This document shows positions 1-64,000 of a DNA stretch of 64,000 nucleotides, in pieces. Positions within the stretch are counted from its first letter, which is position 1, and every line of letters begins with the position of its first letter. The position numbers were made by a program, and so were the translations under genes. This DNA is from Malacoraja senta (Eukaryota), in NCBI GenBank assembly GCA_038087875.1, contig CM075983.1, positions 13,392,001 to 13,456,000 of the forward strand. The letters run 5' to 3'. Under the pieces are notes generated by a model that saw nothing but the letters and a program-made list of their open reading frames with translations, was not told the DNA's origin and did no database searches.

Positions 1-155
1 TAGGTTGATCGTGCTTGGGTTTGTATACTTGGTATAAGTGTAAACTGTCCCTAGTGTGTGTAGGCTATTGTTAATGTAGCGGGGATAGCTGGTCGGTGCG
101 GACACGGTGGGTCGAAGGGCCTGTATCTGTGCTGTATCTCTAAACTAAACTAAAC
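1..155 (+). mobile_element. HE1-like SINE, 3' part
   Basis: GGGTCGAAGGGCCTGT...CTCTAAACTAAACTAAAC tail. Confidence 0.8.
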
Positions 156-484
156 TTGACCAGCAGCAGCAGCTGGGCAGCAAGACCGTTAGACATAAAG
201 GTCTTCTCCCCATTCTTTACATTTAAGAATTAAAGATTCGTGGCCGTGAATAAGGCATTAGATATCAGCAGAAATAAGGTGAAGATGAGACATTTTTTAT
301 TATGACTTCCATTTGAATCACACTCCAACTGTGCCACTCCATGGTGGAATCATACCCCACGCAGAGCCATATGCCAGTTGTGCTAGAATCCTGCAGAACC
401 ATAGTAAAATGAACCCATACTTCAACAGTTTTATGCTTTGTTAGTAGCACAACTTTGTGGAATAATACTCCAGCAAACCGTATC

Positions 485-578
485 CCAGAAACCCCATGCC
501 TCATTCATATGACCCCAGCAGAGCTGTATACCAGAAACCCCATGCCTCATTCATATGACCCCAGCAGAGCTGTATACC
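485..578. repeat. 46-bp minisatellite, 2 units
   Basis: CCAGAAACCCCATGCCTCATTCATATGACCCCAGCAGAGCTGTATA starting at 485 and 531. Confidence 0.9.
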
Positions 579-755
579 AATAGCAATAAACTGCTACGCC
601 ACCAACTGCAAATTGACCCTTGTCTGTGTAGAACTTTACCTGGTAGTACTCTTTCCTACTAGACCTATGTTGTGGAACCTTACATGCATGGTTCCATCTC
701 ACCAATAGCACCATATTCCATCTGCTTTTGGGGAGAACAAGAAATGTAGACCAGG

Positions 756-1175
756 TTTTTTTAAAATTTCAAAATATACTTTATTTGAGAAATAAATATA
801 TACAATACATGATCCTTACAAAACTCCATCCGACATTCTCGGAGGCTATACATACATACAATACAGTTTCCCCAAATCACAATTTTATCTCCCACCCTTG
901 CCACTCATGTGGCCCACTGGCGTGGAATCCCTTCCCTTATTTTGAGCGGCATCTCCACCACACCCTGCCCCCCAATGTCCAGCAGCGGAAGGACCCTAGA
1001 CTGTGGTCCTCCCCCACAGAGCCTTGGCGTTGGCTGCACCGAGCTTCAGTGCGTTCCTCAGCACGTACTCCTGCAGTCTGCAGCGGGCCAGTCGGCAACA
1101 TTCCCCGACGGACATTCCCCATTCCCCGACTGGGTGGTCAACAACGCTCGGGCAGACCAAAGAGCATGTTGATGA
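756..1175 (-). mobile_element. Tx1/L1-clade LINE 3' fragment
   Basis: Minus frame reads ...MSVGECCRLARCRLQEYVLRNALKLGAANAKALWGRTTV*, typical of a Tx1-like ORF2 C-terminus. It is followed by a 3'UTR and an A-rich tail. Confidence 0.7.
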
Positions 1176-1309
1176 CCTTCCAGCAGCACTCGATGTCAGT
1201 CTCTGTGGTACAGCAATGGAAGTGCTTAATTTAATCTTATACCTGTGGCTGGGTGGCAGAAGTGAGCCAAGGTCCCTAGTCCTTTTCAACTCTTGAGACA
1301 TGATGAGAT

Positions 1310-1469
1310 TTTTATATAGTGTTGTATTATAGTGTTAGTAGTTTAATTGTGTAATATTATATAGTGCAGTATTATATAGGGTTAGTAATTTCTGTGTGGT
1401 ATTATATAGTGTGGTATTATACAGTGTTGGTAGTTTTTTGTGTAGCATTACACAGTGTAGTATTATATA
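1310..1469. repeat. AT-rich degenerate (GTGTAGTATTATATA)-like repeat hosting the Tc1
   Basis: Repeated TAGTATTATATAGTG motifs continue at 3088..3140 and are uninterrupted at 61445..61655. Confidence 0.7.
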
Positions 1470-3087
1470 CAGTGGCTTGCAAAAGTATTCATACCCCTTG
1501 AACTTTTCCACATTTTGTCACGTTACAACCACAAACGTAAATGTATTTTATTGGGATTTTATGTGATAGACCAACACAAAGTGGCGCATAATTGTGAAGT
1601 GGAAGGAAAATGATACATGGTTTTCACATTTTTTTACAAATAAAAAACTGAAAAGTGTCGCGTGCAAAAGTATTCAGCCCCCTTTACTCTGATACCCCTA
1701 AATAAAATCCAGTGCAACCAATTGCCTTCAGAAGTCACCTAATTAGTAAATAGAGTCCACTTGTGTGTAATCTAATCTCAGTATAAATACAGCTGTTCTG
1801 TGAAGACCTCAGAGGTTTGTTAGAGAACATTAGTGAACAAACAGCATCATGAAGCCCAGGGAACACACCAGACAGGTCAGGGATAAAGTCGTGGAGAAGT
1901 TTAAAGCGGGGTTAGGTTATAAAAAAAAATTCCCAAGCTTTGAACATCTCACGGAGCACTGTTCAATCCATCATCCGAAAATGGAAAGAGTATGGCACAA
2001 CTGCAAACCTACCAAGACATGGCCGTCCACCTAAACTGACAGGCCGGGCAAGGAGAGCATTGATCAGAGAAGCAGCCAAGAGGCCCATGGTAACTCTGGA
2101 GGAGCTGCAGAGATCCACAGCTCAGGTGGAAGAATCTGCCCACAGGACAACTATTAGTCGTGCACTCCACAAATCGGGCCTTTATGGAAGAGTGGCAAGA
2201 AGAAAGCCATTGTTGAAAAAAAGCCATAAGAAGTCCCGTTTGCAGTTTGCCGCAAGCCATGTGGGGGACACAGCAAACATGTGGAGGAAGGTGCTCTGGT
2301 CAGATGAGACCAAAATTGACGTTTTTGGCCTAAATGCAAAATGATATGCGTGGCGGAAACCTAACACTGCACATCACCCTGAACACACCATCCCCACTGT
2401 GAAACATGGTGGTGGCAGCATCATGCTGTGGGAATGCTTTTCTTCAGCAGGGACAGGGAAGCTGGTCAGAGTTGATGGGAAGATGGATGGAGCCAAATAC
2501 AGGGCAATCTTGGAAGAAAACCTGTTAGAGTCTGCAAAAGGCTTGAGATTGGGGCGGTGGTTCACCTTCCAGCAGGACAACGACCCTAAACATACAGCCA
2601 GAGCTACAATGGAATGGTTTAGATCAAAGCATATTCATGTGTTAGAATGGCCCAGTCAAAGTCCAGACCTAAATCCAATTGAGAATCTCTGGCAAGACTT
2701 GAAAATTGCTGTTCACAGATGCTCTCCATCCAATCTGACTGAGCTTGAGCTATTTTGCAAAGAAGAATGGGCAAAAATTTCAGTCTCTAGATGTGCAAAG
2801 CTGGTAGAGACATACCCCAAAAGACTTGCAGCTGTAATTGCAGTGAAAGGTGGTTCTACAAAGTATTGACTCAGGGGGGCTGAATACTTTTGCACGCGAC
2901 ACTTTTCAGTTTTTTATTTGTAAAAAAATTTGAAAACCATGTATCATTTTCCTTCCACTTCACAATTATGCATCACTTTGTGTTGGTCTATTACATAAAA
3001 TCCCAATAAAATACATTTACGTTTGTGGTTGTAACGTGACAAAATGTGGAAAATTTCAAGGGGTATGAATACTTTTGCAAGCCACTG
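1470..3087 (+). mobile_element. Full-length Tc1 DNA transposon (DD34E, IR/DR type), 1618 bp, transposase disrupted
   Basis: TA TSDs at 1468-1469 and 3088-3089. TIRs of ~214 bp (1470..~1683, ~2873..3087), each carrying GCAAAAGTATTCA twice. Transposase 1849..2869 has SDETK, QDND and NPIE (34 aa D-E spacing), a +1 frameshift in the A-run at 1921..1929 and an in-frame TGA at 2342..2344. Confidence 0.96.
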
Positions 3088-3189
3088 TAGTGTAAGTAGT
3101 TTTTTTAATGTAATTGAGTAGTGTAGTATTATATAGTGTTACAATTGAGGCCTTAAGCATCTTCCAATTGCAGCAAAACCTCCCTATGT

Positions 3190-3491
3190 TTTAACTCCCG
3201 CCCCATTGATATACCAACAGTTTCAACTGGTATATTAATGAAAGTAGATAAAATTGGAAAAGGGACAAGTGTTTCATTGAAACTGAGACTCGGCCGTGAC
3301 TACAAGTTTACAGTTAGTGAAAAGACTTGCATCCACACCCCGGAAAATGAAACGTGTATTTGTCATGGAGATCGAGGAATGATAAATGACTGCACCTGCC
3401 TTCCTTGCTCAGACGTCTGCAGAACCGATTGGGAACTCGAGCAACAGGAGACGTTCAAATCCACATATTTCATTGTTGCATTAACACAAAG
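3190..3491 (+). promoter_or_regulatory. Putative VSIG1 proximal promoter/5'UTR
   Basis: Unique sequence directly upstream of the ATG. Contains a GC box CCCGCCCC (3197..3204) and WGATAR motifs at 3246..3251 and 3380..3385. TSS not determinable. Confidence 0.45.
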
Positions 3492-3540
3492 ATGTCAACA
3501 CTCAAATTGCAATTGTTGGTGACTCTAATCACATTTTCAG
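3492..3540 (+). CDS. VSIG1: VSIG1 exon 1 (signal peptide MSTLKLQLLVTLITFS-G), 49 nt
   Basis: ATG at 3492, hydrophobic peptide, donor CAG|GTATGT. The phase-1 end joins exon 2 in frame. Confidence 0.85.
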
Positions 3541-6500
3541 GTATGTACGCTCAATTGGTTTATTTCTGGTTTTGACCTGGATTATGGAGAGGATAAAATC
3601 GGAATACTTGCATTTGACAAGTTATATCTGTGGCTGCTTGGTTTTCTCATTATGTAGGAAGATACTTCTTTTGGTAGTGAGTATCACTGTGTGGCAATGC
3701 CACATCCCTCAACGAGTGCAGTCAAATCTCTGTATCAGGCTGTATAGTTTTCGTATTTCTTAATCTTGTACGATTTACTTCTGTGTCCTCAAGACAACCA
3801 GCAATAATCAATAATTAAGATGACAATCTAGAATTAAATCATCAGAAATGGCAAATGCCTACCAGTTCTTCTTCAAATTATTTTACCATTGGTGCCATGG
3901 GTCCAATTCCTCTTGATAACTTTCAAGTTACATTGATATAGTCCTGTACACAAGGACAAAGAGAGAAAATGGCCGTTCACATTAACAGAGAGAGCTCAGC
4001 TCTAGTTTTTTGTGAAGACCGCCAATTTGCTTTTCCCATTTAGTGATCATGCTGTTCCCACACCATCTCTGGGATACCTCGAACACAATTCTGGTGTTTG
4101 GATAGCAACTTTGGAGATGATGTATAATTTGAATCAATGTCGAACATAAAGCAAACTGATGTGTGCTCCTAATACCTTTGCAAATATTACCAAATGCTTT
4201 CATTCAGCTTTGCTAATTTCTTCCATAATTAGCCTTCCCTTAAAATATTCAATGAAGGGAAAGGATTTTTTTTTAGTTTGAAAACTAATGTTAAAAGTAG
4301 ACTAGCAACTAAACACATTTTAGGATTCCATTTGCAGTAGAAGGGTGTCTTATTTAAACAAAATTAATTTGCAAAATTCTTTTTAAACTATTTGTGTTTT
4401 AAATTTGATGACTATTATTTTTTTCTGTTTGCTCTAAATGATTTTATTTATAATCTATATTTTTATAATTTGCTATACATTGACAAAACAACATGAATTT
4501 TCCTCAGAAAAACAAAAGTTGTCCCGATTTACAGTGAACATACCTATTACCTTACTCTCCATTTTAAATTTAGTTTATTTTCCTCTTATTTTTTGGGAGG
4601 CTATGAACAAATTTGCTTAACGCGTAAGACTGCATTAACAGTGTCCAGAGCCATTTCCAGGCCAGATTGAGGATAGGACCATTATGTTCTTTCATTTTGT
4701 TTAAGGAAAAGTCTGTTTTCTAGTTACTGCCCATCTCTTTCGAGGTCTGGCCAAACAGAGGTAATTACAATGTAGGGAAATCACAGGAGTTGTTGTATGA
4801 AGAAATTAGTATAAACCTCCAACCAGAGATGGGACAGTAGAGTATTAATTGTGAAAAAATAACTGCCACTTTTTCCCCCATGAATTAATTAGCTTGTTCC
4901 AGCTGGTATTTTAGAATTTAATACTTATTGAGAAATTGAAATGAAAGACCAATCCCCATGACTGCAGGTTTGAAGATAATGGGGAGAAATAACCAGTGAT
5001 TTGATGAGATTTTATCTTTTTCTATTAACTTATCAGAATGTGGGTGCAGCTACCTAGACCAGCTTTCATTAATTGTCCTGAGAAAATGTTATTGAATCAT
5101 TCTTGAATTGGGCCAATCAGTATGGTTATGGTAAAAAAAACACCACACAAAGTGCTGGAATAACTCAAAGGGTTAGAACATGGATCAGTGATCAGGACCT
5201 TTCTCAGACTAATTGCGGTGGGGGGAGGAGGGTGGGTGGGGGAAGAAAGCTTGAACAGAGGAGGGGAAGGAAAAAACCTAGTGAGTCATAGGTGGATACC
5301 ATTGAGAGGCACTCTTGATAAGCTGATGGTTGGACATAGGCCAGAGATGAAAAGACAAAAGGTGTGAAATAAGGATGGTAGACGTGTGAATCGTGAAGCC
5401 AGAGGAAGGAATAGAGGTGGAAGGTGAGCGGGAAGGGGAGAAAGGTGCGAGTGCATGCTGGGCCCATGAAGGAGAGGGGGGTAATGATATTTTTGAGAAG
5501 TTTTTAGTACTACAGGCAGATTGTTAGATGACCCTTTAGTCTTCCTCATCAATTTCTTGCTACCCTGTGGAGTATGTTGATCACTTGAAGAATGGTTTCT
5601 GTGAATGGGGGAAGCTGAGGAGAAGCCTAGGACAGATCATAAGAAACTAAACAGCATTGGATAAATGGAGTGTATAATCGGCAACAGGGAGTCATGAAGG
5701 AAATGGTCCCTGTGAACTGCTGGAAGAGGAGGAGAGGAGAAGATATGTCTGGTAGTGCATCTCTTAGAAGGTAATAGACATTGCAAAGAGTGACCTGTTG
5801 AATATGGTGGTTGGTGGGTGGAAGGTGAGAACCAAGGGAATTATATCCTTCCTCAGTCCTGGAGGAGAAGGTGAAAATGGATGACATGCCCAGTCTGGGC
5901 ATTGCTTCCTTATAGCATTATACAGCATGAAAACAGGCCTTTAGCCCAACTCAACCAAGATGTCTATCTGAGCTAGTCCCAAATGTCTGCATTTGGCCCA
6001 TATCCCTCTAAAACGTTTCTATCCATGTACCTGTCCAAATATCTCTTAAACATTTATCATTGTATCTGTCTCTATGCCTTCCTCTGGCGGCTGGTTCCAT
6101 ATATCCACCAGCCTCTTGTGTGAGCAAGTTGCCCCCTCAGATCTCTTTTAAATCTTTCCCCTCTCAATTAAATCTATGGCCTTATTGAGTGTTATTATTA
6201 TTGGAAGTGGTTTATTATTGTCACATGTACCGAGATACAGTGATACAGATTCAGTATAGTCATCATACCTGATTATAATCAAAATGATACATGAGTACAA
6301 CAGGTAGTGTCAAAAGAGAAAGGAAAGGAGTGCAGACTATAGTGTTACAGCTACAGAGGGAGTGATCCTCTACCCTGGGAATAAAAAACTATGACCACCC
6401 ACCTTACTAACATCCATGTATACCACATCCACCCAACTACCTTCATCAATCTTCTTTGTCATCGCCACAAAAAAACTCAATCAAGCTAGTGAGACACAAC

Positions 6501-9500
6501 CTGTCATGTGCAAAGCCGTGCTGGCTATCCCTAATTGGTGCATTCTCTTCCAAATGGGAGTAAATCCTATCTTGAAGAATTCTCTCCAATAGTTTCCCCA
6601 CCACTGACGAGAGGATCACTGGCCTATAGTTCCCTGGATTTTCTCTACTTCCTTTCTTAAACAAAGAAACAACATTGGCCGCTCTCCAGTGCTCACGGAC
6701 CTCGCCTGTGGCTAGACAAGAAACAAAGATCCTCATCAAGGCCCCTGAAAACTCCTTTCTTGCCTCCCTCAAGAATCTGGGATAGATCCTATCAGGTCCT
6801 GGGGACTTATCCACCTTAATGTTCTTCAAGAGACTCAGCACCACCTCCTTCTCAATCTCAAACTGCCCTTCATTATTTATTCTCCACACTTATCTTGCTC
6901 TCCTCCACATCCTCTCCTTGGTGAATACAAATGCAAAATACTCGTTCAGTACCTCACCTGCAACCTCCGACTCAAACCATAGATTCCCTCCTTTATCTTT
7001 GAGTGGCCCTACCTTCTCCCTGGTCACCCTCTTATTTTCTAAATAAAATCATCATAGTAAACATAAGCACAATTGTACATAAGTACAAGAGCGCAACAAT
7101 TATAGCATAAAATTGTAGATTTATTCTGAGGCAATACACCAAGAGTCACCACGTTTCCGGTGCCATCTTGTACCTTTCAAAATCAGGTTCTTAAAGATAT
7201 TGAGTCTTATCTTGGCCTTAAAGGCCCGTTGTCCTGGTGATGGCACTGGTTAAATGATGTAGGGTTGGCCTGGCCTGGCGATACTGTCCACGCCCCTCTT
7301 TGCTGCTCCGTAGATATGCTACTGTGTTAATTGGAATAAAACGTAAGGAACTACACTAAACCTGTTTATCCTCAGGATGTGTGCGTGCGGTTCAGGTGAC
7401 AGTGAAGGACGGCCAACTGAATGGGACGGAAGGAGGGAGCGTGACCTTGCTGTGCACCTACACAACTTCAGACAGTGACTCGTCTAATCTGAACGTCCAA
7501 TGGTCTTTCGTGCCAAGCCACTCCAAATCACATACGCAGGTAAATGTGAGTATGGGAGGTGACAATCTTGGTCTTGCTATGTGTGTAAGCAGAGTAGCGC
7601 AGGAGCTGGTGAGCTCGGCTCTCGATTCTCCTCGGTGATCCAGGACCAGGGTCGGGCCACAATACGTGCATGTCAACACCATTGACCAAGGATGTATTTG
7701 CCACATCGTGACTATCCATGAGGATGAAAAGGAGGGGAGGGAGAGGCTTGGTAGAAAGGTCCCACTCCCACCACCACCACCTCAGTAATGCTGGCAAACT
7801 GATAGATAGGGAAATGCAGAAACATTCAATAACTAGTATACGTCTTTACAGAACATGAGATAGAAAACTTCCTGGGAATGGTTGTCACATGTACCTAGCT
7901 ACAGTGAAATAATTTGCATACAATTCAGTGACAATACAACTATACATTAGACACAATCATACTAAGAGTGTAAGATAGTAGACCACACTGAAACAGTACT
8001 CAAGAGTCACCACGTTTCAGGTGCCACCTTGTACCCTTCAAGTCCAAATTTCTGTAAAGGTTTTAGAGTCTTAGTTTGGCCATAGAGGCCCGTTGTCTTG
8101 GCAGAAGTAACATGTAGGAGTGGAGGATCAATGGGGGAGGATAGCAGCTCTGACATGCTAATAAACATGTATTCATAAAATATTAGTGTTGGATTAGCCT
8201 TGTTTATGGAACAGCCACACTGATAAGGTACGGGTAGTCAGGACCACAGGTCTGAGACCTCAGTGGTTTTAGCCACAGTTGCTACATTCCAGTATACGGA
8301 CCAGTTACAGCATTTAGGAGAAAAAGCACAGAAATATTCCTTTGCACGAAGGATCTGGGAAGACTGAAATTCTCTCCATAAAATTGCTGGATCAAATTAT
8401 ATTAAAAAAATTAAGAGCGACTAGTTTTTGGCAGTTTGATGAAGTTTGTGGATTTAAAATAGACAGAGTGTAAACACACTTCAGCTATTACTTGATAGAA
8501 TAGCAGATTTGGCTAGAGGGGTGAGTGATCTATGATCTACCAGTTCTATGGTCCCATGTGATGACAATTGCGTCCTACTTTTTCATGTGAATATTCCCAA
8601 ACAGTAATGTTTTACATACAATATTTTGATCAGGGTTAAGTGAGAACACAGAGTGTAAACGGGTATGGATGAGAGACAATGGACCCAAGAGTGGGATATT
8701 GGGATAATGAATGATTGCAATTAGTCTGGTGGGGTTGGGAATGTCAAGAGGTGAAGAAATGTTCACTCATGAATGATAATCATTCAAAAGGTTTAGGCTT
8801 ATTATTGTCACATGAACTGAGGTACAATGAAAATGTTGTTTTGCACAGATGTGCCATTCATAGATACAATCAGTTCAAACTCTGATGGAGTGGATGTGGA
8901 GGAGGTTTCCACTAGTGGGAGAGTTTAGGAACAGAGGTCTTAGCCTCAGAATTAAAGAACATTCCTTGAATTTCTTTGGACAGAGAGTGGTGAATCTGTG
9001 GAATTAATTGCCACGGAAGGCTGTGGAGGCCAAGTCAATGGATATTTTTAAGGCAGAGATCGATAGATTCTTGATTAGTACAGGTGTCAGAATGTATGGG
9101 GAAAAGGCAGGAGAATGGGGTTAAGAGGGAAAGATAGAGTAGCGGAGTAGAATTGATGGGCCAAATGGCCTAATTCTGTCCTATCACTTACCAACTTATG
9201 AAACTCAAGCACAATGCATAGGGCAATGGGAAAGATACAGAGTGCAGAATATAGTTATCATCATCGTAGTGCATTGTAGCACATCAGTTCATTAGACTGG
9301 TGCTAGGTATGTAGGACTTGAACCACCCAATCTTCTATCCACCTCACACTTGGTAGCTGGCTTGAGAACAGAGCTGGTTGTACAGAATGGACATTGTAGA
9401 GGGAAAATTACACGGGGACTTTCCACAGTTCTACCCTCCTTCCATATAGGCTACATTTCCCAGCTTTAGCAAGCTACTTTAATATTCTATTGACTGTGTT

Positions 9501-12500
9501 TCCCAAAATATTTTAATAAAGGCCCAGTTTTAATATTGTGCCCCCTTATTCTACCCTTCCCTTACCTGATTAAAAAGCCTCTACATACTTACCTTGTTGA
9601 AATCTTTTAAAAAAAAATTGGATTATGCTTAAATTGGAGTTTGCAACAAAAGTGTAGTTTTCATTTTAAGATTAGTTTAGTTTAGAGATACAGCGCGGAA
9701 ACAGGCCCTTCGGCCCACCGACTCCGCACCGGCCAGCAATCCCCGCACATTAACACTACCCTACATACACTAGGGACAGTTTTTACATTTATACCAAGCC
9801 AATTAACCTACAAACTTGTATGTCTTTAGAGTGTAGGAGGAAACAGAAGATCTCTGAGAAAATTCACGCAGGTCCCAGGGAGAACGTACAGACAAGCACC
9901 CGTAGTCAGGATCGAACCTGGGTCTCTGTCACTGTAAGGCAGTAGTTCTACCACTACGCCATCGTGCCGCCCCAATAGAGAAATAAACCACAGAGTCCCT
10001 TTTGCCCACCGAGTTCCGCCCTAATCCCATTCACACTAATCCTACATTAATGACATTTTATTAGTTAGAATTGTACCCAGGACTCTGGCATTGTGAGTGC
10101 ACCTCAAAATGATGTGTGTCAGAAGTGGGATTTGAACCCACGCCTCCAGTTGGAGACCAGAACACCCGCTTGACTGCAGAGTGACTTTATTCCTTGAGTC
10201 TGGCGCCTTAGACCACTCGGCCATCCTGACATTTATTTACACATTTTCAACCCTGGTATCGATCTGATCAATATTTAGATAGCGTGCACTAAATCAAACA
10301 CATTGATGAGACCCGTGGGGTTAGATCATGGTTCTCTATAATGGAACATCGCATCCGCATTTTTGATTTCCAGTTTCCTGCAAAGTCAGCATCAAAGATA
10401 CTAGACTTTTTGCACACACTTTGCACTTGTGGACTAGCTTTAAGATTTTATGTTGTAGGTTCAATTGGCTAAACCCCTTTACTTCCACACAGCTTTAAAG
10501 CAGAACACCGTTTACCTGTTGGTTCCAAACAGGTACAAATCATATTTCTGCACATTAATTTCATCTTCAATAGTTCTATGTAGCCAAGATAGACACAACA
10601 TGTTGGAGTAACTCAGCGGGACAGACAGCATCTCTGGAGATGCCCGTCCCGCTGAGTTACTCCAGCATTTTGTGTTTATTTTCGATTTAAGGCAGCATCT
10701 GCAGTTCCTCCCTACACGTTCTATGTATCCACTTGATCAAAAAAAAGCACAGGCACTGGAAATCAGAAGTAAAAAGAGCAAATGCTGGAAATGTTCATTT
10801 GTTCAGCAGTATCTGAAACGAAGAATTTAATTGTTACGTTGCCGGTACATGTGTTAATTAAACTCTCTTGGCACTTGAAAGAAAAACAGAGTTAAAGTTT
10901 AAGTTTTAAACAACTCCACTGGTAGCCCGTCTTCTTTGTTCCTTTCTCTCTTTGCTTCTTCGCATCTACACTATGTCACTTTCTACATTGTCTCCTAAAA
11001 TAACCTCCAATTTCAGGCAATTTCAGTTCCATAGACAAAGTCCACAGTCAGCAATGAGATAGAAGTGAGTTGGACAGTACTCCCCCTAGCCGATGGAAGG
11101 GCTATTTAGAAAACATGAAAAGAATCAAATCTGGAAGATACGTTTATCTTAAGATCGATTATTCACACTTGAGCCATTGTTTCACTTCAAAGCATTCTGC
11201 ATAGTACAGATTAGTTCAGGGAAGAATTATGCGAATTGCAGATTACAAGGTCAATTGAAAGATATTGATAAAGAAAAGTATTAGTTTCCCATGGCCGCAC
11301 CCTGCCACTCCCCTTCTCTCTTACTTAACCAGCTCTTTAATCGGTTTGAAGGAAGGTGGACAGGAAGAATTAAAATGCTACAAAAACAATGCATTGATTT
11401 GGTGAAGTAAACATTTGCAGTTCCTAAAGCGTCTTTTTTCATGTATACTATTTCATGTTAAGATGCCTTTTAGGTTAGAAACTAACTGCTGGAGGAACTC
11501 TGTCGGTCAGAGAGCATCTAGGGATGTATTGCCATGGACCCTTCTGTGAGAAGACCCAATACGTTGTTTGTCCTTTTCCCTCCACAGATGCTCTCTTCCC
11601 CTTATGTTCCTCACTCTGGCTTTGCATTTCACTCCTCTCTTCCCTCCTTATCTGACACCCTGCTGAGATCCGTCAGCAGCTTGTTGCTTGCTCAAGATTC
11701 CACCAACTGCAGTTTGAAGAAGGGTCACCTGTTCCTTTTCATGAACCTAGAGGTGTCAAAAGCAGATGCAAGAGATTGCATAGGAAGGAACTGCAGATGC
11801 TGGGGTCACCTGTTCCTTTTCTCCAGAGATGCTGCCTGACCGGCTGAGTTACTCCAGCATTTGGTGTGTATCTTTGGTTTAAACCAGCTTCTGCAGTTCC
11901 TTCCTATGCAATCTCTTGCATCTGCTTTTGACACCTCTAGGTTCATGAAATAAATATGTTTTTATTCTGAGAACGTATTGACAGTAGGTTAATTGGGCTT
12001 TAGTCTTTAATCAGACTTTACTGGAATTTATCTTGCACTATATGTTACTCCCATTATCCTGTATTCGTACACTATGGATGGCTTGATTGAAATCATGTAT
12101 AGTCGATCCACTGATTGGATAGCACGCAACAAAAAGCTTTTCAGTACCTTGGTACACATGACAATAAACTAAACTAAAAACAATGCCGGTGGATCGCTAA
12201 AGCCAGAGATGCTGAAGGTTAATTATTCATTCACAGCTTGTGTTCACTGGTCATTTACTGGATACAAAGGAGGTGCATTAAGGTGATTATAATTGGCTCC
12301 AAATTATTCAATGCATCCAGGAGGGGTCAAGAGAAAATATTACCAAGTGAGCGAGATCAGAAGTAAAAACAGCTTAATTGTTGAGTTAGGGTTAGCTTAT
12401 TGTCACGCGTACCGAGGTACAGTGAAAAGCTTTTGTTGTGTGCTAACCAGTCAGTGGAAAGACAATACATGATTACAATCGAGCCATCCACAGTGTACAG

Positions 12501-15500
12501 ACACATGACAAAGGGAGTTTAGTGAATAACGTTTAGTGCAAGATAAAGTCCAGCAAAGTCCAGTCAAAGATAGTCCGAGAGTCTCCAATGAGGTAGATAT
12601 TAGCTCAGGACTGCTCCCTAGTTGTTGGTAGGATGGTCCAGTTGCCTGATAACATTGGGGGGAAAACTGTCCCTGAATCTAGAGGTGTGGGTTTTCACAC
12701 TTCTGTGCCTATTGCTTGATAGGAGAGGGGAGAAGAGGGAGTGGCTGTGGTGTGACTTGTCCGTGATTATGCTCGTCCTTAATTACATCTTCATTGATTC
12801 TAAAACAATCCATTGCTTTCAATCTCTGTAAAGTGGGAGATTCAATGGTAGAGTATGACAGAATATAAGCCTTTCTTCAGCAAGTTATCCAACGAGCACA
12901 TTTCTACCCAAATCCAGCAGAGCCCCTGTCCTACTGGTTATGTTATGGATGAGAGCAGCGTGATGCACTGCCCCAAGACGGTACACATATTTGATAAACG
13001 AGGATTGTGTAGCCAGCATTTAGAGGTAAGTTCTGTCTCTATATGACAGACAGAATACGGCACCATGCAATGTTGTAAAGCGGCATGTTCTCCCCGTTCT
13101 CCATTTTGAACCATGTGTCCGTGGCTGTACATTCTCTGTTTGTGAACGGCACATGGAAATGATGCTTCTTAGATCAGTAAACTTATCTTTCCATTAACAA
13201 ACCATTCACAAATGAATAAAGTCGCCTTTGAAAAATAACATAAGCTAATGTAAATAAAGGGCGGCACAGCGGTAGAGTTGCTGCCTTACGGTGCTTACAG
13301 CGCCAGAGACCTGGGTTCGATCCGGACTACGGGTGCTGTCTGTACGGAGTTTGTACATTCTCCCCATGACCGTGTGGGTTTTCTCTGAGATCTTCGGTTT
13401 CCTCCCACACTCCAAAGACGTACTGGTTTGTAGGTTAATTGGCTTGGTATAAATGTAAAATTATCTCTAGTATGTGTACGATAGTATTAATGTGTGTTGC
13501 TGTTCAGTGGGGACTCGGTGGGTGAAGGGCCTGTTTCCGCATTGTATCTCTAAACTAAACTAAACTAAAGTACCAATTCAAACTTCACTTGATCTATGTC
13601 ATCCAGATAATCATTCCTTTATATTATTTGTAATATTTTTAACCTAAAAAAAAAAATCACTCTCATTTGTGTTAGTTACGTTTATCAAGTTAAATGTTCT
13701 TTGGGTGCAGGAAAGAGCAGAAAGGATTATCTGAGACTGAAGTACAGAGAAATAGATATTAATGCTTCAAATTGCACTTTTAGAAATAAGAAATGTTAGC
13801 CAGTCTAACACAGCCAAGAATCCATTCTGCAGCTTACTAGATAAATCAGGCTTTTAAGGGCCTGTCCCACTTTCACGACCTAATTCACGACCTCTGCCGA
13901 GTTTGCCCTTGACTCATACTTGCAGCATGGTCGTCACGAGGTCGTAGGTAGGTCGTAGGTAGGTTGTGATGCTAGTCGTGGCATCAAGTAGGTCGGGGCG
14001 TTTTTCTAGCCTGATGAAAAATGTCCATGAGTAAAAAAGGTTGTGAATTAGGTCGTGAAAGTGGGACAGGCCCTTAAGTCAACCAGAAAAAAATAACTGT
14101 GTACCAAATGCAGGCGGGTGGCTGTAAGGTAGCAACTCTATGGCTGCGCCACTGTGCTGATTAAGTTTAAATTGATTAATTTCTTAATAGATGGTAGATG
14201 AGGAATGAGTGTGACATTACTATTTCTCGCATAAGCAGCCTTGTAAGTTGAAGATATGTCAGTTAAGGCTTAATTAGAGCAATTTTTATTTCATAAGCTT
14301 GTGGCTTCCAGGAATTGATAGAGAGAATCAAGCCATTAGTCATCAAAGTGCCAGCCAAGACCTGCCATTATTAAAAGGGCTAGCTGATAAGCAAGCCAGC
14401 TCTTTCAAAAGCATATAGCGGGCTTGGCCAACCCCTAAACCCATAGCTTTTCAGATCCCTCTAAAAGCACACCTCATAATAGTTAATCTTTTACCCCTCA
14501 TAGCAATGATCAAATCTCTATGCACTTACTTATGTAGAGTGGTCTCTTTTTCTCCTTCTGAGAGAGTCGTCATACAAAGTGCTTTGCACGAAAAGAATAT
14601 TCAAACAATAGTATCTTTTCACAGGACAAAACAAACAGTGCCCTTATTTAATTTGGTTCAAACAAAAAAATTCTACACAGCACAGCTGTATCCAACAACC
14701 CTTTTATCAAACACTCCTGATGACATTTACAAATGATGAATGCATTGGGGTGTGTTATGTGCAATTAACACACAATGCTACAGTAAATTCATAACTTTCA
14801 CAACCTACTCACCAGATTCCTGTTTCTTCAACTGTTGAAGAATAAACAGATGTCTGTGGCGTGGCTAGTAGGGTCGATGTCTCAGCACCAGAGACCCAAG
14901 TTCGATCCTGACATCGAGTGCTGTCTGTGTGGAGTTTGCACCGTTCTCCCTGTGACCGCGTAGGCTTCTTCCCAGTGCTCCACTTTCCTTTCACATCCCC
15001 AAAATGTGCAGGTTTGTACATTGCCCCTAGTGCGTAAATGTACATTGCCCCTAGTGCGTAAATGTACATTGCCCCTAGTGTGTAAATGTACATTGCCCCT
15101 AGTGCGTAAATGTACATTGCCCCTAGTGTGTAAATGTACATTGCCCCTAGTGCGCAAATGTACATTGCCCTTGGTGCGTAAAGAGTGGATGATAAAATGG
15201 GATAGCATAGAATACGCACGGGTTTTCAATGGTTGGCATGGACTCGATGGGCCGAAGGGCCTATTTCCATGCTGTATCTAAACTGAACTAAGCTAAATTA
15301 AGAACAGCTTAAGGGTTGCAGTCTTCATGAAATAAATTTGCAAATCTCTTTACTTGGTATAAAGGTGCTAATTTCTTCAAATTCACACGTTTGACTAATT
15401 TGCCATGGTAATGGGGTAGATACCAACTGCACTGTATGTTTCTGACCAAAGGAGCACTCTTTAATTTTACCACAAACTATGCACATTGGTTATTTTTTAT

Positions 15501-18500
15501 CAGAAGCTGCTTAGTTTAGAGCTACAGTACAGAAACAGGCCCTTCGGCACACTGAGTCTGTGCCAAACAGCGATCCCCGTACACTAACACTCTCCTACAC
15601 ATTAGCGACAATTTACAATTTTTACTGAAGCCAATTAACCTAGAAACCTGCACGTCTTTGGATTGTGGGAGGAAACTGGAGCACCCGGAGAAAACCACGC
15701 GGTCACGAGGAAAACATGCAAACTCCATACAGACGGCATCAGTAGTCAGGATCAAACCCGGGTCTCTGGCGCTGTAAGGCAGCAATTCTACCGCTGCGCC
15801 ACCGTGCCGTCTCTCTGAATGTTTCTTTCTTCTGAATGGATCTTAGTCTCAAAAACTGCACTGACATCTGTTGATTCTCTCTAAGGACAAGAATGAATCT
15901 ACAGTATTGATGTCCAGTTCTCATTGTTGTAGGCTTCAAGTGTTTAATTGTCAAATGAATCGGCAATGGAACAATATGATTCTTACATGCGGAAGCTGAA
16001 CAGGCCCAACAACACACAAATAAATATGTAATAATCAATTATACCATAATAACAGTTACTTGAGGTAACTATAAAGTGCAAAACCAAAGTCCGTAGACAA
16101 CCAAAAAGAAAGTTCATAGAAGATCATAGTTCTGTGATAGTGGTCAGTGTTGTGCAATGTTCAAGAGCCTGATGGTTGCCGGGAAGAAGCTCTTCTTGAA
16201 CGTGGTCACGCTTTTCAGGCTCCTGTACCTTCTTCCCAAGGGTAGTAGTGAGATGACAGTGCGGGCAGGGTGATGTGGATCTTTGATGATCTTGGCTGCC
16301 TTTTTGAGGAAGCTCCTCCTATAGATTATAAGGTCATGTCATGTGATGGGAGCGGAATTAGGCCATTCGGCCCATCAATTCTACTCCGCCATTTAATCGT
16401 GGCTGATTTATCTCTCCCTCCTCACCCCATTCTCCTGCCTTCTCCCCATAACCCATCACAGCCGTACTAATCAAGAATCTATCTATCTCTGCCTTAAAAA
16501 TATCCATTGGCCTCCACAGCCATCTGTGGCAAAGAATTCCACAAGAGTCACCACCTTCTGGCTAAAGAAATTCCTCCTCACATCCTTCCTAAAGGAACGT
16601 CCTTTAATTCTGAGGCTATGACTGGTCCTAGACTCTCCCAGCCTTCGATGGTGGGGAGGTCAGTACCTGTGATGGATCAGGCAGTGTCTACCACTCTCTG
16701 TAGCCTCCTCCATTCCTGGGTGTTTGAGTTACCAAACCAGGCCACGATGCAACCAGTCAGTTTGCTCTCTCCCGTACACATGCTCATATACTGTTATATA
16801 AGGCTGACTCGGTGTCTTATGGCTGCATGTTTTTATTTACAGATCTACTTCTATGGGGGCAACATGACGTTTATAAATCCAGCCTTCAAAGGCAGATTAT
16901 TGGCAGGACATAAACCAGGAAATGCATCAATTACCATTGAAAAGTTGCGACCTACCGACTCTGGGAATTATATCTGTGAAGTTGAGAATCCACCAGACTT
17001 CACAGGCAATAACATCGGATCAGCAACACTCACAGTTTTAGGTAGTGTATCACTTACCTCCACTGCTATAAACCTTTTTCCCCCCATGTGTAATTTTGTG
17101 TACTTCACGCTGATTTGGAACACATTTCACAGGGTTCATCCAACATTTGAACCCTTGCACAGAGCTCGAGTGTAACGTGTATATAAGTCACTCTATCAAA
17201 AAACAATACTCAACTCTAATCTCAGAATAATCTCAGAATACCCGAAATCTTGTCGGCCCGTGGGACCGTTAACCTGCCCGAAGGCTCGGTGGACAGTGTG
17301 ACCAGGAGGGAGCTGGAGACGTCAGGCGCTAGGAGTGGGCTGGTACGAGGGTGAACCAGGGTAATGCCTCCAGCGCCTTCACGGTCAGCTGCAGGAGGCG
17401 CGCCCGGGACACAAAGATGGATGGGTGAGGAGAGGGACGTCGGTTCGTGGGAACTGCTCCAGTACATCAAGCGGGCGGGCGGATCGGACTTTGGACTTTG
17501 AATAATGGCGCCAAAAATGGTGGCGCCTGCAGGTGTAATATATGCAACAGGATTCCACTGTGCATGTTGCATATGTGAGAAATAAAGCTCCTTTGAACCA
17601 TAAAGAACCTCACGTGGCAGCCCTCCTATTGTCGTTCTGCACAACGTTGCTAAGCATCATTAATTTGTGCCTATTTTGTGCTGTGGGTCTGGAATTGGGT
17701 TGAGGATCTCCCAATTCATTTCACACAGGGGCCTTCAGACAGAGAAGACCTTCATCACTTGGGTCTTGATTCCAATGATATGCAGACTCCAAGCATATAT
17801 CTGAGGTAAAATTCAAAGGCTAACACACTGCATTGCAGAATTACAGACTTCATTCTTATAAGTTTAGTCCCTCTTTTAAGACCATGTTTATAGGCTGTCG
17901 TTCAGATGGGCTCTGCATGTGTCGAAGCATGAAAGTGGAGTCTGAAGAATGGTCATGACCCAAAACGTCACCCATTCCTTCTCTCCAGAGATGTTGCCTG
18001 TCCCGCTGAGTTACTCCAGCATTTTGTATCTACCTTCGATTTAAACCAGCATCTGCAGTTCTTTCCTACAAGTGAAAGTGGACAGTGCTGTAGTTTAAGG
18101 TGGTACAAAGCAAAGAGTCAGACAACACGTGACTCTGGGAAAAGGTCGTGTGATCCAGTGATGATTAGTCTGAAAATCCTTGCAGTTTCACGCTTGTTGA
18201 AGCTGATGCAATGTCTCAACCAAATTTATCTAGTTTAATATTGATCAGAGGTTATACAGGCACCTTGTGTTTCACACGGGGGTTATGTGCTTGAAAAGCA
18301 GCGTGTAAATAAAAAATGTGTAAATTAAGCATATATGCGACCATGTTTAGTTTAGTTTAGAGATACAGCGTGGAAACAGGCCCTTTGGCCCACCGAGTCT
18401 GCGCCGACTAGCAATCCCTGCACACTAGCACTATCCTACACACTAGGGACAATCTACAATTCTTACTGAAGACAATTAACCTACAAACCTGTACATTTGA

Positions 18501-21500
18501 GGAGTAAATTTGAGCGTGCTATTCCAAAAATACCAGCACATAAATGAAGCTTTGGTATTAAAGGAGCAAGAGCTAAAACACATGATTCTAGCACGTAAAA
18601 TGCAAGGTGCCTGTACTTAGCATCTATTAGCTCAATTACCCAATTATTTTTTATCAACTGAGTCTTTAGAGGGAAATTTGAAGTCAATCTGTTAATTTAG
18701 TGCAGTATGTGGAATCCAAAAAGACCAATGTAGTTTCCACAATGAGGAAAATATTTAACCTGCAATTTTGTGAAAGTCGAGGTCACAACGATAAACAAAA
18801 ACTAGCTGTGATATTCCTCTTCATCTTGGCCTGACTCTCATATACTGTTTGCCTCAAATGTAACATATTTGCAACATTTTCTCTCCTTGGCACTTTGGAG
18901 TTAAGTGTTCCCCAAGTTTGTTGAAGTCAATGTTTCTAAGTCTTAGTGAGCTCTTATTTATTGTAGAGTTTTTGTAGTTACAGTATTTACTTGTTTTAAC
19001 TTTGGCGTCATTCCAATGCATGCATGTTTAGCACAAGAAACCAAATGGCGTTTTGTCATTGAACAAATATTGTACTACCAGTAAAAATTTTGTTTGCGAG
19101 TAATATGGGTGAGGTTCCAGTAGAAGCATTATGTAGAAAGCTTGCAATTCCCTCAGTCAATATGGCTGAAGTCTGTAATGCACCAATCAGTATCCTTAAG
19201 AAAGAACTTTAAAAATTATTTTGATATCAATTATATTATTACAGCATTATATAATGTTGACTATGTTATTTCCTTGTCGCCAACTGTTGACCTTCATCAA
19301 AATATCGCTGTCATTACTTTTTTTTGAAGATTGATTCAATAGCATTAAGAAAAGTAAGGTTGACTGCCAGTGTAAAAAGACCCAAACAAACAAAACTAGT
19401 CATGGCATGAATTTTAGAAACAAGGAACTGCAGATGCTGGTTAATACACAAAAAGACACACAAAGTGTTGGAACAACTCAGCAGGTCAGGCAGCATCTCT
19501 GGAGAACATGGATAGGTGACGTTTTGGGTTGAGACCATGCTTCAGAGTTTGAAGTAGGGTTTTGACCCAAAATGTCACCCATTCCTTCTCTCCAGAGATG
19601 CTGCCTGTCCCGCTGAGTTACTCCAGCATTTTGTGTCTATGCTGCCTAACTTGCTGAGTTACTCCAGCACTTTGAGTCCCTTGTGGCATAAATATTACTT
19701 TGTAAATTATATACGAAAGCAAGCTCGCGATTATTTCAGTGCCATTTTTCCTGATTTTTTAGAACACTTTCAAGGCATTGAACCTTTGAGCTTGCACAAA
19801 TCAAGCCACTTGAATCATCGATGACCTTGCTGGATCTGTAAGCATTCCCAGATGTCTACTATATTCAAGCCGAAATGAATGACCACACCTGAACAAATAT
19901 TGAAACTTATTGTACAACTTGTTGGCTCTGTGTATGTACAGAGGCTGATTGTCAGAGGCATTCTAAGTAGTTCCAGTCAGTTCATGTATTTCATGCGGCA
20001 GTAGTCCAACCCAAACCTATCTTTTACTTCAAATGAACCGGGGGGGAAAAATTGAGATAAAACAAGCTTTAAGTTTATGAGAAGCAAGGAGAGATTAAAT
20101 GGCATGCATAGGGGTGATAATACAAAGTGAAAATGGTTCAAGAACAAATATAGAAACTGTTATGAAATGATAATTGAAAAAACGAAGGCCTCAACCTTTA
20201 TAATAATAATAATAATAATAATAATGGATTGGATTTATATAGCGCCTTTCTAATACCCAAGGCGCTTTACATCGCATTATTCATTCACTCCTCAGTCACA
20301 CTCGGTGGTGGTGAGCTACTTCTGTAGCCACAGCTGCCCTGGGGCAGACTGACGGAAGCGTGGCTGCTAATCTGCGCCTACGGCCCCTCCGACCACCACC
20401 AATCACTCACACACATTCACACACATTCACACGCAGGCAAAGGTGGGTGAAGTGTCTTGCCCAAGGACACAACGACAGTATGCACTCCAAGCGGGATTCG
20501 AACTGGCTACCTTCTGGTTGCCAGCCGAACACTTAGCCCATTGCGCCATCTGTCGTCCTAATGTGTATCTCCACATTGTGGGACTTCAGCTAATTGGGAC
20601 TTCAGTCTGTGGTTTATAGGTTCCACAAAAAAAGAATAATATGTTTTTAATGTTGTCCAATGCTGTTTTACCAGTTCCACAGTTCACAACAATATATCCC
20701 TCTTTTCCCCTTATCATGTATCTGTACACTGTCGATGGCTCGATTGTAATCATGTATTGTCTTTCCGCTGAGTGGATAGCAGGCAACACAAGCTTTTCAC
20801 TGTACCGCGGTATACATGACAATAAACTAAACTCAAACTCTTGAGAATGCAGGGTGACTTGGAAAGATTGGATGAGTGGGCAGATGCATGGCAGATGCAG
20901 TTTAATGTGGATAAATGTGAGGTTATCCACTTTGGTAGCAAAAACAGGAAGGCAGATTATTATCTAAATGGTGTCAAATTGGGAAAAGGGGAAGTATAAC
21001 AGGATCTGGGGGGGTTCTTGTTCATCAGTCTATGAAAGTAAGCATGCAGGTACAGCAGGCAGTGAAGAAAGCGAATGGCATGTTGGCCTTCATAACAAGA
21101 GGAGTTGAGTATAGGAGCAAAGAGGTCCTTCTGCAGTTGTACAGGGCCCCAGTGAGACCACACCTGGAGTATTGTGTGCAGTTCTGGTCCCCTAATTTGA
21201 GGAAGGACATTCATGCTATTGAGGGAGTGCAGCGTAGGTTCACGAGGTTAATTCCTGGGATGGCGGGACTGTCAAATGCTGAGAGAATGGAACGGCTGGG
21301 CTTGTATACTCTGGAATTTAGAAGGATGAGAGGGGATCTTATTGAAACATATAAGATTATTAAGGGTTTGGACACGCTAGAGCCAGAAAACATGTTCCCA
21401 ATGTTGGAGGAGTCCAGAACCAGGGGTCAAAGTTTAAGAATAAATGGCAAGCCATTTAGAATGAAGATGAGGAAACACTTTTTCACAGAGAGTTGTGAGG

Positions 21501-24500
21501 CTGTGGAATTCTCTGCCTCAGATGGAGGCCGGTTCTCTGGATACTTTAAGAGAGAGCTAGATAGGGCTCTTAAAGATAGCGGAGTCAGGGGATATGGGGA
21601 GAAGGCAGGAACGGGGTACTGATTGGGGATGATCAGTCATGATCACATTGAATGGCGGTGCTGGCTCGAAGGGCCGAATGGCCTATCCTGCACCTATTGT
21701 GTATTATATTGGATTGTATCACATGTTTCCTAACCAACAATTGCCTTACCAGGGAACCCCCCTGCCTGAGGTCATCTGTTTCCGGCCCTGATTTGTCCTA
21801 GTCTTTTCTCGTCTCTCCAGTTCTTTCATAGGCTCCTTTCATGCAAAGAAATTGAACCAAATTTGGCGGGAACAAAATCACACATGGGAATAAATTTGAG
21901 CAATATGAAATAATCTGTAGCTTTTCTTCCATTATTTTGCAAAACAGAGATTATATGTAGAAGTATGAGAGAAATGTAATCTATTCTGCATTTTCCTTGA
22001 TCTGCATTACCTTTGATGTCCCGTTTTCACACCTTACACTTCCTTATCTTTGTGTCTCCCTCACCCCAGACTCTCAGTCTGAAGAAGGGCCTCGAACCAA
22101 AAAGTCACCCATTCCTTCAATCCAGAGCAGAGGTGCTGCCTGTCCCGCTGAGTTACTCCCGCATTTTGTGTCTATCTTCAGAGATTTTAATAAAGTCATT
22201 TAATTTTTTTAATTGCAGTTCCACCCTCCAAGCCAAACTGTGGCATTGTCGCACACCCGGTGAAGGCCAGGTCAGCAATCCTTACCTGCCATTGCGATAA
22301 AGGCGTCCCAAGTCCCAGGTATCGCTGGGTGAAATTGGTAGACCAGGTTCATCAAAACATTTCTGGTCATCTTGGTAAGAAAGAAAAGAGACAAAAGTCA
22401 AGACTGTTTTATTCTCCTATGTTCTAGACAGAACAATTCAATTATTACTTACAGCAGCATAATAGAACATGTAAACATAGTACACTGTAAACAATACTCT
22501 ATTCCATGGAGCGCAGGGGGGTGACGGGTGATCTTATAAAGGTGTACAAAATCATGAGAGGAATAGATCGGGTAGAGGCACAGATTCTCTTGCCCAGAGT
22601 TGGGGAATCGAGGACCAAAGGCATAGGTTCAAGGTGAAGAGGAAAAAATTTAATAGGAATCTGAGGGGTAACTTTTTCACACAAAGGGTGGTGGGTGTAT
22701 GGAACAAGCTGCCAGAGGAGGTAGTTGAGGCTGGGACTATCCCATCATTTAAGAAACAGTTAGACAGGTACATGGATAGGACAGGTTTGGTGGGATATGG
22801 ACCAAGCGCAGGCAGGTGGGACTACTGTAGCTGGGACATTGTTGGCCGGTGCCTGTTTCCACACTGTATCACTCTATGGCTCTAATATAATAAACAAAAA
22901 AACATTCAATGGAAAAAGTATGTATATANNNNNNNNNNNNNNNNNNNNNNNNNNNNNNNNNNNNNNNNNNNNNNNNNNNNNNNNNNNNNNNNNNNNNNNN
23001 NNNNNNNNNNNNNNNNNNNNNNNNNNNNNNNNNNNNNNNNNNNNNNNNNNNNNNNNNNNNNNNNNNNNNNNNNNNACGCATGCACATACACGNNNNNNNN
23101 NNNNNNNNNNNNNNNNNNNNNNNNNNNNNNNNNNNNNNNNNNNNNNNNNNNNNNNNNNNNNNNNNNNNNNNNNNNNNNNNNNNNNNNNNNNNNNNNNNNN
23201 NNNNNNNNNNNNNNNNNNNNNNNNNNNNNNNNNNNNNNNNNNNNNNNNNNNNNNNNNNNNNNNNNNNNNNNNNNNNNNNNNNNNNNNNNNNNNNNNNNNN
23301 NNNNNNNNNNNNNNNNNNNNNNNNNNNNNNNNNNNNNNNNNNNNNNNNNNNNNNNNNNNNNNNNNNNNNNNNNNNNNNNNNNNNNNNATAATAATGCAAA
23401 AGGATAAAACCAATGCCAATATGTAGTTCATAGCTGATTTGGAGGTTGTAATGTTTAATAGCCCAACAGAAAGCAAATTCTTATCTCTAAGTTGCATCTT
23501 ATACCTTTCAACTTTTCCCATCTATTCTTTGTCTCATGATTCTTCCTAACCAGCGAGTGAACAGTTTCTACTGTAGGAATCTATTTTGTTTAATATTTCA
23601 GATCCAAGGACTGGAATGTTGACCATTTCAAATATTTCTGATAATGAAAATGGTATTTACCAGTGCATCGCATTCAATATACTGGGAGATGAAACATGCA
23701 CTGTCGACTTGACAAAACTTTGTAAGTATCCCTTGATAGCTTGTTAAGTTTGGGATAAAGAAAAACAAAAAATGCTGGAAACACTCAATAATCAGGCAGC
23801 ATCTGTGTAAAGAGAAACAAAGATAGTCCGAAGGTCTCCAATTAGGTAGATATTGGCTCAGGACTGCTCACTAGTTGTTGGTAGGATGGTTCAGTTGCCT
23901 GAAAACAGCTAGGAAGAAACTGTCCCTGAATCTGGAGGTGTGTGTTTTCACACTTCTATACCTCTTGCCCGATGGACGAGGGGAGTAGAGGAAGTGGCCA
24001 GTGTGCGACTTGACCTTGATTATGCTGTTGGCCTTGCCAAGGCAGTGTGAGGTGTAGATGGAGTCAATGGAAAGGAGGTTGGTTTGTATGATGGTCTGGG
24101 CTACGTCCACAATTCTCTGCTATTTCCTGAGAGCTCAACTGCTGGGCATCCTTACGATGCAAATCACTTTGTAGGATTGTAGACAGAATGAAGACAGAGC
24201 TAGAACTGCTGAGAGTTTATGAGCTGGGGAGTGTATAGTGAAGAGAGTAAGAACGTTAAATGGAAGAGAGTATAATGCTGGTCAGAAGTGACTTTAACAA
24301 CTTCGGGATGGGAGTATTGGAGCCAGGAGAGTGAATGTTCAAAAGCTTATGGGAAACCCTTGCCTTATTCAAAATCTAAATGTCATGTTACACTTTCCTT
24401 GAACATTGATCAAATATAAAATTCCAATATAAAAATTCAACATGTTCAGAGTGACCATAATTTTACTTGCCCAACTTTAAACCTACAACATCTGGATTTT

Positions 24501-27500
24501 CTCTTTCAGGCTTTCATGCACTAACCTTTATCCTCTAGTGCATTTGAAGAAAGGTTCATAAGTTATAGGAGTATAATTAGGCCATTTGACCCATCAACTC
24601 TACTCCGCCATTCAATCATGGCTGATTTATCTTTCCCTTTCAACCCCATTCTCTTGCTTTCTCACCATAACCCCCGACACCCGTATTAATCAAGATTGGT
24701 ATACCCCGCAGTATACACATGATACAAATCTCATGTTATATTTCTTCTCATAAGATTGTAATTTTCTATATTTTATAAAACTGTTTATTGTTTGCATTAG
24801 TATTTTGCATAGATGGTACTAGTGTTAACTACTAATTCACTAAATAAACACAGTTTTATGCTTCACATTGTGGATAAGCTTATTTTGGGATAAAATCAAA
24901 TTTGAGGTATTTTGGGATAAAATCAACTAGTACAACTAGTTCACCACCAGCTCGGTGACTCCAGCAACGGCCTACAATAATGGAATAAGAATAAAAGAAC
25001 AGTGCACATCTATGTTTTAGAAAGGAACTGCAGATGCTGGTATATACCAAAGATAGACATAAATTGCTGGAGTAACTCAGTGGGTCAGGCAGCATCTCTG
25101 GATGGGTGATATTACGGGTAAGGACCCTTTTTCAGATTCTGAGTCTGAAGAAAGGTCCCGTCCTGAAACATCACCCATTCTTTCTCTTCAGAGATGCTAT
25201 CTGACCCGGTGAGTTACTCCAGCACTTTGTGCCGATCTTGTGCATATCTACTGTTATTTTAATGGAATTACTCTGCCTGATAGTAGCGTTTAGATATTTT
25301 GAATTTGAACTGGTGGGTTTGAGCTGAAATTACATAATATGGTTATGCTGGAGTTTTGTAAATTTACAATTTGTGTCTTACTTTCTTGTTCGCTGAATCT
25401 GTGAAATTGAACTCCCAATATTGCAGTGGAATCCCAGAAAACATCATGTTAAGGGTGACATGTTTTTAGAACAGTTGTATCTCTAAAAAATAAATCTCTA
25501 AAAAAGGGAGGCATGGTGGCTCAGTGGTAGAGTTGCTGCCTTACAGCGCCAGAGACATGGGTTCAATCCTGACTACTGGTGCTGTCTGTATGGAGTTTGT
25601 ACATTCTCCCCGTGACCTGCGAGGGTTTTCTCAAGAGTGCTCCGCTTTCCTCCCACACTCAGAAGACGTGCAGGTTTGTAGGCTAACTGGCTTGGTAAAA
25701 TTATGAATTGTCTCTAGTGTGTGTAGGATAGTGTTCGTGCGTGTGGATCGCTGGTCGGCACGGACTTGGTGGACCGAAGGGCCTGTTTCCACTCTATCTC
25801 GAAACTAAACTTAAAAAACTTACATTAAGCAATTCCTTCTATCAAAAGATACGTTGAATGAATCAAACAGTTAACTCATTGATCTTTCCTTTCTGCTTCA
25901 GCTTCTGAGAGTGATGCCATCATCGGAGGTATTATTGGGGCGGTTCTGATAGCATCGATCATTGGAGTTATCATCTGGATGGTTACAAAGAAAGCAAAGA
26001 AAAATGCAAAGAAAAATGCGCAAAAAGATACTGAACTTCAGTGAGTGTGACGTTTTCCGTGTTGTTCCAAATGCTTTATATTTAGTCCTTGAGAAAATGC
26101 TTGGGTTTTGTCTATGTTATGTTGTCTGTTTTTATCAGCACAAGGGAAAAGAATCATGAGTTGGCATTTTCCATGAAATGCCTGGTCTAACCATCACCTG
26201 AGCTTTTGATTTTCTGGCAATAACCCTACAAATAATCACCATCTGTCGTCAATTAGTTGATCTTACCCTGGCAACTGCTAGGTGCAAAAAACTGCCTTAA
26301 GTTGCAATAATGGGCGAGGGAAACTATTAAGAGCACTGAATGCAGTCAAAGGCATGGGAGCAGATAACATCCCAGCCACAGTACTGAATACTTGCTCTCC
26401 AAAATCGGCTGTGCCTCCAACCAAGTTGTTCTACTAAAGGTACATCACTGACATCTACTTGTGTAGGAAGGAATTGCAGATGTGTTAAAGAAGGAACTGC
26501 AGATGCTGGAAAATCGAAGGTACACAAAAATGCTGGAGAAACTCAGTGGGTGCAGCAGCATCTATGGAGCGAAGGAAACAGGCAACGTTTCGGGCCGAAA
26601 CCCTGCTCCATAGATGCTGCTGCACCCGCTGAGTTTCTCCAGCATTTTTGTGTACCTAAGGAATTGCAGATGCTTGTTTAAACCAAAGATGACACAAATA
26701 GCTGGAGTAACTCAGCGGGACAGCATCTCTGGAGAGAAGGAGACATCTGGGAGACATTGACTTGACAATATGGGAAATTGCCCAGATATTAGTTTAGTTC
26801 AGAGATCCAGCGCGGAAACAGGCCCTTCGATCCATCAAGTCCATGCCGACCAATGATCCCTGCACATTAGTACTATCCTACATTAGGGCAATTTTTACAT
26901 TTATGCCAAGCCAATTTACCTACAAACCTTTGAGAAGGAACTGCAGATGCTGGAACATCGAAGGTAGACATAAATGCTGGAGAAACTCAGCGGGTGAGGC
27001 AGCATCTATGGAGCAAAGGAAATAGGCAACGTTTCGGGCCGAAACCCTTCTTCAGACATATCTGTTGGTCTTTGGAGTGTGGGAGGAAACCAAAGTTCTC
27101 AGAAAAAACCCACGCAGGTCACGGGGAGAAGTACAAACCCCATACAGACAAGCACCCGTAGTCAGGATCAAACTCGGGTATCTGGCGCTGTGAGTACTGT
27201 AAGGCAGAAATTCTACCGCTGCGCACCATGCTTCCCAATATGTCCTACAAATGGCAGAACAATCCCAACTACTGTCTGAATGTTGTGTAGGATCAGGGGG
27301 TATGCACGTAGATGTGAACAGCTTCATTTTCTGAGGAGTTGAACAATATTCAATCATCAGTAAAAGTCTCCACTTCTAAACTTATGATGGAAGGAAACCA
27401 CTGTTTGAGGCTGAGCCATATTGCTTGCATCTTTCATGTCACATTTAGTGAATATCGCCACTAATCCTTATTTCTCTTCTTCCAAGGGCCAAACAAGAAT

Positions 27501-27724
27501 CCAAGAACACTCTTGCCACCTACGTGGCTGTCCCCACTGATGCTGCAGCTGCGGAAAGTACAAACCATGTTGAGTCACCAGATGTGGGCCAAAACAGCAC
27601 GGACACCCCTGAGCTCCACCAACCTCCGCACGAACATCTGCCCTTGAGTGAACATGCTGATCCATCGGGCAGCGGGCAAGCAGAACGCAAGGAGAGTGAG
27701 GGAGATGGTCCACAGGAGACTTAG
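3492..27724 (+). CDS. VSIG1: V-set and immunoglobulin domain-containing protein 1 (CTX/A33 family), 7 coding exons, 1065 nt = 354 aa + stop
   Basis: join(3492..3540,7376..7539,16843..17041,22219..22374,23602..23721,25902..26040,27487..27724). All introns are GT-AG and the frame stays open. Order is signal peptide, split V domain (TLLC..QWSF / GNASITI..DSGNYIC..NPPDF), split C2 domain (PSKP.C / YQC), TM and acidic tail. Motifs match human VSIG1 as recalled (VQVT, GNASITI, DSGxYIC, NPPDF, KPSKP). Confidence 0.93.
5200..5890 (-). mobile_element. Degenerate Penelope-like fragment
   Basis: Purine-rich + strand with blocks similar to 55160..55870 (e.g. GGGTGGAAGGTGAG(A/G)AC). Confidence 0.5.
5915..6180 (-). 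mobile_element. CR1/HER1-like LINE 3' end
   Basis: Reverse complement of the 3' tail seen at 42000..42220. Confidence 0.7.
6395..7040 (-). mobile_element. CR1/HER1-like LINE, RT N-terminal fragment
   Basis: KSPGPDRIYPR, FKKGSRENPGNYRPV, SQHGF, CLTSLIEFF. Confidence 0.85.
7376..7539 (+). CDS. VSIG1: VSIG1 exon 2 (V domain N-half), 164 nt
   Basis: Acceptor cctcag| and donor CAG|GTAAAT. Encodes CVRAVQVTVKDGQLNGTEGGSVTLLCTYTT...NVQWSF. Confidence 0.95.
8880..9200 (+). mobile_element. CR1 LINE 3' fragment
   Basis: Ends GGGCCAAATGGCCTAATTCTGTCCTAT and is homologous to 52780..53105. Confidence 0.75.
9672..9972 (-). mobile_element. HE1-like SINE
   Basis: tRNA-like head plus HER1-like tail, (TTTAG)n on the + strand. 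Confidence 0.85.
10117..10230 (-). tRNA. tRNA-Leu(CAA) with 30-nt intron (5' exon 10230..10193, intron 10192..10163, 3' exon 10162..10117)
   Basis: GTCAGGATGGCCGAGTGGTCTAAGGCGCCAGACTCAAG-[30 nt]-TTCTGGTCTCCAACTGGAGGCGTGGGTTCAAATCCCACTTCTGACA. Acceptor, anticodon and T stems and the A/B boxes are intact. A T4 terminator lies at 10109..10106. Confidence 0.95.
13259..13569 (+). mobile_element. HE1-like SINE
   Basis: GGGCGGCACAGCGGTAGAG..GGTTCGATCC..(CTAAA)n. Confidence 0.85.
13858..14073. mobile_element. MITE, 216 bp, 36-bp TIRs, flanked by TTAA
   Basis: TIR GGGCCTGTCCCACTTTCACGACCTAATTCAC(G/A)ACCT. TTAA at 13854..13857 and 14074..14077. Confidence 0.88.
14856..15297 (+). mobile_element. HE1-like SINE with internal 24-bp tandem expansion
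   Basis: The SINE body is interrupted by 7 copies of TGTACATTGCCCCTAGTGCGTAAA. Confidence 0.8.
15015..15182. repeat. 24-bp tandem repeat x7
   Basis: Units start at 15015, 15039, 15063, 15087, 15111, 15135 and 15159. Confidence 0.95.
15511..15809 (-). mobile_element. HE1-like SINE
   Basis: Same head and tail, reverse orientation. Confidence 0.85.
16337..16640 (-). mobile_element. CR1 LINE 3' fragment
   Basis: AGGCCATTCGGCCCATC tail motif. Similar fragments lie at ~24555..24700, ~30190..30410, ~34560..34840 and ~36620..37020. Confidence 0.7.
16843..17041 (+). CDS. VSIG1: VSIG1 exon 3 (V domain C-half), 199 nt
   Basis: Acceptor tttacag| and donor TAG|GTAGTG. Encodes IYFYGG...[28 protein letters not shown]...LTVL. 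Confidence 0.95.
18346..18500 (-). mobile_element. HE1-like SINE, 3' half
   Basis: (TTTAG)n-AGATACAGCGTGGAAACAGGCCC. Confidence 0.75.
20203..20558 (-). mobile_element. tRNA-derived CORE-type SINE with L2-like tail and (ATT)n end
   Basis: 5' A/B boxes (TGGCGCAATGG, GTTCGAATCC), core CCTTGGGCAAGACACTTCACC, and 3' GCGCCTTGGG..AAAGGCGCTATATAAAT followed by (ATT)n. Confidence 0.8.
20841..21705 (+). mobile_element. CR1 LINE 3' part (ORF2 C-terminus)
   Basis: ORF 21032..21622 has VRPHLEYCVQFWSP and RRMRGDLIETYKI. The 3' stem-loop is GGGCCGAATGGCC. Confidence 0.9.
22219..22374 (+). CDS. VSIG1: VSIG1 exon 4 (C2 domain N-half), 156 nt
   Basis: Acceptor aattgcag| and donor TTG|GTAAGA. Encodes (V)PPSKPNCGIVAHPVKARSAILTCHCDKGVPSPRYRWVKL. 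Not shown in this frame in the ORF track. Confidence 0.93.
22497..22885 (+). mobile_element. HER1-like CR1 LINE 3' fragment
   Basis: GNFFTQRVVGVWNKLPEEVV followed by the tail CTGTTTCCACACTGTATCACTCTATG. Confidence 0.85.
22929..23387. other. N runs (22929..23075, 23093..23387) within (TA)/(CA)-rich sequence
   Basis: 147 and 295 Ns flanked by TATGTATATA and ACGCATGCACATACACG. Probably masked or unresolved microsatellite. Confidence 0.8.
23602..23721 (+). CDS. VSIG1: VSIG1 exon 5 (C2 domain C-half), 120 nt
   Basis: Acceptor atttcag| and donor TTT|GTAAGT. Encodes (D)PRTGMLTISNISDNENGIYQCIAFNILGDETCTVDLTKL. Confidence 0.93.
25505..25810 (+). mobile_element. HE1-like SINE
   Basis: GGTGGCTCAGTGGTAGAG..GGTTCAATCC..tail. 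Confidence 0.85.
25902..26040 (+). CDS. VSIG1: VSIG1 exon 6 (transmembrane helix and basic juxtamembrane segment), 139 nt
   Basis: Acceptor cttcag| and donor CA|GTGAGT. Encodes AIIGGIIGAVLIASIIGVIIWMVTKKAKKNAKKNAQK. Confidence 0.92.
26791..27228 (-). mobile_element. HE1-like SINE with a Penelope-tail insertion (~26930..27058)
   Basis: The SINE halves flank AAGGAACTGCAGATGCTGG...CCCTTCTTCAGAC. Confidence 0.75.
27024..27058 (-). ncRNA. Minimal type I hammerhead ribozyme motif in a Penelope-derived tail
   Basis: UGU-CUGAAGA-A-GGG-UUUCGG-CCC-GAAAC-GUU|GCC. Catalytic core boxes and stem II are intact. Confidence 0.6.
27487..27724 (+). CDS. VSIG1: VSIG1 exon 7 (cytoplasmic tail to stop)
   Basis: Pyrimidine-rich acceptor tttctcttcttccaag|. 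The phase-2 start matches exon 6, and the frame runs into ORF 27524..27724, ending at TAG. Confidence 0.85.
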
Positions 27725-30700
27725 TTAGCCAGCAGGGTCAGAATCAGAAGCTATCATTTTATACCAAAAAAAAGAGATTATGAAGGGTCTCTAAGTAAAA
27801 CATCAAAATAATTTATATTGCAAGCGCAATATTATGAGTGAATCTGTACACATAATAGAATTTCCTTTCATATGAATTGCTAATTGCATCCCAGCCATTC
27901 TCGCTATTATCATGGTTTAAAACTGCTTCAAGATATATTTTACTTGAGTGCAAAGCAATGAATAATTTGTTGTCTTAAATTTCCCACCTCATTGATGAAA
28001 ATACATAATTTTGGCACAGTAGACGATGGGCCGAATGGCCTAATTATGCTCCTAGAACTTATGAATCGTTTTGCATTTGACAAGTTTATTGGGTCAAGGA
28101 TGAGGATGCCTCGCTGGATCTTGGGATTCTTCAACTAAGGACGGGGAAAATAATCCTTCTTTCAGTCGCTACCCAGAGATCAGTCCTTGTACTGGAATCT
28201 TGAACAATAAACAAACTGTTGGAAGAACTCAATAGGTTAGGCAGCATCTGTAAAAGGAAATTCATCAGTTTGATGAAGGGTCAGGACACAAAACCTTATC
28301 TGTCCATTTCTTTCCACAAATGCTGCCTGAACTGCTAAGTTCCTCCAGCAGTTTGCTTGTTGATCAATTCTTTTACATTGAGAAATACAAGGAGCTGCAG
28401 ATGTTGGTTTACAATAAAATACAAAAAGTGCTGGAGTAACTCGCTGGGTCAGGCAACGTCTCCGGAGAACATGGATAGATGACATTTTGGGTCGGGTGTG
28501 AAGTAGATTTAAATATATCTGTAAGCAGCTTTACACATGATAACAAGTATGGTTTTGAGCCTAGACACATGCAATTGACATTTTAAATGAAGGCAATTTG
28601 ATTATTTGCACAGCTACATTGGTTGAGATTATGGACTAAATGCTGGGCGATGGGATTATAATGGAATCCCATTATAGCATGGATGTGTTGGGCTGAATGG
28701 ACTCTTGCCATGCTGTAGGATTTTATGATTCCATGATTCTATGAACAAGATCAGTGTTGGTCCTAAAGCCCTGAAGATCGGTAGGAAATTGACATTCACG
28801 AAGCCCTGAAGATCGGTAGGAAATTGACATTCACGAATACATAACAAAACACTGCTAATGTTGCAAAACTGAAATAAAAATGCTGGAAATGTTCAGTAGA
28901 TTTGTCTGCCTATGTGGAGAGAGAAACAGAGTTAACTATTGAAAGATTATCATCCTAAAATGTTAAATGTGTTTCTCTGTAGTTGCTGCTTCACCCATTG
29001 AGTATACCCAGCATTTTCTATTTTTAATTCAGATTTCCAACAGGTGCAGTATTTTGTTGTTGGATTAACATTTTAGATCAAAGGCCTTTCAACAAGATGA
29101 AAGTTCACTGAATGGTTAACTTTGTTTCTTTCCATAGATGATGCCTGGCATTCGGATTATTTGCAGCATGTTCTGCTTTTAAGCTGACATTTACCTACAC
29201 AAGATATATATAGAGGAAGGGTGGTCACTTTGGGGTAAAATTGTAGAACCGCCATCGATCACAGAACAGTTCCTCAGCAAATGTCTTGTGGAAATAGTTT
29301 TTAAAAATACAAACATCGTTTTTTTCCGGCATGAAGCTCCGTTGAGCTATTCATTCTTTATCAAGATCCTTATCTTCAGCGCAGACAAATAATTTACGTC
29401 TCATCGGTCTGGTTTGGACCCGAGTCCCAAGGATTCAATGGGAATGTCCTTAATGGTCATTATCGTGACTTTGTAAATGTCACTGTTTAACCAATGCGTG
29501 ATTGCTAAATAGTTTCTTTTGTTTTATGTTTGTATGAAGTAAATACCATTGAAAAATTGGTTGTTGAACAACCCGTGGTTTAGGGAGCAGACGTTATGTA
29601 GTTATGCACACTCACCCAGCCACGTTTTTTACATCATTATTAATTAATGGCAGCAATGAGCTGGAGTTTCAAGATATGTGCCCCGTGTCCCCATTGGAAA
29701 TACAGAAACTACCCACTATTCTCTTAACAGAAATCCTGCTTATATAACAGCAGGAAGTTGCTCCTAATATGGATTTAATTCACTTTTCAGATAACGAATC
29801 TCTTTTGAAAATAAATTAGAAGGAATGAGCAAAGTATGTAAAAAGGGAAAGATACAGAGATTGCTTTAGAATAGATCTTTAGAATTACCAAGTGTCAATG
29901 GCTCGATTGTAATCATATATGGTCTTTCTAATCTGGATAGCACACAACAAAAGCTTTTCACTGTACCTTAGGGTCTGGAATCAAAATTTGGAGGGTGGAG
30001 CTGAGAGCGATCCACATTTCATTTTTAACTGATTAGTTTTCAATTTACATTCATCTACCTGCAGCAAGTTCCAAGTGCCAGATTTAAAAGATATTTTAAC
30101 GTTTTGCAATTGCCTGCCGCTGCATGAATGTCTCATGTAGCTGACAGAAGCCACGTGTCCAGGCAGGTGTGGCACCTTAATGGGCATTAAGTTCATAAAT
30201 TATAGGAGCAGAATTAGGCCATTCGGCCCATCAGGACTATTCTGCCATTCAATCATGGCTGATCTATCTTTCCTTCTCAACCCCATTCTCCTGCTTTCTC
30301 CCCATAGTCCCTGACACACCTACTAATCAAGAATCTATCAAGCTTTGCCTTAAGACTATCCATTGATGTGGCCTGTATAGATTCTGTGACAATGAATTCC
30401 ACAGATTTGTCACAGATTATTTTGCAGGTCAGGTTCATTATGTCAGAGATACTTGAGCTGGAAACAGATGAACATTCTTCAAGATCAATGCAGAAATATC
30501 GGATTGCATTTCACATTTGCTTTCTTGATTAAGTTCTATTCCAAAGTGCACATAAACATTTTGTAATAAGTGATAGAAAATCTAAGCCTGAAAAAAATGG
30601 CTAAATGTACCTTCTAAATGTCTTCAATATTTTAAGTTTCACCATTTAATATTGCTGCAACTATTTGGTCTTCTCTTTTCTTTAAGAAGATTAATAATTT

Positions 30701-32067
30701 CTTTTTTGTACACGCTTATTTTTTCTACCCATCTCTTCTTATTTCTTTGCAATACAGTTAATTGGTGTAAAAGATAATGACACCTGAAATATTAGATGTT
30801 GACTGATGATTGTCAGAATTTCCAATTTCTAAATAAGCAGGTGGCTTTCTTAATATGTTTTCTAATGAATTGCCTTTGTATGGATTTGCCTGTCAAAAGT
30901 TAAGCATTTGTTTTAAAATCATGTATATTTGATTAAATCATTGCTTCTATTGCCACTAAGACTGTAAAGAGTTAATCAACTGTGTATTTTTACAATTCTG
31001 TAAAAAAAAAGTCTGAAGTCAATAATGTCTGCACAAAAATAGGATTGCATTAATATAAACTACTTCTTAAATAAAACTTTTGGTGTCATTCTACTTTCAT
31101 CTCTAACATGAGGGCAAATCAATACCAGAATTTATGCTGGCCAATAACTAGCACCGTCTTCTATGAGGATGATGCGATGCAATGATGGATTTTCTTTGGA
31201 ACGTAATGTTCCTTGGTTATTCTGGAGGAGAATATTATCTGTCGTTAAGCAGCAAGTCATAGCTGGGTAGTGAAATGTGCTTATGATGGATTGACTTGGG
31301 GGATAACCTTTGTGGATCAATGAGTAATAAAGTTTCACAAAGCCCTCTGAAATAATGTAACGTGCGTTAACATTGCCGAAACATACAAGTTCATAAGTTC
31401 TAGGTGCAGAATTAGGCCATTCGGCCCATAGAGTCTGGGGGAGGCTAAGGACGGAAAGGTCAGTATGGGAATGGGAAGGGGAGTTAGTGTTTGGCAACCG
31501 GGAGATCACTAGGCCAAAGCAGACCAAGCAAGGGTGTTCAGCGAAAAGATCTCCCAGTCAGCGCTTGGTGTCGCAGATATATAGGACTCCACACTATTAT
31601 ATTCCTCTTTCACATGGTAACACACAGTTCAATCATGTTGAGTTAATCTACAATTAAAACAGCCTGCAAAGCATCCAGTCTATTCAATCTTACAGAGCCC
31701 AACTCACCTACTGAAACACTACTATGAGATATGATTTATTATTTATTTATTTATCCTCCTTGTCTTAGTCTCCCTCTTCATTATTTTGCACGCAAGTTCT
31801 GATAACATTGTTGGTCTTGAAACCTCGGACAGTGAAACTCCAGAGGTTGACTCGTACAGCCGCTCGGCGCTGCAGCAGATCTTTTCATGTTGTTTTGCGA
31901 TGTCACGCGACGTGCATCACATCAATTGCGATGTCATGCACTGGTCATCCCATGCATTATGTTGTCATCTGATCCCACCTGAATCATGTTATGTCCAATG
32001 AAACCCATCTGTTAATATGTTACTGCAGCCCTTCACTCAAAGACTAATTTCATAAGAATGGAACAAT

Positions 32068-32889
32068 ATGAGAATCTTAACTAAATTATTCCTACACTCC
32101 AAGGCGTACTCAAATGCAATCAGCAGTCCAGGGAAATTCCAATGCTTGCAATACTTGAAGACACTGAGGAATTTTCAGAATGATGGATTTTACACGGTTT
32201 ACTTGGGTAAAACGCATATTTCTGAGAACCTGATAACAGGCGATGTGAACTCCAGCGTGGTCAAAACCAAATCACCTCTTGAAGAACTGACATTAATCCA
32301 CGCTGGGGGAGTAAGAGGCTGGGTCCCGTGGCAATACAGAGTCTTCTTCCAGTCACAGCAACTATGGACGTCTCCAAAGCCTGTAGATGCTAATGAGCGG
32401 ATCTTTGAAGAATTCTGTCAGGTGCTCAGGGAAACCTACGGAAAATGCACAGTGGTGATGAGATCCAAATATTGGGTTCCTGCAACTAAGTCACAGGTTC
32501 AAAGTTCCTCTGAAGACCAGTCAGTGATCCCTCTGTGGAACCCAGAGGCCAAGCTCAATTCCCCTTCGCAATCTCCAGACATCCAAATGACAAAGGTTTT
32601 TTGTCCCAGGATTGCGAGACACCATGGCCACGAGTTCTTGTACCTTCCTCCCCCTTATCCTCATCTCAGTCCTTTAGAATCAGCATGGTCTTCGGTTAAA
32701 TGGGCTTTAATCAACAATAGGAAACATTTCACTGTTGCGGCCTTTCCAAAAATAGATGACTACAAGCGCATCCACTTGAAGGCTTTGATTGAAAACGCGA
32801 TTGAGGGAGTAACGCCTTCCAAATGGGAAACGTCCTTTAACCGAGTCAAGAAGTGGGAGAATCGCTATCTCTACAACCAAGCGCAGTAA
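32068..32889 (+). CDS. FAM243A: FAM243/C21orf140 homologue, single-exon, 273 aa, IS630/Tc1-like DDE-derived
   Basis: Intact ORF in unique sequence. The motifs QCLQYLKTLR, GFxTVY.G.T.I.E.L.TG, HAxG..GWVPW.YRVF, F.EFC.V.R..YGKC, GHE.L.LP.P...L.PL.SAWSS.KW..INNR.F and V..WEN.YL match human C21orf140 as recalled, with QC at the same position 25-26. AATAAA lies at 32914..32919. Confidence 0.87.
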   Translation: MRILTKLFLHSKAYSNAISSPGKFQCLQYLKTLRNFQNDGFYTVYLGKTHISENLITGDVNSSVVKTKSPLEELTLIHAGGVRGWVPWQYRVFFQSQQLWTSPKPVDANERIFEEFCQVLRETYGKCTVVMRSKYWVPATKSQVQSSSEDQSVIPLWNPEAKLNSPSQSPDIQMTKVFCPRIARHHGHEFLYLPPPYPHLSPLESAWSSVKWALINNRKHFTVAAFPKIDDYKRIHLKALIENAIEGVTPSKWETSFNRVKKWENRYLYNQAQ

Positions 32890-33454
32890 GGGGCCTCTCC
32901 TCTGATAATTGCAAATAAAATATCAATGCCACATTTTTGAGGTATCATTTTTAAACTTCAGAAAAGATTTTAGGAAAGGCAATTTTCGATGTTTCCAATT
33001 CAGAGGTGTTATTGCAAGGTGATCTTATTTAGGGGATGGAATCCATGTCATGATTCTAGTTTGGAAGTTTGCTATGGGAACGGAGCTGAGATCTATGGGA
33101 TTGGAGTTCCAGAGTCCCGGCTGCAGGGAGCAAATTCAACATGCTGATCGGCGTGGAAAACCCCATCAGATTAGGTTTGGCTGCCTCACCTAACCTAGGC
33201 ACCACATTTTCGGGGGGAGACTACGGTGAGGGGTATTTTAAATATGCTCTCAGTATAAAGCAGGTGCCGCACCATTGGTTGTCAGAATATTGGTGGTGAA
33301 CCTGTATTTAACTGAAGGATTTACTTTTTGTTGAAAGCACACAACATCTTTATAACTTATTAATTTACTACTTTTTTCTTAATCCTAGCCATTCTCTATT
33401 TGGTTCTCAAAATACCTTCAATCCTTCTTTAAAACCTAACATTACTTTCAATGC

Positions 33455-33790
33455 TTGACCACACAACTGTTTGAGCTGCTACCTCACAGCACCAGAGGCT
33501 CAAGTTCGACCCTCACCTTGGGTGCTGTCTGTGTGGAGTTTGCACGTTCTTCTGTGATCGCGTGGGCTTCCTTTGGTAGCTGCGGTTTCCTCCCGTATGC
33601 CAAAGACCTGTATGTCTTTAGGTTAATTGGCCTCTGTAAAAATCGCCTCTAATGTACAGGAGGTGGAAGCGAACGTGGGATAACATAGAACTAGTGTCAA
33701 CGGGTGATCAATGTTCGGAGTGGACTCAGCGGGCAGAAGGGCCTGTTTCCATGCTGTATCTCTAACATTAAAATTAAAACTAAAACTAAA
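33455..33790 (+). mobile_element. HE1-like SINE (diverged)
   Basis: Body GGTGCTGTCTGTGTGGAGTTTGCAC and tail GAAGGGCCTGTTTCC. Confidence 0.75.
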
Positions 33791-35179
33791 TTGGCACACA
33801 ATGTTTATCTTGGATCATGTCTAAATTTCCAACATTTTTTTTTCAGTCACCATCCCCTTCTTTTCTACTTTCATCCAGTCTGCAAATTTGAGACAATATG
33901 CAATCTCTGGATTAAATAGTAACAGACTCAAGGCTCACATCATAGTGTCTTGTTTACAATCTAAACTGACGTCTTTTGTTATTCCTTCAGACTAAAAATG
34001 TAACCAAATTTCTTGAATTGAGTTTTCAGTGCTGGAGACATATGAAGGTTAGAAAGAGATTTTTTAAATGCTTTGTTGTGATCCATAATATAGACGATAT
34101 ATCTGTTTCTCCCAATGAGTAGGTACTTGTTTCTTGATCAGAAAATGTTCACTTTGGAACAACAATAGCAGTTTGATCAATTATTGAATTCACAGTTAAA
34201 AAATTGAATTCCAAAGTGAAAATTAGTTTCATTACCACTTATTCCACAGATGTGATGGTATAGGTCATACTGTCCTCCCTACGTGATTGTTTAACAGTAG
34301 AACGTAGATTGACAGCCAGCCAAACTCGATTCAATAATCAGACGCGAGTCTGGAAGTTAGCATCTCTGCTCTTAAGTTTAATGATTTTCCAGTGCTGTCA
34401 TTCTTAATATTGAAAAACGACTGAAACTAAATAAAGGAGAAGAAAGATACATAAATTACTCTCCTTTGCAGAAATATACATTTAAATAGAAATTAAACAT
34501 ATAGGGCGAATATATAATAATATACAATCCTATTAACAATCAAAGCACTTAAGAGTTCATAAGTAGAATTGGGTCATTCAGCTCAAAGTCTACTCCGCCA
34601 TTCAATCATGGTCTACCTATCTTTCCTTCTCAACCCCATTCTCTTACCTGCTCCCCATAACCTTTGACACCCTTTCCAATCAATAACTTGTCAATCTCCG
34701 CTTTAAAAGTTCCCATTGACTTAGCCCACAGCCTTCTGTGGCAATGAATTCCACAGATTCACCTACCTCTGACTAAAGAAATTCCTCCTTATCTCCTTTC
34801 TAAAGGTACGTCCATTTATTCGGAGGCTGTGCCCTCTGGTTGGTGTCTGGAGTGGGATACTATTACTATTCACATGCTATTTTAATCTTATGTGTCTCAA
34901 AAATATGGGGGACACATGTTGAATATGCTATTATCTTTCTTGCAAACAATTTAAGACTACCAAAATTAATCATTTAAATGTTTATTCACTTCTATCACTG
35001 TTTCATTGCTTCTTGGTTAAATCCTGATGCGCACTTTGCCACCTTTTCAATGGTAATTCTAGACCAAAAAAACAGAAGTTAAATTGTCGCCCAGACACTT
35101 CTCCCTCCTCAGAGACACTGATGATCTGAACAGAAAAGGCATCAACATTAAGAATATAACTATCAATATCAATGTCGTA

Positions 35180-35690
35180 TCTCTGTCCGCACTGCGGCCT
35201 AACATCGTGGAGTTGGCGGCCTCATGTCTGGGACTTCTAAAGCCCCAAAATCGTGGAGCCTGCGGGACTTTAACATCTCGGAGCGGGCGATCCGTTTGCC
35301 AGGCCTTTGGTTCTCCAACCTGCGGGAGCTGCGGACTTTAACATCACAGCTCACAGTCCCTGGTTAGCGACCGACTTCTGGAACTTCACACACCAAGCCG
35401 CAGGAGTTTTCGACCGCCCCGATGCGGGAGCTTAGACCGCCCCGACGCGGGAGTTCGATCACCCGCTGCGGATGGTTCAACTCCCCTGACCGCGGGAGGA
35501 AAGGAAGAAAGAAGATAAGACTTTATTGCCTTCCATCACTGTGGGGAGTGTGGAGGAGCCGCTGTGGTGGATGTTTATGTCAATTTTTATGTAGCTGTGT
35601 GTCTTGTTGCTTTTGTGGTATGACTGTATGGCAAACCAAATTCCGTGTATGTTGCAAAACATGCTTGGCTAATAAATTATGATTATGAGT
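35180..35690 (+). mobile_element. Non-autonomous retroelement: GC-rich subrepeats plus LINE-like 3' tail
   Basis: Repeated GACCGCCCCGA(T/C)GCGGGAG and GCGGGACTTTAACATC blocks. Ends CTTGGCTAATAAATTATGATTATGA, and a related tail lies at 56255..56292 (-). Confidence 0.55.
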
Positions 35691-37912
35691 GTTTTATTAT
35701 CATATGTTCCACACAGAACAATGAAATTCTTACTTGCAACAGCACAACATAGTGTGTAAACATAGTACTCTGTAAACAATTCACAATATAATAAGCAAAA
35801 GAAAAGCTCAGTATATGTTGCATGCATGTTGGTTAAAATTTGTGTATGTGTGTGTATATATATATATATATATGTGTATATATGTATGTAGAGAGAGAGC
35901 TAATGGATAAAAATACAAGAATCCCCTGAAGTGCAAAAACAAGCAAAGAAGGAGATTCATGACATTCTGGAAGATATTGTATAAATACCATGCCTACAAG
36001 GACAGATGAGAAGCTTTACACCATCAATGAACTTCTATAGATTGGTTTTGGCTGCATTGCGGACTTCAGTTTTTTGGTTTTGCACTGATGTTAGGGTTAT
36101 TAATTTATTGAATTTTAAAATTATTATATGTTATGTGTACATTGGGTTTGCTGGCCTGTTAAGCTGCTGCGAGTAAGAATTTTGTTGTTTCATTTTCGAT
36201 GAATATGACAATTAAACACTCATGATTCTTGACTCACACCATGAGATTAAGCAACGGCACACTCTGTCTGATCTATCAGCAACTGCACATCTAGTTGGCT
36301 CAGGAAAAGATAGAATCGCTGCCCTACCTTCATCAATCACCGTTGTCACCTCCTCAAAAAATCCAATCTAGTTTGTAAGTCATGGCATGCCCTACACAAA
36401 ATCCATGATAACTATCTCAAATTAGCCATTCTCTTCCAAATGCATGTAAATCTCATCCACAAAAATCTATTCAAATATCTTCCCTACACTGATGGATGTG
36501 AGGCTCATCGGTCTATAATTTCCTGGCTTATCCCTGTTTCCTTCATAAATAAAGGAACAGCATGTGGTCCTAAATCAAGGACCAACAATCTCCTCTCTTG
36601 CCTCTCCACAGAGAACATATAAATAATATAGAACAGAGGAGCACAGGAGCAAGCCTTTGGCTGCATATGATTCATATCCCTCCATTCCTTACATATCCAT
36701 GTTCCTACCTAAAAACCTCTTAAATGCCACTATCATGTCTGCCTCCACCACCACCACTGGCAGAACATTCAGGCACCCACCAGTCTTGAGTAAAATGTGT
36801 GCCGCACACATCTTTAAACTTTGCCCTTCTCACATTAAAGTGACGCTCTCTAGTCTTTGACATTTCTACTCTGGGGGAAAAGGTGCTGACTATCTACCCT
36901 ATCTCTGCCTATCATAACTTTACATACTTCTCTCACTTCCCTCTTCAGCCTCCGATGTTGCAGAGAAAGCAATAACCCTGGGATAGATCCCAACAGGTGC
37001 TGGGGACTCATCACCTTAATACTTTCCAAAGTACAAGTACAAGACAGTATTGAAGCTATGCGTCAGACATATAGGGCAATGATGAGGCCACATCTGAATG
37101 AATGCTTCATTGCCACATGTGACAAGTCACAGTGAAATTCTTTGCTTGTATACATTACCCAAGGTATGCAATAGTCGCCACATAAAGAGCACACAAAGTA
37201 TCCTGCTCCAGGTCCACCTTTGTTCTTCCACCCCACCCACTCTGTTCTCCCCCCCATCCCCCTCCCTCATGGCAGACCACCCACGCCGGATCCACCATTG
37301 TTCTTCCCCTGGCAGCAGCGTCCTCACTCCCACGTGGTCCATAGCTCTTCCGTCGGTCGGCACTGGATTACCTCTCAAACAATATTTCTAGAATAGATCA
37401 TCATATTATCATCAACCTGTCATTATGGGGTGTTTGTTGTCTACAAAATGGTTTGGTGTTTGGATACGATTTTGAGAAAACTTCAAACTATCTCTAAGGC
37501 TTAAATAATGACGTGAAAGTGAAATGAATGGTATCCTGTGAACAACGACTTTTCTATTTATTTGTGTAAAAGAATTCCAATGTGAGCACTTTTACAACTA
37601 AATGGAAAAAGTTGCTGCAAAAGGGGTAACTCGAATCAGTGAATCACAAAATTGTTAGTTCACAGAAAGACATCAATCATTTTGTTCAATCTATGCTGAC
37701 GCATAACAGAACAATCCCTCAGCTCTGTTCCCCATGGCTTCTCTCAATCCTGCAATTATTTTCCCTCCGCCTATTTAATTATTTCCTGGATTTGCCGGCT
37801 CTCACATGCCAATAGTTTAAAACTCACCAAGGAATAGAGTGGTTGCTTGAAAGATACAGCATGGAAACAAGCCTTAAGGCCCACTGAGTCCACACTGACC
37901 ATTCGATCACCC

Positions 37913-38359
37913 TGGCATCGATGAACCATCTCGAAGACTGTGATCGGGCAGCTGCAGTAGAACGCTTCAATGTGGAAACAGAACCCCGCCACCCTTTGCA
38001 CAATCACCAACATGCCAAGAAACGCCTGAAAGAGTCGGAACAGCTTCATGAGAACTAGAGCCAACCGTACCAGGCACCAAAGCCAAACAACAGTGGCACC
38101 AGGACACCACCTGCCTTATACTACCTGGAAAGCCCTAAACCACTTCCGAACTGGAGTGGGACGTTGCGTACTCAACCTGAAGAAGTGGGGCTTCCCGGAC
38201 TCCGACAAGTGCAACTGTGGAGAGGTACAGACAATGACCCACCTACTGACTTGCGGCGGGGAGGCATGCACTGCGGACAATCTCCGCAGAGGCACAGATG
38301 TGGCACTGGCTGTGGCAAAGCGATGGCAGAACGTCGTCTGACACACAAAGCGGGAAAAA
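37913..38359 (+). mobile_element. Vingi/RTEX-like LINE 3' fragment inserted in a SINE
   Basis: WKALNHFRTGVGRC..LKKWG..DKCNCGEVQTMTHLLTC. A 10-bp TSD TCGATCACCC lies at 37903..37912 and 38360..38369. Confidence 0.75.
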
Positions 38360-38577
38360 TCGATCACCCGTGGCACAGGAGTTCTATGTGCTCCCACTTT
38401 TGTATCCCTCCCTACTCACTAGGGGCAATTTACAGAGGCCAATTGACCTACAAACCTACGTCTTTGGGATGTGGAGGAAACTGGATCATGTGAAGAAAAC
38501 CCACGTGATCAAAGAGAGAACTTGCGAACTCCACACAGTTAGCACCCATGATCAGGATCGATCTTTTGTCTCTCTAC

Positions 38578-39582
38578 CAAAGATCCTATAGCTAGCAAGA
38601 TAGTCCACTCGACGAAAAAGACGTAGTAGGGTCAGGGGTAATCTTCGGCCCCATTTCCGGTAACCGGCTTCTGTCTCCGCACTCGTATCCAAAGATCCGA
38701 GTCTGGCCCGGATCAGCACGGCTGGGACACCAGGGTGAAGTTGCGGGGAGGTTTACAATGTTTTTTTTTTAATGTTGTCCCTTGTCTAGTCCGAAATAAA
38801 GTTTATCATTAGATATAAAAATCTGGAGAAATATATATGTGTGTGTTATATGAGTATATACATCTATATCACCTTCATATATGTGTGTATGTGTGTTCTT
38901 TCCTACACAATCTAATCAGTTGTATGCTCGCTAAATAAAACCATCCTTAAGTTATACATCATTTGTAAATCTTGCTCAAAACAAATGTTATTTTGCTAAA
39001 CACTTCATTTAGGATAACCCCACCATTACGGACAGATCTCATTCCACTCTCTGGCTATTGGGGAAGACCAGACCCATTTTATTGTTGAAAAGCAATTCCA
39101 TAGACCACAAAAAAAACATCAAGGAACATTCCAAGAGTAGAGCAACTGGAATCCTCATATTGCTATTATTTTACCAAATACCGCAGGTGTGAACAGTGTG
39201 ATTAGATGAATTACAGAGTGCAAGTTTAATACAAAAATCAACTCAAACACAGCACATGAGCCATTTCAAAAGAAATTTACAAATACCCATTAAAAAAGAA
39301 AATGAACAGAATCATAATTTATAAACATATTCATCTTTAACAAAAATCAACAGAATTATGAATGAACAGAATTATTGAATTATGAATCTAACCCTATATC
39401 ACACACACACACACAAACTGTTCCCCTGCGACGCTGATTACACTGCGGAGAGGGATAACCAAAGTCGGGTCGGGATTACTGAAATGGCCGAATAAATGGC
39501 CCACTTTCCGCTCCATTGCGTACTACATGTCACCCATTGGATTTAGCAGGAGTGGACTATCTTGCTCGCTTTACGATCTTTG
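38578..39582. mobile_element. Non-autonomous TIR element, 1005 bp, 8-bp TSD (hAT or P superfamily)
   Basis: 33-bp TIRs CAAAGATC(C/G)TA(T/A)AGC(T/G)AGCAAGATAGTCCACTC (30/33 match). TSD CTCTCTAC at 38570..38577 and 39583..39590. No coding capacity seen. Confidence 0.88.
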
Positions 39583-40157
39583 CTCTCTACCAGCTGCTCC
39601 ACTGGGCTGCTCTAACTATTGCTGCTTAACTATAGGGGGAGATGCAGCTTTACAAAAAATTCTGGAAGTATCAGGCCAGCTCCTACACTGTTTCATCAAA
39701 CACTCCACCTCCTTGTTCAACATGGGAATCAATTAAACTTCTAATGAGTTTAGCTGGTGGCAAGTTGCAGGGATGAATCATCAACTGTTATGCTAAAGAG
39801 GGAGTAACCAACAATGAACTGAGCTATCAACAGGTTGCAACAATAAGATAATATTTTTCAATTGATGGCATTGTATATCAATGGGTGTTTTCTGATTTAT
39901 CTTTGATAAACTACGCATTGTTTTTTTTTAGTGTTGCCTCCTGCTGCAAGCCTCTCTTACATCCTTAAAATAACAATTAAGCCATTAAATCTGTAATTAT
40001 CCCACCACAGTGATGACATAATACGAGAATTTTGACAATAGCAGTCTTGGAGTTAAGGAATTTCTTTTTATGCAAATCGACATTAAAAAAAAATCTTCTA
40101 TTGGAGATAATAGTTAAAATTGCATTTCATCTGGTACGATAATAACTACAGAACCTA

Positions 40158-40452
40158 AGCCAGCTCAGTGGAGCAGCTGTAGAATTGCTGTTTTATAGCG
40201 CCAGAGACTCAAGTTTGATCCTGACTATGGGTGTGGTCTGTACGGAGTTTGTACATTCTCCCTGTGACCACGAGGGTTTTCTCCGGGTGCCCCAGTCTCC
40301 TCCCTCATTCCAAAGACGTGCAGGTTTGTAGGTTAATTGGTTTCTGTAAAGTTTCCCTAGTGTGTAGGATAGAACTAGTGTACGGGATGATTGCTGGTTG
40401 GCACGGACTCGGTGGGCCGAAGGGCCTGCTTCCGTGCTGTATCTCAAAACTA
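40158..40452 (+). mobile_element. HE1-like SINE
   Basis: Head, body and tail recognisable. Confidence 0.8.
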
Positions 40453-40689
40453 AAGAACTGTTCATCCAGCAGCTGTTTAGTTGAGTGTCGTAAGTAATAT
40501 CTCTGGGCCGGAACCCAGACTTGACCCAAGCAGACCGGAACCTGACCCGTTTCAACTGGAAACATCACCCATTTCTTTTCTACTGAGATGCAGCCTGACC
40601 CGCTGAGTTATACCAGCACTTTGTGTCTATCTTTGGTGTAAATCAGCATCTGTAGTTCCTTCCTACACCAAAAGAGATAGAACAGGGTG

Positions 40690-42223
40690 AGATAGATATA
40701 TCCAAGGACATTGCGGAAAACTAGATTGGAAACTGCGGGAGCCCTGGTTGAAATTTACGAGTTGTCCTCAAATACAGGAGAGGTGCCGGAAGACTGGGAG
40801 GTGGCAAATGTGCCTTTTTTCAAGAAGGACTGCAGGGAAAATGCTGGGAACTATAAGCTGGTGAGCTTAACATCTGTAGTTGGTAAGTTACTGGAGAGTA
40901 TTCTGAGGGATAGGTTATACAGGCATTTGAATGGGCAAGGGCTGATTAGGGATAGTCAGCATGGTTTTGTACGTGGGAGGTCGTGTCTCACAAATCTGAT
41001 TGATTTTTTTGAAGACGTGACCAAAAAGGTTGATAAGTGCAGAGCTGTAGATGTTGTGTACATGGACTTCAGTAAGGCGTTCGACAAGATTCCGCATTAT
41101 AGGCTGCACTAGAAGGCTAGATCGCATGGGATCCAAGGAGAGATAGCTGAATGGATAGCGAATTGGCTCCATGGAAGGAAGCAGAGGGTGATGGTGGAAG
41201 GTTGCTTCTCGGACTGGAGGCCTGTGACTTGGTGTGCATCAGGGTTTGGTGCTGGGCCCATTACTGTTTGTCATCTACGTCAATGATTTGGATGAGAACA
41301 TACAGGGTAAGATTAGCAAGTTTGCTGGTGATACCAAAGTTAGTGGTTTTGCAGATAGTGAAGATGGTGTGAACGATTGCAGCAGGATCTGGATCGATTG
41401 GCCAGGTGGTCGGAGGAATGGTTGATGGAATTCAATACACAAAAGTGTGAGGTGTTGCATTTTGGGACGTTGAACAAGGGCAGGACCTACACAGTGAATG
41501 GTAGGCCTCTGGGTAGTGTTGTAGAGCAGAGCGATCTAGGAGTACAGGTGCATGGTTCCTTGGAGGTTGAGTCGCAGTAGATAAGGTGGTCAAAAAGGAC
41601 TTTTGGCACTTTGGCCTTCATCAGTCAGAGTATTGAGTATAGAAGTTGGGAGCCAATTGTTGCAGTTGTATAAGAGGTTGCTGAGACCGCATTTCGAATA
41701 TTGTGTTCAGTTCTGGGCACCGGTGTTAAGGGAAAGATATTGTCAAGCTTGAACGGGTTCAGAAAAGATTTACAAGGATGTTGCCAGGACTAGAGGGTGA
41801 GCTATAGGGAGATTTTGAGTAAGGCTGGGTCTCTATTCCATGGGAGCGCAGGGAGATGACAGATGATCTTATAGAGGTATGCAAAATCATGAGGAATAGA
41901 TCCAGTAGATGCACAGAGTCTTTTACCCAGAGTAGGGGAATCGAGGGACCAGAGGACATAGGTTCAAGGTGAAAGGGAAAAGATTTAATAGGAATCCGAG
42001 GGGTTAACTTTTTCCCAAAGGGTGGTGGGTGTATGGAACAAGCTGCCAGAGGAGGTAGTTGAGGCTGGGACTATCCCATCATTTAGGAAACAGTTAGACA
42101 GGTACTTGGATAGGACAGGTTTGGAGGGATATGGACCAAGCGCAGCAAGTGGGACTAGTGTGGGCGAGTTGGGCCAAAGGGCCTGTTTCCACACTGTATC
42201 ACTCTATGACTCTATGACTCTAT
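40690..42223 (+). mobile_element. HER1-like CR1 LINE, ~1.5 kb 5'-truncated, frameshifted
   Basis: SQHGF, VDVVYMDFSKAFD, QGLVLGPLLF, FAGDTK, with a (CTCTATGA)n tail. Confidence 0.9.
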
Positions 42224-43047
42224 AACAGGAAAAGTTGCTCAGGAGACCGTGTACTCGGGTCACCTTGGAATACCAGTTTTCTGTAATTGGTAATTTCAAT
42301 GGGCTCAAAGTTTCAAAACATGTTCTGCCATTCACAGTTAGTATACAAGGAACTTGCTTGGCTTAACAGTAGTATTCTGTCAGTTGCAAAGTAGAAAACC
42401 TTGCTGCGGTTCCCATTTCTATGGTCTTGTTCTGTGCCTGCACCTCCAACTTTATACCCTGAGTAAACCTGCTTCACATTTTTAAGTGCAATTCACATTG
42501 CTAGCTGTTCTGCAAGCTCTCTTGAATGCTAAGCCCGGAGTGGTGAATAGTTTTGCATAACTTCTCTCATTTATCCGTCTGCACCATAACCACCTGATAT
42601 TTAACAGACTGGAAATTCCACCTTTGGCAAAACCTGACCTGAGCATTTATTCATTAATTGCTCCCTTTGGTCCCTCGGTTAAACATGCTAAACTTGTAAA
42701 TTGTTAATACCTCTGAAGACACTGGATTAAAATGTTCTATTGACACTTTTACAATATCTTGGTTAAAAGCTTTGAGTGTAGATTGCAGCACTCAAACTGT
42801 GTCTCATTTGTCTCTGGCCTAACAAAGAGCAGCCAGTAATATTGCCCTCCTCTGTTTTGTATGTTGGCCTCATTGCTTTATTCTATGTCCTCCCCTGAGT
42901 CCTTGACAATATTGGTTTACTTTCAGGAACATTTCCACACGGTTCACATCCAGGAAACAAGGCTGAGGCTGCTCATACTTCTCAAGCTCACTGACACAGT
43001 CTGCCAAGTCCACTCCCTGCCATCTACACTGCTCCAATCCTACCTCT

Positions 43048-43297
43048 AGTTTAGTTTAGAGAAACAGTGCGGAACCAGGCCCTTCGCCCATCGAGTCCAC
43101 ACCGCCCAGCGATCACCGCACATTAACACTATCCTACACTGGATATAAATTTTGACATTTATACCAAGCCAAATAACTTACATCTTTGGAGGGAGAAAAC
43201 CTGGCAGTCACGGGGAGAACGTAAAACTCCGTACAGACAGCACCCGTAGTCGGGATCGAGCCTGGGAAGGCCGCAACTTTACCGTTGTGCTGCCGTG
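43048..43297 (-). mobile_element. HE1-like SINE
   Basis: (TTTAG)n tail and head GCACGGCAGCACAACGGTA. Confidence 0.75.
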
Positions 43298-45411
43298 CCT
43301 CTAGTAACTTCACACTTGATTCCACCTTTCAGCTTCATCAAGCAGTTATGTTCCCAGACAGAATCTGTATGCTGCTTGTATTCTGATGCTTATTGAGATG
43401 TACAAATTAGGATTCCAATTATCTGAAAAATTAACCTTGCTTTTCTCTTTACCGATGCTGCTTGATCTGCTGAATACTTCCAGCAGCTTGTTTTTATTTC
43501 AGATTCTCATTACCTGTAGATTATTCATTTTTCCATTTTAACTTATAACTAGCGCCCTTGCAAAGCCTCTACTGACACTAGGGTGGTGAATCTTGGGGTT
43601 AATTTCATTCCAACGTGTCACTTCCTAGACAGGTGCCCTGAAAGGAAACCTTAGTATTTCCATACATAAATGCACTTCTATTGAAATTCATTGGATTTTT
43701 TTTGGTGTGATCTAAAATTCCATGGGATAGGCTTCCCACTTCAGTCTTCCCAACTGCCACATTTGGTTCACACAGTATTACATGTGCAATATGGGCCAGG
43801 GACAACTCTGAAGAAGGGTTCCAACCCAAACGTCACCTATTCATATTATCCAGAGATACTGCCTGACCCGCTGAATTACTCCAGCACTTTGTGTTCTTTT
43901 GTGTAAACCAGCATCTGCAGTTGCTTATTTCTACAAATAAGGCAGTACTTTGTATGATCTTCAGCAGAACAACTTATTTGTTGGGCAACACAAAGTGCTG
44001 GAGTAATGCAGCAGGACAGGCAGCATCTGTGGAGGGAATGGACAGGCGACATTTCGGGTCGGGACCCTTCTTCAGACTGAAAGTAGGGGGGTGGGGAGGG
44101 AAAGAGCTGGAGATGAGAAAAGACCAGGACAAATCAGGGCCAGCCGCAAACGGCCATAGCAGGGCGATGCCTGGTTGGTCCATTGTTGGCCAGGGAAGGT
44201 GAGATATCAAGAGAAACAATGTGGAGAACTGTGCAACTGGTAAAACGGACTAGGGTGGAGGAACGGGGCAAGGAGGGAGGGAAGGTGAGGGGTATGTGTG
44301 TGTGTGTGTGTGGGGGGGGGGGGGTGTAAGATGAAGTTACTTAAAATTAGAGAATTCAATGTTCATACACTGGGTTCACACCTTGCTGAGCCAACTTTGG
44401 CACCAGGTTCCACTTGCCTGAAATCATTTTGGCCGACCCTGATTTATCTTCGTCTTCTCTCACCTCCGGCTATTCACCTCCTCCCCTCCCCATTCTTTCA
44501 GTCTGAAGAAGGTTACCAACCCAAAAACATCACCCATCCTTTTTCTCCAGAGATGCTGCCTGGCCCGCTGAGTTACTCCGGCAATTTGTGCCCATCTTTG
44601 GTACAAACCAGCATCTGCAGATCTTTGTGTAGGAAGGAACTGCAGCTGCAGTTTACAACGAAGATAGACATAAAATGTGGAGTAACTCAGCGGGACCGTC
44701 AGTATCTGTTGGTATAAGGAATTCCTTCAATCCAGAGATGTTGCCTGTCCGCTGAGTTACTCCAGCATTTGTGTCTATCGTCCGCAGTTCTTTGTTTCTA
44801 CATATACTTCTGGAAACATTACCAATTTAATTATCTCTCAGTTAGATCTTGCGGTGAATTTAAGAATTCCTCTCTGTCGCCAAGATCCATGTCAGGTTTT
44901 GCTGCTGCTGCTGCTAGCTGATCATTGAGCTGGGTGTGAACGATCCTGTTTCAGGGAGGGTTTGAGGTGTAGCTGGACGTCTATCCAGCTTGCAGACAAG
45001 TTGTTTTGTGCGGTGACTTCCTCCTGCCACCTGACTCAAGGTATCGCAGACGGTAAAAAACCAAAAGTTCCTTAACTTTCGTGGTTCCTGTTCTTTTGAT
45101 GAATGTTTAACTTTTTGTGAATCCGTGTTTGGAAAGTTTTGCCTTTCGCGAAAGGGCAAGTTGATGAATGTTCTCCCGTTTCCAAAAGGGAAAGAATGTG
45201 GAGACTGAGCGCGAATTGCTTTAGTTCACGAACTTGACTGGACTCGCCCTATCTGGTTACCTTCACTTCTTCAAAAAGTTGTCAGTCTGACCACAGTAAT
45301 TAGTTTATTGACCCCTTGCAAAGTATCAGCCTCTCCCCATCCCCGCTCTTTTCACCGAAGCTTGTGGATTTCTTTGGAAATGTCATTGTTTGTGTTTGAA
45401 ATATCTTAGCT

Positions 45412-45740
45412 TTATAGACTCGTACAGTGTGGAAACAGGCCCCTCAGCCCAACTTGCCCACGCCGACCAACATGCCCCATCTACACCAGTCCCACCTGCC
45501 CGCGCTTGGCCCATAACCCTTTAAACTTAAACCTGCCCTGTCCATGTACATGTCCGAATCTCTCTTAAACGTTGTGAAAGTCCCTGCCTCAACTACCTCC
45601 TCGACAGCTCCTTCCATACAAGCACCACCCTTCGTGTAAAGAAAAGTTGCCCCTCGGGTTGCTATTAAATGTTTTCCCCCTCACCTTAAACCCATGTCCT
45701 CTTCTTCTCGATTCCCCTACACTGGGCAAAAGACTGTGTA
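45412..45740 (-). mobile_element. HER1-like CR1 LINE 3' fragment
   Basis: Reverse complement of the HER1-like tail. Encodes SVGESRRRGHGFKVRG. Confidence 0.8.
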
Positions 45741-45749
45741 TTTTAACCA

Positions 45750-46001
45750 CCAGCGGTAGAGTTGCTGCCTTAGTTACAGCGCTGAAGCGCCAGAGACCCA
45801 CCCGGCTTCCACCTGACTACCGGTGTTGTCTGTACAGACCCTGTACCTTCTCCCCCTGACCGCGTGGGTTTTCTCCGAGATCTTCGGTTTCCTCCCTTGA
45901 TATAAATGTAAATTGACCCCAGTGTGTGTTAGTGTGCGGGGATCCGCTGGTCAGCGGGCCGAAGGGCCAGTTTCCGCCCTGTATCTCTAAACTAAACTAA
46001 A
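45750..46001 (+). mobile_element. HE1-like SINE (internally deleted)
   Basis: CAGCGGTAGAGTTGCTGCC head and (CTAAA)n tail. Confidence 0.7.
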
Positions 46002-46554
46002 CACCAGCCCAGCTGACCAATAGACCTGATCTGTTCCTCTCATGATTTTGCACACCTCTATAAGATCACCCCTCATCCTGCGCTCGCAAGGAATAAAATC
46101 CTAGCCTGTGCAACCTTTCCCTCTAGCTCAGGCCCTCAACGTCCTCGTAAAGTGTGGGGAGTGGGGAAATGAGCTCAATCTTTCCTTCTCCTTCAGTCAG
46201 TTAGAAGGACGTCAGCACCTCTTCCCAACTTTATTTTAGCATTTAGGAATATGGCCAGCGGCTGTGACCTTCAGGTGACACGGTCTCTCTAGCTTTTATT
46301 TGACGGTGAGAGGTTCAGACGGTGAGACCCTCCGTGTGAAAAGGTGTTTCCCGATTCCACGTCTGAATGACCCAGTTCTAATGTTACCATTATGCCCAAT
46401 TGTTTGGATTCACACCGCCAGAGGCGATTTACTCTCTGAGCCTACTTCCTGAATAATTGTAATTACCTTGAATAGATCTCCATTTGACTGTCTAATCTCA
46501 AGGGAATAGAAACTCAATTTACATACACTTTAACTGTGCTAACCCTGACAAATT

Positions 46555-47510
46555 CAAATCAATTCAATTCAATCTTTAATTGTCATTGTGCAGTGTACAG
46601 TACAGAGACAACGAAATGCAGTTAGCATCTCACCCAGAAAAGCGAACTTAGGAATAATGAGCAGTAAAATATATATATGTACAGTAGTGCAATTTTTCTG
46701 GGGGAAATAGTGTCCGGGGGAGGGGTGACTGGCAATCACCGAGGTGCAGATTTCAGTAGTGTAACAACCGCAGGGAAGCAGCTGTTCCTGAACCTGCTGG
46801 TTCAGCAACGGAGAGACCTGTAGCGCCTCCCGGATGGGAGGAGGGTAAACAGTCTGTGGTTGGGGTGAGAGCAGTCCTTGACGATGCTGCGCGTCCTTCG
46901 CAGACATCGCTTGCTTTGGACAGACTCAATGAAGGGGAGTGAGGAACCGGTGATGCGTTGGGCGGTTTTCATCACCCTCTGCAGTGCTTTCCGGTCAGAG
47001 ACAGAGCAGTTGCCATACCATACTGTGATACAGTTGGTAAGGATGCTCTCGATGGTGCAGCGGTAGAAGTTCACCAGAATCTGAGGAGACAGATGGACCT
47101 TCTTTAGTCTCCCCAGGAAGAAGAGAAGCTGGTGAGCCTTCTTGACCAGTGTTGATGTATTGTGGGTCCAAGAGAGGTCATCAGAGATGTTGACCCCCAG
47201 AAACCTGAAGCTGGAAACACGTTCCACCTCCGTCCCGTTAATATGGATGGGAGTGTGCGTGCAGCCCCTAGACCTCCTGTAGTCCACAATGAGCTCCTTG
47301 GTCATCTTGGAGTTAAGGGCCAGGTTGTTGTCAGTGCACCATGCTGCTAGGAGCTGAACCTCCTCCCTATAGGCCAACTCATCGTTGTCGCTGATGAGGC
47401 CAATCACCGTTGTATCATCTGCATACTTGATGATGGTGTTAGAACCATGTACAGGTGTGCAGTCGGTGAAGGTGAAGAGGGAGTAGAGGAGGGGGCTCAG
47501 TACACAGGCC
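46555..47510 (-). mobile_element. Rex1/Babar-like LINE, RT C-half, young
   Basis: The 242-aa ORF has LSPLLYSLFT, IIKYADDTTVIGLI, FRFLGV, ESILTNCITVWY and LPSGRRYRS. The tail is (GAATT)n. Confidence 0.88.
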
Positions 47511-49827
47511 GTTGCTACTTCCAAGACCATTATATCTCCCTCAGCGGTTTCAGACCCAAACTGGCCGAGTGAAGTGATGCGGCAACAAGACGGTGGAGGG
47601 GGCAGACTTTAGGCAGGGCGGGGCACCAACAGTGGGAGGTATATAAACGCAGGCACACAGCTAGCAGACTCTCATGAGCAAAGACCATAGAAGCTCATGA
47701 GGAAGAAAGTTGGGGATTTCAATGTCAGAACTCCCTGCACGCCAAAGCAAACAAGAGGCTGACATAAAAATAACAAAGAAGATTGATGGCAAATGTCAGG
47801 CATAGAATGCAGGACGCATTAGGATAGATTCAAAATGTATTTTAAAAAAAAGATTGTAGTGAGATTAACAGGTCAGTACAACATTTGGAAAGAGATCCTG
47901 TTACAGTATAGTGTAAGGACAAGGTTCTTACACCCTGCCTTAGCAGCTCAGAATGCCTTTTGGATTTTCTTTGGACTAAATTATGATTGAGGGGTTAAAA
48001 TTGTCAGAAAGCAGAGGCAGAAGTGTGTCAGAAGGGCTCCTGACTACAGAATGTGTGCTAAAATACTTTGAAAGCATCAGCGTGGAGAGATAAGAGTTAA
48101 ATGTATATTTCCAGTATCAGAGGAAGATGCAAATAGAAAGAATTCTGGAATTGCACATTGCTGATCCTTTGGAAAGTGGCAAGGGTAACGGGTTGAGTTT
48201 AGTTGAATTTACTTTATTGCCACGTGTACCAAGGTACAATGAAAAGCTAGGGTGATGGTTGAGTGGGCACTTTTGTTATTTGGCTTCTTACGCACTGTAT
48301 TTAATACAAAAATGGATCTTTTTATAAAGTGGGTGCTTTGCTCAATTCTGGACAATTCATCCTGATTTTGTTTTGAAATTTCTTTGCTTCACTGCAGCTT
48401 CTTGATTCTCAATATTAAGACAATTATTTCAATTTGACCTGAGTAATTTTTCGTATCAAACATATGGTATTGTCACCCTTTTCCCCAGCAATCGCATAAT
48501 CCACTTTTCACAAGGAGAAAAGGAGTATTTGGTAAACATAAAAATCTATATGTATATTTAGGCATTCTACTTTTCTGACAACATACTAACTGCAGCTATA
48601 CAAAAAAAAGACACAACTGCTGGAGTAACTCAGCAGGTCAGGCAGCATCTCTGGGGAACATGGATAGATAATGTTTGGGGTCACATGTGTGTATATGCGC
48701 ATGTGTGTGTGTATCTGCACACATATGTACATGTTATATGGGTGCATATATATAATATATGTATGTGTATGTATGCCTATGTGTGTGTTTGTATATATAC
48801 ACTACAGTTTTCCAATAGAAATGGTGTTCCTCCCTGGGTATCAATTCCAGGTGATATGTGAGTTTATTGTAGGCATTTGGAGAGGTAGATGTTTTTTCGT
48901 TCATTTTAAAAAGAGACTAAAGCTATCTTTTCTTCCCTCTTTCTGAAATTCACCACTCTAATGGTGTATGAGAGGATTGATCAGCATTAATGTCACCTTC
49001 TGTCCATTTGTTCCATTTGAACTCAGTGGAACTGAACGTCCAGAAATAAGTCATCAGTACAAAATACTCCCACTTATGTTTAATGTCTGTGATTAATTCC
49101 CACACCACTTCCATTATTGCTGGGGTTTTTACGATTAGTTAACGTGCTCACAGATAAATTAAAGTTATTTTCTTAATGTTGAGATAGTGGGAGCTGTAAA
49201 GCTGGTTTGGTTATTGGATTCTGGCAGCCTCCCCTCTGATGTCTCATCCAAACAAATGCTAGGTAAATTGGAAGTATTGGCAATTGACTTGCAGAAGAGG
49301 TGTCTCTGAGCTGAGGGGATAAGGAGAGGAGGTGAACTATCAATTGTTGAGCGCAATAAAACTCTCATCTGTTATATCACATTCTGACTTATTTCTGGAC
49401 AGCAGTGTGGGAAACATTGCTAATTCCTTTTTTTGAAATCCTCTGTATTCCTAAGACATTGATCAATTGCACAATCACAAAGAAATGATTGAAACTTTCC
49501 TAGCCTGTTTGGCCTGAAGTCACACACATGACATTGTATTTAACTATTGAACCATGCATTTGTTATTTGTATCTTCTCATTTCCATTATGCCCTCATGTC
49601 TTCATACATTACGTCTTCATGCAGTAACTCAGTGACAAACACTATCATTCTTCCTCTGCCCTCGATTTAGGCATCATCATAAATCTCTGTTGTCTGTATT
49701 TGTTGTATTCTACCTCATTTTGAACTTGTTATGGTTGATAGTGGAAGAGGAGAGTAAATTTTTATTGGTGTCGCTTTCCAAAATTAAAATGTTGTTAAAT
49801 ATTCTTTATGTATTTCGGTGCTGTCAG

Positions 49828-50247
49828 TTCACTCGTTGTCGTGGCTATCCCTCGAGGTCGAGGATGATGGTCTACGTTCTGTTGATTTTACGTTCTGTTG
49901 TTTTTATGGACTCTCAGGTGGCTTATGAGTCCAATCCTGGCTTTAAAAGTTCTTTGACATTCAGGACAGGTAATTCCAGATGGCAGATCGGGCTTTGGTT
50001 GTTGCTGCCTCTCTTTATGTTTTCTTCTCTTTTGTTCTAATTCTGCGCATCTCTTGGCTTCGAAGGTCGCTGTTCCTTCTTGGATGATGGTTCGCCAGAG
50101 TTTCCTGTCTTTGGCATTGGTTTCCCAATTGTCAATGTCGATTGCACATTTCTTCATGCTGGCTTTTAAGGTGTCTTTGAATCTCTTCTTTTGTCCGCCT
50201 CTTTTCCGTTTGCCTTCTTTAAGCTGGGAGTATAAGGTTTGCTTTGG
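49828..50247 (-). mobile_element. RTE-clade LINE 3' fragment
   Basis: WETNAKDRKLWRT...CPECQRTFKARIGLISHLRVH (C-terminal zinc finger). The 3' end is ATCCTCGACCTCGAGGGATAGCCACGAC. Confidence 0.85.
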
Positions 50248-50355
50248 TAGACAAAGTGTTTAAGAAGGAACTGCAGATGCTGGAAATTCCCAGGTACACA
50301 AAAATGCTGGAGAAACTCAGCGGGTGCAGCAGCATAACGTTCAAGTCAAGTCAAG

Positions 50356-50555
50356 NNNNNNNNNNNNNNNNNNNNNNNNNNNNNNNNNNNNNNNNNNNNN
50401 NNNNNNNNNNNNNNNNNNNNNNNNNNNNNNNNNNNNNNNNNNNNNNNNNNNNNNNNNNNNNNNNNNNNNNNNNNNNNNNNNNNNNNNNNNNNNNNNNNNN
50501 NNNNNNNNNNNNNNNNNNNNNNNNNNNNNNNNNNNNNNNNNNNNNNNNNNNNNNN
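50356..50555. other. 200-N run: scaffold gap or masked (TCAAG)n
   Basis: Exactly 200 N directly after TCAAGTCAAGTCAAG. Confidence 0.8.
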
Positions 50556-51754
50556 AGGTTTAACTGATTTTGTTGTTCCTCGAACAATGTTATGCCATAT
50601 TTTTTCGAAAGGTCCTTTGTGGTCTTTTCACTAATGCATTGGAACTATTTTGTCTTTTGCTTATCTCTTGATGTGTAAATACGGTAGGATTTGTTTCTTA
50701 TGACTTTTTTAAAAGAAAGTATATGGTTTTGTACAGAAAAGTCTGAAGAAATGTTTCAGGAATCAAGTTTGCACACTTAATGCTGTTCACATGCACTACA
50801 CTAACACAATAATGGAGAGATTTAAATCCATGTTATGAAATGTTTGATATTAAGTATATTTCTTACAGTGGCTATATATTAATAAATGCATTGTAAAATT
50901 TCAGTTGCATATCTTGTTTGCTACTTGTGAAGTATGTTTCTTTAACTCAATGAACAATGTTACTGCCGTTGTGCAGAACGTTGTTCTTTCATGCCAGTGA
51001 AGGCTTTGAGAACTCTCCATGGCCACGTCCATAGTGAAGTCCCCTTATTTCTGGATGAGACAGTGCTTTGTGAGAGTCTGTCTCTGTTTTTGGTTCATAT
51101 GCTGGTGAACATGCAAAACATATTGACTCCAGATCTGTCACCACACTGTGCTGCTGGATTCCGTATACACTACTGTGACGCAGCTCATTCTTGCTGGCAT
51201 TCACCAGCAACAGGCCGAGGAATTGCCTCACCTGGCCTAGGATCGGCGATTCCATTGATTCCAGTGGCGATTTCGGGTCCACAGAACTCGACCGGGTCGT
51301 GCAACGCACTCTGCCCCGCGACTGGGTGTGGAGAGGGATGGCCAGCATAGAGAAGGCAGGGGTGAGGGACGGCCGACAGATAGAGACAGTGTGGGAGGGG
51401 TGAACTTGGTCGTCAGCAGAAGGGTCTCGACCCGAAACGTCACCCACTCCTTCAGACAGAAGGGTCTCGACCCGAAACGTCACCCACTCCTTCTCTCCAG
51501 AGATGCTGCCTGTCCCGCTGAGTTACTCCAGCTTTTTGTGTTTATCTTCACGTGATAGGCGGAAGCAGACAACGAGGAGAGAAAGGGCAGATGGAGCCAG
51601 ATGGGGTGGAGGAGGGGGGGGTGACAGTTACATGAAGATTATTAGCAGGAACACAAAGCTACCAGTGCAAGAATCTGACTAGTATGGAAAGGATATGGGG
51701 GAAACTTTAGGGGAGAGGTGATGGTCAAATGGAGTGGGGAGGTGGAACTAGGAG

Positions 51755-51905
51755 GGGGCAGCACTGTGGCGCAGTGGTGGAGCTGCTGCCTTACAGCACC
51801 AGAGACCCGGATTTAATCCTGACTATGGGTGCTGTCTGTATGGAGTTTGTTCGTTCTCCCAGTGTGTTTTCTCTGGGTGCTCCAGTTTCTTCCCACATTC
51901 CAAAT
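51755..51905 (+). mobile_element. HE1-like SINE, 5' half
   Basis: GGGGCAGCACTGTGGCGCAGTGGTGGAG head. Confidence 0.7.
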
Positions 51906-52060
51906 CCGTGCAGATTAATTTACATTCAGCTATTCATATTTGTTTTGATATTGTGTCGGCATTAAATTAATTCACAAGTTAAATAACTGATTACAGTCAC
52001 CCACTGGTCTGCCTTCCATCTTCACCCCTCCTTGGTGCCGCTATCACCCTCTGGGCACTG

Positions 52061-53107
52061 TCTCACCCCGACCCTCTCCACACGGGATACCTTACTAGTG
52101 GATACCAGTGACTAGTGGAGTTCCACAAGGGTTGATGCTGGGGCCGTTACTCTTCACGTTGTTTATTAATGATTTGGACGAGGGGAATGAAGGCTTTGTG
52201 GCAAAGTTTGTGGATGAATAGAAAATAGGTGGAAAGGCAGATAGTGTAGAGAAAGCAGGGACTGCAGAAGGACTTGGAGAGGTTGGGAGAGTGGGCAGAG
52301 AAGTGGCAGATGGAATATAGTGCAGCAAAGTGTGGAATCATGCATTTTGGTAGTAGGATTAAGGCGTAGACTGTTTTCTAAATGGGGTGAGAAGCCAGAA
52401 ATCGGAAGTGCAGATTGACTTGGAAGTGCTGGTGCAAGATTCCCAAAGAGTTAATCTGCAAGTTGAATCGGTAGTAAAGAAAGCAAGCTCAATGCTAGCA
52501 GTTATTTCAAGAGGGCTTGTATACAAAAATAGGGATGGATGTTGAGGCTCTATAAGGTGCGGGTAAGGCCGCATTTGGAAAATTGTGAACAATTTTGGGC
52601 ACCGTACCTGAGGAAGGATGTGCTGGATCTGCAGAGGGTCCAGAGGAGGTTTACAAGAATGATCCCAGGAATGAGTAGGTTAAACTATGATGAGCGTTTG
52701 ACGGCACTGGGCTTGTACTCGCTGGAGTTTAGAAGAATGAGGGAGGTCCTCATTGAAACATACAGAATAGTGAAAGGCTTTGATAGAGTGGATGTGGATA
52801 AGATGTTTCCACCAGTGGGAGAGGCTAGGAATAGAGGTCATAGCCTCAGAATTAAAGGACGTTCTTTTAGGAAGGAGAAATGTAGGGTGGTGAATCTGTG
52901 GAATTTTTTGCCACAGAAGGCTGTGCGGGCCACCAGTGGATATTTTAAGGTGGAGATAGATAGATTCTTGATTAGTTCAGGTGTCAGATGTTGTGGGGAG
53001 AAGGCAAGAGAATGGGGTGAGGGGGGAGAGATAGATCAGCCACGATTGAATGGCAGAGTAGACTTGATGGGCCGAATGGCCTAATTCTACTCCTATCACT
53101 TATGACC
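52061..53107 (+). mobile_element. CR1 LINE 3' part, degenerate
   Basis: [13 protein letters not shown]-coding start, ORF 52539..53084 (VRPHLE..QFWAPY), and tail GGGCCGAATGGCCTAATTCTACTCCTAT. Confidence 0.88.
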
Positions 53108-53389
53108 TTACCTCTGTGGGTGAGTATGACAAACTTAGTGGCCATTTCAAAGCCAGTGCTGTCACAATGCACTGATTGATTGACGTTTGCAGACCAGACA
53201 CAGAGTGTGCAAAGAGTCGCCAAAGTTACAATGTGTTCAATGTTGTCCCCAAAGATTCCTCTTTGTTCTCGGCAGCTCCCCCACGCCAGGTCCCTCTTTG
53301 TTCTTTCCGTGCCAGTAGAATTATTTTATGTATTTTCTCTTACAAGATATGGAAGAACAATCCACAACCAGATATAATAAAAATAATAA

Positions 53390-54062
53390 TATCTTTTATT
53401 GTCATTACACATATGTGCAACGAGATTTGGTATGCAGCTTCCATCCGATGTCATAACTTAAACAACTAATAAAATTTAGATTTAGATACCCCGAGAAGCA
53501 TGATTTATATTTTTTTAAAAGAACAGTATAACAGTCTAAACAGTCTAAAGTGCAAATGTGTCTGTGCTGGGTCGATGTGCGACGTGACCATCAGAGGGAG
53601 ACAGTTCATGGGGGTGGGGGTCACTCAGCAGGGCCAGTTCAGAGCAGCTATAGCTCTGGGGATGAAGCTGTTCCTGGGTCTGGAGGTGCGAGCGTAGAAG
53701 GCCTTGTAACGTCTGCCGGAAGGTAGGAGTTTGAACAGACTATTGCAAGGGTGTGAGGAGTGTTTGTGGATGCTGACGGCCTTCCTGAGGCACCGTGTGT
53801 AGTAGATGCCCTCCAAGGCTCATAGCTGTGTCCCAATAATCTGCGCTCTGGACGACGCGCTGAAGAGCTCTCCTCTCCGCCTCCGTACAGCTGAGATACC
53901 ACACAGAGATGCCATACGTTAGGATGCTCTCTGTGGTGCAGCGGTAGAAGGTTGTCATCAGCTGTTGGGGAAGACCAGTCTTTTTCAACGTTCTCAGGAA
54001 GAACAGTCGTTGCTGTGCCTTCATGACCAGCGCAGCGGTGTTGGTTGACCATGTGAGGTCCA
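53390..54062 (-). mobile_element. Rex1/Babar-like LINE 3' fragment
   Basis: AQQRLFFLR, ESILTYGISVWY, LLPSGRRYKAFYARTSR. Shorter Rex-type 3' ends lie at ~12380..12780, ~16130..16300, ~23820..24120 and ~59360..59520. Confidence 0.85.
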
Positions 54063-54303
54063 AACAATTATTCCTTAACAAAAGGGCACTCTGATCAGTT
54101 ACAGTAATACCCAGTAATCTAGCTGCAACTAGCTATTGAAACACACGCCAGGCTTTGCTTTCACGTTTTAAGGTTAGACACTGATTTTATTATTGTTTAT
54201 TTTTACATTCTACTATTCATATTTGCTTTGGTATTGGTAATAAGCTTTAAATTCGTTTTGCAAGTTAAATAATTGGATAGTGTTGAGCTACACGGTATGC
54301 TGG

Positions 54304-54640
54304 ATGGAGTTGCAGATAGTCATACAGCTTGGAAACTGGCCCTTCAGCCTAACTTGCCCACACCAACCAACATGCCCCATCTACATTAATCCAACCTGCC
54401 TGCATTTAGCCCATATCCCTCTAAACCTGTCCTATCCATGTACCTGTCCAATTGTTTCTTAAACGTTGCAATAGTCCCTGTTTTAACAACTTCCTCTGGT
54501 AGCTCATTCCATACACCTACCACCCTTTGTGTGAAAAGGTTACCCCTCAGGATCCTATTAAATCTTTTCCCCTTAACCCTAAACCTATGTCCTCTGTTTC
54601 TCGATCGTCCTACTCTGGGCAAGAGACTCTGCGTCTCTAC
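54304..54640 (-). mobile_element. HER1-like CR1 LINE 3' fragment
   Basis: ORF 54386..54622 has GNLFTQRVVGVWNELPEEVV. Confidence 0.85.
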
Positions 54641-55059
54641 TGATCTAATGCTTAATGTTAGAACAATGCAGCAAAAAAAACAGTTCCTCTTTTTGTGGAT
54701 ATTTGTTCACCACCACCATATTTTTTCCATTTCTCCCACTTTCTGTGTTATTTTACCTGTCTTTTGACTAATGTTTTATTTACAGGTGAGTGTAAACAGA
54801 CTGAATTCTCAAAGCCACGTTCTCTCTTTGTCACCAGGTGGCTCTGTAACACATCTTTGAAATCACCTTGATATCTCAATGCCCAGTCATTGTATGGTCC
54901 CCTCTACAGGGGTCGAGGGGTACACTGGGGTAAATAAGAGCTGGCCCATGATGTCCATTCAGATTGCCCAGGAAAGGCTCACAGCAGGAGTTAACGCCAC
55001 ATTTGTATTCTGTTGTGAATTGCACACATATTAAAAGAACTGATTAAGAGTTTAAGAAA

Positions 55060-56130
55060 CAACTGCAGATGCTGGAAAAATCAAAGGTAGACAAAAATGC
55101 TGGAGAAACTCAGCATCTATGGAGCGAAGGAATAGGTGACGTTTTGGGTCAAGACCCTTCAGACTGATGTGGCGGTGGGGGGGGGGGGGGGAGAAGAAAG
55201 GAAGCGGCGGAGACAGTAGGCTGTGGGAAAGCTGGGAAGGGGAGGGGAAGTAGGGAGAAAACAAGGACCACCTGAAATTGGAGTTCAATGTTCATACCGC
55301 TGGGGTGTAAACCACCCAAGCGAAATATGAGATGCTGCTCCTCCAATTTGCAGTGGGACTCACTCTGGCCATGGAGGAGGCCCAGGACAGAAAGGTCAGA
55401 TTTGGAATGAGAGGGGGAGTTGAAGTGCTGAGCCACTGGGAGATCAGATTGGTTAATGCGAACTGAGCAGAGGTGTTGGGCGAAGCGATCGCCAAGCCTG
55501 CGCTTGGTCTCACCGATGTAGAGCAGTTGACACCTAGAACAGCGGATGCAATAGATGAGGTTGGAAGCAGTATAGGTGAACCTCTGCCTCACCTGGAAAG
55601 ACTGCCTGGGTCCTTGGATGGAGTCAAGGGGGAAGGTAAAGTGACAAGTGTAGCATTTCCTGTGATTGTAAGGGAAAGTACCAGGGGAGGGGGTGGTTTG
55701 GGTGGGAAGGGATGAATTGACCAGGGAGTTACAGAGGGAGCCAAAAGAGGAAGAGATGGGAAGATGTGGCCAGTGGTGGGATCCCATTGGAGGTGGCGAA
55801 AATGTCGGAGGATTATCTATTGTATGTGACGGCTGGCAGGGTGGAAGGTGAGGACAAGGGGGACTCAGTCCTTGTTACGAATGGGGGGATGGGGAGTGAG
55901 AGCGGAGCTACGGGATATAGAGGAGACCCTGGTGAGAGCCTCTATAGTCGAAGAGGGGAACCCCCGTTCCCTAAAGAATTAGGACATCTCCAAAGCCCTA
56001 GTTTGGAACACCTCATCCAGGGTGCAGATGCAGCGTAGACGGAGGAATTGGTAGTAGGCAATAGAGTCCTTACAGGAAGCAGGGTGGGAAGAAGTGTAGT
56101 CCAGAGATAGCCATGGGAGTCAGTGGGTTC
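55060..56130 (-). mobile_element. Penelope-like element, GIY-YIG endonuclease region plus 3' tail
   Basis: ORF 55149..55787 has CYTC, NLIYCIRCSRCQLLYIGETKRRLGDRFAQH and PVAQHFN. The tail has a CTGAAG-GGG..CCC-AAAACGTC hammerhead-like motif and CCAGCATCTGCAGTT. Confidence 0.92.
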
Positions 56131-56197
56131 GCTCTACTACAAACCCACTAACTATCTAAACTGGAGATCTAAAAGGGTAAGAGGAGTAAGGAGATGG

Positions 56198-56476
56198 TGT
56201 GGCGAGACGCGTGGATGTCCATCCAGGAATAAAACGGGACACAAGGTTTGTGCAAGTAAGTAAGTAAGTTTATTGGCCAAGTATTCACATACAATCTGTG
56301 TTTATTCGTTCTTCAGTACAGCTCCCTACTCCTACCCCGGGGCACGGGCGTTGCCCAACTTTATATACTCCCCGGGGAGCCCCGTGACCTGCACCTCCCG
56401 TCACCGTGTACACTTGACACCTCCCTCCAGAGCCGAGGGTTCGTACTGTGGTGGCTCACCACCAGGTGCCGCCACA
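56198..56476 (-). mobile_element. Solo LTR (Gypsy-like) containing a short LINE-tail insertion
   Basis: Termini TGTGGCG...CGCCACA. Flanks ATGG/ACGG are a 4-bp TSD with 1 mismatch. TATATAAA (56367..56360) and AATAAA (56306..56301) lie on the minus strand. Confidence 0.7.
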
Positions 56477-56662
56477 ACGGCATTATCAAGGAATTATAAG
56501 TAAGTTCATAAGTCTTAGGAGCAGAATTAGGCTGTTCGGCTCATTGAGTCTACTCCACTAAGAGTAACGGAACCAACAATCTAGCAAGGAAATCAATAAT
56601 AGACACAAAATGCTGGAGTAACTCAATGGGACAGGCAGCATCTCTGGAGAGAAGGAATTGGT

Positions 56663-56814
56663 GACGTTTCAGGTCGAGACCCTTCTTCAGACTGCCGTCT
56701 GAACGTCCATAGTAAAGTTGAGGGAGTGGGGGCTCGGAAAACGGAAGTCATTAAAGAGATGAAGGGCGTGTGAGGTATCTGCAGTCTGAAGAAGGGTCTT
56801 GACCCGGAAACGTC
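56663..56814. ncRNA. Two oppositely oriented minimal hammerhead motifs (56690..56663 on -, 56786..56814 on +)
   Basis: CUGAAGA-A-GGG-UCUCGA-CCU-GAAAC-GUC and CUGAAGA-A-GGG-UCUUGA-CCC-G-GAAAC-GUC. Confidence 0.55.
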
Positions 56815-58266
56815 ACCCATTCCTTCTCTCCAGAGATGCTGCCTGTCCTGCTGAGTTACTCCAGCTTTTTCTGTCTATCTTCGGTTTAAACCAGCTTCTG
56901 CAGTTCCTTCCGACACAAGGAAACCAATAATCTTTTTTGAACGTGCTTCACCATTCAGTAAAACCATGACTGTTCCTATGCTTCAAAATCACTTTGTGCC
57001 TATTCCCACATCTCCTGATTTCCTTCACGTCCAAGGGTTTGTTCGTCTTTGCATTTAGTGAACAACTGAAATCCTCAGAGTTTTTGGATCGAGGATCCCA
57101 AAGATTTACAAGCCTATGAGCAAAGGTATTTCTTGTTACATTAATTCCAAATGCCTGACCCCTTACCCTGAGACTTTGTCCCTGTGTTCTGATACGGTAA
57201 TCAAAGGAAGGGTGGGGATCGTGGGGATGATAAATGACTAACAAATACTAGCTCGTGGAGCAGATGGCTGGACGATTAAATGAGTAATTTCCAATGTCAT
57301 AATAAAGGACAAGGTCGAGGAATTGGGGAGGATACAGACTGCTGATTAGGATGGAGCTGGTGGAAACTCAAGCTTGTTAATGCCTGAAGGTTTAGATGCA
57401 GATAAGCTTCTCCCAGTAGCAAAAGAACTAATAAGCAGGGGTTATAAATTTGCTACTGATATGATGGAAGGAATTTCTTTAATGCCAGAAGATGCTATGA
57501 TCTGAATAGCTTATCCTGAAGATCTGGTACAAGCAAACTCAATATCAGCTTCCAAAAAGGAATTGGATAAATCCTTGGAGGAAAAATAAATTGCAAAGGG
57601 AACAGGACTCCCCGGATATTTGGCCCAAATGCCAACCACCTCAGCATGATGCCATTAATGACTGAATGTCAAAGGCTTAATTGTGTCTGGAAGTTGATTT
57701 TCTTGGATTCCTCAACATATGTGGTTGTAGTTTGGGTTATAAGAAGCATATATAGAGTCTGATTATGTGAGGTGTCAGGAGTTATGGGGAGAAGTTAGGA
57801 GAATGCGGTTGAGAAGGAAAACTTAGATCAGCCATGATTGACTTGATGGGCCGAATGGCCTAATTCTGCTCCTATCACTTATGAACATTATTGCAGTGAA
57901 TATGTGAAAATACATATATGCAGAGTGAATCATAATATTTATCAGTATATCTTTTCCACCCTGGGGACTGTTCATGGGATTCACACTCATCTAACTGTAG
58001 GGTATATATCTGGGTAAAAGGGAGTGGTGTTGTTTTAATTCTTTTCTTTTAGAATGACTCATATTTGTTCTCCTGATTTAAAAAGGTTCCAAGTGCTGCC
58101 TGACACAGTTTCATTATAAACCTGAGGCAGGACCCCTGTATGTAAAATGCAACGTCTGAGTCACTCTCTACAAAGAACAAAATTCATTGAGATAGTTCTT
58201 AAATTGTCCAGTGGATTGAGCAGATTTATGGTAGTGTTGAATTTTTTCATGTTGATAGATATTGAG

Positions 58267-58545
58267 TTTAGTTTAGAGATACACCGCGGAAACAGGCCCT
58301 TCGGCCCACCGGGTCCGCGCCGACTGGCGATCCCCGCATATTAACACCACCCTACACCCAAGCCAATTAACCTACAAACCTGTACGTCTTTGGAGTGTGG
58401 GAGGAAACCGAAGATCTAAGAGAAAACCCACGCAGGTCACGGGGAGAACGTACAAACTCCGGACAGACAGAACCCGTAGTCGGGATCGAACCCGGCGCTG
58501 CATTTGCTGCAAGGCAGCAACTCTACAACTGCGCCACCGTGACCA
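58267..58545 (-). mobile_element. HE1-like SINE
   Basis: Head-to-head with 58597..58906. Confidence 0.8.
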
Positions 58546-58596
58546 CCCAAAAAGCTTAAGCTTTGGATGCTTGATATTTATTTTGTTCGCCTTTAT

Positions 58597-58906
58597 GGAC
58601 GGCACAGTGGCGCAGCGGTAGAGGAGTGGTAGAGCAGCACAGCGCCAGAAACCTGGGTTCCATCCTGACTACAGGTGCTGACTGTATGGAGTTTGCACGT
58701 TCCCCACTGTGACTTGCGTGGGGTTTTTCTGGGTGCTCCGGAGTTTCCTCCCACACTCCAAAGATGTACAGGTTTGTAGGTTAATTGGCTTGGTAAAATT
58801 GTCCCTAGTGTTTGTAGGATAGTGTTAGTGTGCGGAGGATCGCTGGTCGGCGTGGACTAGATGGGCTGAAGGGCCTGTTACCATTCTATATCTCTAAACT
58901 AAACTA
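58597..58906 (+). mobile_element. HE1-like SINE
   Basis: GGACGGCACAGTGGCGCAGCGGTAG head and (CTAAA)n tail. Confidence 0.8.
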
Positions 58907-59867
58907 AACCATTTACTCCCTTCCAAATTTCTACGACTCCTTTAGAAATCTCATGAAAACTGAACGACCTCCAGAATGGTATTATTGCAGCGGAAGAACA
59001 GGTCTTTTGGTCACAGAGTTCATGCCAACCACCATGAAGTTTACTGACTGATCCCATTTTCTGCACTTGGCCAGTTGCCTTCCAAACATGGTTTTCCAAG
59101 TGCTAATCTAGATACCTCTTAAATATTGTGCGAGCACCTTCCTTTACCACTCCCCCAGGCAGTGCGTACCAGACTCATACCACTCTCTCCTTGAAAAAAA
59201 TATTCCTCCAGTCCCCTCCGGTCCTACCACTTGTCTTGAACTCTTGCCATCTGGTTATACACCTCAACTAAAGGGAAATGTTTCTCACTATCGACCCTAT
59301 CTATACCCCACATTATTTTAGCAAACTCAGAAAGATTATCCCTCTGCCTTCTCTTCAGGCTGCCTCGGTAAAGCAGACAATATAATCAAAGACTTGACGC
59401 ACCCCAACCATTCCTTCTTCACCCTGTTCTCATCGGGCAGAAGGTACAGGAGCTTGAAAGCGCACAGCGCCGGACTCAGCAGCAACACTTCCCCTCTGTT
59501 ATCAGGCTTCTGAACAGTCACAGCTAGGGAATTGTCCAATTCTACCTCATTGAGGACATTGGACTTTGTCTATGGAACTGATGCGCTACAATGCTGAGAA
59601 TTATATTCTGCATTCCGTATCTTACCCTTTGCTCTATCTACTATACTTTAAGATGTATATATTATACTTGAGGTTTTTTATGTACAGTTATCTACTCTGA
59701 TTGGATAGCATGCAAATCAAAGCTTTTCACTGTACCTCAGTACACGTGACAATAATAAATCTAAACCTAACCTTCCAAGTAAAACAAATCCAAGCAATAG
59801 AGTAAATAAAAATGAAATAAAAATGCATCATTCTGCCACTAATGACCATTCTCTTCACAAGGATTAA

Positions 59868-60195
59868 GAGGGTGACGCGGTAGAGCTGCTGCCTTAGAGC
59901 GCTTGCAGCGCCGGAGACCCCGGGTTCAATCCCGACTACAGGTGCTGTCTGTACGGAGTTTGCATGTTTGACCCTTGACCTCGTGGGTTTTCTCCGAGAT
60001 CTTCGGTTTCCTCCCACACGCCAAAATATGTACAGGTTTGTAGGTTGATCGTGCTTGGGTTTGTATACTTGGTATAAGTGTAAATTGTCCCTAGTGTGTG
60101 TAGGCTATTGTTAATGTAGCGGGAATAGCTGGTCGGTGCGGACACGGTGGGTCGAAGGGCCTGTATCTGTGCTGTATCTCTAAACTAAACTAAAC
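59868..60195 (+). mobile_element. HE1-like SINE (complete version of 1..155)
   Basis: Head at 59868. The 3' part matches the window start. Confidence 0.85.
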
Positions 60196-60524
60196 TTGAC
60201 CAGCAGCAGCAGCTGGGCAGCAAGACCGTTAGACATAAAGGTCTTCTCCCCATTCTTTACATTTAAGAATTAAAGATTCGTGGCCGTGAATAAGGCATTA
60301 GATATCAGCAGAAATAAGGTGAAGATGAGACATTTTCTATTATGACTTCCATTTGAATCACACCCCAACTGTGCCACTCCATGGTGGAATCATACCCCAC
60401 GCAGAGCCATATGCCAGTTGTGCTAGAATCCTGCAGAACCATAGTAAAATGAACCCATACTTCAACAGTTTTATGCTTTGTTAGTAGCACAACTTTGTGG
60501 AATAATACTCCAGCAAACCGTATC

Positions 60525-60710
60525 CCAGAAACCCCATACCTCATTCATATGACCCCAGCAGAGCTGTATCCCAGAAACCCCATGCCTCATTCATATGACC
60601 CCAGCAGAGCTGTATCCCAGAAACCCCATGCCTCATTCATATGACCCCAGCAGAGCTGTATCCCAGAAACCCCATGCCTCATTCATATGACCCCAGCAGA
60701 GCTGTATACC
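60525..60710. repeat. 46-bp minisatellite, 4 units (duplicate-copy version)
   Basis: Units start at 60525, 60571, 60617 and 60663. Confidence 0.9.
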
Positions 60711-60884
60711 AATAGCAATACTACTACGCCACCAACTGCAAATTGACCCTTGTCTGTGTAGAACTTTACCTGGTAGTACTCTTTCCTACTAGACCTATGT
60801 TGTGGAACCATACATGCATGGTTCCATCTCACCAATAGCACCATATTCCATCTGCTTTTCGGGAGAACAAGAAATGCAGACCAG

Positions 60885-61310
60885 TTTTTTTTTTAAATTT
60901 CAAAATATACTTTATTTGAGAAATAAATATATACAATACATGATCCTTACAAAACTCCATCCGACATTCTCAGAGGCTATACATACATACAATACAGTTT
61001 CCCCAAATCACAATTTTATCCCCCACCCTTGCCACTCATGTGGCCCACTGGCGTGGAATCCCTTCTCTTATTTTGAGCGGCATCTCCACCACACCCTGCC
61101 CCCCATGTCCAGCAGCGGAAGGACCCTAGACTGTGGTCCTCCCCCACAGAGCCTTGGCGTTGGCTGCACCGAGCTTCAGTGCGTCCCTCAGCACGTACTC
61201 CTGCAGTCTGCAGCGGGCCAGTCGGCAACATTCCCCGACGGACATCTCGCTCCGCTGGGTGGTCAACAACGCTCGGGCAGACCAAAGAGCATCTTTCACC
61301 GAGTTGATGA
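60885..61310 (-). mobile_element. Tx1/L1-clade LINE 3' fragment (duplicate copy)
   Basis: Homologous to 756..1175. Retains INSVKDALWSAR-coding sequence that is partly deleted in copy 1. Confidence 0.7.
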
Positions 61311-62007
61311 CCTTCCAGCAGCACTCGATATCAGTCTCTGTGGTACAGCAATGGAAGTGCTTAATTTAATCTTATACCTGTGGCTGGGTGGCAGAAGTGA
61401 GCCAAGGTCCCTAGTCCTTTTCAACTCTTGAGACATGATGAGATTTTTATATAGTGTTGTATTATAGTGTTAGTAGTTTAATTGTGTAATATTATATAGT
61501 GCAGTATTATATAGGATTAGTAATTTCTGTGTGGTAATATATAGTGTGGTATTATACAGTGTTGGTAGTTTTTTGTGTAGCATTATACAGTGTAGTATTA
61601 TATAGTGTAAGTAGTTTTTTTTAATGTAATTGAGTAGTGTAGTATTATATAGTGTTACAATTGAGGCCTTAAGCATCTTCCAATTGCAGCAAAACCTCCC
61701 TATGTTTTAACTCCCGCCCCATTGATATACCAACAGTTTCAACTGGTATATTAATGAAAGTAGATAAAATTGGAAAAGGGACAAGTGTTTCATTGAAACT
61801 GAGACTCGGCCGTGACTACAAGTTTACAGTTAGTGAAAAGACTTGCATCCACACCCCGGAAAATGAAACGTGTATTTGTCATGGAGATCGAGGAATGATA
61901 AATGACTGCACCTGCCTTCCTTGCTCAGACGTCTGCAGAACCGATTGGGAACTCGAGCAACAGGAGACGTTCAAATCCACATATTTCATTGTTGCATTAA
62001 CACAAAG

Positions 62008-62056
62008 ATGTCAACACTCAAATTGCAATTGTTGGTGACTCTAATCACATTTTCAG
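62008..62056 (+). CDS. VSIG1: Second copy of VSIG1 exon 1 (gene continues beyond the window)
   Basis: Identical to 3492..3540 at offset 58516, with the same donor. Confidence 0.85.
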
Positions 62057-64000
62057 GTATGTACGCTCAATTGGTTTATTTCTGGTTTTGACCTGGATTA
62101 TGGAGAGGATAAAATCGGAATACTTGCATTTGACAAGTTATATCTGTGGCTGCTTGGTTTTCTCATTATGTAGGAAGATACTTATTTTGGTAGTGAGTAT
62201 CACTGTGTGGCAATGCCACATCCCTCAACGAGTGCAGTCAAATCTCTGTATCAGGCTGTATAGTTTTCGTATTTCTTAATCTTGTACGATTTACTTCTGT
62301 GTCCTCAAGACAACCAGCAATAATCAATAATTAAGATGACAATCTAGAATTAAATCATCAGAAATGGCAAATGCCTACCAGTTCTTCTTCAAATTATTTT
62401 ACCATTGGTGCCATGGGTCCAATTCCTCTTGATAACTTTCAAGTTACATTGATATAGTCCTGTACACAAGGACAAAGAGAGAAAATGGCCGTTCACATTA
62501 ACAGAGAGAGCTCAGCTCTAGTTTTTTGTGAAGACCGCCAATTTGCTTTTCCCATTTAGTGATCATGCTGTTCCCACACCATCTCTGGGATACCTCGAAC
62601 ACAATTCTGGTGTTTGGATAGCAACTTTGGAGATGATGTATAATTTGAATCAATGTCGAACATAAAGCAAACTGATGTGTGCTCCTAATACCTTTGCAAA
62701 TATTACCAAATGCTTTCATTCAGCTTTGCTAATTTCTTCCATAATTAGCCTTCCCTTAAAATATTCAATGAAGGGAAAGGATTTTTTTTTAGTTTGAAAA
62801 CTAATGTTAAAAGTAGACTAGCAACTAAACACATTTTAGGATTCCATTTGCAGTAGAAGGGTGTCTTATTTAAACAAAATTAATTTGCAAAATTCTTTTT
62901 AAACTATTTGTGTTTTAAATTTGATGACTATTATTTTTTTCTGTTTGCTCTAAATGATTTTATTTATAATCTATATTTTTATAATTTGCTATACATTGAC
63001 AAAACAACATGAATTTTCCTCAGAAAAACAAAAGTTGTCCCGATTTACAGTGAACATACCTATTACCTTACTCTCCATTTTAAATTTAGTTTATTTTCCT
63101 CTTATTTTTTGGGAGGCTATGAACAAATTTGCTTAACGCGTAAGACTGCATTAACAGTGTCCAGAGCCATTTCCAGGCCAGATTGAGGATAGGACCATTA
63201 TGTTCTTTCATTTTGTTTAAGGAAAAGTCTGTTTTCTAGTTACTGCCCATCTCTTTCGAGGTCTGGCCAAACAGAGGTAATTACAATGTAGGGAAATCAC
63301 AGGAGTTGTTGTATGAAGAAATTAGTATAAACCTCCAACCAGAGATGGGACAGTAGAGTATTAATTGTGAAAAAATAACTGCCACTTTTTCCCCCATGAA
63401 TTAATTAGCTTGTTCCAGCTGGTATTTTAGAATTTAATACTTATTGAGAAATTGAAATGAAAGACCAATCCCCATGACTGCAGGTTTGAAGATAATGGGG
63501 AGAAATAACCAGTGATTTGATGAGATTTTATCTTTTTCTATTAACTTATCAGAATGTGGGTGCAGCTACCTAGACCAGCTTTCATTAATTGTCCTGAGAA
63601 AATGTTATTGAATCATTCTTGAATTGGGCCAATCAGTATGGTTATGGTAAAAAAAACACCACACAAAGTGCTGGAATAACTCAAAGGGTTAGAACATGGA
63701 TCAGTGATCGGGACCTTTCTCAGACTAATTGCGGTGGGGGGAGGAGGGTGGGTGGGGGAAGAAAGCTTGAACAGAGGAGGGGAAGGAAAAAACCTAGTGA
63801 GTCATAGGTGGATACCATTGAGAGGCACTCTTGATAAGCTGATGGTTGGACATTGGCCAGAGATGAAAAGACAAAAGGTGTGAGATAAGGATGGTAGACG
63901 TGTGAATCGTGAAGCCAGAGGAAGGAATAGAGGTGGAAGGCGAGCGGGAAGGGGAGAAAGGTGCGAGTGCATGCTGGGCCCATGAAGGAGAGGGGGGTAA

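What the first reader, a model, noticed from the sequence alone, without database searches (positions are those of the whole stretch)
32068..32889. FAM243/C21orf140 looks like an ancient domesticated, catalytically dead IS630/Tc1/mariner DDE domain
Seen: an intact single-exon 273-aa ORF with a polyA signal 25 nt after the stop and no TIRs or TSD. Its motifs fall in the order expected for an ITm (DDE_3) catalytic domain. VYLGKT sits where transposases have (VY/W)xDET, with G47 in place of the first Asp. LIHAGGVRGWVP resembles the IxHAGxxxGFV strand. TVVMRSKY sits at the V(I/M)DNAxYH site, with R132 in place of the second Asp. GHEFLYLPPPYPHLSPLESAWSSVK (E204) parallels [22 protein letters not shown] of the real Tc1 at 2399..2869 in this window. 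No HTH DNA-binding region precedes it. Knowledge, from memory: human C21orf140 is uncharacterised and also lacks the Asp residues (YFGET, VIVVKE, NPLDSAW). Inference: an RNase H-fold pseudo-enzyme was co-opted before the cartilaginous/bony fish split and kept under selection. Candidate roles are nucleic-acid binding, scaffolding or dominant-negative transposon control.
Basis: partly seen in the sequence, partly recalled or inferred. Interest (0 to 1): 0.8.

Follow-up and report, generated by a model that had tools for sequence, protein, structure and literature searches.

The report
Skate FAM243: dead Sailor-type transposase gene
This intact 273-codon gene is the skate copy of FAM243/C21orf140, a jawed-vertebrate host gene made from the cutting half of an ancient Sailor-type Tc1/mariner-like transposase that lost its DNA-binding half and two of its three catalytic residues yet has stayed under selection.

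Summary

- **The gene.** Window 32068-32889(+) is an intact single-exon ORF of 273 aa. AATAAA starts 25 nt after the stop. There are no TIRs or TSD.
- **Orthology.** It is the orthologue of C21orf140/FAM243 (Pfam PF27940), which is found from sharks to mammals.
- **Homology to transposases.** A profile of the orthologues hits genuine DDE_3 transposases over the whole protein (E down to 3e-15 among 1.84 billion proteins). hhalign between the FAM243-only and transposase-only profiles gives 99.7% probability, E 8e-27.
- **Structure.** The AlphaFold2 model (pLDDT 79) matches only Tc1/mariner catalytic domains at the top (SETMAR, Mos1, Sleeping Beauty; Z 12.9-13.9).
- **Source lineage.** The nearest transposases are not canonical Tc1. 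They carry the DD81-83E/DD90E spacing of the Sailor (DD82E) superfamily, which is reported absent from vertebrates.
- **Catalytic triad.** It reads G47/R132/E204 here, and none of 30 orthologues keeps all three residues.
- **Selection and copy number.** dN/dS among batoids is 0.22-0.43. The genome holds two copies only, inside a ~58.5 kb tandem duplication, against at least 9,497 candidate Tc1-like DDE_3 sites.

A DDE fold for human C21ORF140 was already listed in passing in Nat Commun 2024. The dead triad, the Sailor origin and the gnathostome-wide age appear to be new. Function remains inferred.

The parts
32068..32889 (+). FAM243/C21orf140 orthologue: single-exon CDS of 273 aa plus stop. 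It corresponds to the catalytic (RNase H-like DDE) half of a Sailor-like ITm transposase.
   Evidence: ORF. Orthologues at 87-95% identity named C21orf140 homolog and carrying PF27940. Profile hits to DDE_3 transposases. hhalign 99.7%. Structural matches.
32206..32208 (+). Codon GGT = G47, at the position of the first catalytic Asp (the D of the transposase 'DE' motif). The next codon is K48 here and E in most orthologues.
   Evidence: Codon read. Column mapping. G in 29 of 30 orthologues; D only in coelacanth.
32461..32463 (+). Codon AGA = R132, at the position of the second catalytic Asp (transposase motif V-M-D-N-A-x-Y-H).
   Evidence: Orthologues carry R/K/S/T/N here; D only in clupeiform fishes and one catfish, which then lack the third residue.
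32677..32679 (+). Codon GAA = E204, the retained third acidic residue (transposase motif L-N-P-I-E).
   Evidence: E in cartilaginous fishes; D in sturgeon, coelacanth and tetrapods; N/Y in teleosts.
32473..32598 (+). Residues 136-177: a poorly conserved Ser/Pro/Gln-rich spacer between positions D2 and E3. It is the remnant of the long Sailor-type insert.
   Evidence: pLDDT below 50. Highest regional dN/dS, 0.37-0.60. D2-E3 spacing is 71 here against 81-83 or 90 in the nearest transposases and 34 in Tc1.
32599..32886 (+). Residues 178-273: beta5 plus the C-terminal helical subdomain, the most constrained part of the protein.
   Evidence: Regional dN/dS 0.11-0.17. pLDDT mostly above 90. The sub-threshold Pfam DDE_3 hit lies here, at residues 185-221.
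32914..32919 (+). AATAAA polyadenylation signal.
   Evidence: Conserved within TGCAAATAAAAT in Rhinoraja and Pristis; AACAAA in Narcine.
31625..32067 (+). Upstream block of ~440 nt conserved among batoids and contiguous with the CDS. It is inferred to be promoter plus 5'UTR.
   Evidence: A single blastn block, window 31625 to ~33005, aligns with Rhinoraja (92.5%), Pristis (78.5%) and Narcine (72.6%). Conservation drops outside it.

Best explanation
**What it is.** The ORF is the skate orthologue of FAM243/C21orf140. This is an intronless host gene found across jawed vertebrates. It descends from the C-terminal catalytic (RNase H-like DDE) half of a Sailor-like (DD82E) IS630/Tc1/mariner transposase.

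**What it lost (shown).**
- The N-terminal helix-turn-helix DNA-binding half.
- The terminal inverted repeats and the target-site duplication.
- Two of the three metal-binding carboxylates: first Asp to G47 and second Asp to R132. Only E204 is kept.

It therefore cannot perform two-metal-ion DNA cleavage or strand transfer.

**What it kept (shown).** The fold and an intact ORF, under purifying selection since before the split of cartilaginous and bony fishes. Selection is strongest on the C-terminal third.

**How it works (inferred, not shown).** It acts as a non-catalytic binding module. It is a basic protein (pI 9.5 here, 8.3-9.6 in all 30 orthologues) that keeps the transposase's substrate cleft. 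An Arg or Lys sits where a metal-binding Asp used to be in most orthologues. I propose it binds nucleic acid or a protein partner without cutting. Its parent transposon family is gone from the genome, so the selected function must be a host function and not repression of that transposon.
For: **Identity.** 12 and then 21 orthologues named C21orf140/FAM243 and carrying PF27940. Taxa range from sharks to rodents, deer and birds. The model matches the AFDB models of mouse, cow and human C21orf140 at TM 0.72-0.79, E ~1e-24.

**Transposase origin.**
- An exhaustive profile search gives 135 hits. After the orthologues come proteins of 430-570 aa matched over query residues 25-272, with E 3.4e-15, 3.4e-13, 1.2e-8 and so on.
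- Most of the ten sampled hits pass the Pfam DDE_3 threshold.
- hhalign of the FAM243-only profile against the transposase-only profile: 99.7%, E 8e-27, 219 columns.
- Reciprocally, the transposase-only profile searched against the whole 1.94 Gb genome finds the two FAM243 loci first (E 3.1e-20). The next hit is at E 2.3e-5.

**Fold.** AF2 pLDDT 79, pTM 0.76. The top 18 Foldseek PDB hits are all SETMAR, Mos1 or Sleeping Beauty catalytic domains. VIA-align Z is 12.9-13.9 over 179-202 residues, then drops to 9.7 or less for retroviral integrases.

**Sailor affinity.**
- 27 of the 34 nearest transposase domains show a complete D..D..E triad, and 32 of 34 have a D2-E3 spacing of 81-85 (the other two 78 and 90).
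- The tree places FAM243 (support 100) as sister (93) to two DD90E transposases, inside the DD82E group and away from skate Tc1.
- The Sailor paper lists a Nomia melanderi DD82E element of 455 aa, which fits hit P0032/P0160.

**Dead triad.**

**Not a transposon.** Two copies only, both inside one tandem duplication. No TIRs. The locus is collinear in three other batoids.

**Selection.** Pairwise NG86 dN/dS is 0.22-0.43, with bootstrap upper bounds of 0.77 or less. The C-terminal third is at 0.11-0.17.

**Basic charge.**
Against: - **Expression in this species is not shown.** No RNA run was listed, and the four runs laid were whole-genome DNA.
- **The AF2 model may be steered.** It reached confidence only after transposase domains were added to the alignment; with 13 orthologues alone pLDDT was 38. 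The fold match is therefore not fully independent of the sequence homology.
- **The Sailor label is indirect.** It rests on spacing, nearest neighbours and one species match in a supplementary table, not on a joint tree with the published Sailor set. The quick tree does not exclude FAM243 being sister to all sampled DD82E sequences instead of nested among them.
- **The Tc1 comparison profile was shallow.** It had 5 rows, which exaggerates the contrast.
- **The spacing differs.** FAM243's own D2-E3 spacing (53-73) lies outside the published Sailor range (78-111).
- **The binding function is pure inference.** No ligand, partner or localisation was tested.
Confidence: 0.8

Rival explanations
1. 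FAM243 is still an active nuclease of the DDE superfamily, as implied by its listing among 'putative nuclease candidates'. It would use E204, E48 of the GET motif and other residues in a non-canonical active site.
For: Nat Commun 2024 lists C21ORF140 as a DDE endonuclease candidate. One acidic triad residue is kept in cartilaginous fishes and tetrapods, and the Glu next to the lost first Asp is kept in most orthologues. The fold is intact.
Against: No orthologue keeps all three triad residues. The first position is Gly in 29 of 30. The second is usually Arg or Lys, which would repel a metal ion. Teleosts lose the third residue as well (N/Y). This window's own protein also has K48 instead of E48. 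The pattern of which residues survive differs between lineages, which is not what a conserved active site looks like.
Confidence: 0.06
2. The gene derives from a canonical Tc1 (DD34E) or mariner transposase like the one at 2399..2869, and the long spacer is a later host-specific insertion. The resemblance to DD82E elements would then be coincidental.
For: Foldseek and VIA-align top hits are mariner and Tc1 structures, but no Sailor structure exists in the PDB to compete. The C-terminal motif aligns with skate Tc1.
Against: All 34 best-scoring transposase domains are long-spacer DD8xE/DD90E-type; none has the 34-residue spacing. hhalign gives 99.7% against DD82E and 4.4% against skate Tc1. The DD82E profile picks FAM243 out of a genome holding at least 9,497 candidate Tc1-like sites. 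FAM243 shares the motif F-E-x-x-C-x-x-x-x-x-x-Y-G-K-C with the sister transposases P0025 and P0031.
Confidence: 0.07
3. It is kept as a truncated, DNA-binding-less dominant-negative repressor of its parent transposon family.
For: Truncated transposases can poison transposition.
Against: No other Sailor-like sequence exists in this genome, and the family is reported absent from vertebrates. There is nothing left to repress. Yet the gene stays under purifying selection in lineages about 450 My apart.
Confidence: 0.04
4. It is a decaying transposon relic or a chance ORF, not a functional gene.
For: No RNA evidence was obtainable here. Pfam DDE_3 is below threshold.
Against: The ORF is intact in at least 30 species from sharks to mammals. 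All dN/dS confidence intervals lie below 1. The flanks and the polyA signal are conserved. A duck muscle RNA-seq study reports FAM243A as differentially expressed.
Confidence: 0.02

Closest known systems
Sailor (DD82E) superfamily of IS630/Tc1/mariner DNA transposons (Shi et al. 2021, PMC8533490)
   Same: FAM243's closest sequence relatives carry Sailor's DD82E-type spacing. The homology covers the full catalytic domain, with shared motifs (Y-L-D/G-E-T, H-A-G-G-x-x-G-F/W-V-P, G-H-x-x-L-x-L-P-P, L-N/S-P-I/L-E-x-x-W). There is also a long spacer between the second and third catalytic positions.
   Different: FAM243 has no HTH half, no TIRs, no TATA TSD and only one or two copies. The triad is reduced to G/R/E and the spacer is shortened to 53-73 residues and disordered. 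Sailor elements themselves are reported absent from vertebrates.
SETMAR/Metnase transposase domain (Hsmar1-derived; PDB 3F2K, 3K9J)
   Same: It is the best structural match (Z 13.6-13.9). It is also a domesticated ITm catalytic domain with an altered triad (DDN, from established knowledge).
   Different: SETMAR is restricted to anthropoid primates, keeps its HTH DNA-binding domain and residual nuclease activity, and is fused to a SET domain (established knowledge). FAM243 is stand-alone, has no DNA-binding domain, is gnathostome-wide and lacks two triad residues. Sequence identity is about 11-13%.
pogo-derived host genes (CENPB, JRK/JRKL, POGK, POGZ, TIGD)
   Same: These are ancient vertebrate genes built on an ITm-superfamily DDE domain, often with a degenerate triad. 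They appear lower in the structural hit list.
   Different: They derive from pogo (DDE_1 type) and keep CENPB-type HTH DNA-binding domains. FAM243 derives from a DDE_3/Sailor-like lineage and has no DNA-binding domain.
Human C21ORF140/FAM243A as 'DDE endonuclease' candidate (Nat Commun 2024, PMC11377751)
   Same: It is the same protein family and the same fold assignment.
   Different: That paper only lists the protein as a putative nuclease. This analysis shows the triad is lost in every orthologue examined. It also identifies the Sailor-like source lineage, the loss of the DNA-binding half, the age and the selective constraint.
Canonical Tc1 (DD34E) element in the same window, 1470-3087
   Same: It belongs to the same superfamily and the same Pfam family (DDE_3), and it shares the C-terminal motif.
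   Different: It has perfect TIRs of at least 30 nt, a TA TSD, an empty site in the paralogous unit and thousands of relatives in the genome. Its spacing is 34 residues, and its profile similarity to FAM243 is weak.

Membership tests
FAM243 / C21orf140-like (Pfam PF27940) | Full-length sequence similarity to proteins named C21orf140/FAM243 | tested here: met
   E 1e-174 to 1e-45 at 94-100% coverage; all hits carry the precomputed PF27940. The local Pfam copy lacks PF27940, so the window protein itself could not be scored against that model.
FAM243 / C21orf140-like (Pfam PF27940) | Same fold as the mammalian members | tested here: met
   TM 0.72-0.79, E 1e-24, 36-39% identity to the AFDB models of mouse, cow and human C21orf140.
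FAM243 / C21orf140-like (Pfam PF27940) | Orthologous, vertically inherited locus | tested here: met
   The locus is collinear with three batoids. The upstream Ig-domain gene lies on the same strand in Rhinoraja. The family is monophyletic (support 100), and its tree broadly follows the split into chondrichthyans, actinopterygians and sarcopterygians. Synteny with bony vertebrates was not tested.
Active IS630/Tc1/mariner (DDE_3) transposase or transposon | RNase H-like catalytic fold with the ITm C-terminal helical part | tested here: met
   Z 12.9-13.9 to SETMAR, Mos1 and Sleeping Beauty over 179-202 residues; Foldseek probability 1.00.
Active IS630/Tc1/mariner (DDE_3) transposase or transposon | Complete D-D-E/D catalytic triad | tested here: not met
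   G47 / R132 / E204; no orthologue keeps all three.
Active IS630/Tc1/mariner (DDE_3) transposase or transposon | N-terminal paired-like HTH DNA-binding domain | tested here: not met
   Only 4 open codons lie upstream of the ATG. Positions 1-152 of the transposase profile find nothing at the locus. The relatives carry an extra N-terminal ~150-210 residues, some with weak HTH_33 or HTH_Tnp_Tc3_2 matches.
Active IS630/Tc1/mariner (DDE_3) transposase or transposon | Terminal inverted repeats and a TA/TATA target-site duplication | tested here: not met
   No TIR-like pair brackets the ORF. By contrast, the Tc1 at 1470-3087 has perfect TIRs and a TA TSD.
Active IS630/Tc1/mariner (DDE_3) transposase or transposon | Dispersed multicopy distribution | tested here: not met
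   Two copies 58.5 kb apart inside one tandem duplication, against at least 9,497 candidate DDE_3 sites.
Active IS630/Tc1/mariner (DDE_3) transposase or transposon | Pfam DDE_3 (PF13358) gathering threshold | tested here: not met
   24.5 bits against a cut-off of 28.6, E 2.6e-5, residues 185-221 only.
Sailor / DD82E superfamily (as descendant, not as element) | Nearest transposase relatives carry the DD78-111E signature | tested here: met
   32 of the 34 nearest hits show a D2-E3 spacing of 81-85, the other two 78 and 90. The Nomia melanderi DD82E entry in the paper's Table S6 fits hit P0032/P0160.
Sailor / DD82E superfamily (as descendant, not as element) | Own spacing between second and third catalytic positions within 78-111 | tested here: not met
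   71 here and 53-73 across FAM243. That is longer than any Tc1/mariner (34-41) but shorter than the published Sailor range.
Sailor / DD82E superfamily (as descendant, not as element) | Phylogenetic placement with Sailor to the exclusion of the other ITm superfamilies | tested here: inconclusive
   The quick ML tree places FAM243 sister (93) to two DD90E proteins within the DD82E group, apart from skate Tc1 and another skate DDE_3 type (81). Mariner, pogo, Gambol, Zator, TP36, IS630 and the published Sailor sequences were not included.
Domesticated transposase gene | Purifying selection on the coding sequence | tested here: met
   NG86 omega 0.22-0.43; bootstrap 95% upper bounds 0.34-0.77.
Domesticated transposase gene | Expression as a host mRNA | not testable with these tools
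   No RNA run was listed for this species. The runs laid were genomic DNA. The only indirect support is from birds.

The most novel reading that the evidence does not exclude
FAM243 is the only surviving vertebrate descendant of the Sailor (DD82E) transposon superfamily. That superfamily is reported absent from vertebrates and has no domesticated gene on record. A catalytic-domain-only fragment was captured in the stem of jawed vertebrates, more than ~450 My ago. It has since served as a metal-free RNase H-fold binding protein. Its FAM243-specific N-terminal ~20 residues form a basic stretch with no acidic residue in about the first 16 positions. That stretch resembles an organelle-targeting presequence or a nucleic-acid-binding helix, which would point to a cellular role unrelated to transposition.
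Probability: 0.55. Interest if true: 0.6.

Novelty: new member of a known kind. Interest (0 to 1): 0.5.

Why it matters
C21orf140/FAM243A is an uncharacterised human chromosome-21 gene conserved across jawed vertebrates.

- **Better hypothesis.** Knowing that it is a transposase catalytic domain with no DNA-binding half and a dead active site replaces the published 'putative nuclease' label. The sharper hypothesis is a non-catalytic RNase H-fold binder, and it tells experimenters which assays to run.
- **For transposon biology.** It would be the first host gene traced to the Sailor/DD82E lineage. It would also show that this lineage once lived in vertebrate ancestors, although no elements remain.
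- **Teaching contrast.** The window holds a domesticated relic without ends and a textbook Tc1 insertion with TIRs, a TSD and a preserved empty site, 30 kb apart.

Tried and rejected
- **phmmer against PDB sequences.** Only chance hits (E 0.8-1, an archaeal solute-binding protein). Single-sequence search is too weak here.
- **First AF2 run with 13 orthologues.** pLDDT 38, unusable. It was replaced by a 64-row alignment.
- **Word-indexed homologue searches.** They returned only 12 and 21 proteins, so mammals are represented mainly through the exhaustive search and the cluster look-ups.
- **Synteny test through KCNE genes.** The PF02060 search in the own genome failed because the machine was busy. 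I did not repeat it, so orthology with bony vertebrates rests on sequence and tree.
- **Expression.** Two run searches listed no RNA run (one search failed). The four runs laid were whole-genome DNA, with even 4-30x depth and huge depth on repeats. They give no transcript evidence. They only show that related species carry the locus.
- **DNA for three shark and ray orthologues.** It could not be fetched because the files were too large, so dN/dS uses four batoids only.
- **TIR search on the metagenomic contigs of the sister transposases (L029, L030).** No convincing TIRs. The contigs may be truncated, so their mobility is not shown.
- **hhalign against skate Tc1.** It used only 5 near-identical rows and should be read as a weak negative.
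- **Complex prediction.** No homodimer or partner prediction was run, because the report makes no binding claim that such a job could test.
Full report
**1. The observation**

Window 32068..32889(+) is an intact ATG-initiated ORF of 273 aa. The frame is open for only four more codons upstream (277 aa). The TAA stop is at 32887-32889, and AATAAA lies at 32914-32919, starting 25 nt after it.

A repeat search over 30000-35000 finds no inverted pair that brackets the ORF like TIRs. The pairs it finds are short arms at 72-94% complementarity scattered at chance level.

**2. Identity**

A word-indexed search returns 12 proteins. All are named 'C21orf140 homolog' or 'FAM243-like', and all carry the new Pfam family PF27940 ('C21orf140-like'). 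They include:
- Rhinoraja at 87% identity.
- Pristis at 74%.
- Sharks at 64-69%.
- Sturgeon at 39%.

Further searches and cluster look-ups add coelacanth, skinks, parrots, quail, owls, rodents, deer, eels, clupeiforms and catfishes. No jawless vertebrate or invertebrate orthologue appeared.

The gene is a single 822-nt exon in Rhinoraja, Pristis and Narcine as well.

**3. Homology with transposases (sequence)**

On its own the protein gives only a sub-threshold Pfam DDE_3 hit: 24.5 bits against a cut-off of 28.6, E 2.6e-5, residues 185-221.

A profile of 13 orthologues was searched exhaustively against 1.84 billion representative proteins and gave 135 hits at E of 1e-3 or better. After the FAM243 orthologues come proteins of about 430-570 aa. 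Their C-terminal ~250 residues align with query residues ~25-272 (P0025 E 3.4e-15, P0027 3.4e-13, P0032 1.2e-8, and so on). Most of the ten sampled pass the Pfam DDE_3 threshold. Their N-terminal ~150-210 residues give weak HTH_33, HTH_Tnp_Tc3_2 or HTH_32 matches.

To avoid any circularity I built two separate profiles:
- FAM243-only (30 rows, A6) against transposase-only (26 rows, A7): hhalign gives 99.7% probability, E 8e-27, over 219 columns.
- The reciprocal test is striking. The transposase-only profile was searched in six frames over the whole 1.94 Gb assembly. It finds the two FAM243 loci first (E 3.1e-20, model positions 153-402 of 434). Everything else is at E 2.3e-5 or weaker and covers only ~70 residues of the C-terminal motif of Tc1 copies.

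**4. Homology (structure)**

With the shallow 13-row alignment AlphaFold2 failed (pLDDT 38). With a 64-row alignment (30 orthologues plus 34 transposase domains) it gave pLDDT 79 and pTM 0.76, with the core above 90 and residues 136-177 disordered.

- Foldseek against the PDB: the top 18 chains are all Tc1/mariner catalytic domains (SETMAR/Metnase 3K9J, 3F2K, 3K9K; Mos1 4U7B, 3HOT, 3HOS, 5HOO, 4MDA/B, 2F7T; Sleeping Beauty 5CR4). E runs from 2e-5 to 2e-3 and probability is 1.00. Retroviral integrases follow.
- VIA-align: Z 12.9-13.9 over 179-202 residues for all eleven ITm entries, then a clear drop to 9.7 or less.
- Swiss-Prot AFDB models: mouse, cow and human C21orf140 come first (TM 0.72-0.79), then SETMAR, Tc3, Tc1, Mos1, and then the pogo-derived POGK, JRK and CENPB.

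Caveat: the transposase rows in the alignment may have steered the model, so I weight the sequence statistics more heavily.

**5. Which transposase lineage**

In the 64-row alignment, 27 of the 34 nearest transposase domains show D(E)...D...E, the first two Asp are about 89 residues apart in most, and 32 of 34 have 81-85 residues between the second Asp and the Glu (the other two 78 and 90).

That is the signature of the Sailor (DD82E; range DD78-111E) superfamily. Sailor is described as common in invertebrates, present in bacteria, and 'absent in vertebrates', with TATA TSDs. The paper's Table S6 lists a Nomia melanderi DD82E element with a 455-aa ORF. My hit P0032/P0160 is a 444/449-aa Nomia melanderi protein. 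Other named hits come from a mirid bug and a beetle.

Against the skate's own canonical Tc1 (DD34E, five intact copies fetched), hhalign gives only 4.4% probability over 60 columns. That profile is shallow, so this is a weak negative.

A quick ML tree (70 rows, LG+C20) shows:
- FAM243 monophyletic (SH-aLRT 100) on a long stem.
- Sister (93) to the two DD90E proteins P0025 and P0031, with which it shares the motif F-E-x-x-C-...-Y-G-K-C just before the second catalytic position.
- Inside the DD82E group and apart from skate Tc1.

The tree does not exclude FAM243 being sister to all sampled DD82E sequences. The published Sailor set and the other ITm superfamilies were not included, so I treat the Sailor origin as likely (about 0.75), not proven. 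FAM243's own spacing (71 here, 53-73 in the family) is far longer than in any Tc1/mariner but shorter than the published Sailor range. The spacer is disordered and evolves fastest.

**6. Catalytic residues**

| Position | Window protein | Across 30 orthologues |
|---|---|---|
| First Asp | G47 | Gly in 29; Asp only in coelacanth |
| Second Asp | R132 | R/K/S/T/N; Asp only in clupeiforms and one catfish |
| Third residue | E204 | Glu in cartilaginous fishes; Asp in sturgeon, coelacanth and tetrapods; Asn/Tyr in teleosts |

No orthologue keeps all three. The lineages that keep the second Asp have lost the first and third residues. That is the pattern of a relaxed former active site, not a remodelled one. 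The window's own protein additionally has K48 where the others have the Glu of the 'DE' motif. The published listing of C21ORF140 among 'putative nuclease candidates' is therefore unlikely to be correct as regards activity.

**7. Not a transposon, and under selection**

- **Copy number.** The genome has exactly two matches. Their proteins are identical and they lie 58,547 bp apart on the same contig. The 3.8 kb around them is 99.4% identical.
- **Tandem duplication.** Window 1-5484 recurs at 60041-64000 (up to 99.75% identity), so both copies sit in one tandem ~58.5 kb duplication. Whether this is a young duplication or two haplotypes assembled in tandem is open.
- **Contrast with Tc1.** DDE_3 has at least 9,497 candidate sites in the genome.
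- **Collinear locus.** The locus is collinear with Rhinoraja and Pristis over more than 15 kb. One block, 31625 to ~33005, is conserved in all three batoids (92.5%, 78.5%, 72.6%). It includes ~440 nt upstream of the ATG and the polyA signal.
- **Selection.** Pairwise Nei-Gojobori dN/dS among four batoids is 0.22-0.43 (dS 0.14-0.74). Bootstrap 95% upper bounds are 0.34-0.77. Residues 178-273 are at 0.11-0.17 and the spacer at 0.37-0.60.

**8. Mechanism**

*Shown:* an RNase H-like ITm catalytic fold; no DNA-binding half; no ends; two of three carboxylates gone; purifying selection; no parent elements left in the genome.

*Inferred:* the protein is a non-catalytic binding module. All 30 orthologues are basic (pI 8.3-9.6, net charge +3 to +16), and a positive side chain usually occupies the second metal-ligand position. 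This fits direct, metal-free contact with phosphate, but it equally fits a protein scaffold.

Expression could not be tested. No RNA run was listed, and the runs that hold the locus are genomic DNA. The only expression evidence I found is in duck muscle.

**9. Novelty**

- The fold assignment for the human protein is already in print as a table entry.
- Automatic annotation hints at it too: UniRef calls a sturgeon fragment a 'DDE-1 domain-containing protein', NCBI calls a beetle Sailor-like fragment a 'C21orf140 homolog', and PF27940 also hits the 570-aa transposase P0025.
- I found nothing in the searchable literature (15 papers mention the gene; 8 of the listed papers mention DD82E) on the dead triad, the loss of the DNA-binding half, the Sailor-like source, the gnathostome-wide age or the selective constraint.

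I class it as a new member of a known kind, namely domesticated ITm transposase genes. Interest is moderate.

Noticed in passing
window 1470-3087 (empty site at about window 61603): A textbook Tc1 (DD34E) insertion of 1,618 bp. It has perfect TIRs of at least 30 nt (CAGTGGCTTGCAAAAGTATTCATACCCC...) and a TA target-site duplication. The uninterrupted empty site (ATTATATA|GTGTAAG) is preserved in the second unit of the tandem duplication. Its transposase frame is broken into ORFs at 1849-2034, 1940-2344 and 2399-2869. The insertion is younger than the duplication, or it is a haplotype polymorphism.
   Followed up: yes
window 1-5484 versus 60041-64000; second FAM243 copy at G000:C7:13482615-13483433, outside the window: A tandem duplication of ~58.5 kb, 99.4-99.75% identical, carries both FAM243 copies. 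Rhinoraja shows a single place. This could be a very young segmental duplication or two haplotypes assembled in tandem.
   Followed up: partly
window ~16500-28600 (+): Exons of an immunoglobulin-superfamily gene lie upstream of FAM243 on the same strand, with a V-set match in the ORF at 16507-17172. Its Rhinoraja counterpart is a 354-aa V-set/Ig_3/I-set protein that ends ~4.3 kb before FAM243. An earlier first-stage note calls the neighbouring gene VSIG1.
   Followed up: partly
window 32068-32139 (residues 1-24): The FAM243-specific N-terminus has no aligned counterpart in the transposases. In all full-length orthologues it is basic (3-7 Lys/Arg), and most have no acidic residue in about the first 16 positions. 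It looks like a presequence or a basic helix. No targeting predictor was available.
   Followed up: partly
window 46802-47530 (-) and 55149-55787 (-): Retroelement fragments: an ORF with RVT_1 plus an ALKBH8_N-like match (LINE-type), and an ORF with a GIY-YIG match (Penelope-like).
   Followed up: no
window 31346-31539, 33480-33867, 30182-30375, 34644-34837: Very high-copy short repeats flank the unique FAM243 block. Word depth is 10^4-10^6 in all four genomic runs, and contigs break there. A pair of ~137-nt direct copies lies at 30237-30373 and 34590-34726. They are dispersed repeats, not ends of a FAM243 element.
   Followed up: partly
proteins P0027 (Nesidiocoris tenuis, 451 aa), P0037, P0047, P0103: Some full-length insect or metagenomic Sailor-like proteins also have Gly at the first catalytic position, and S/Q at the second (G-E...S...E in P0027). 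This is the same first-position change as in FAM243. They may be decaying copies or independent domestications.
   Followed up: no
loci L009, L011, L014-L017 (own genome): The best-scoring DDE_3 matches in the skate genome are not the common 339-aa Tc1. They belong to a second ITm type (343-aa frame, motif IYIDEAGFN ... YLPPYSPFLNPIE) that branches apart from Tc1 in the tree.
   Followed up: no
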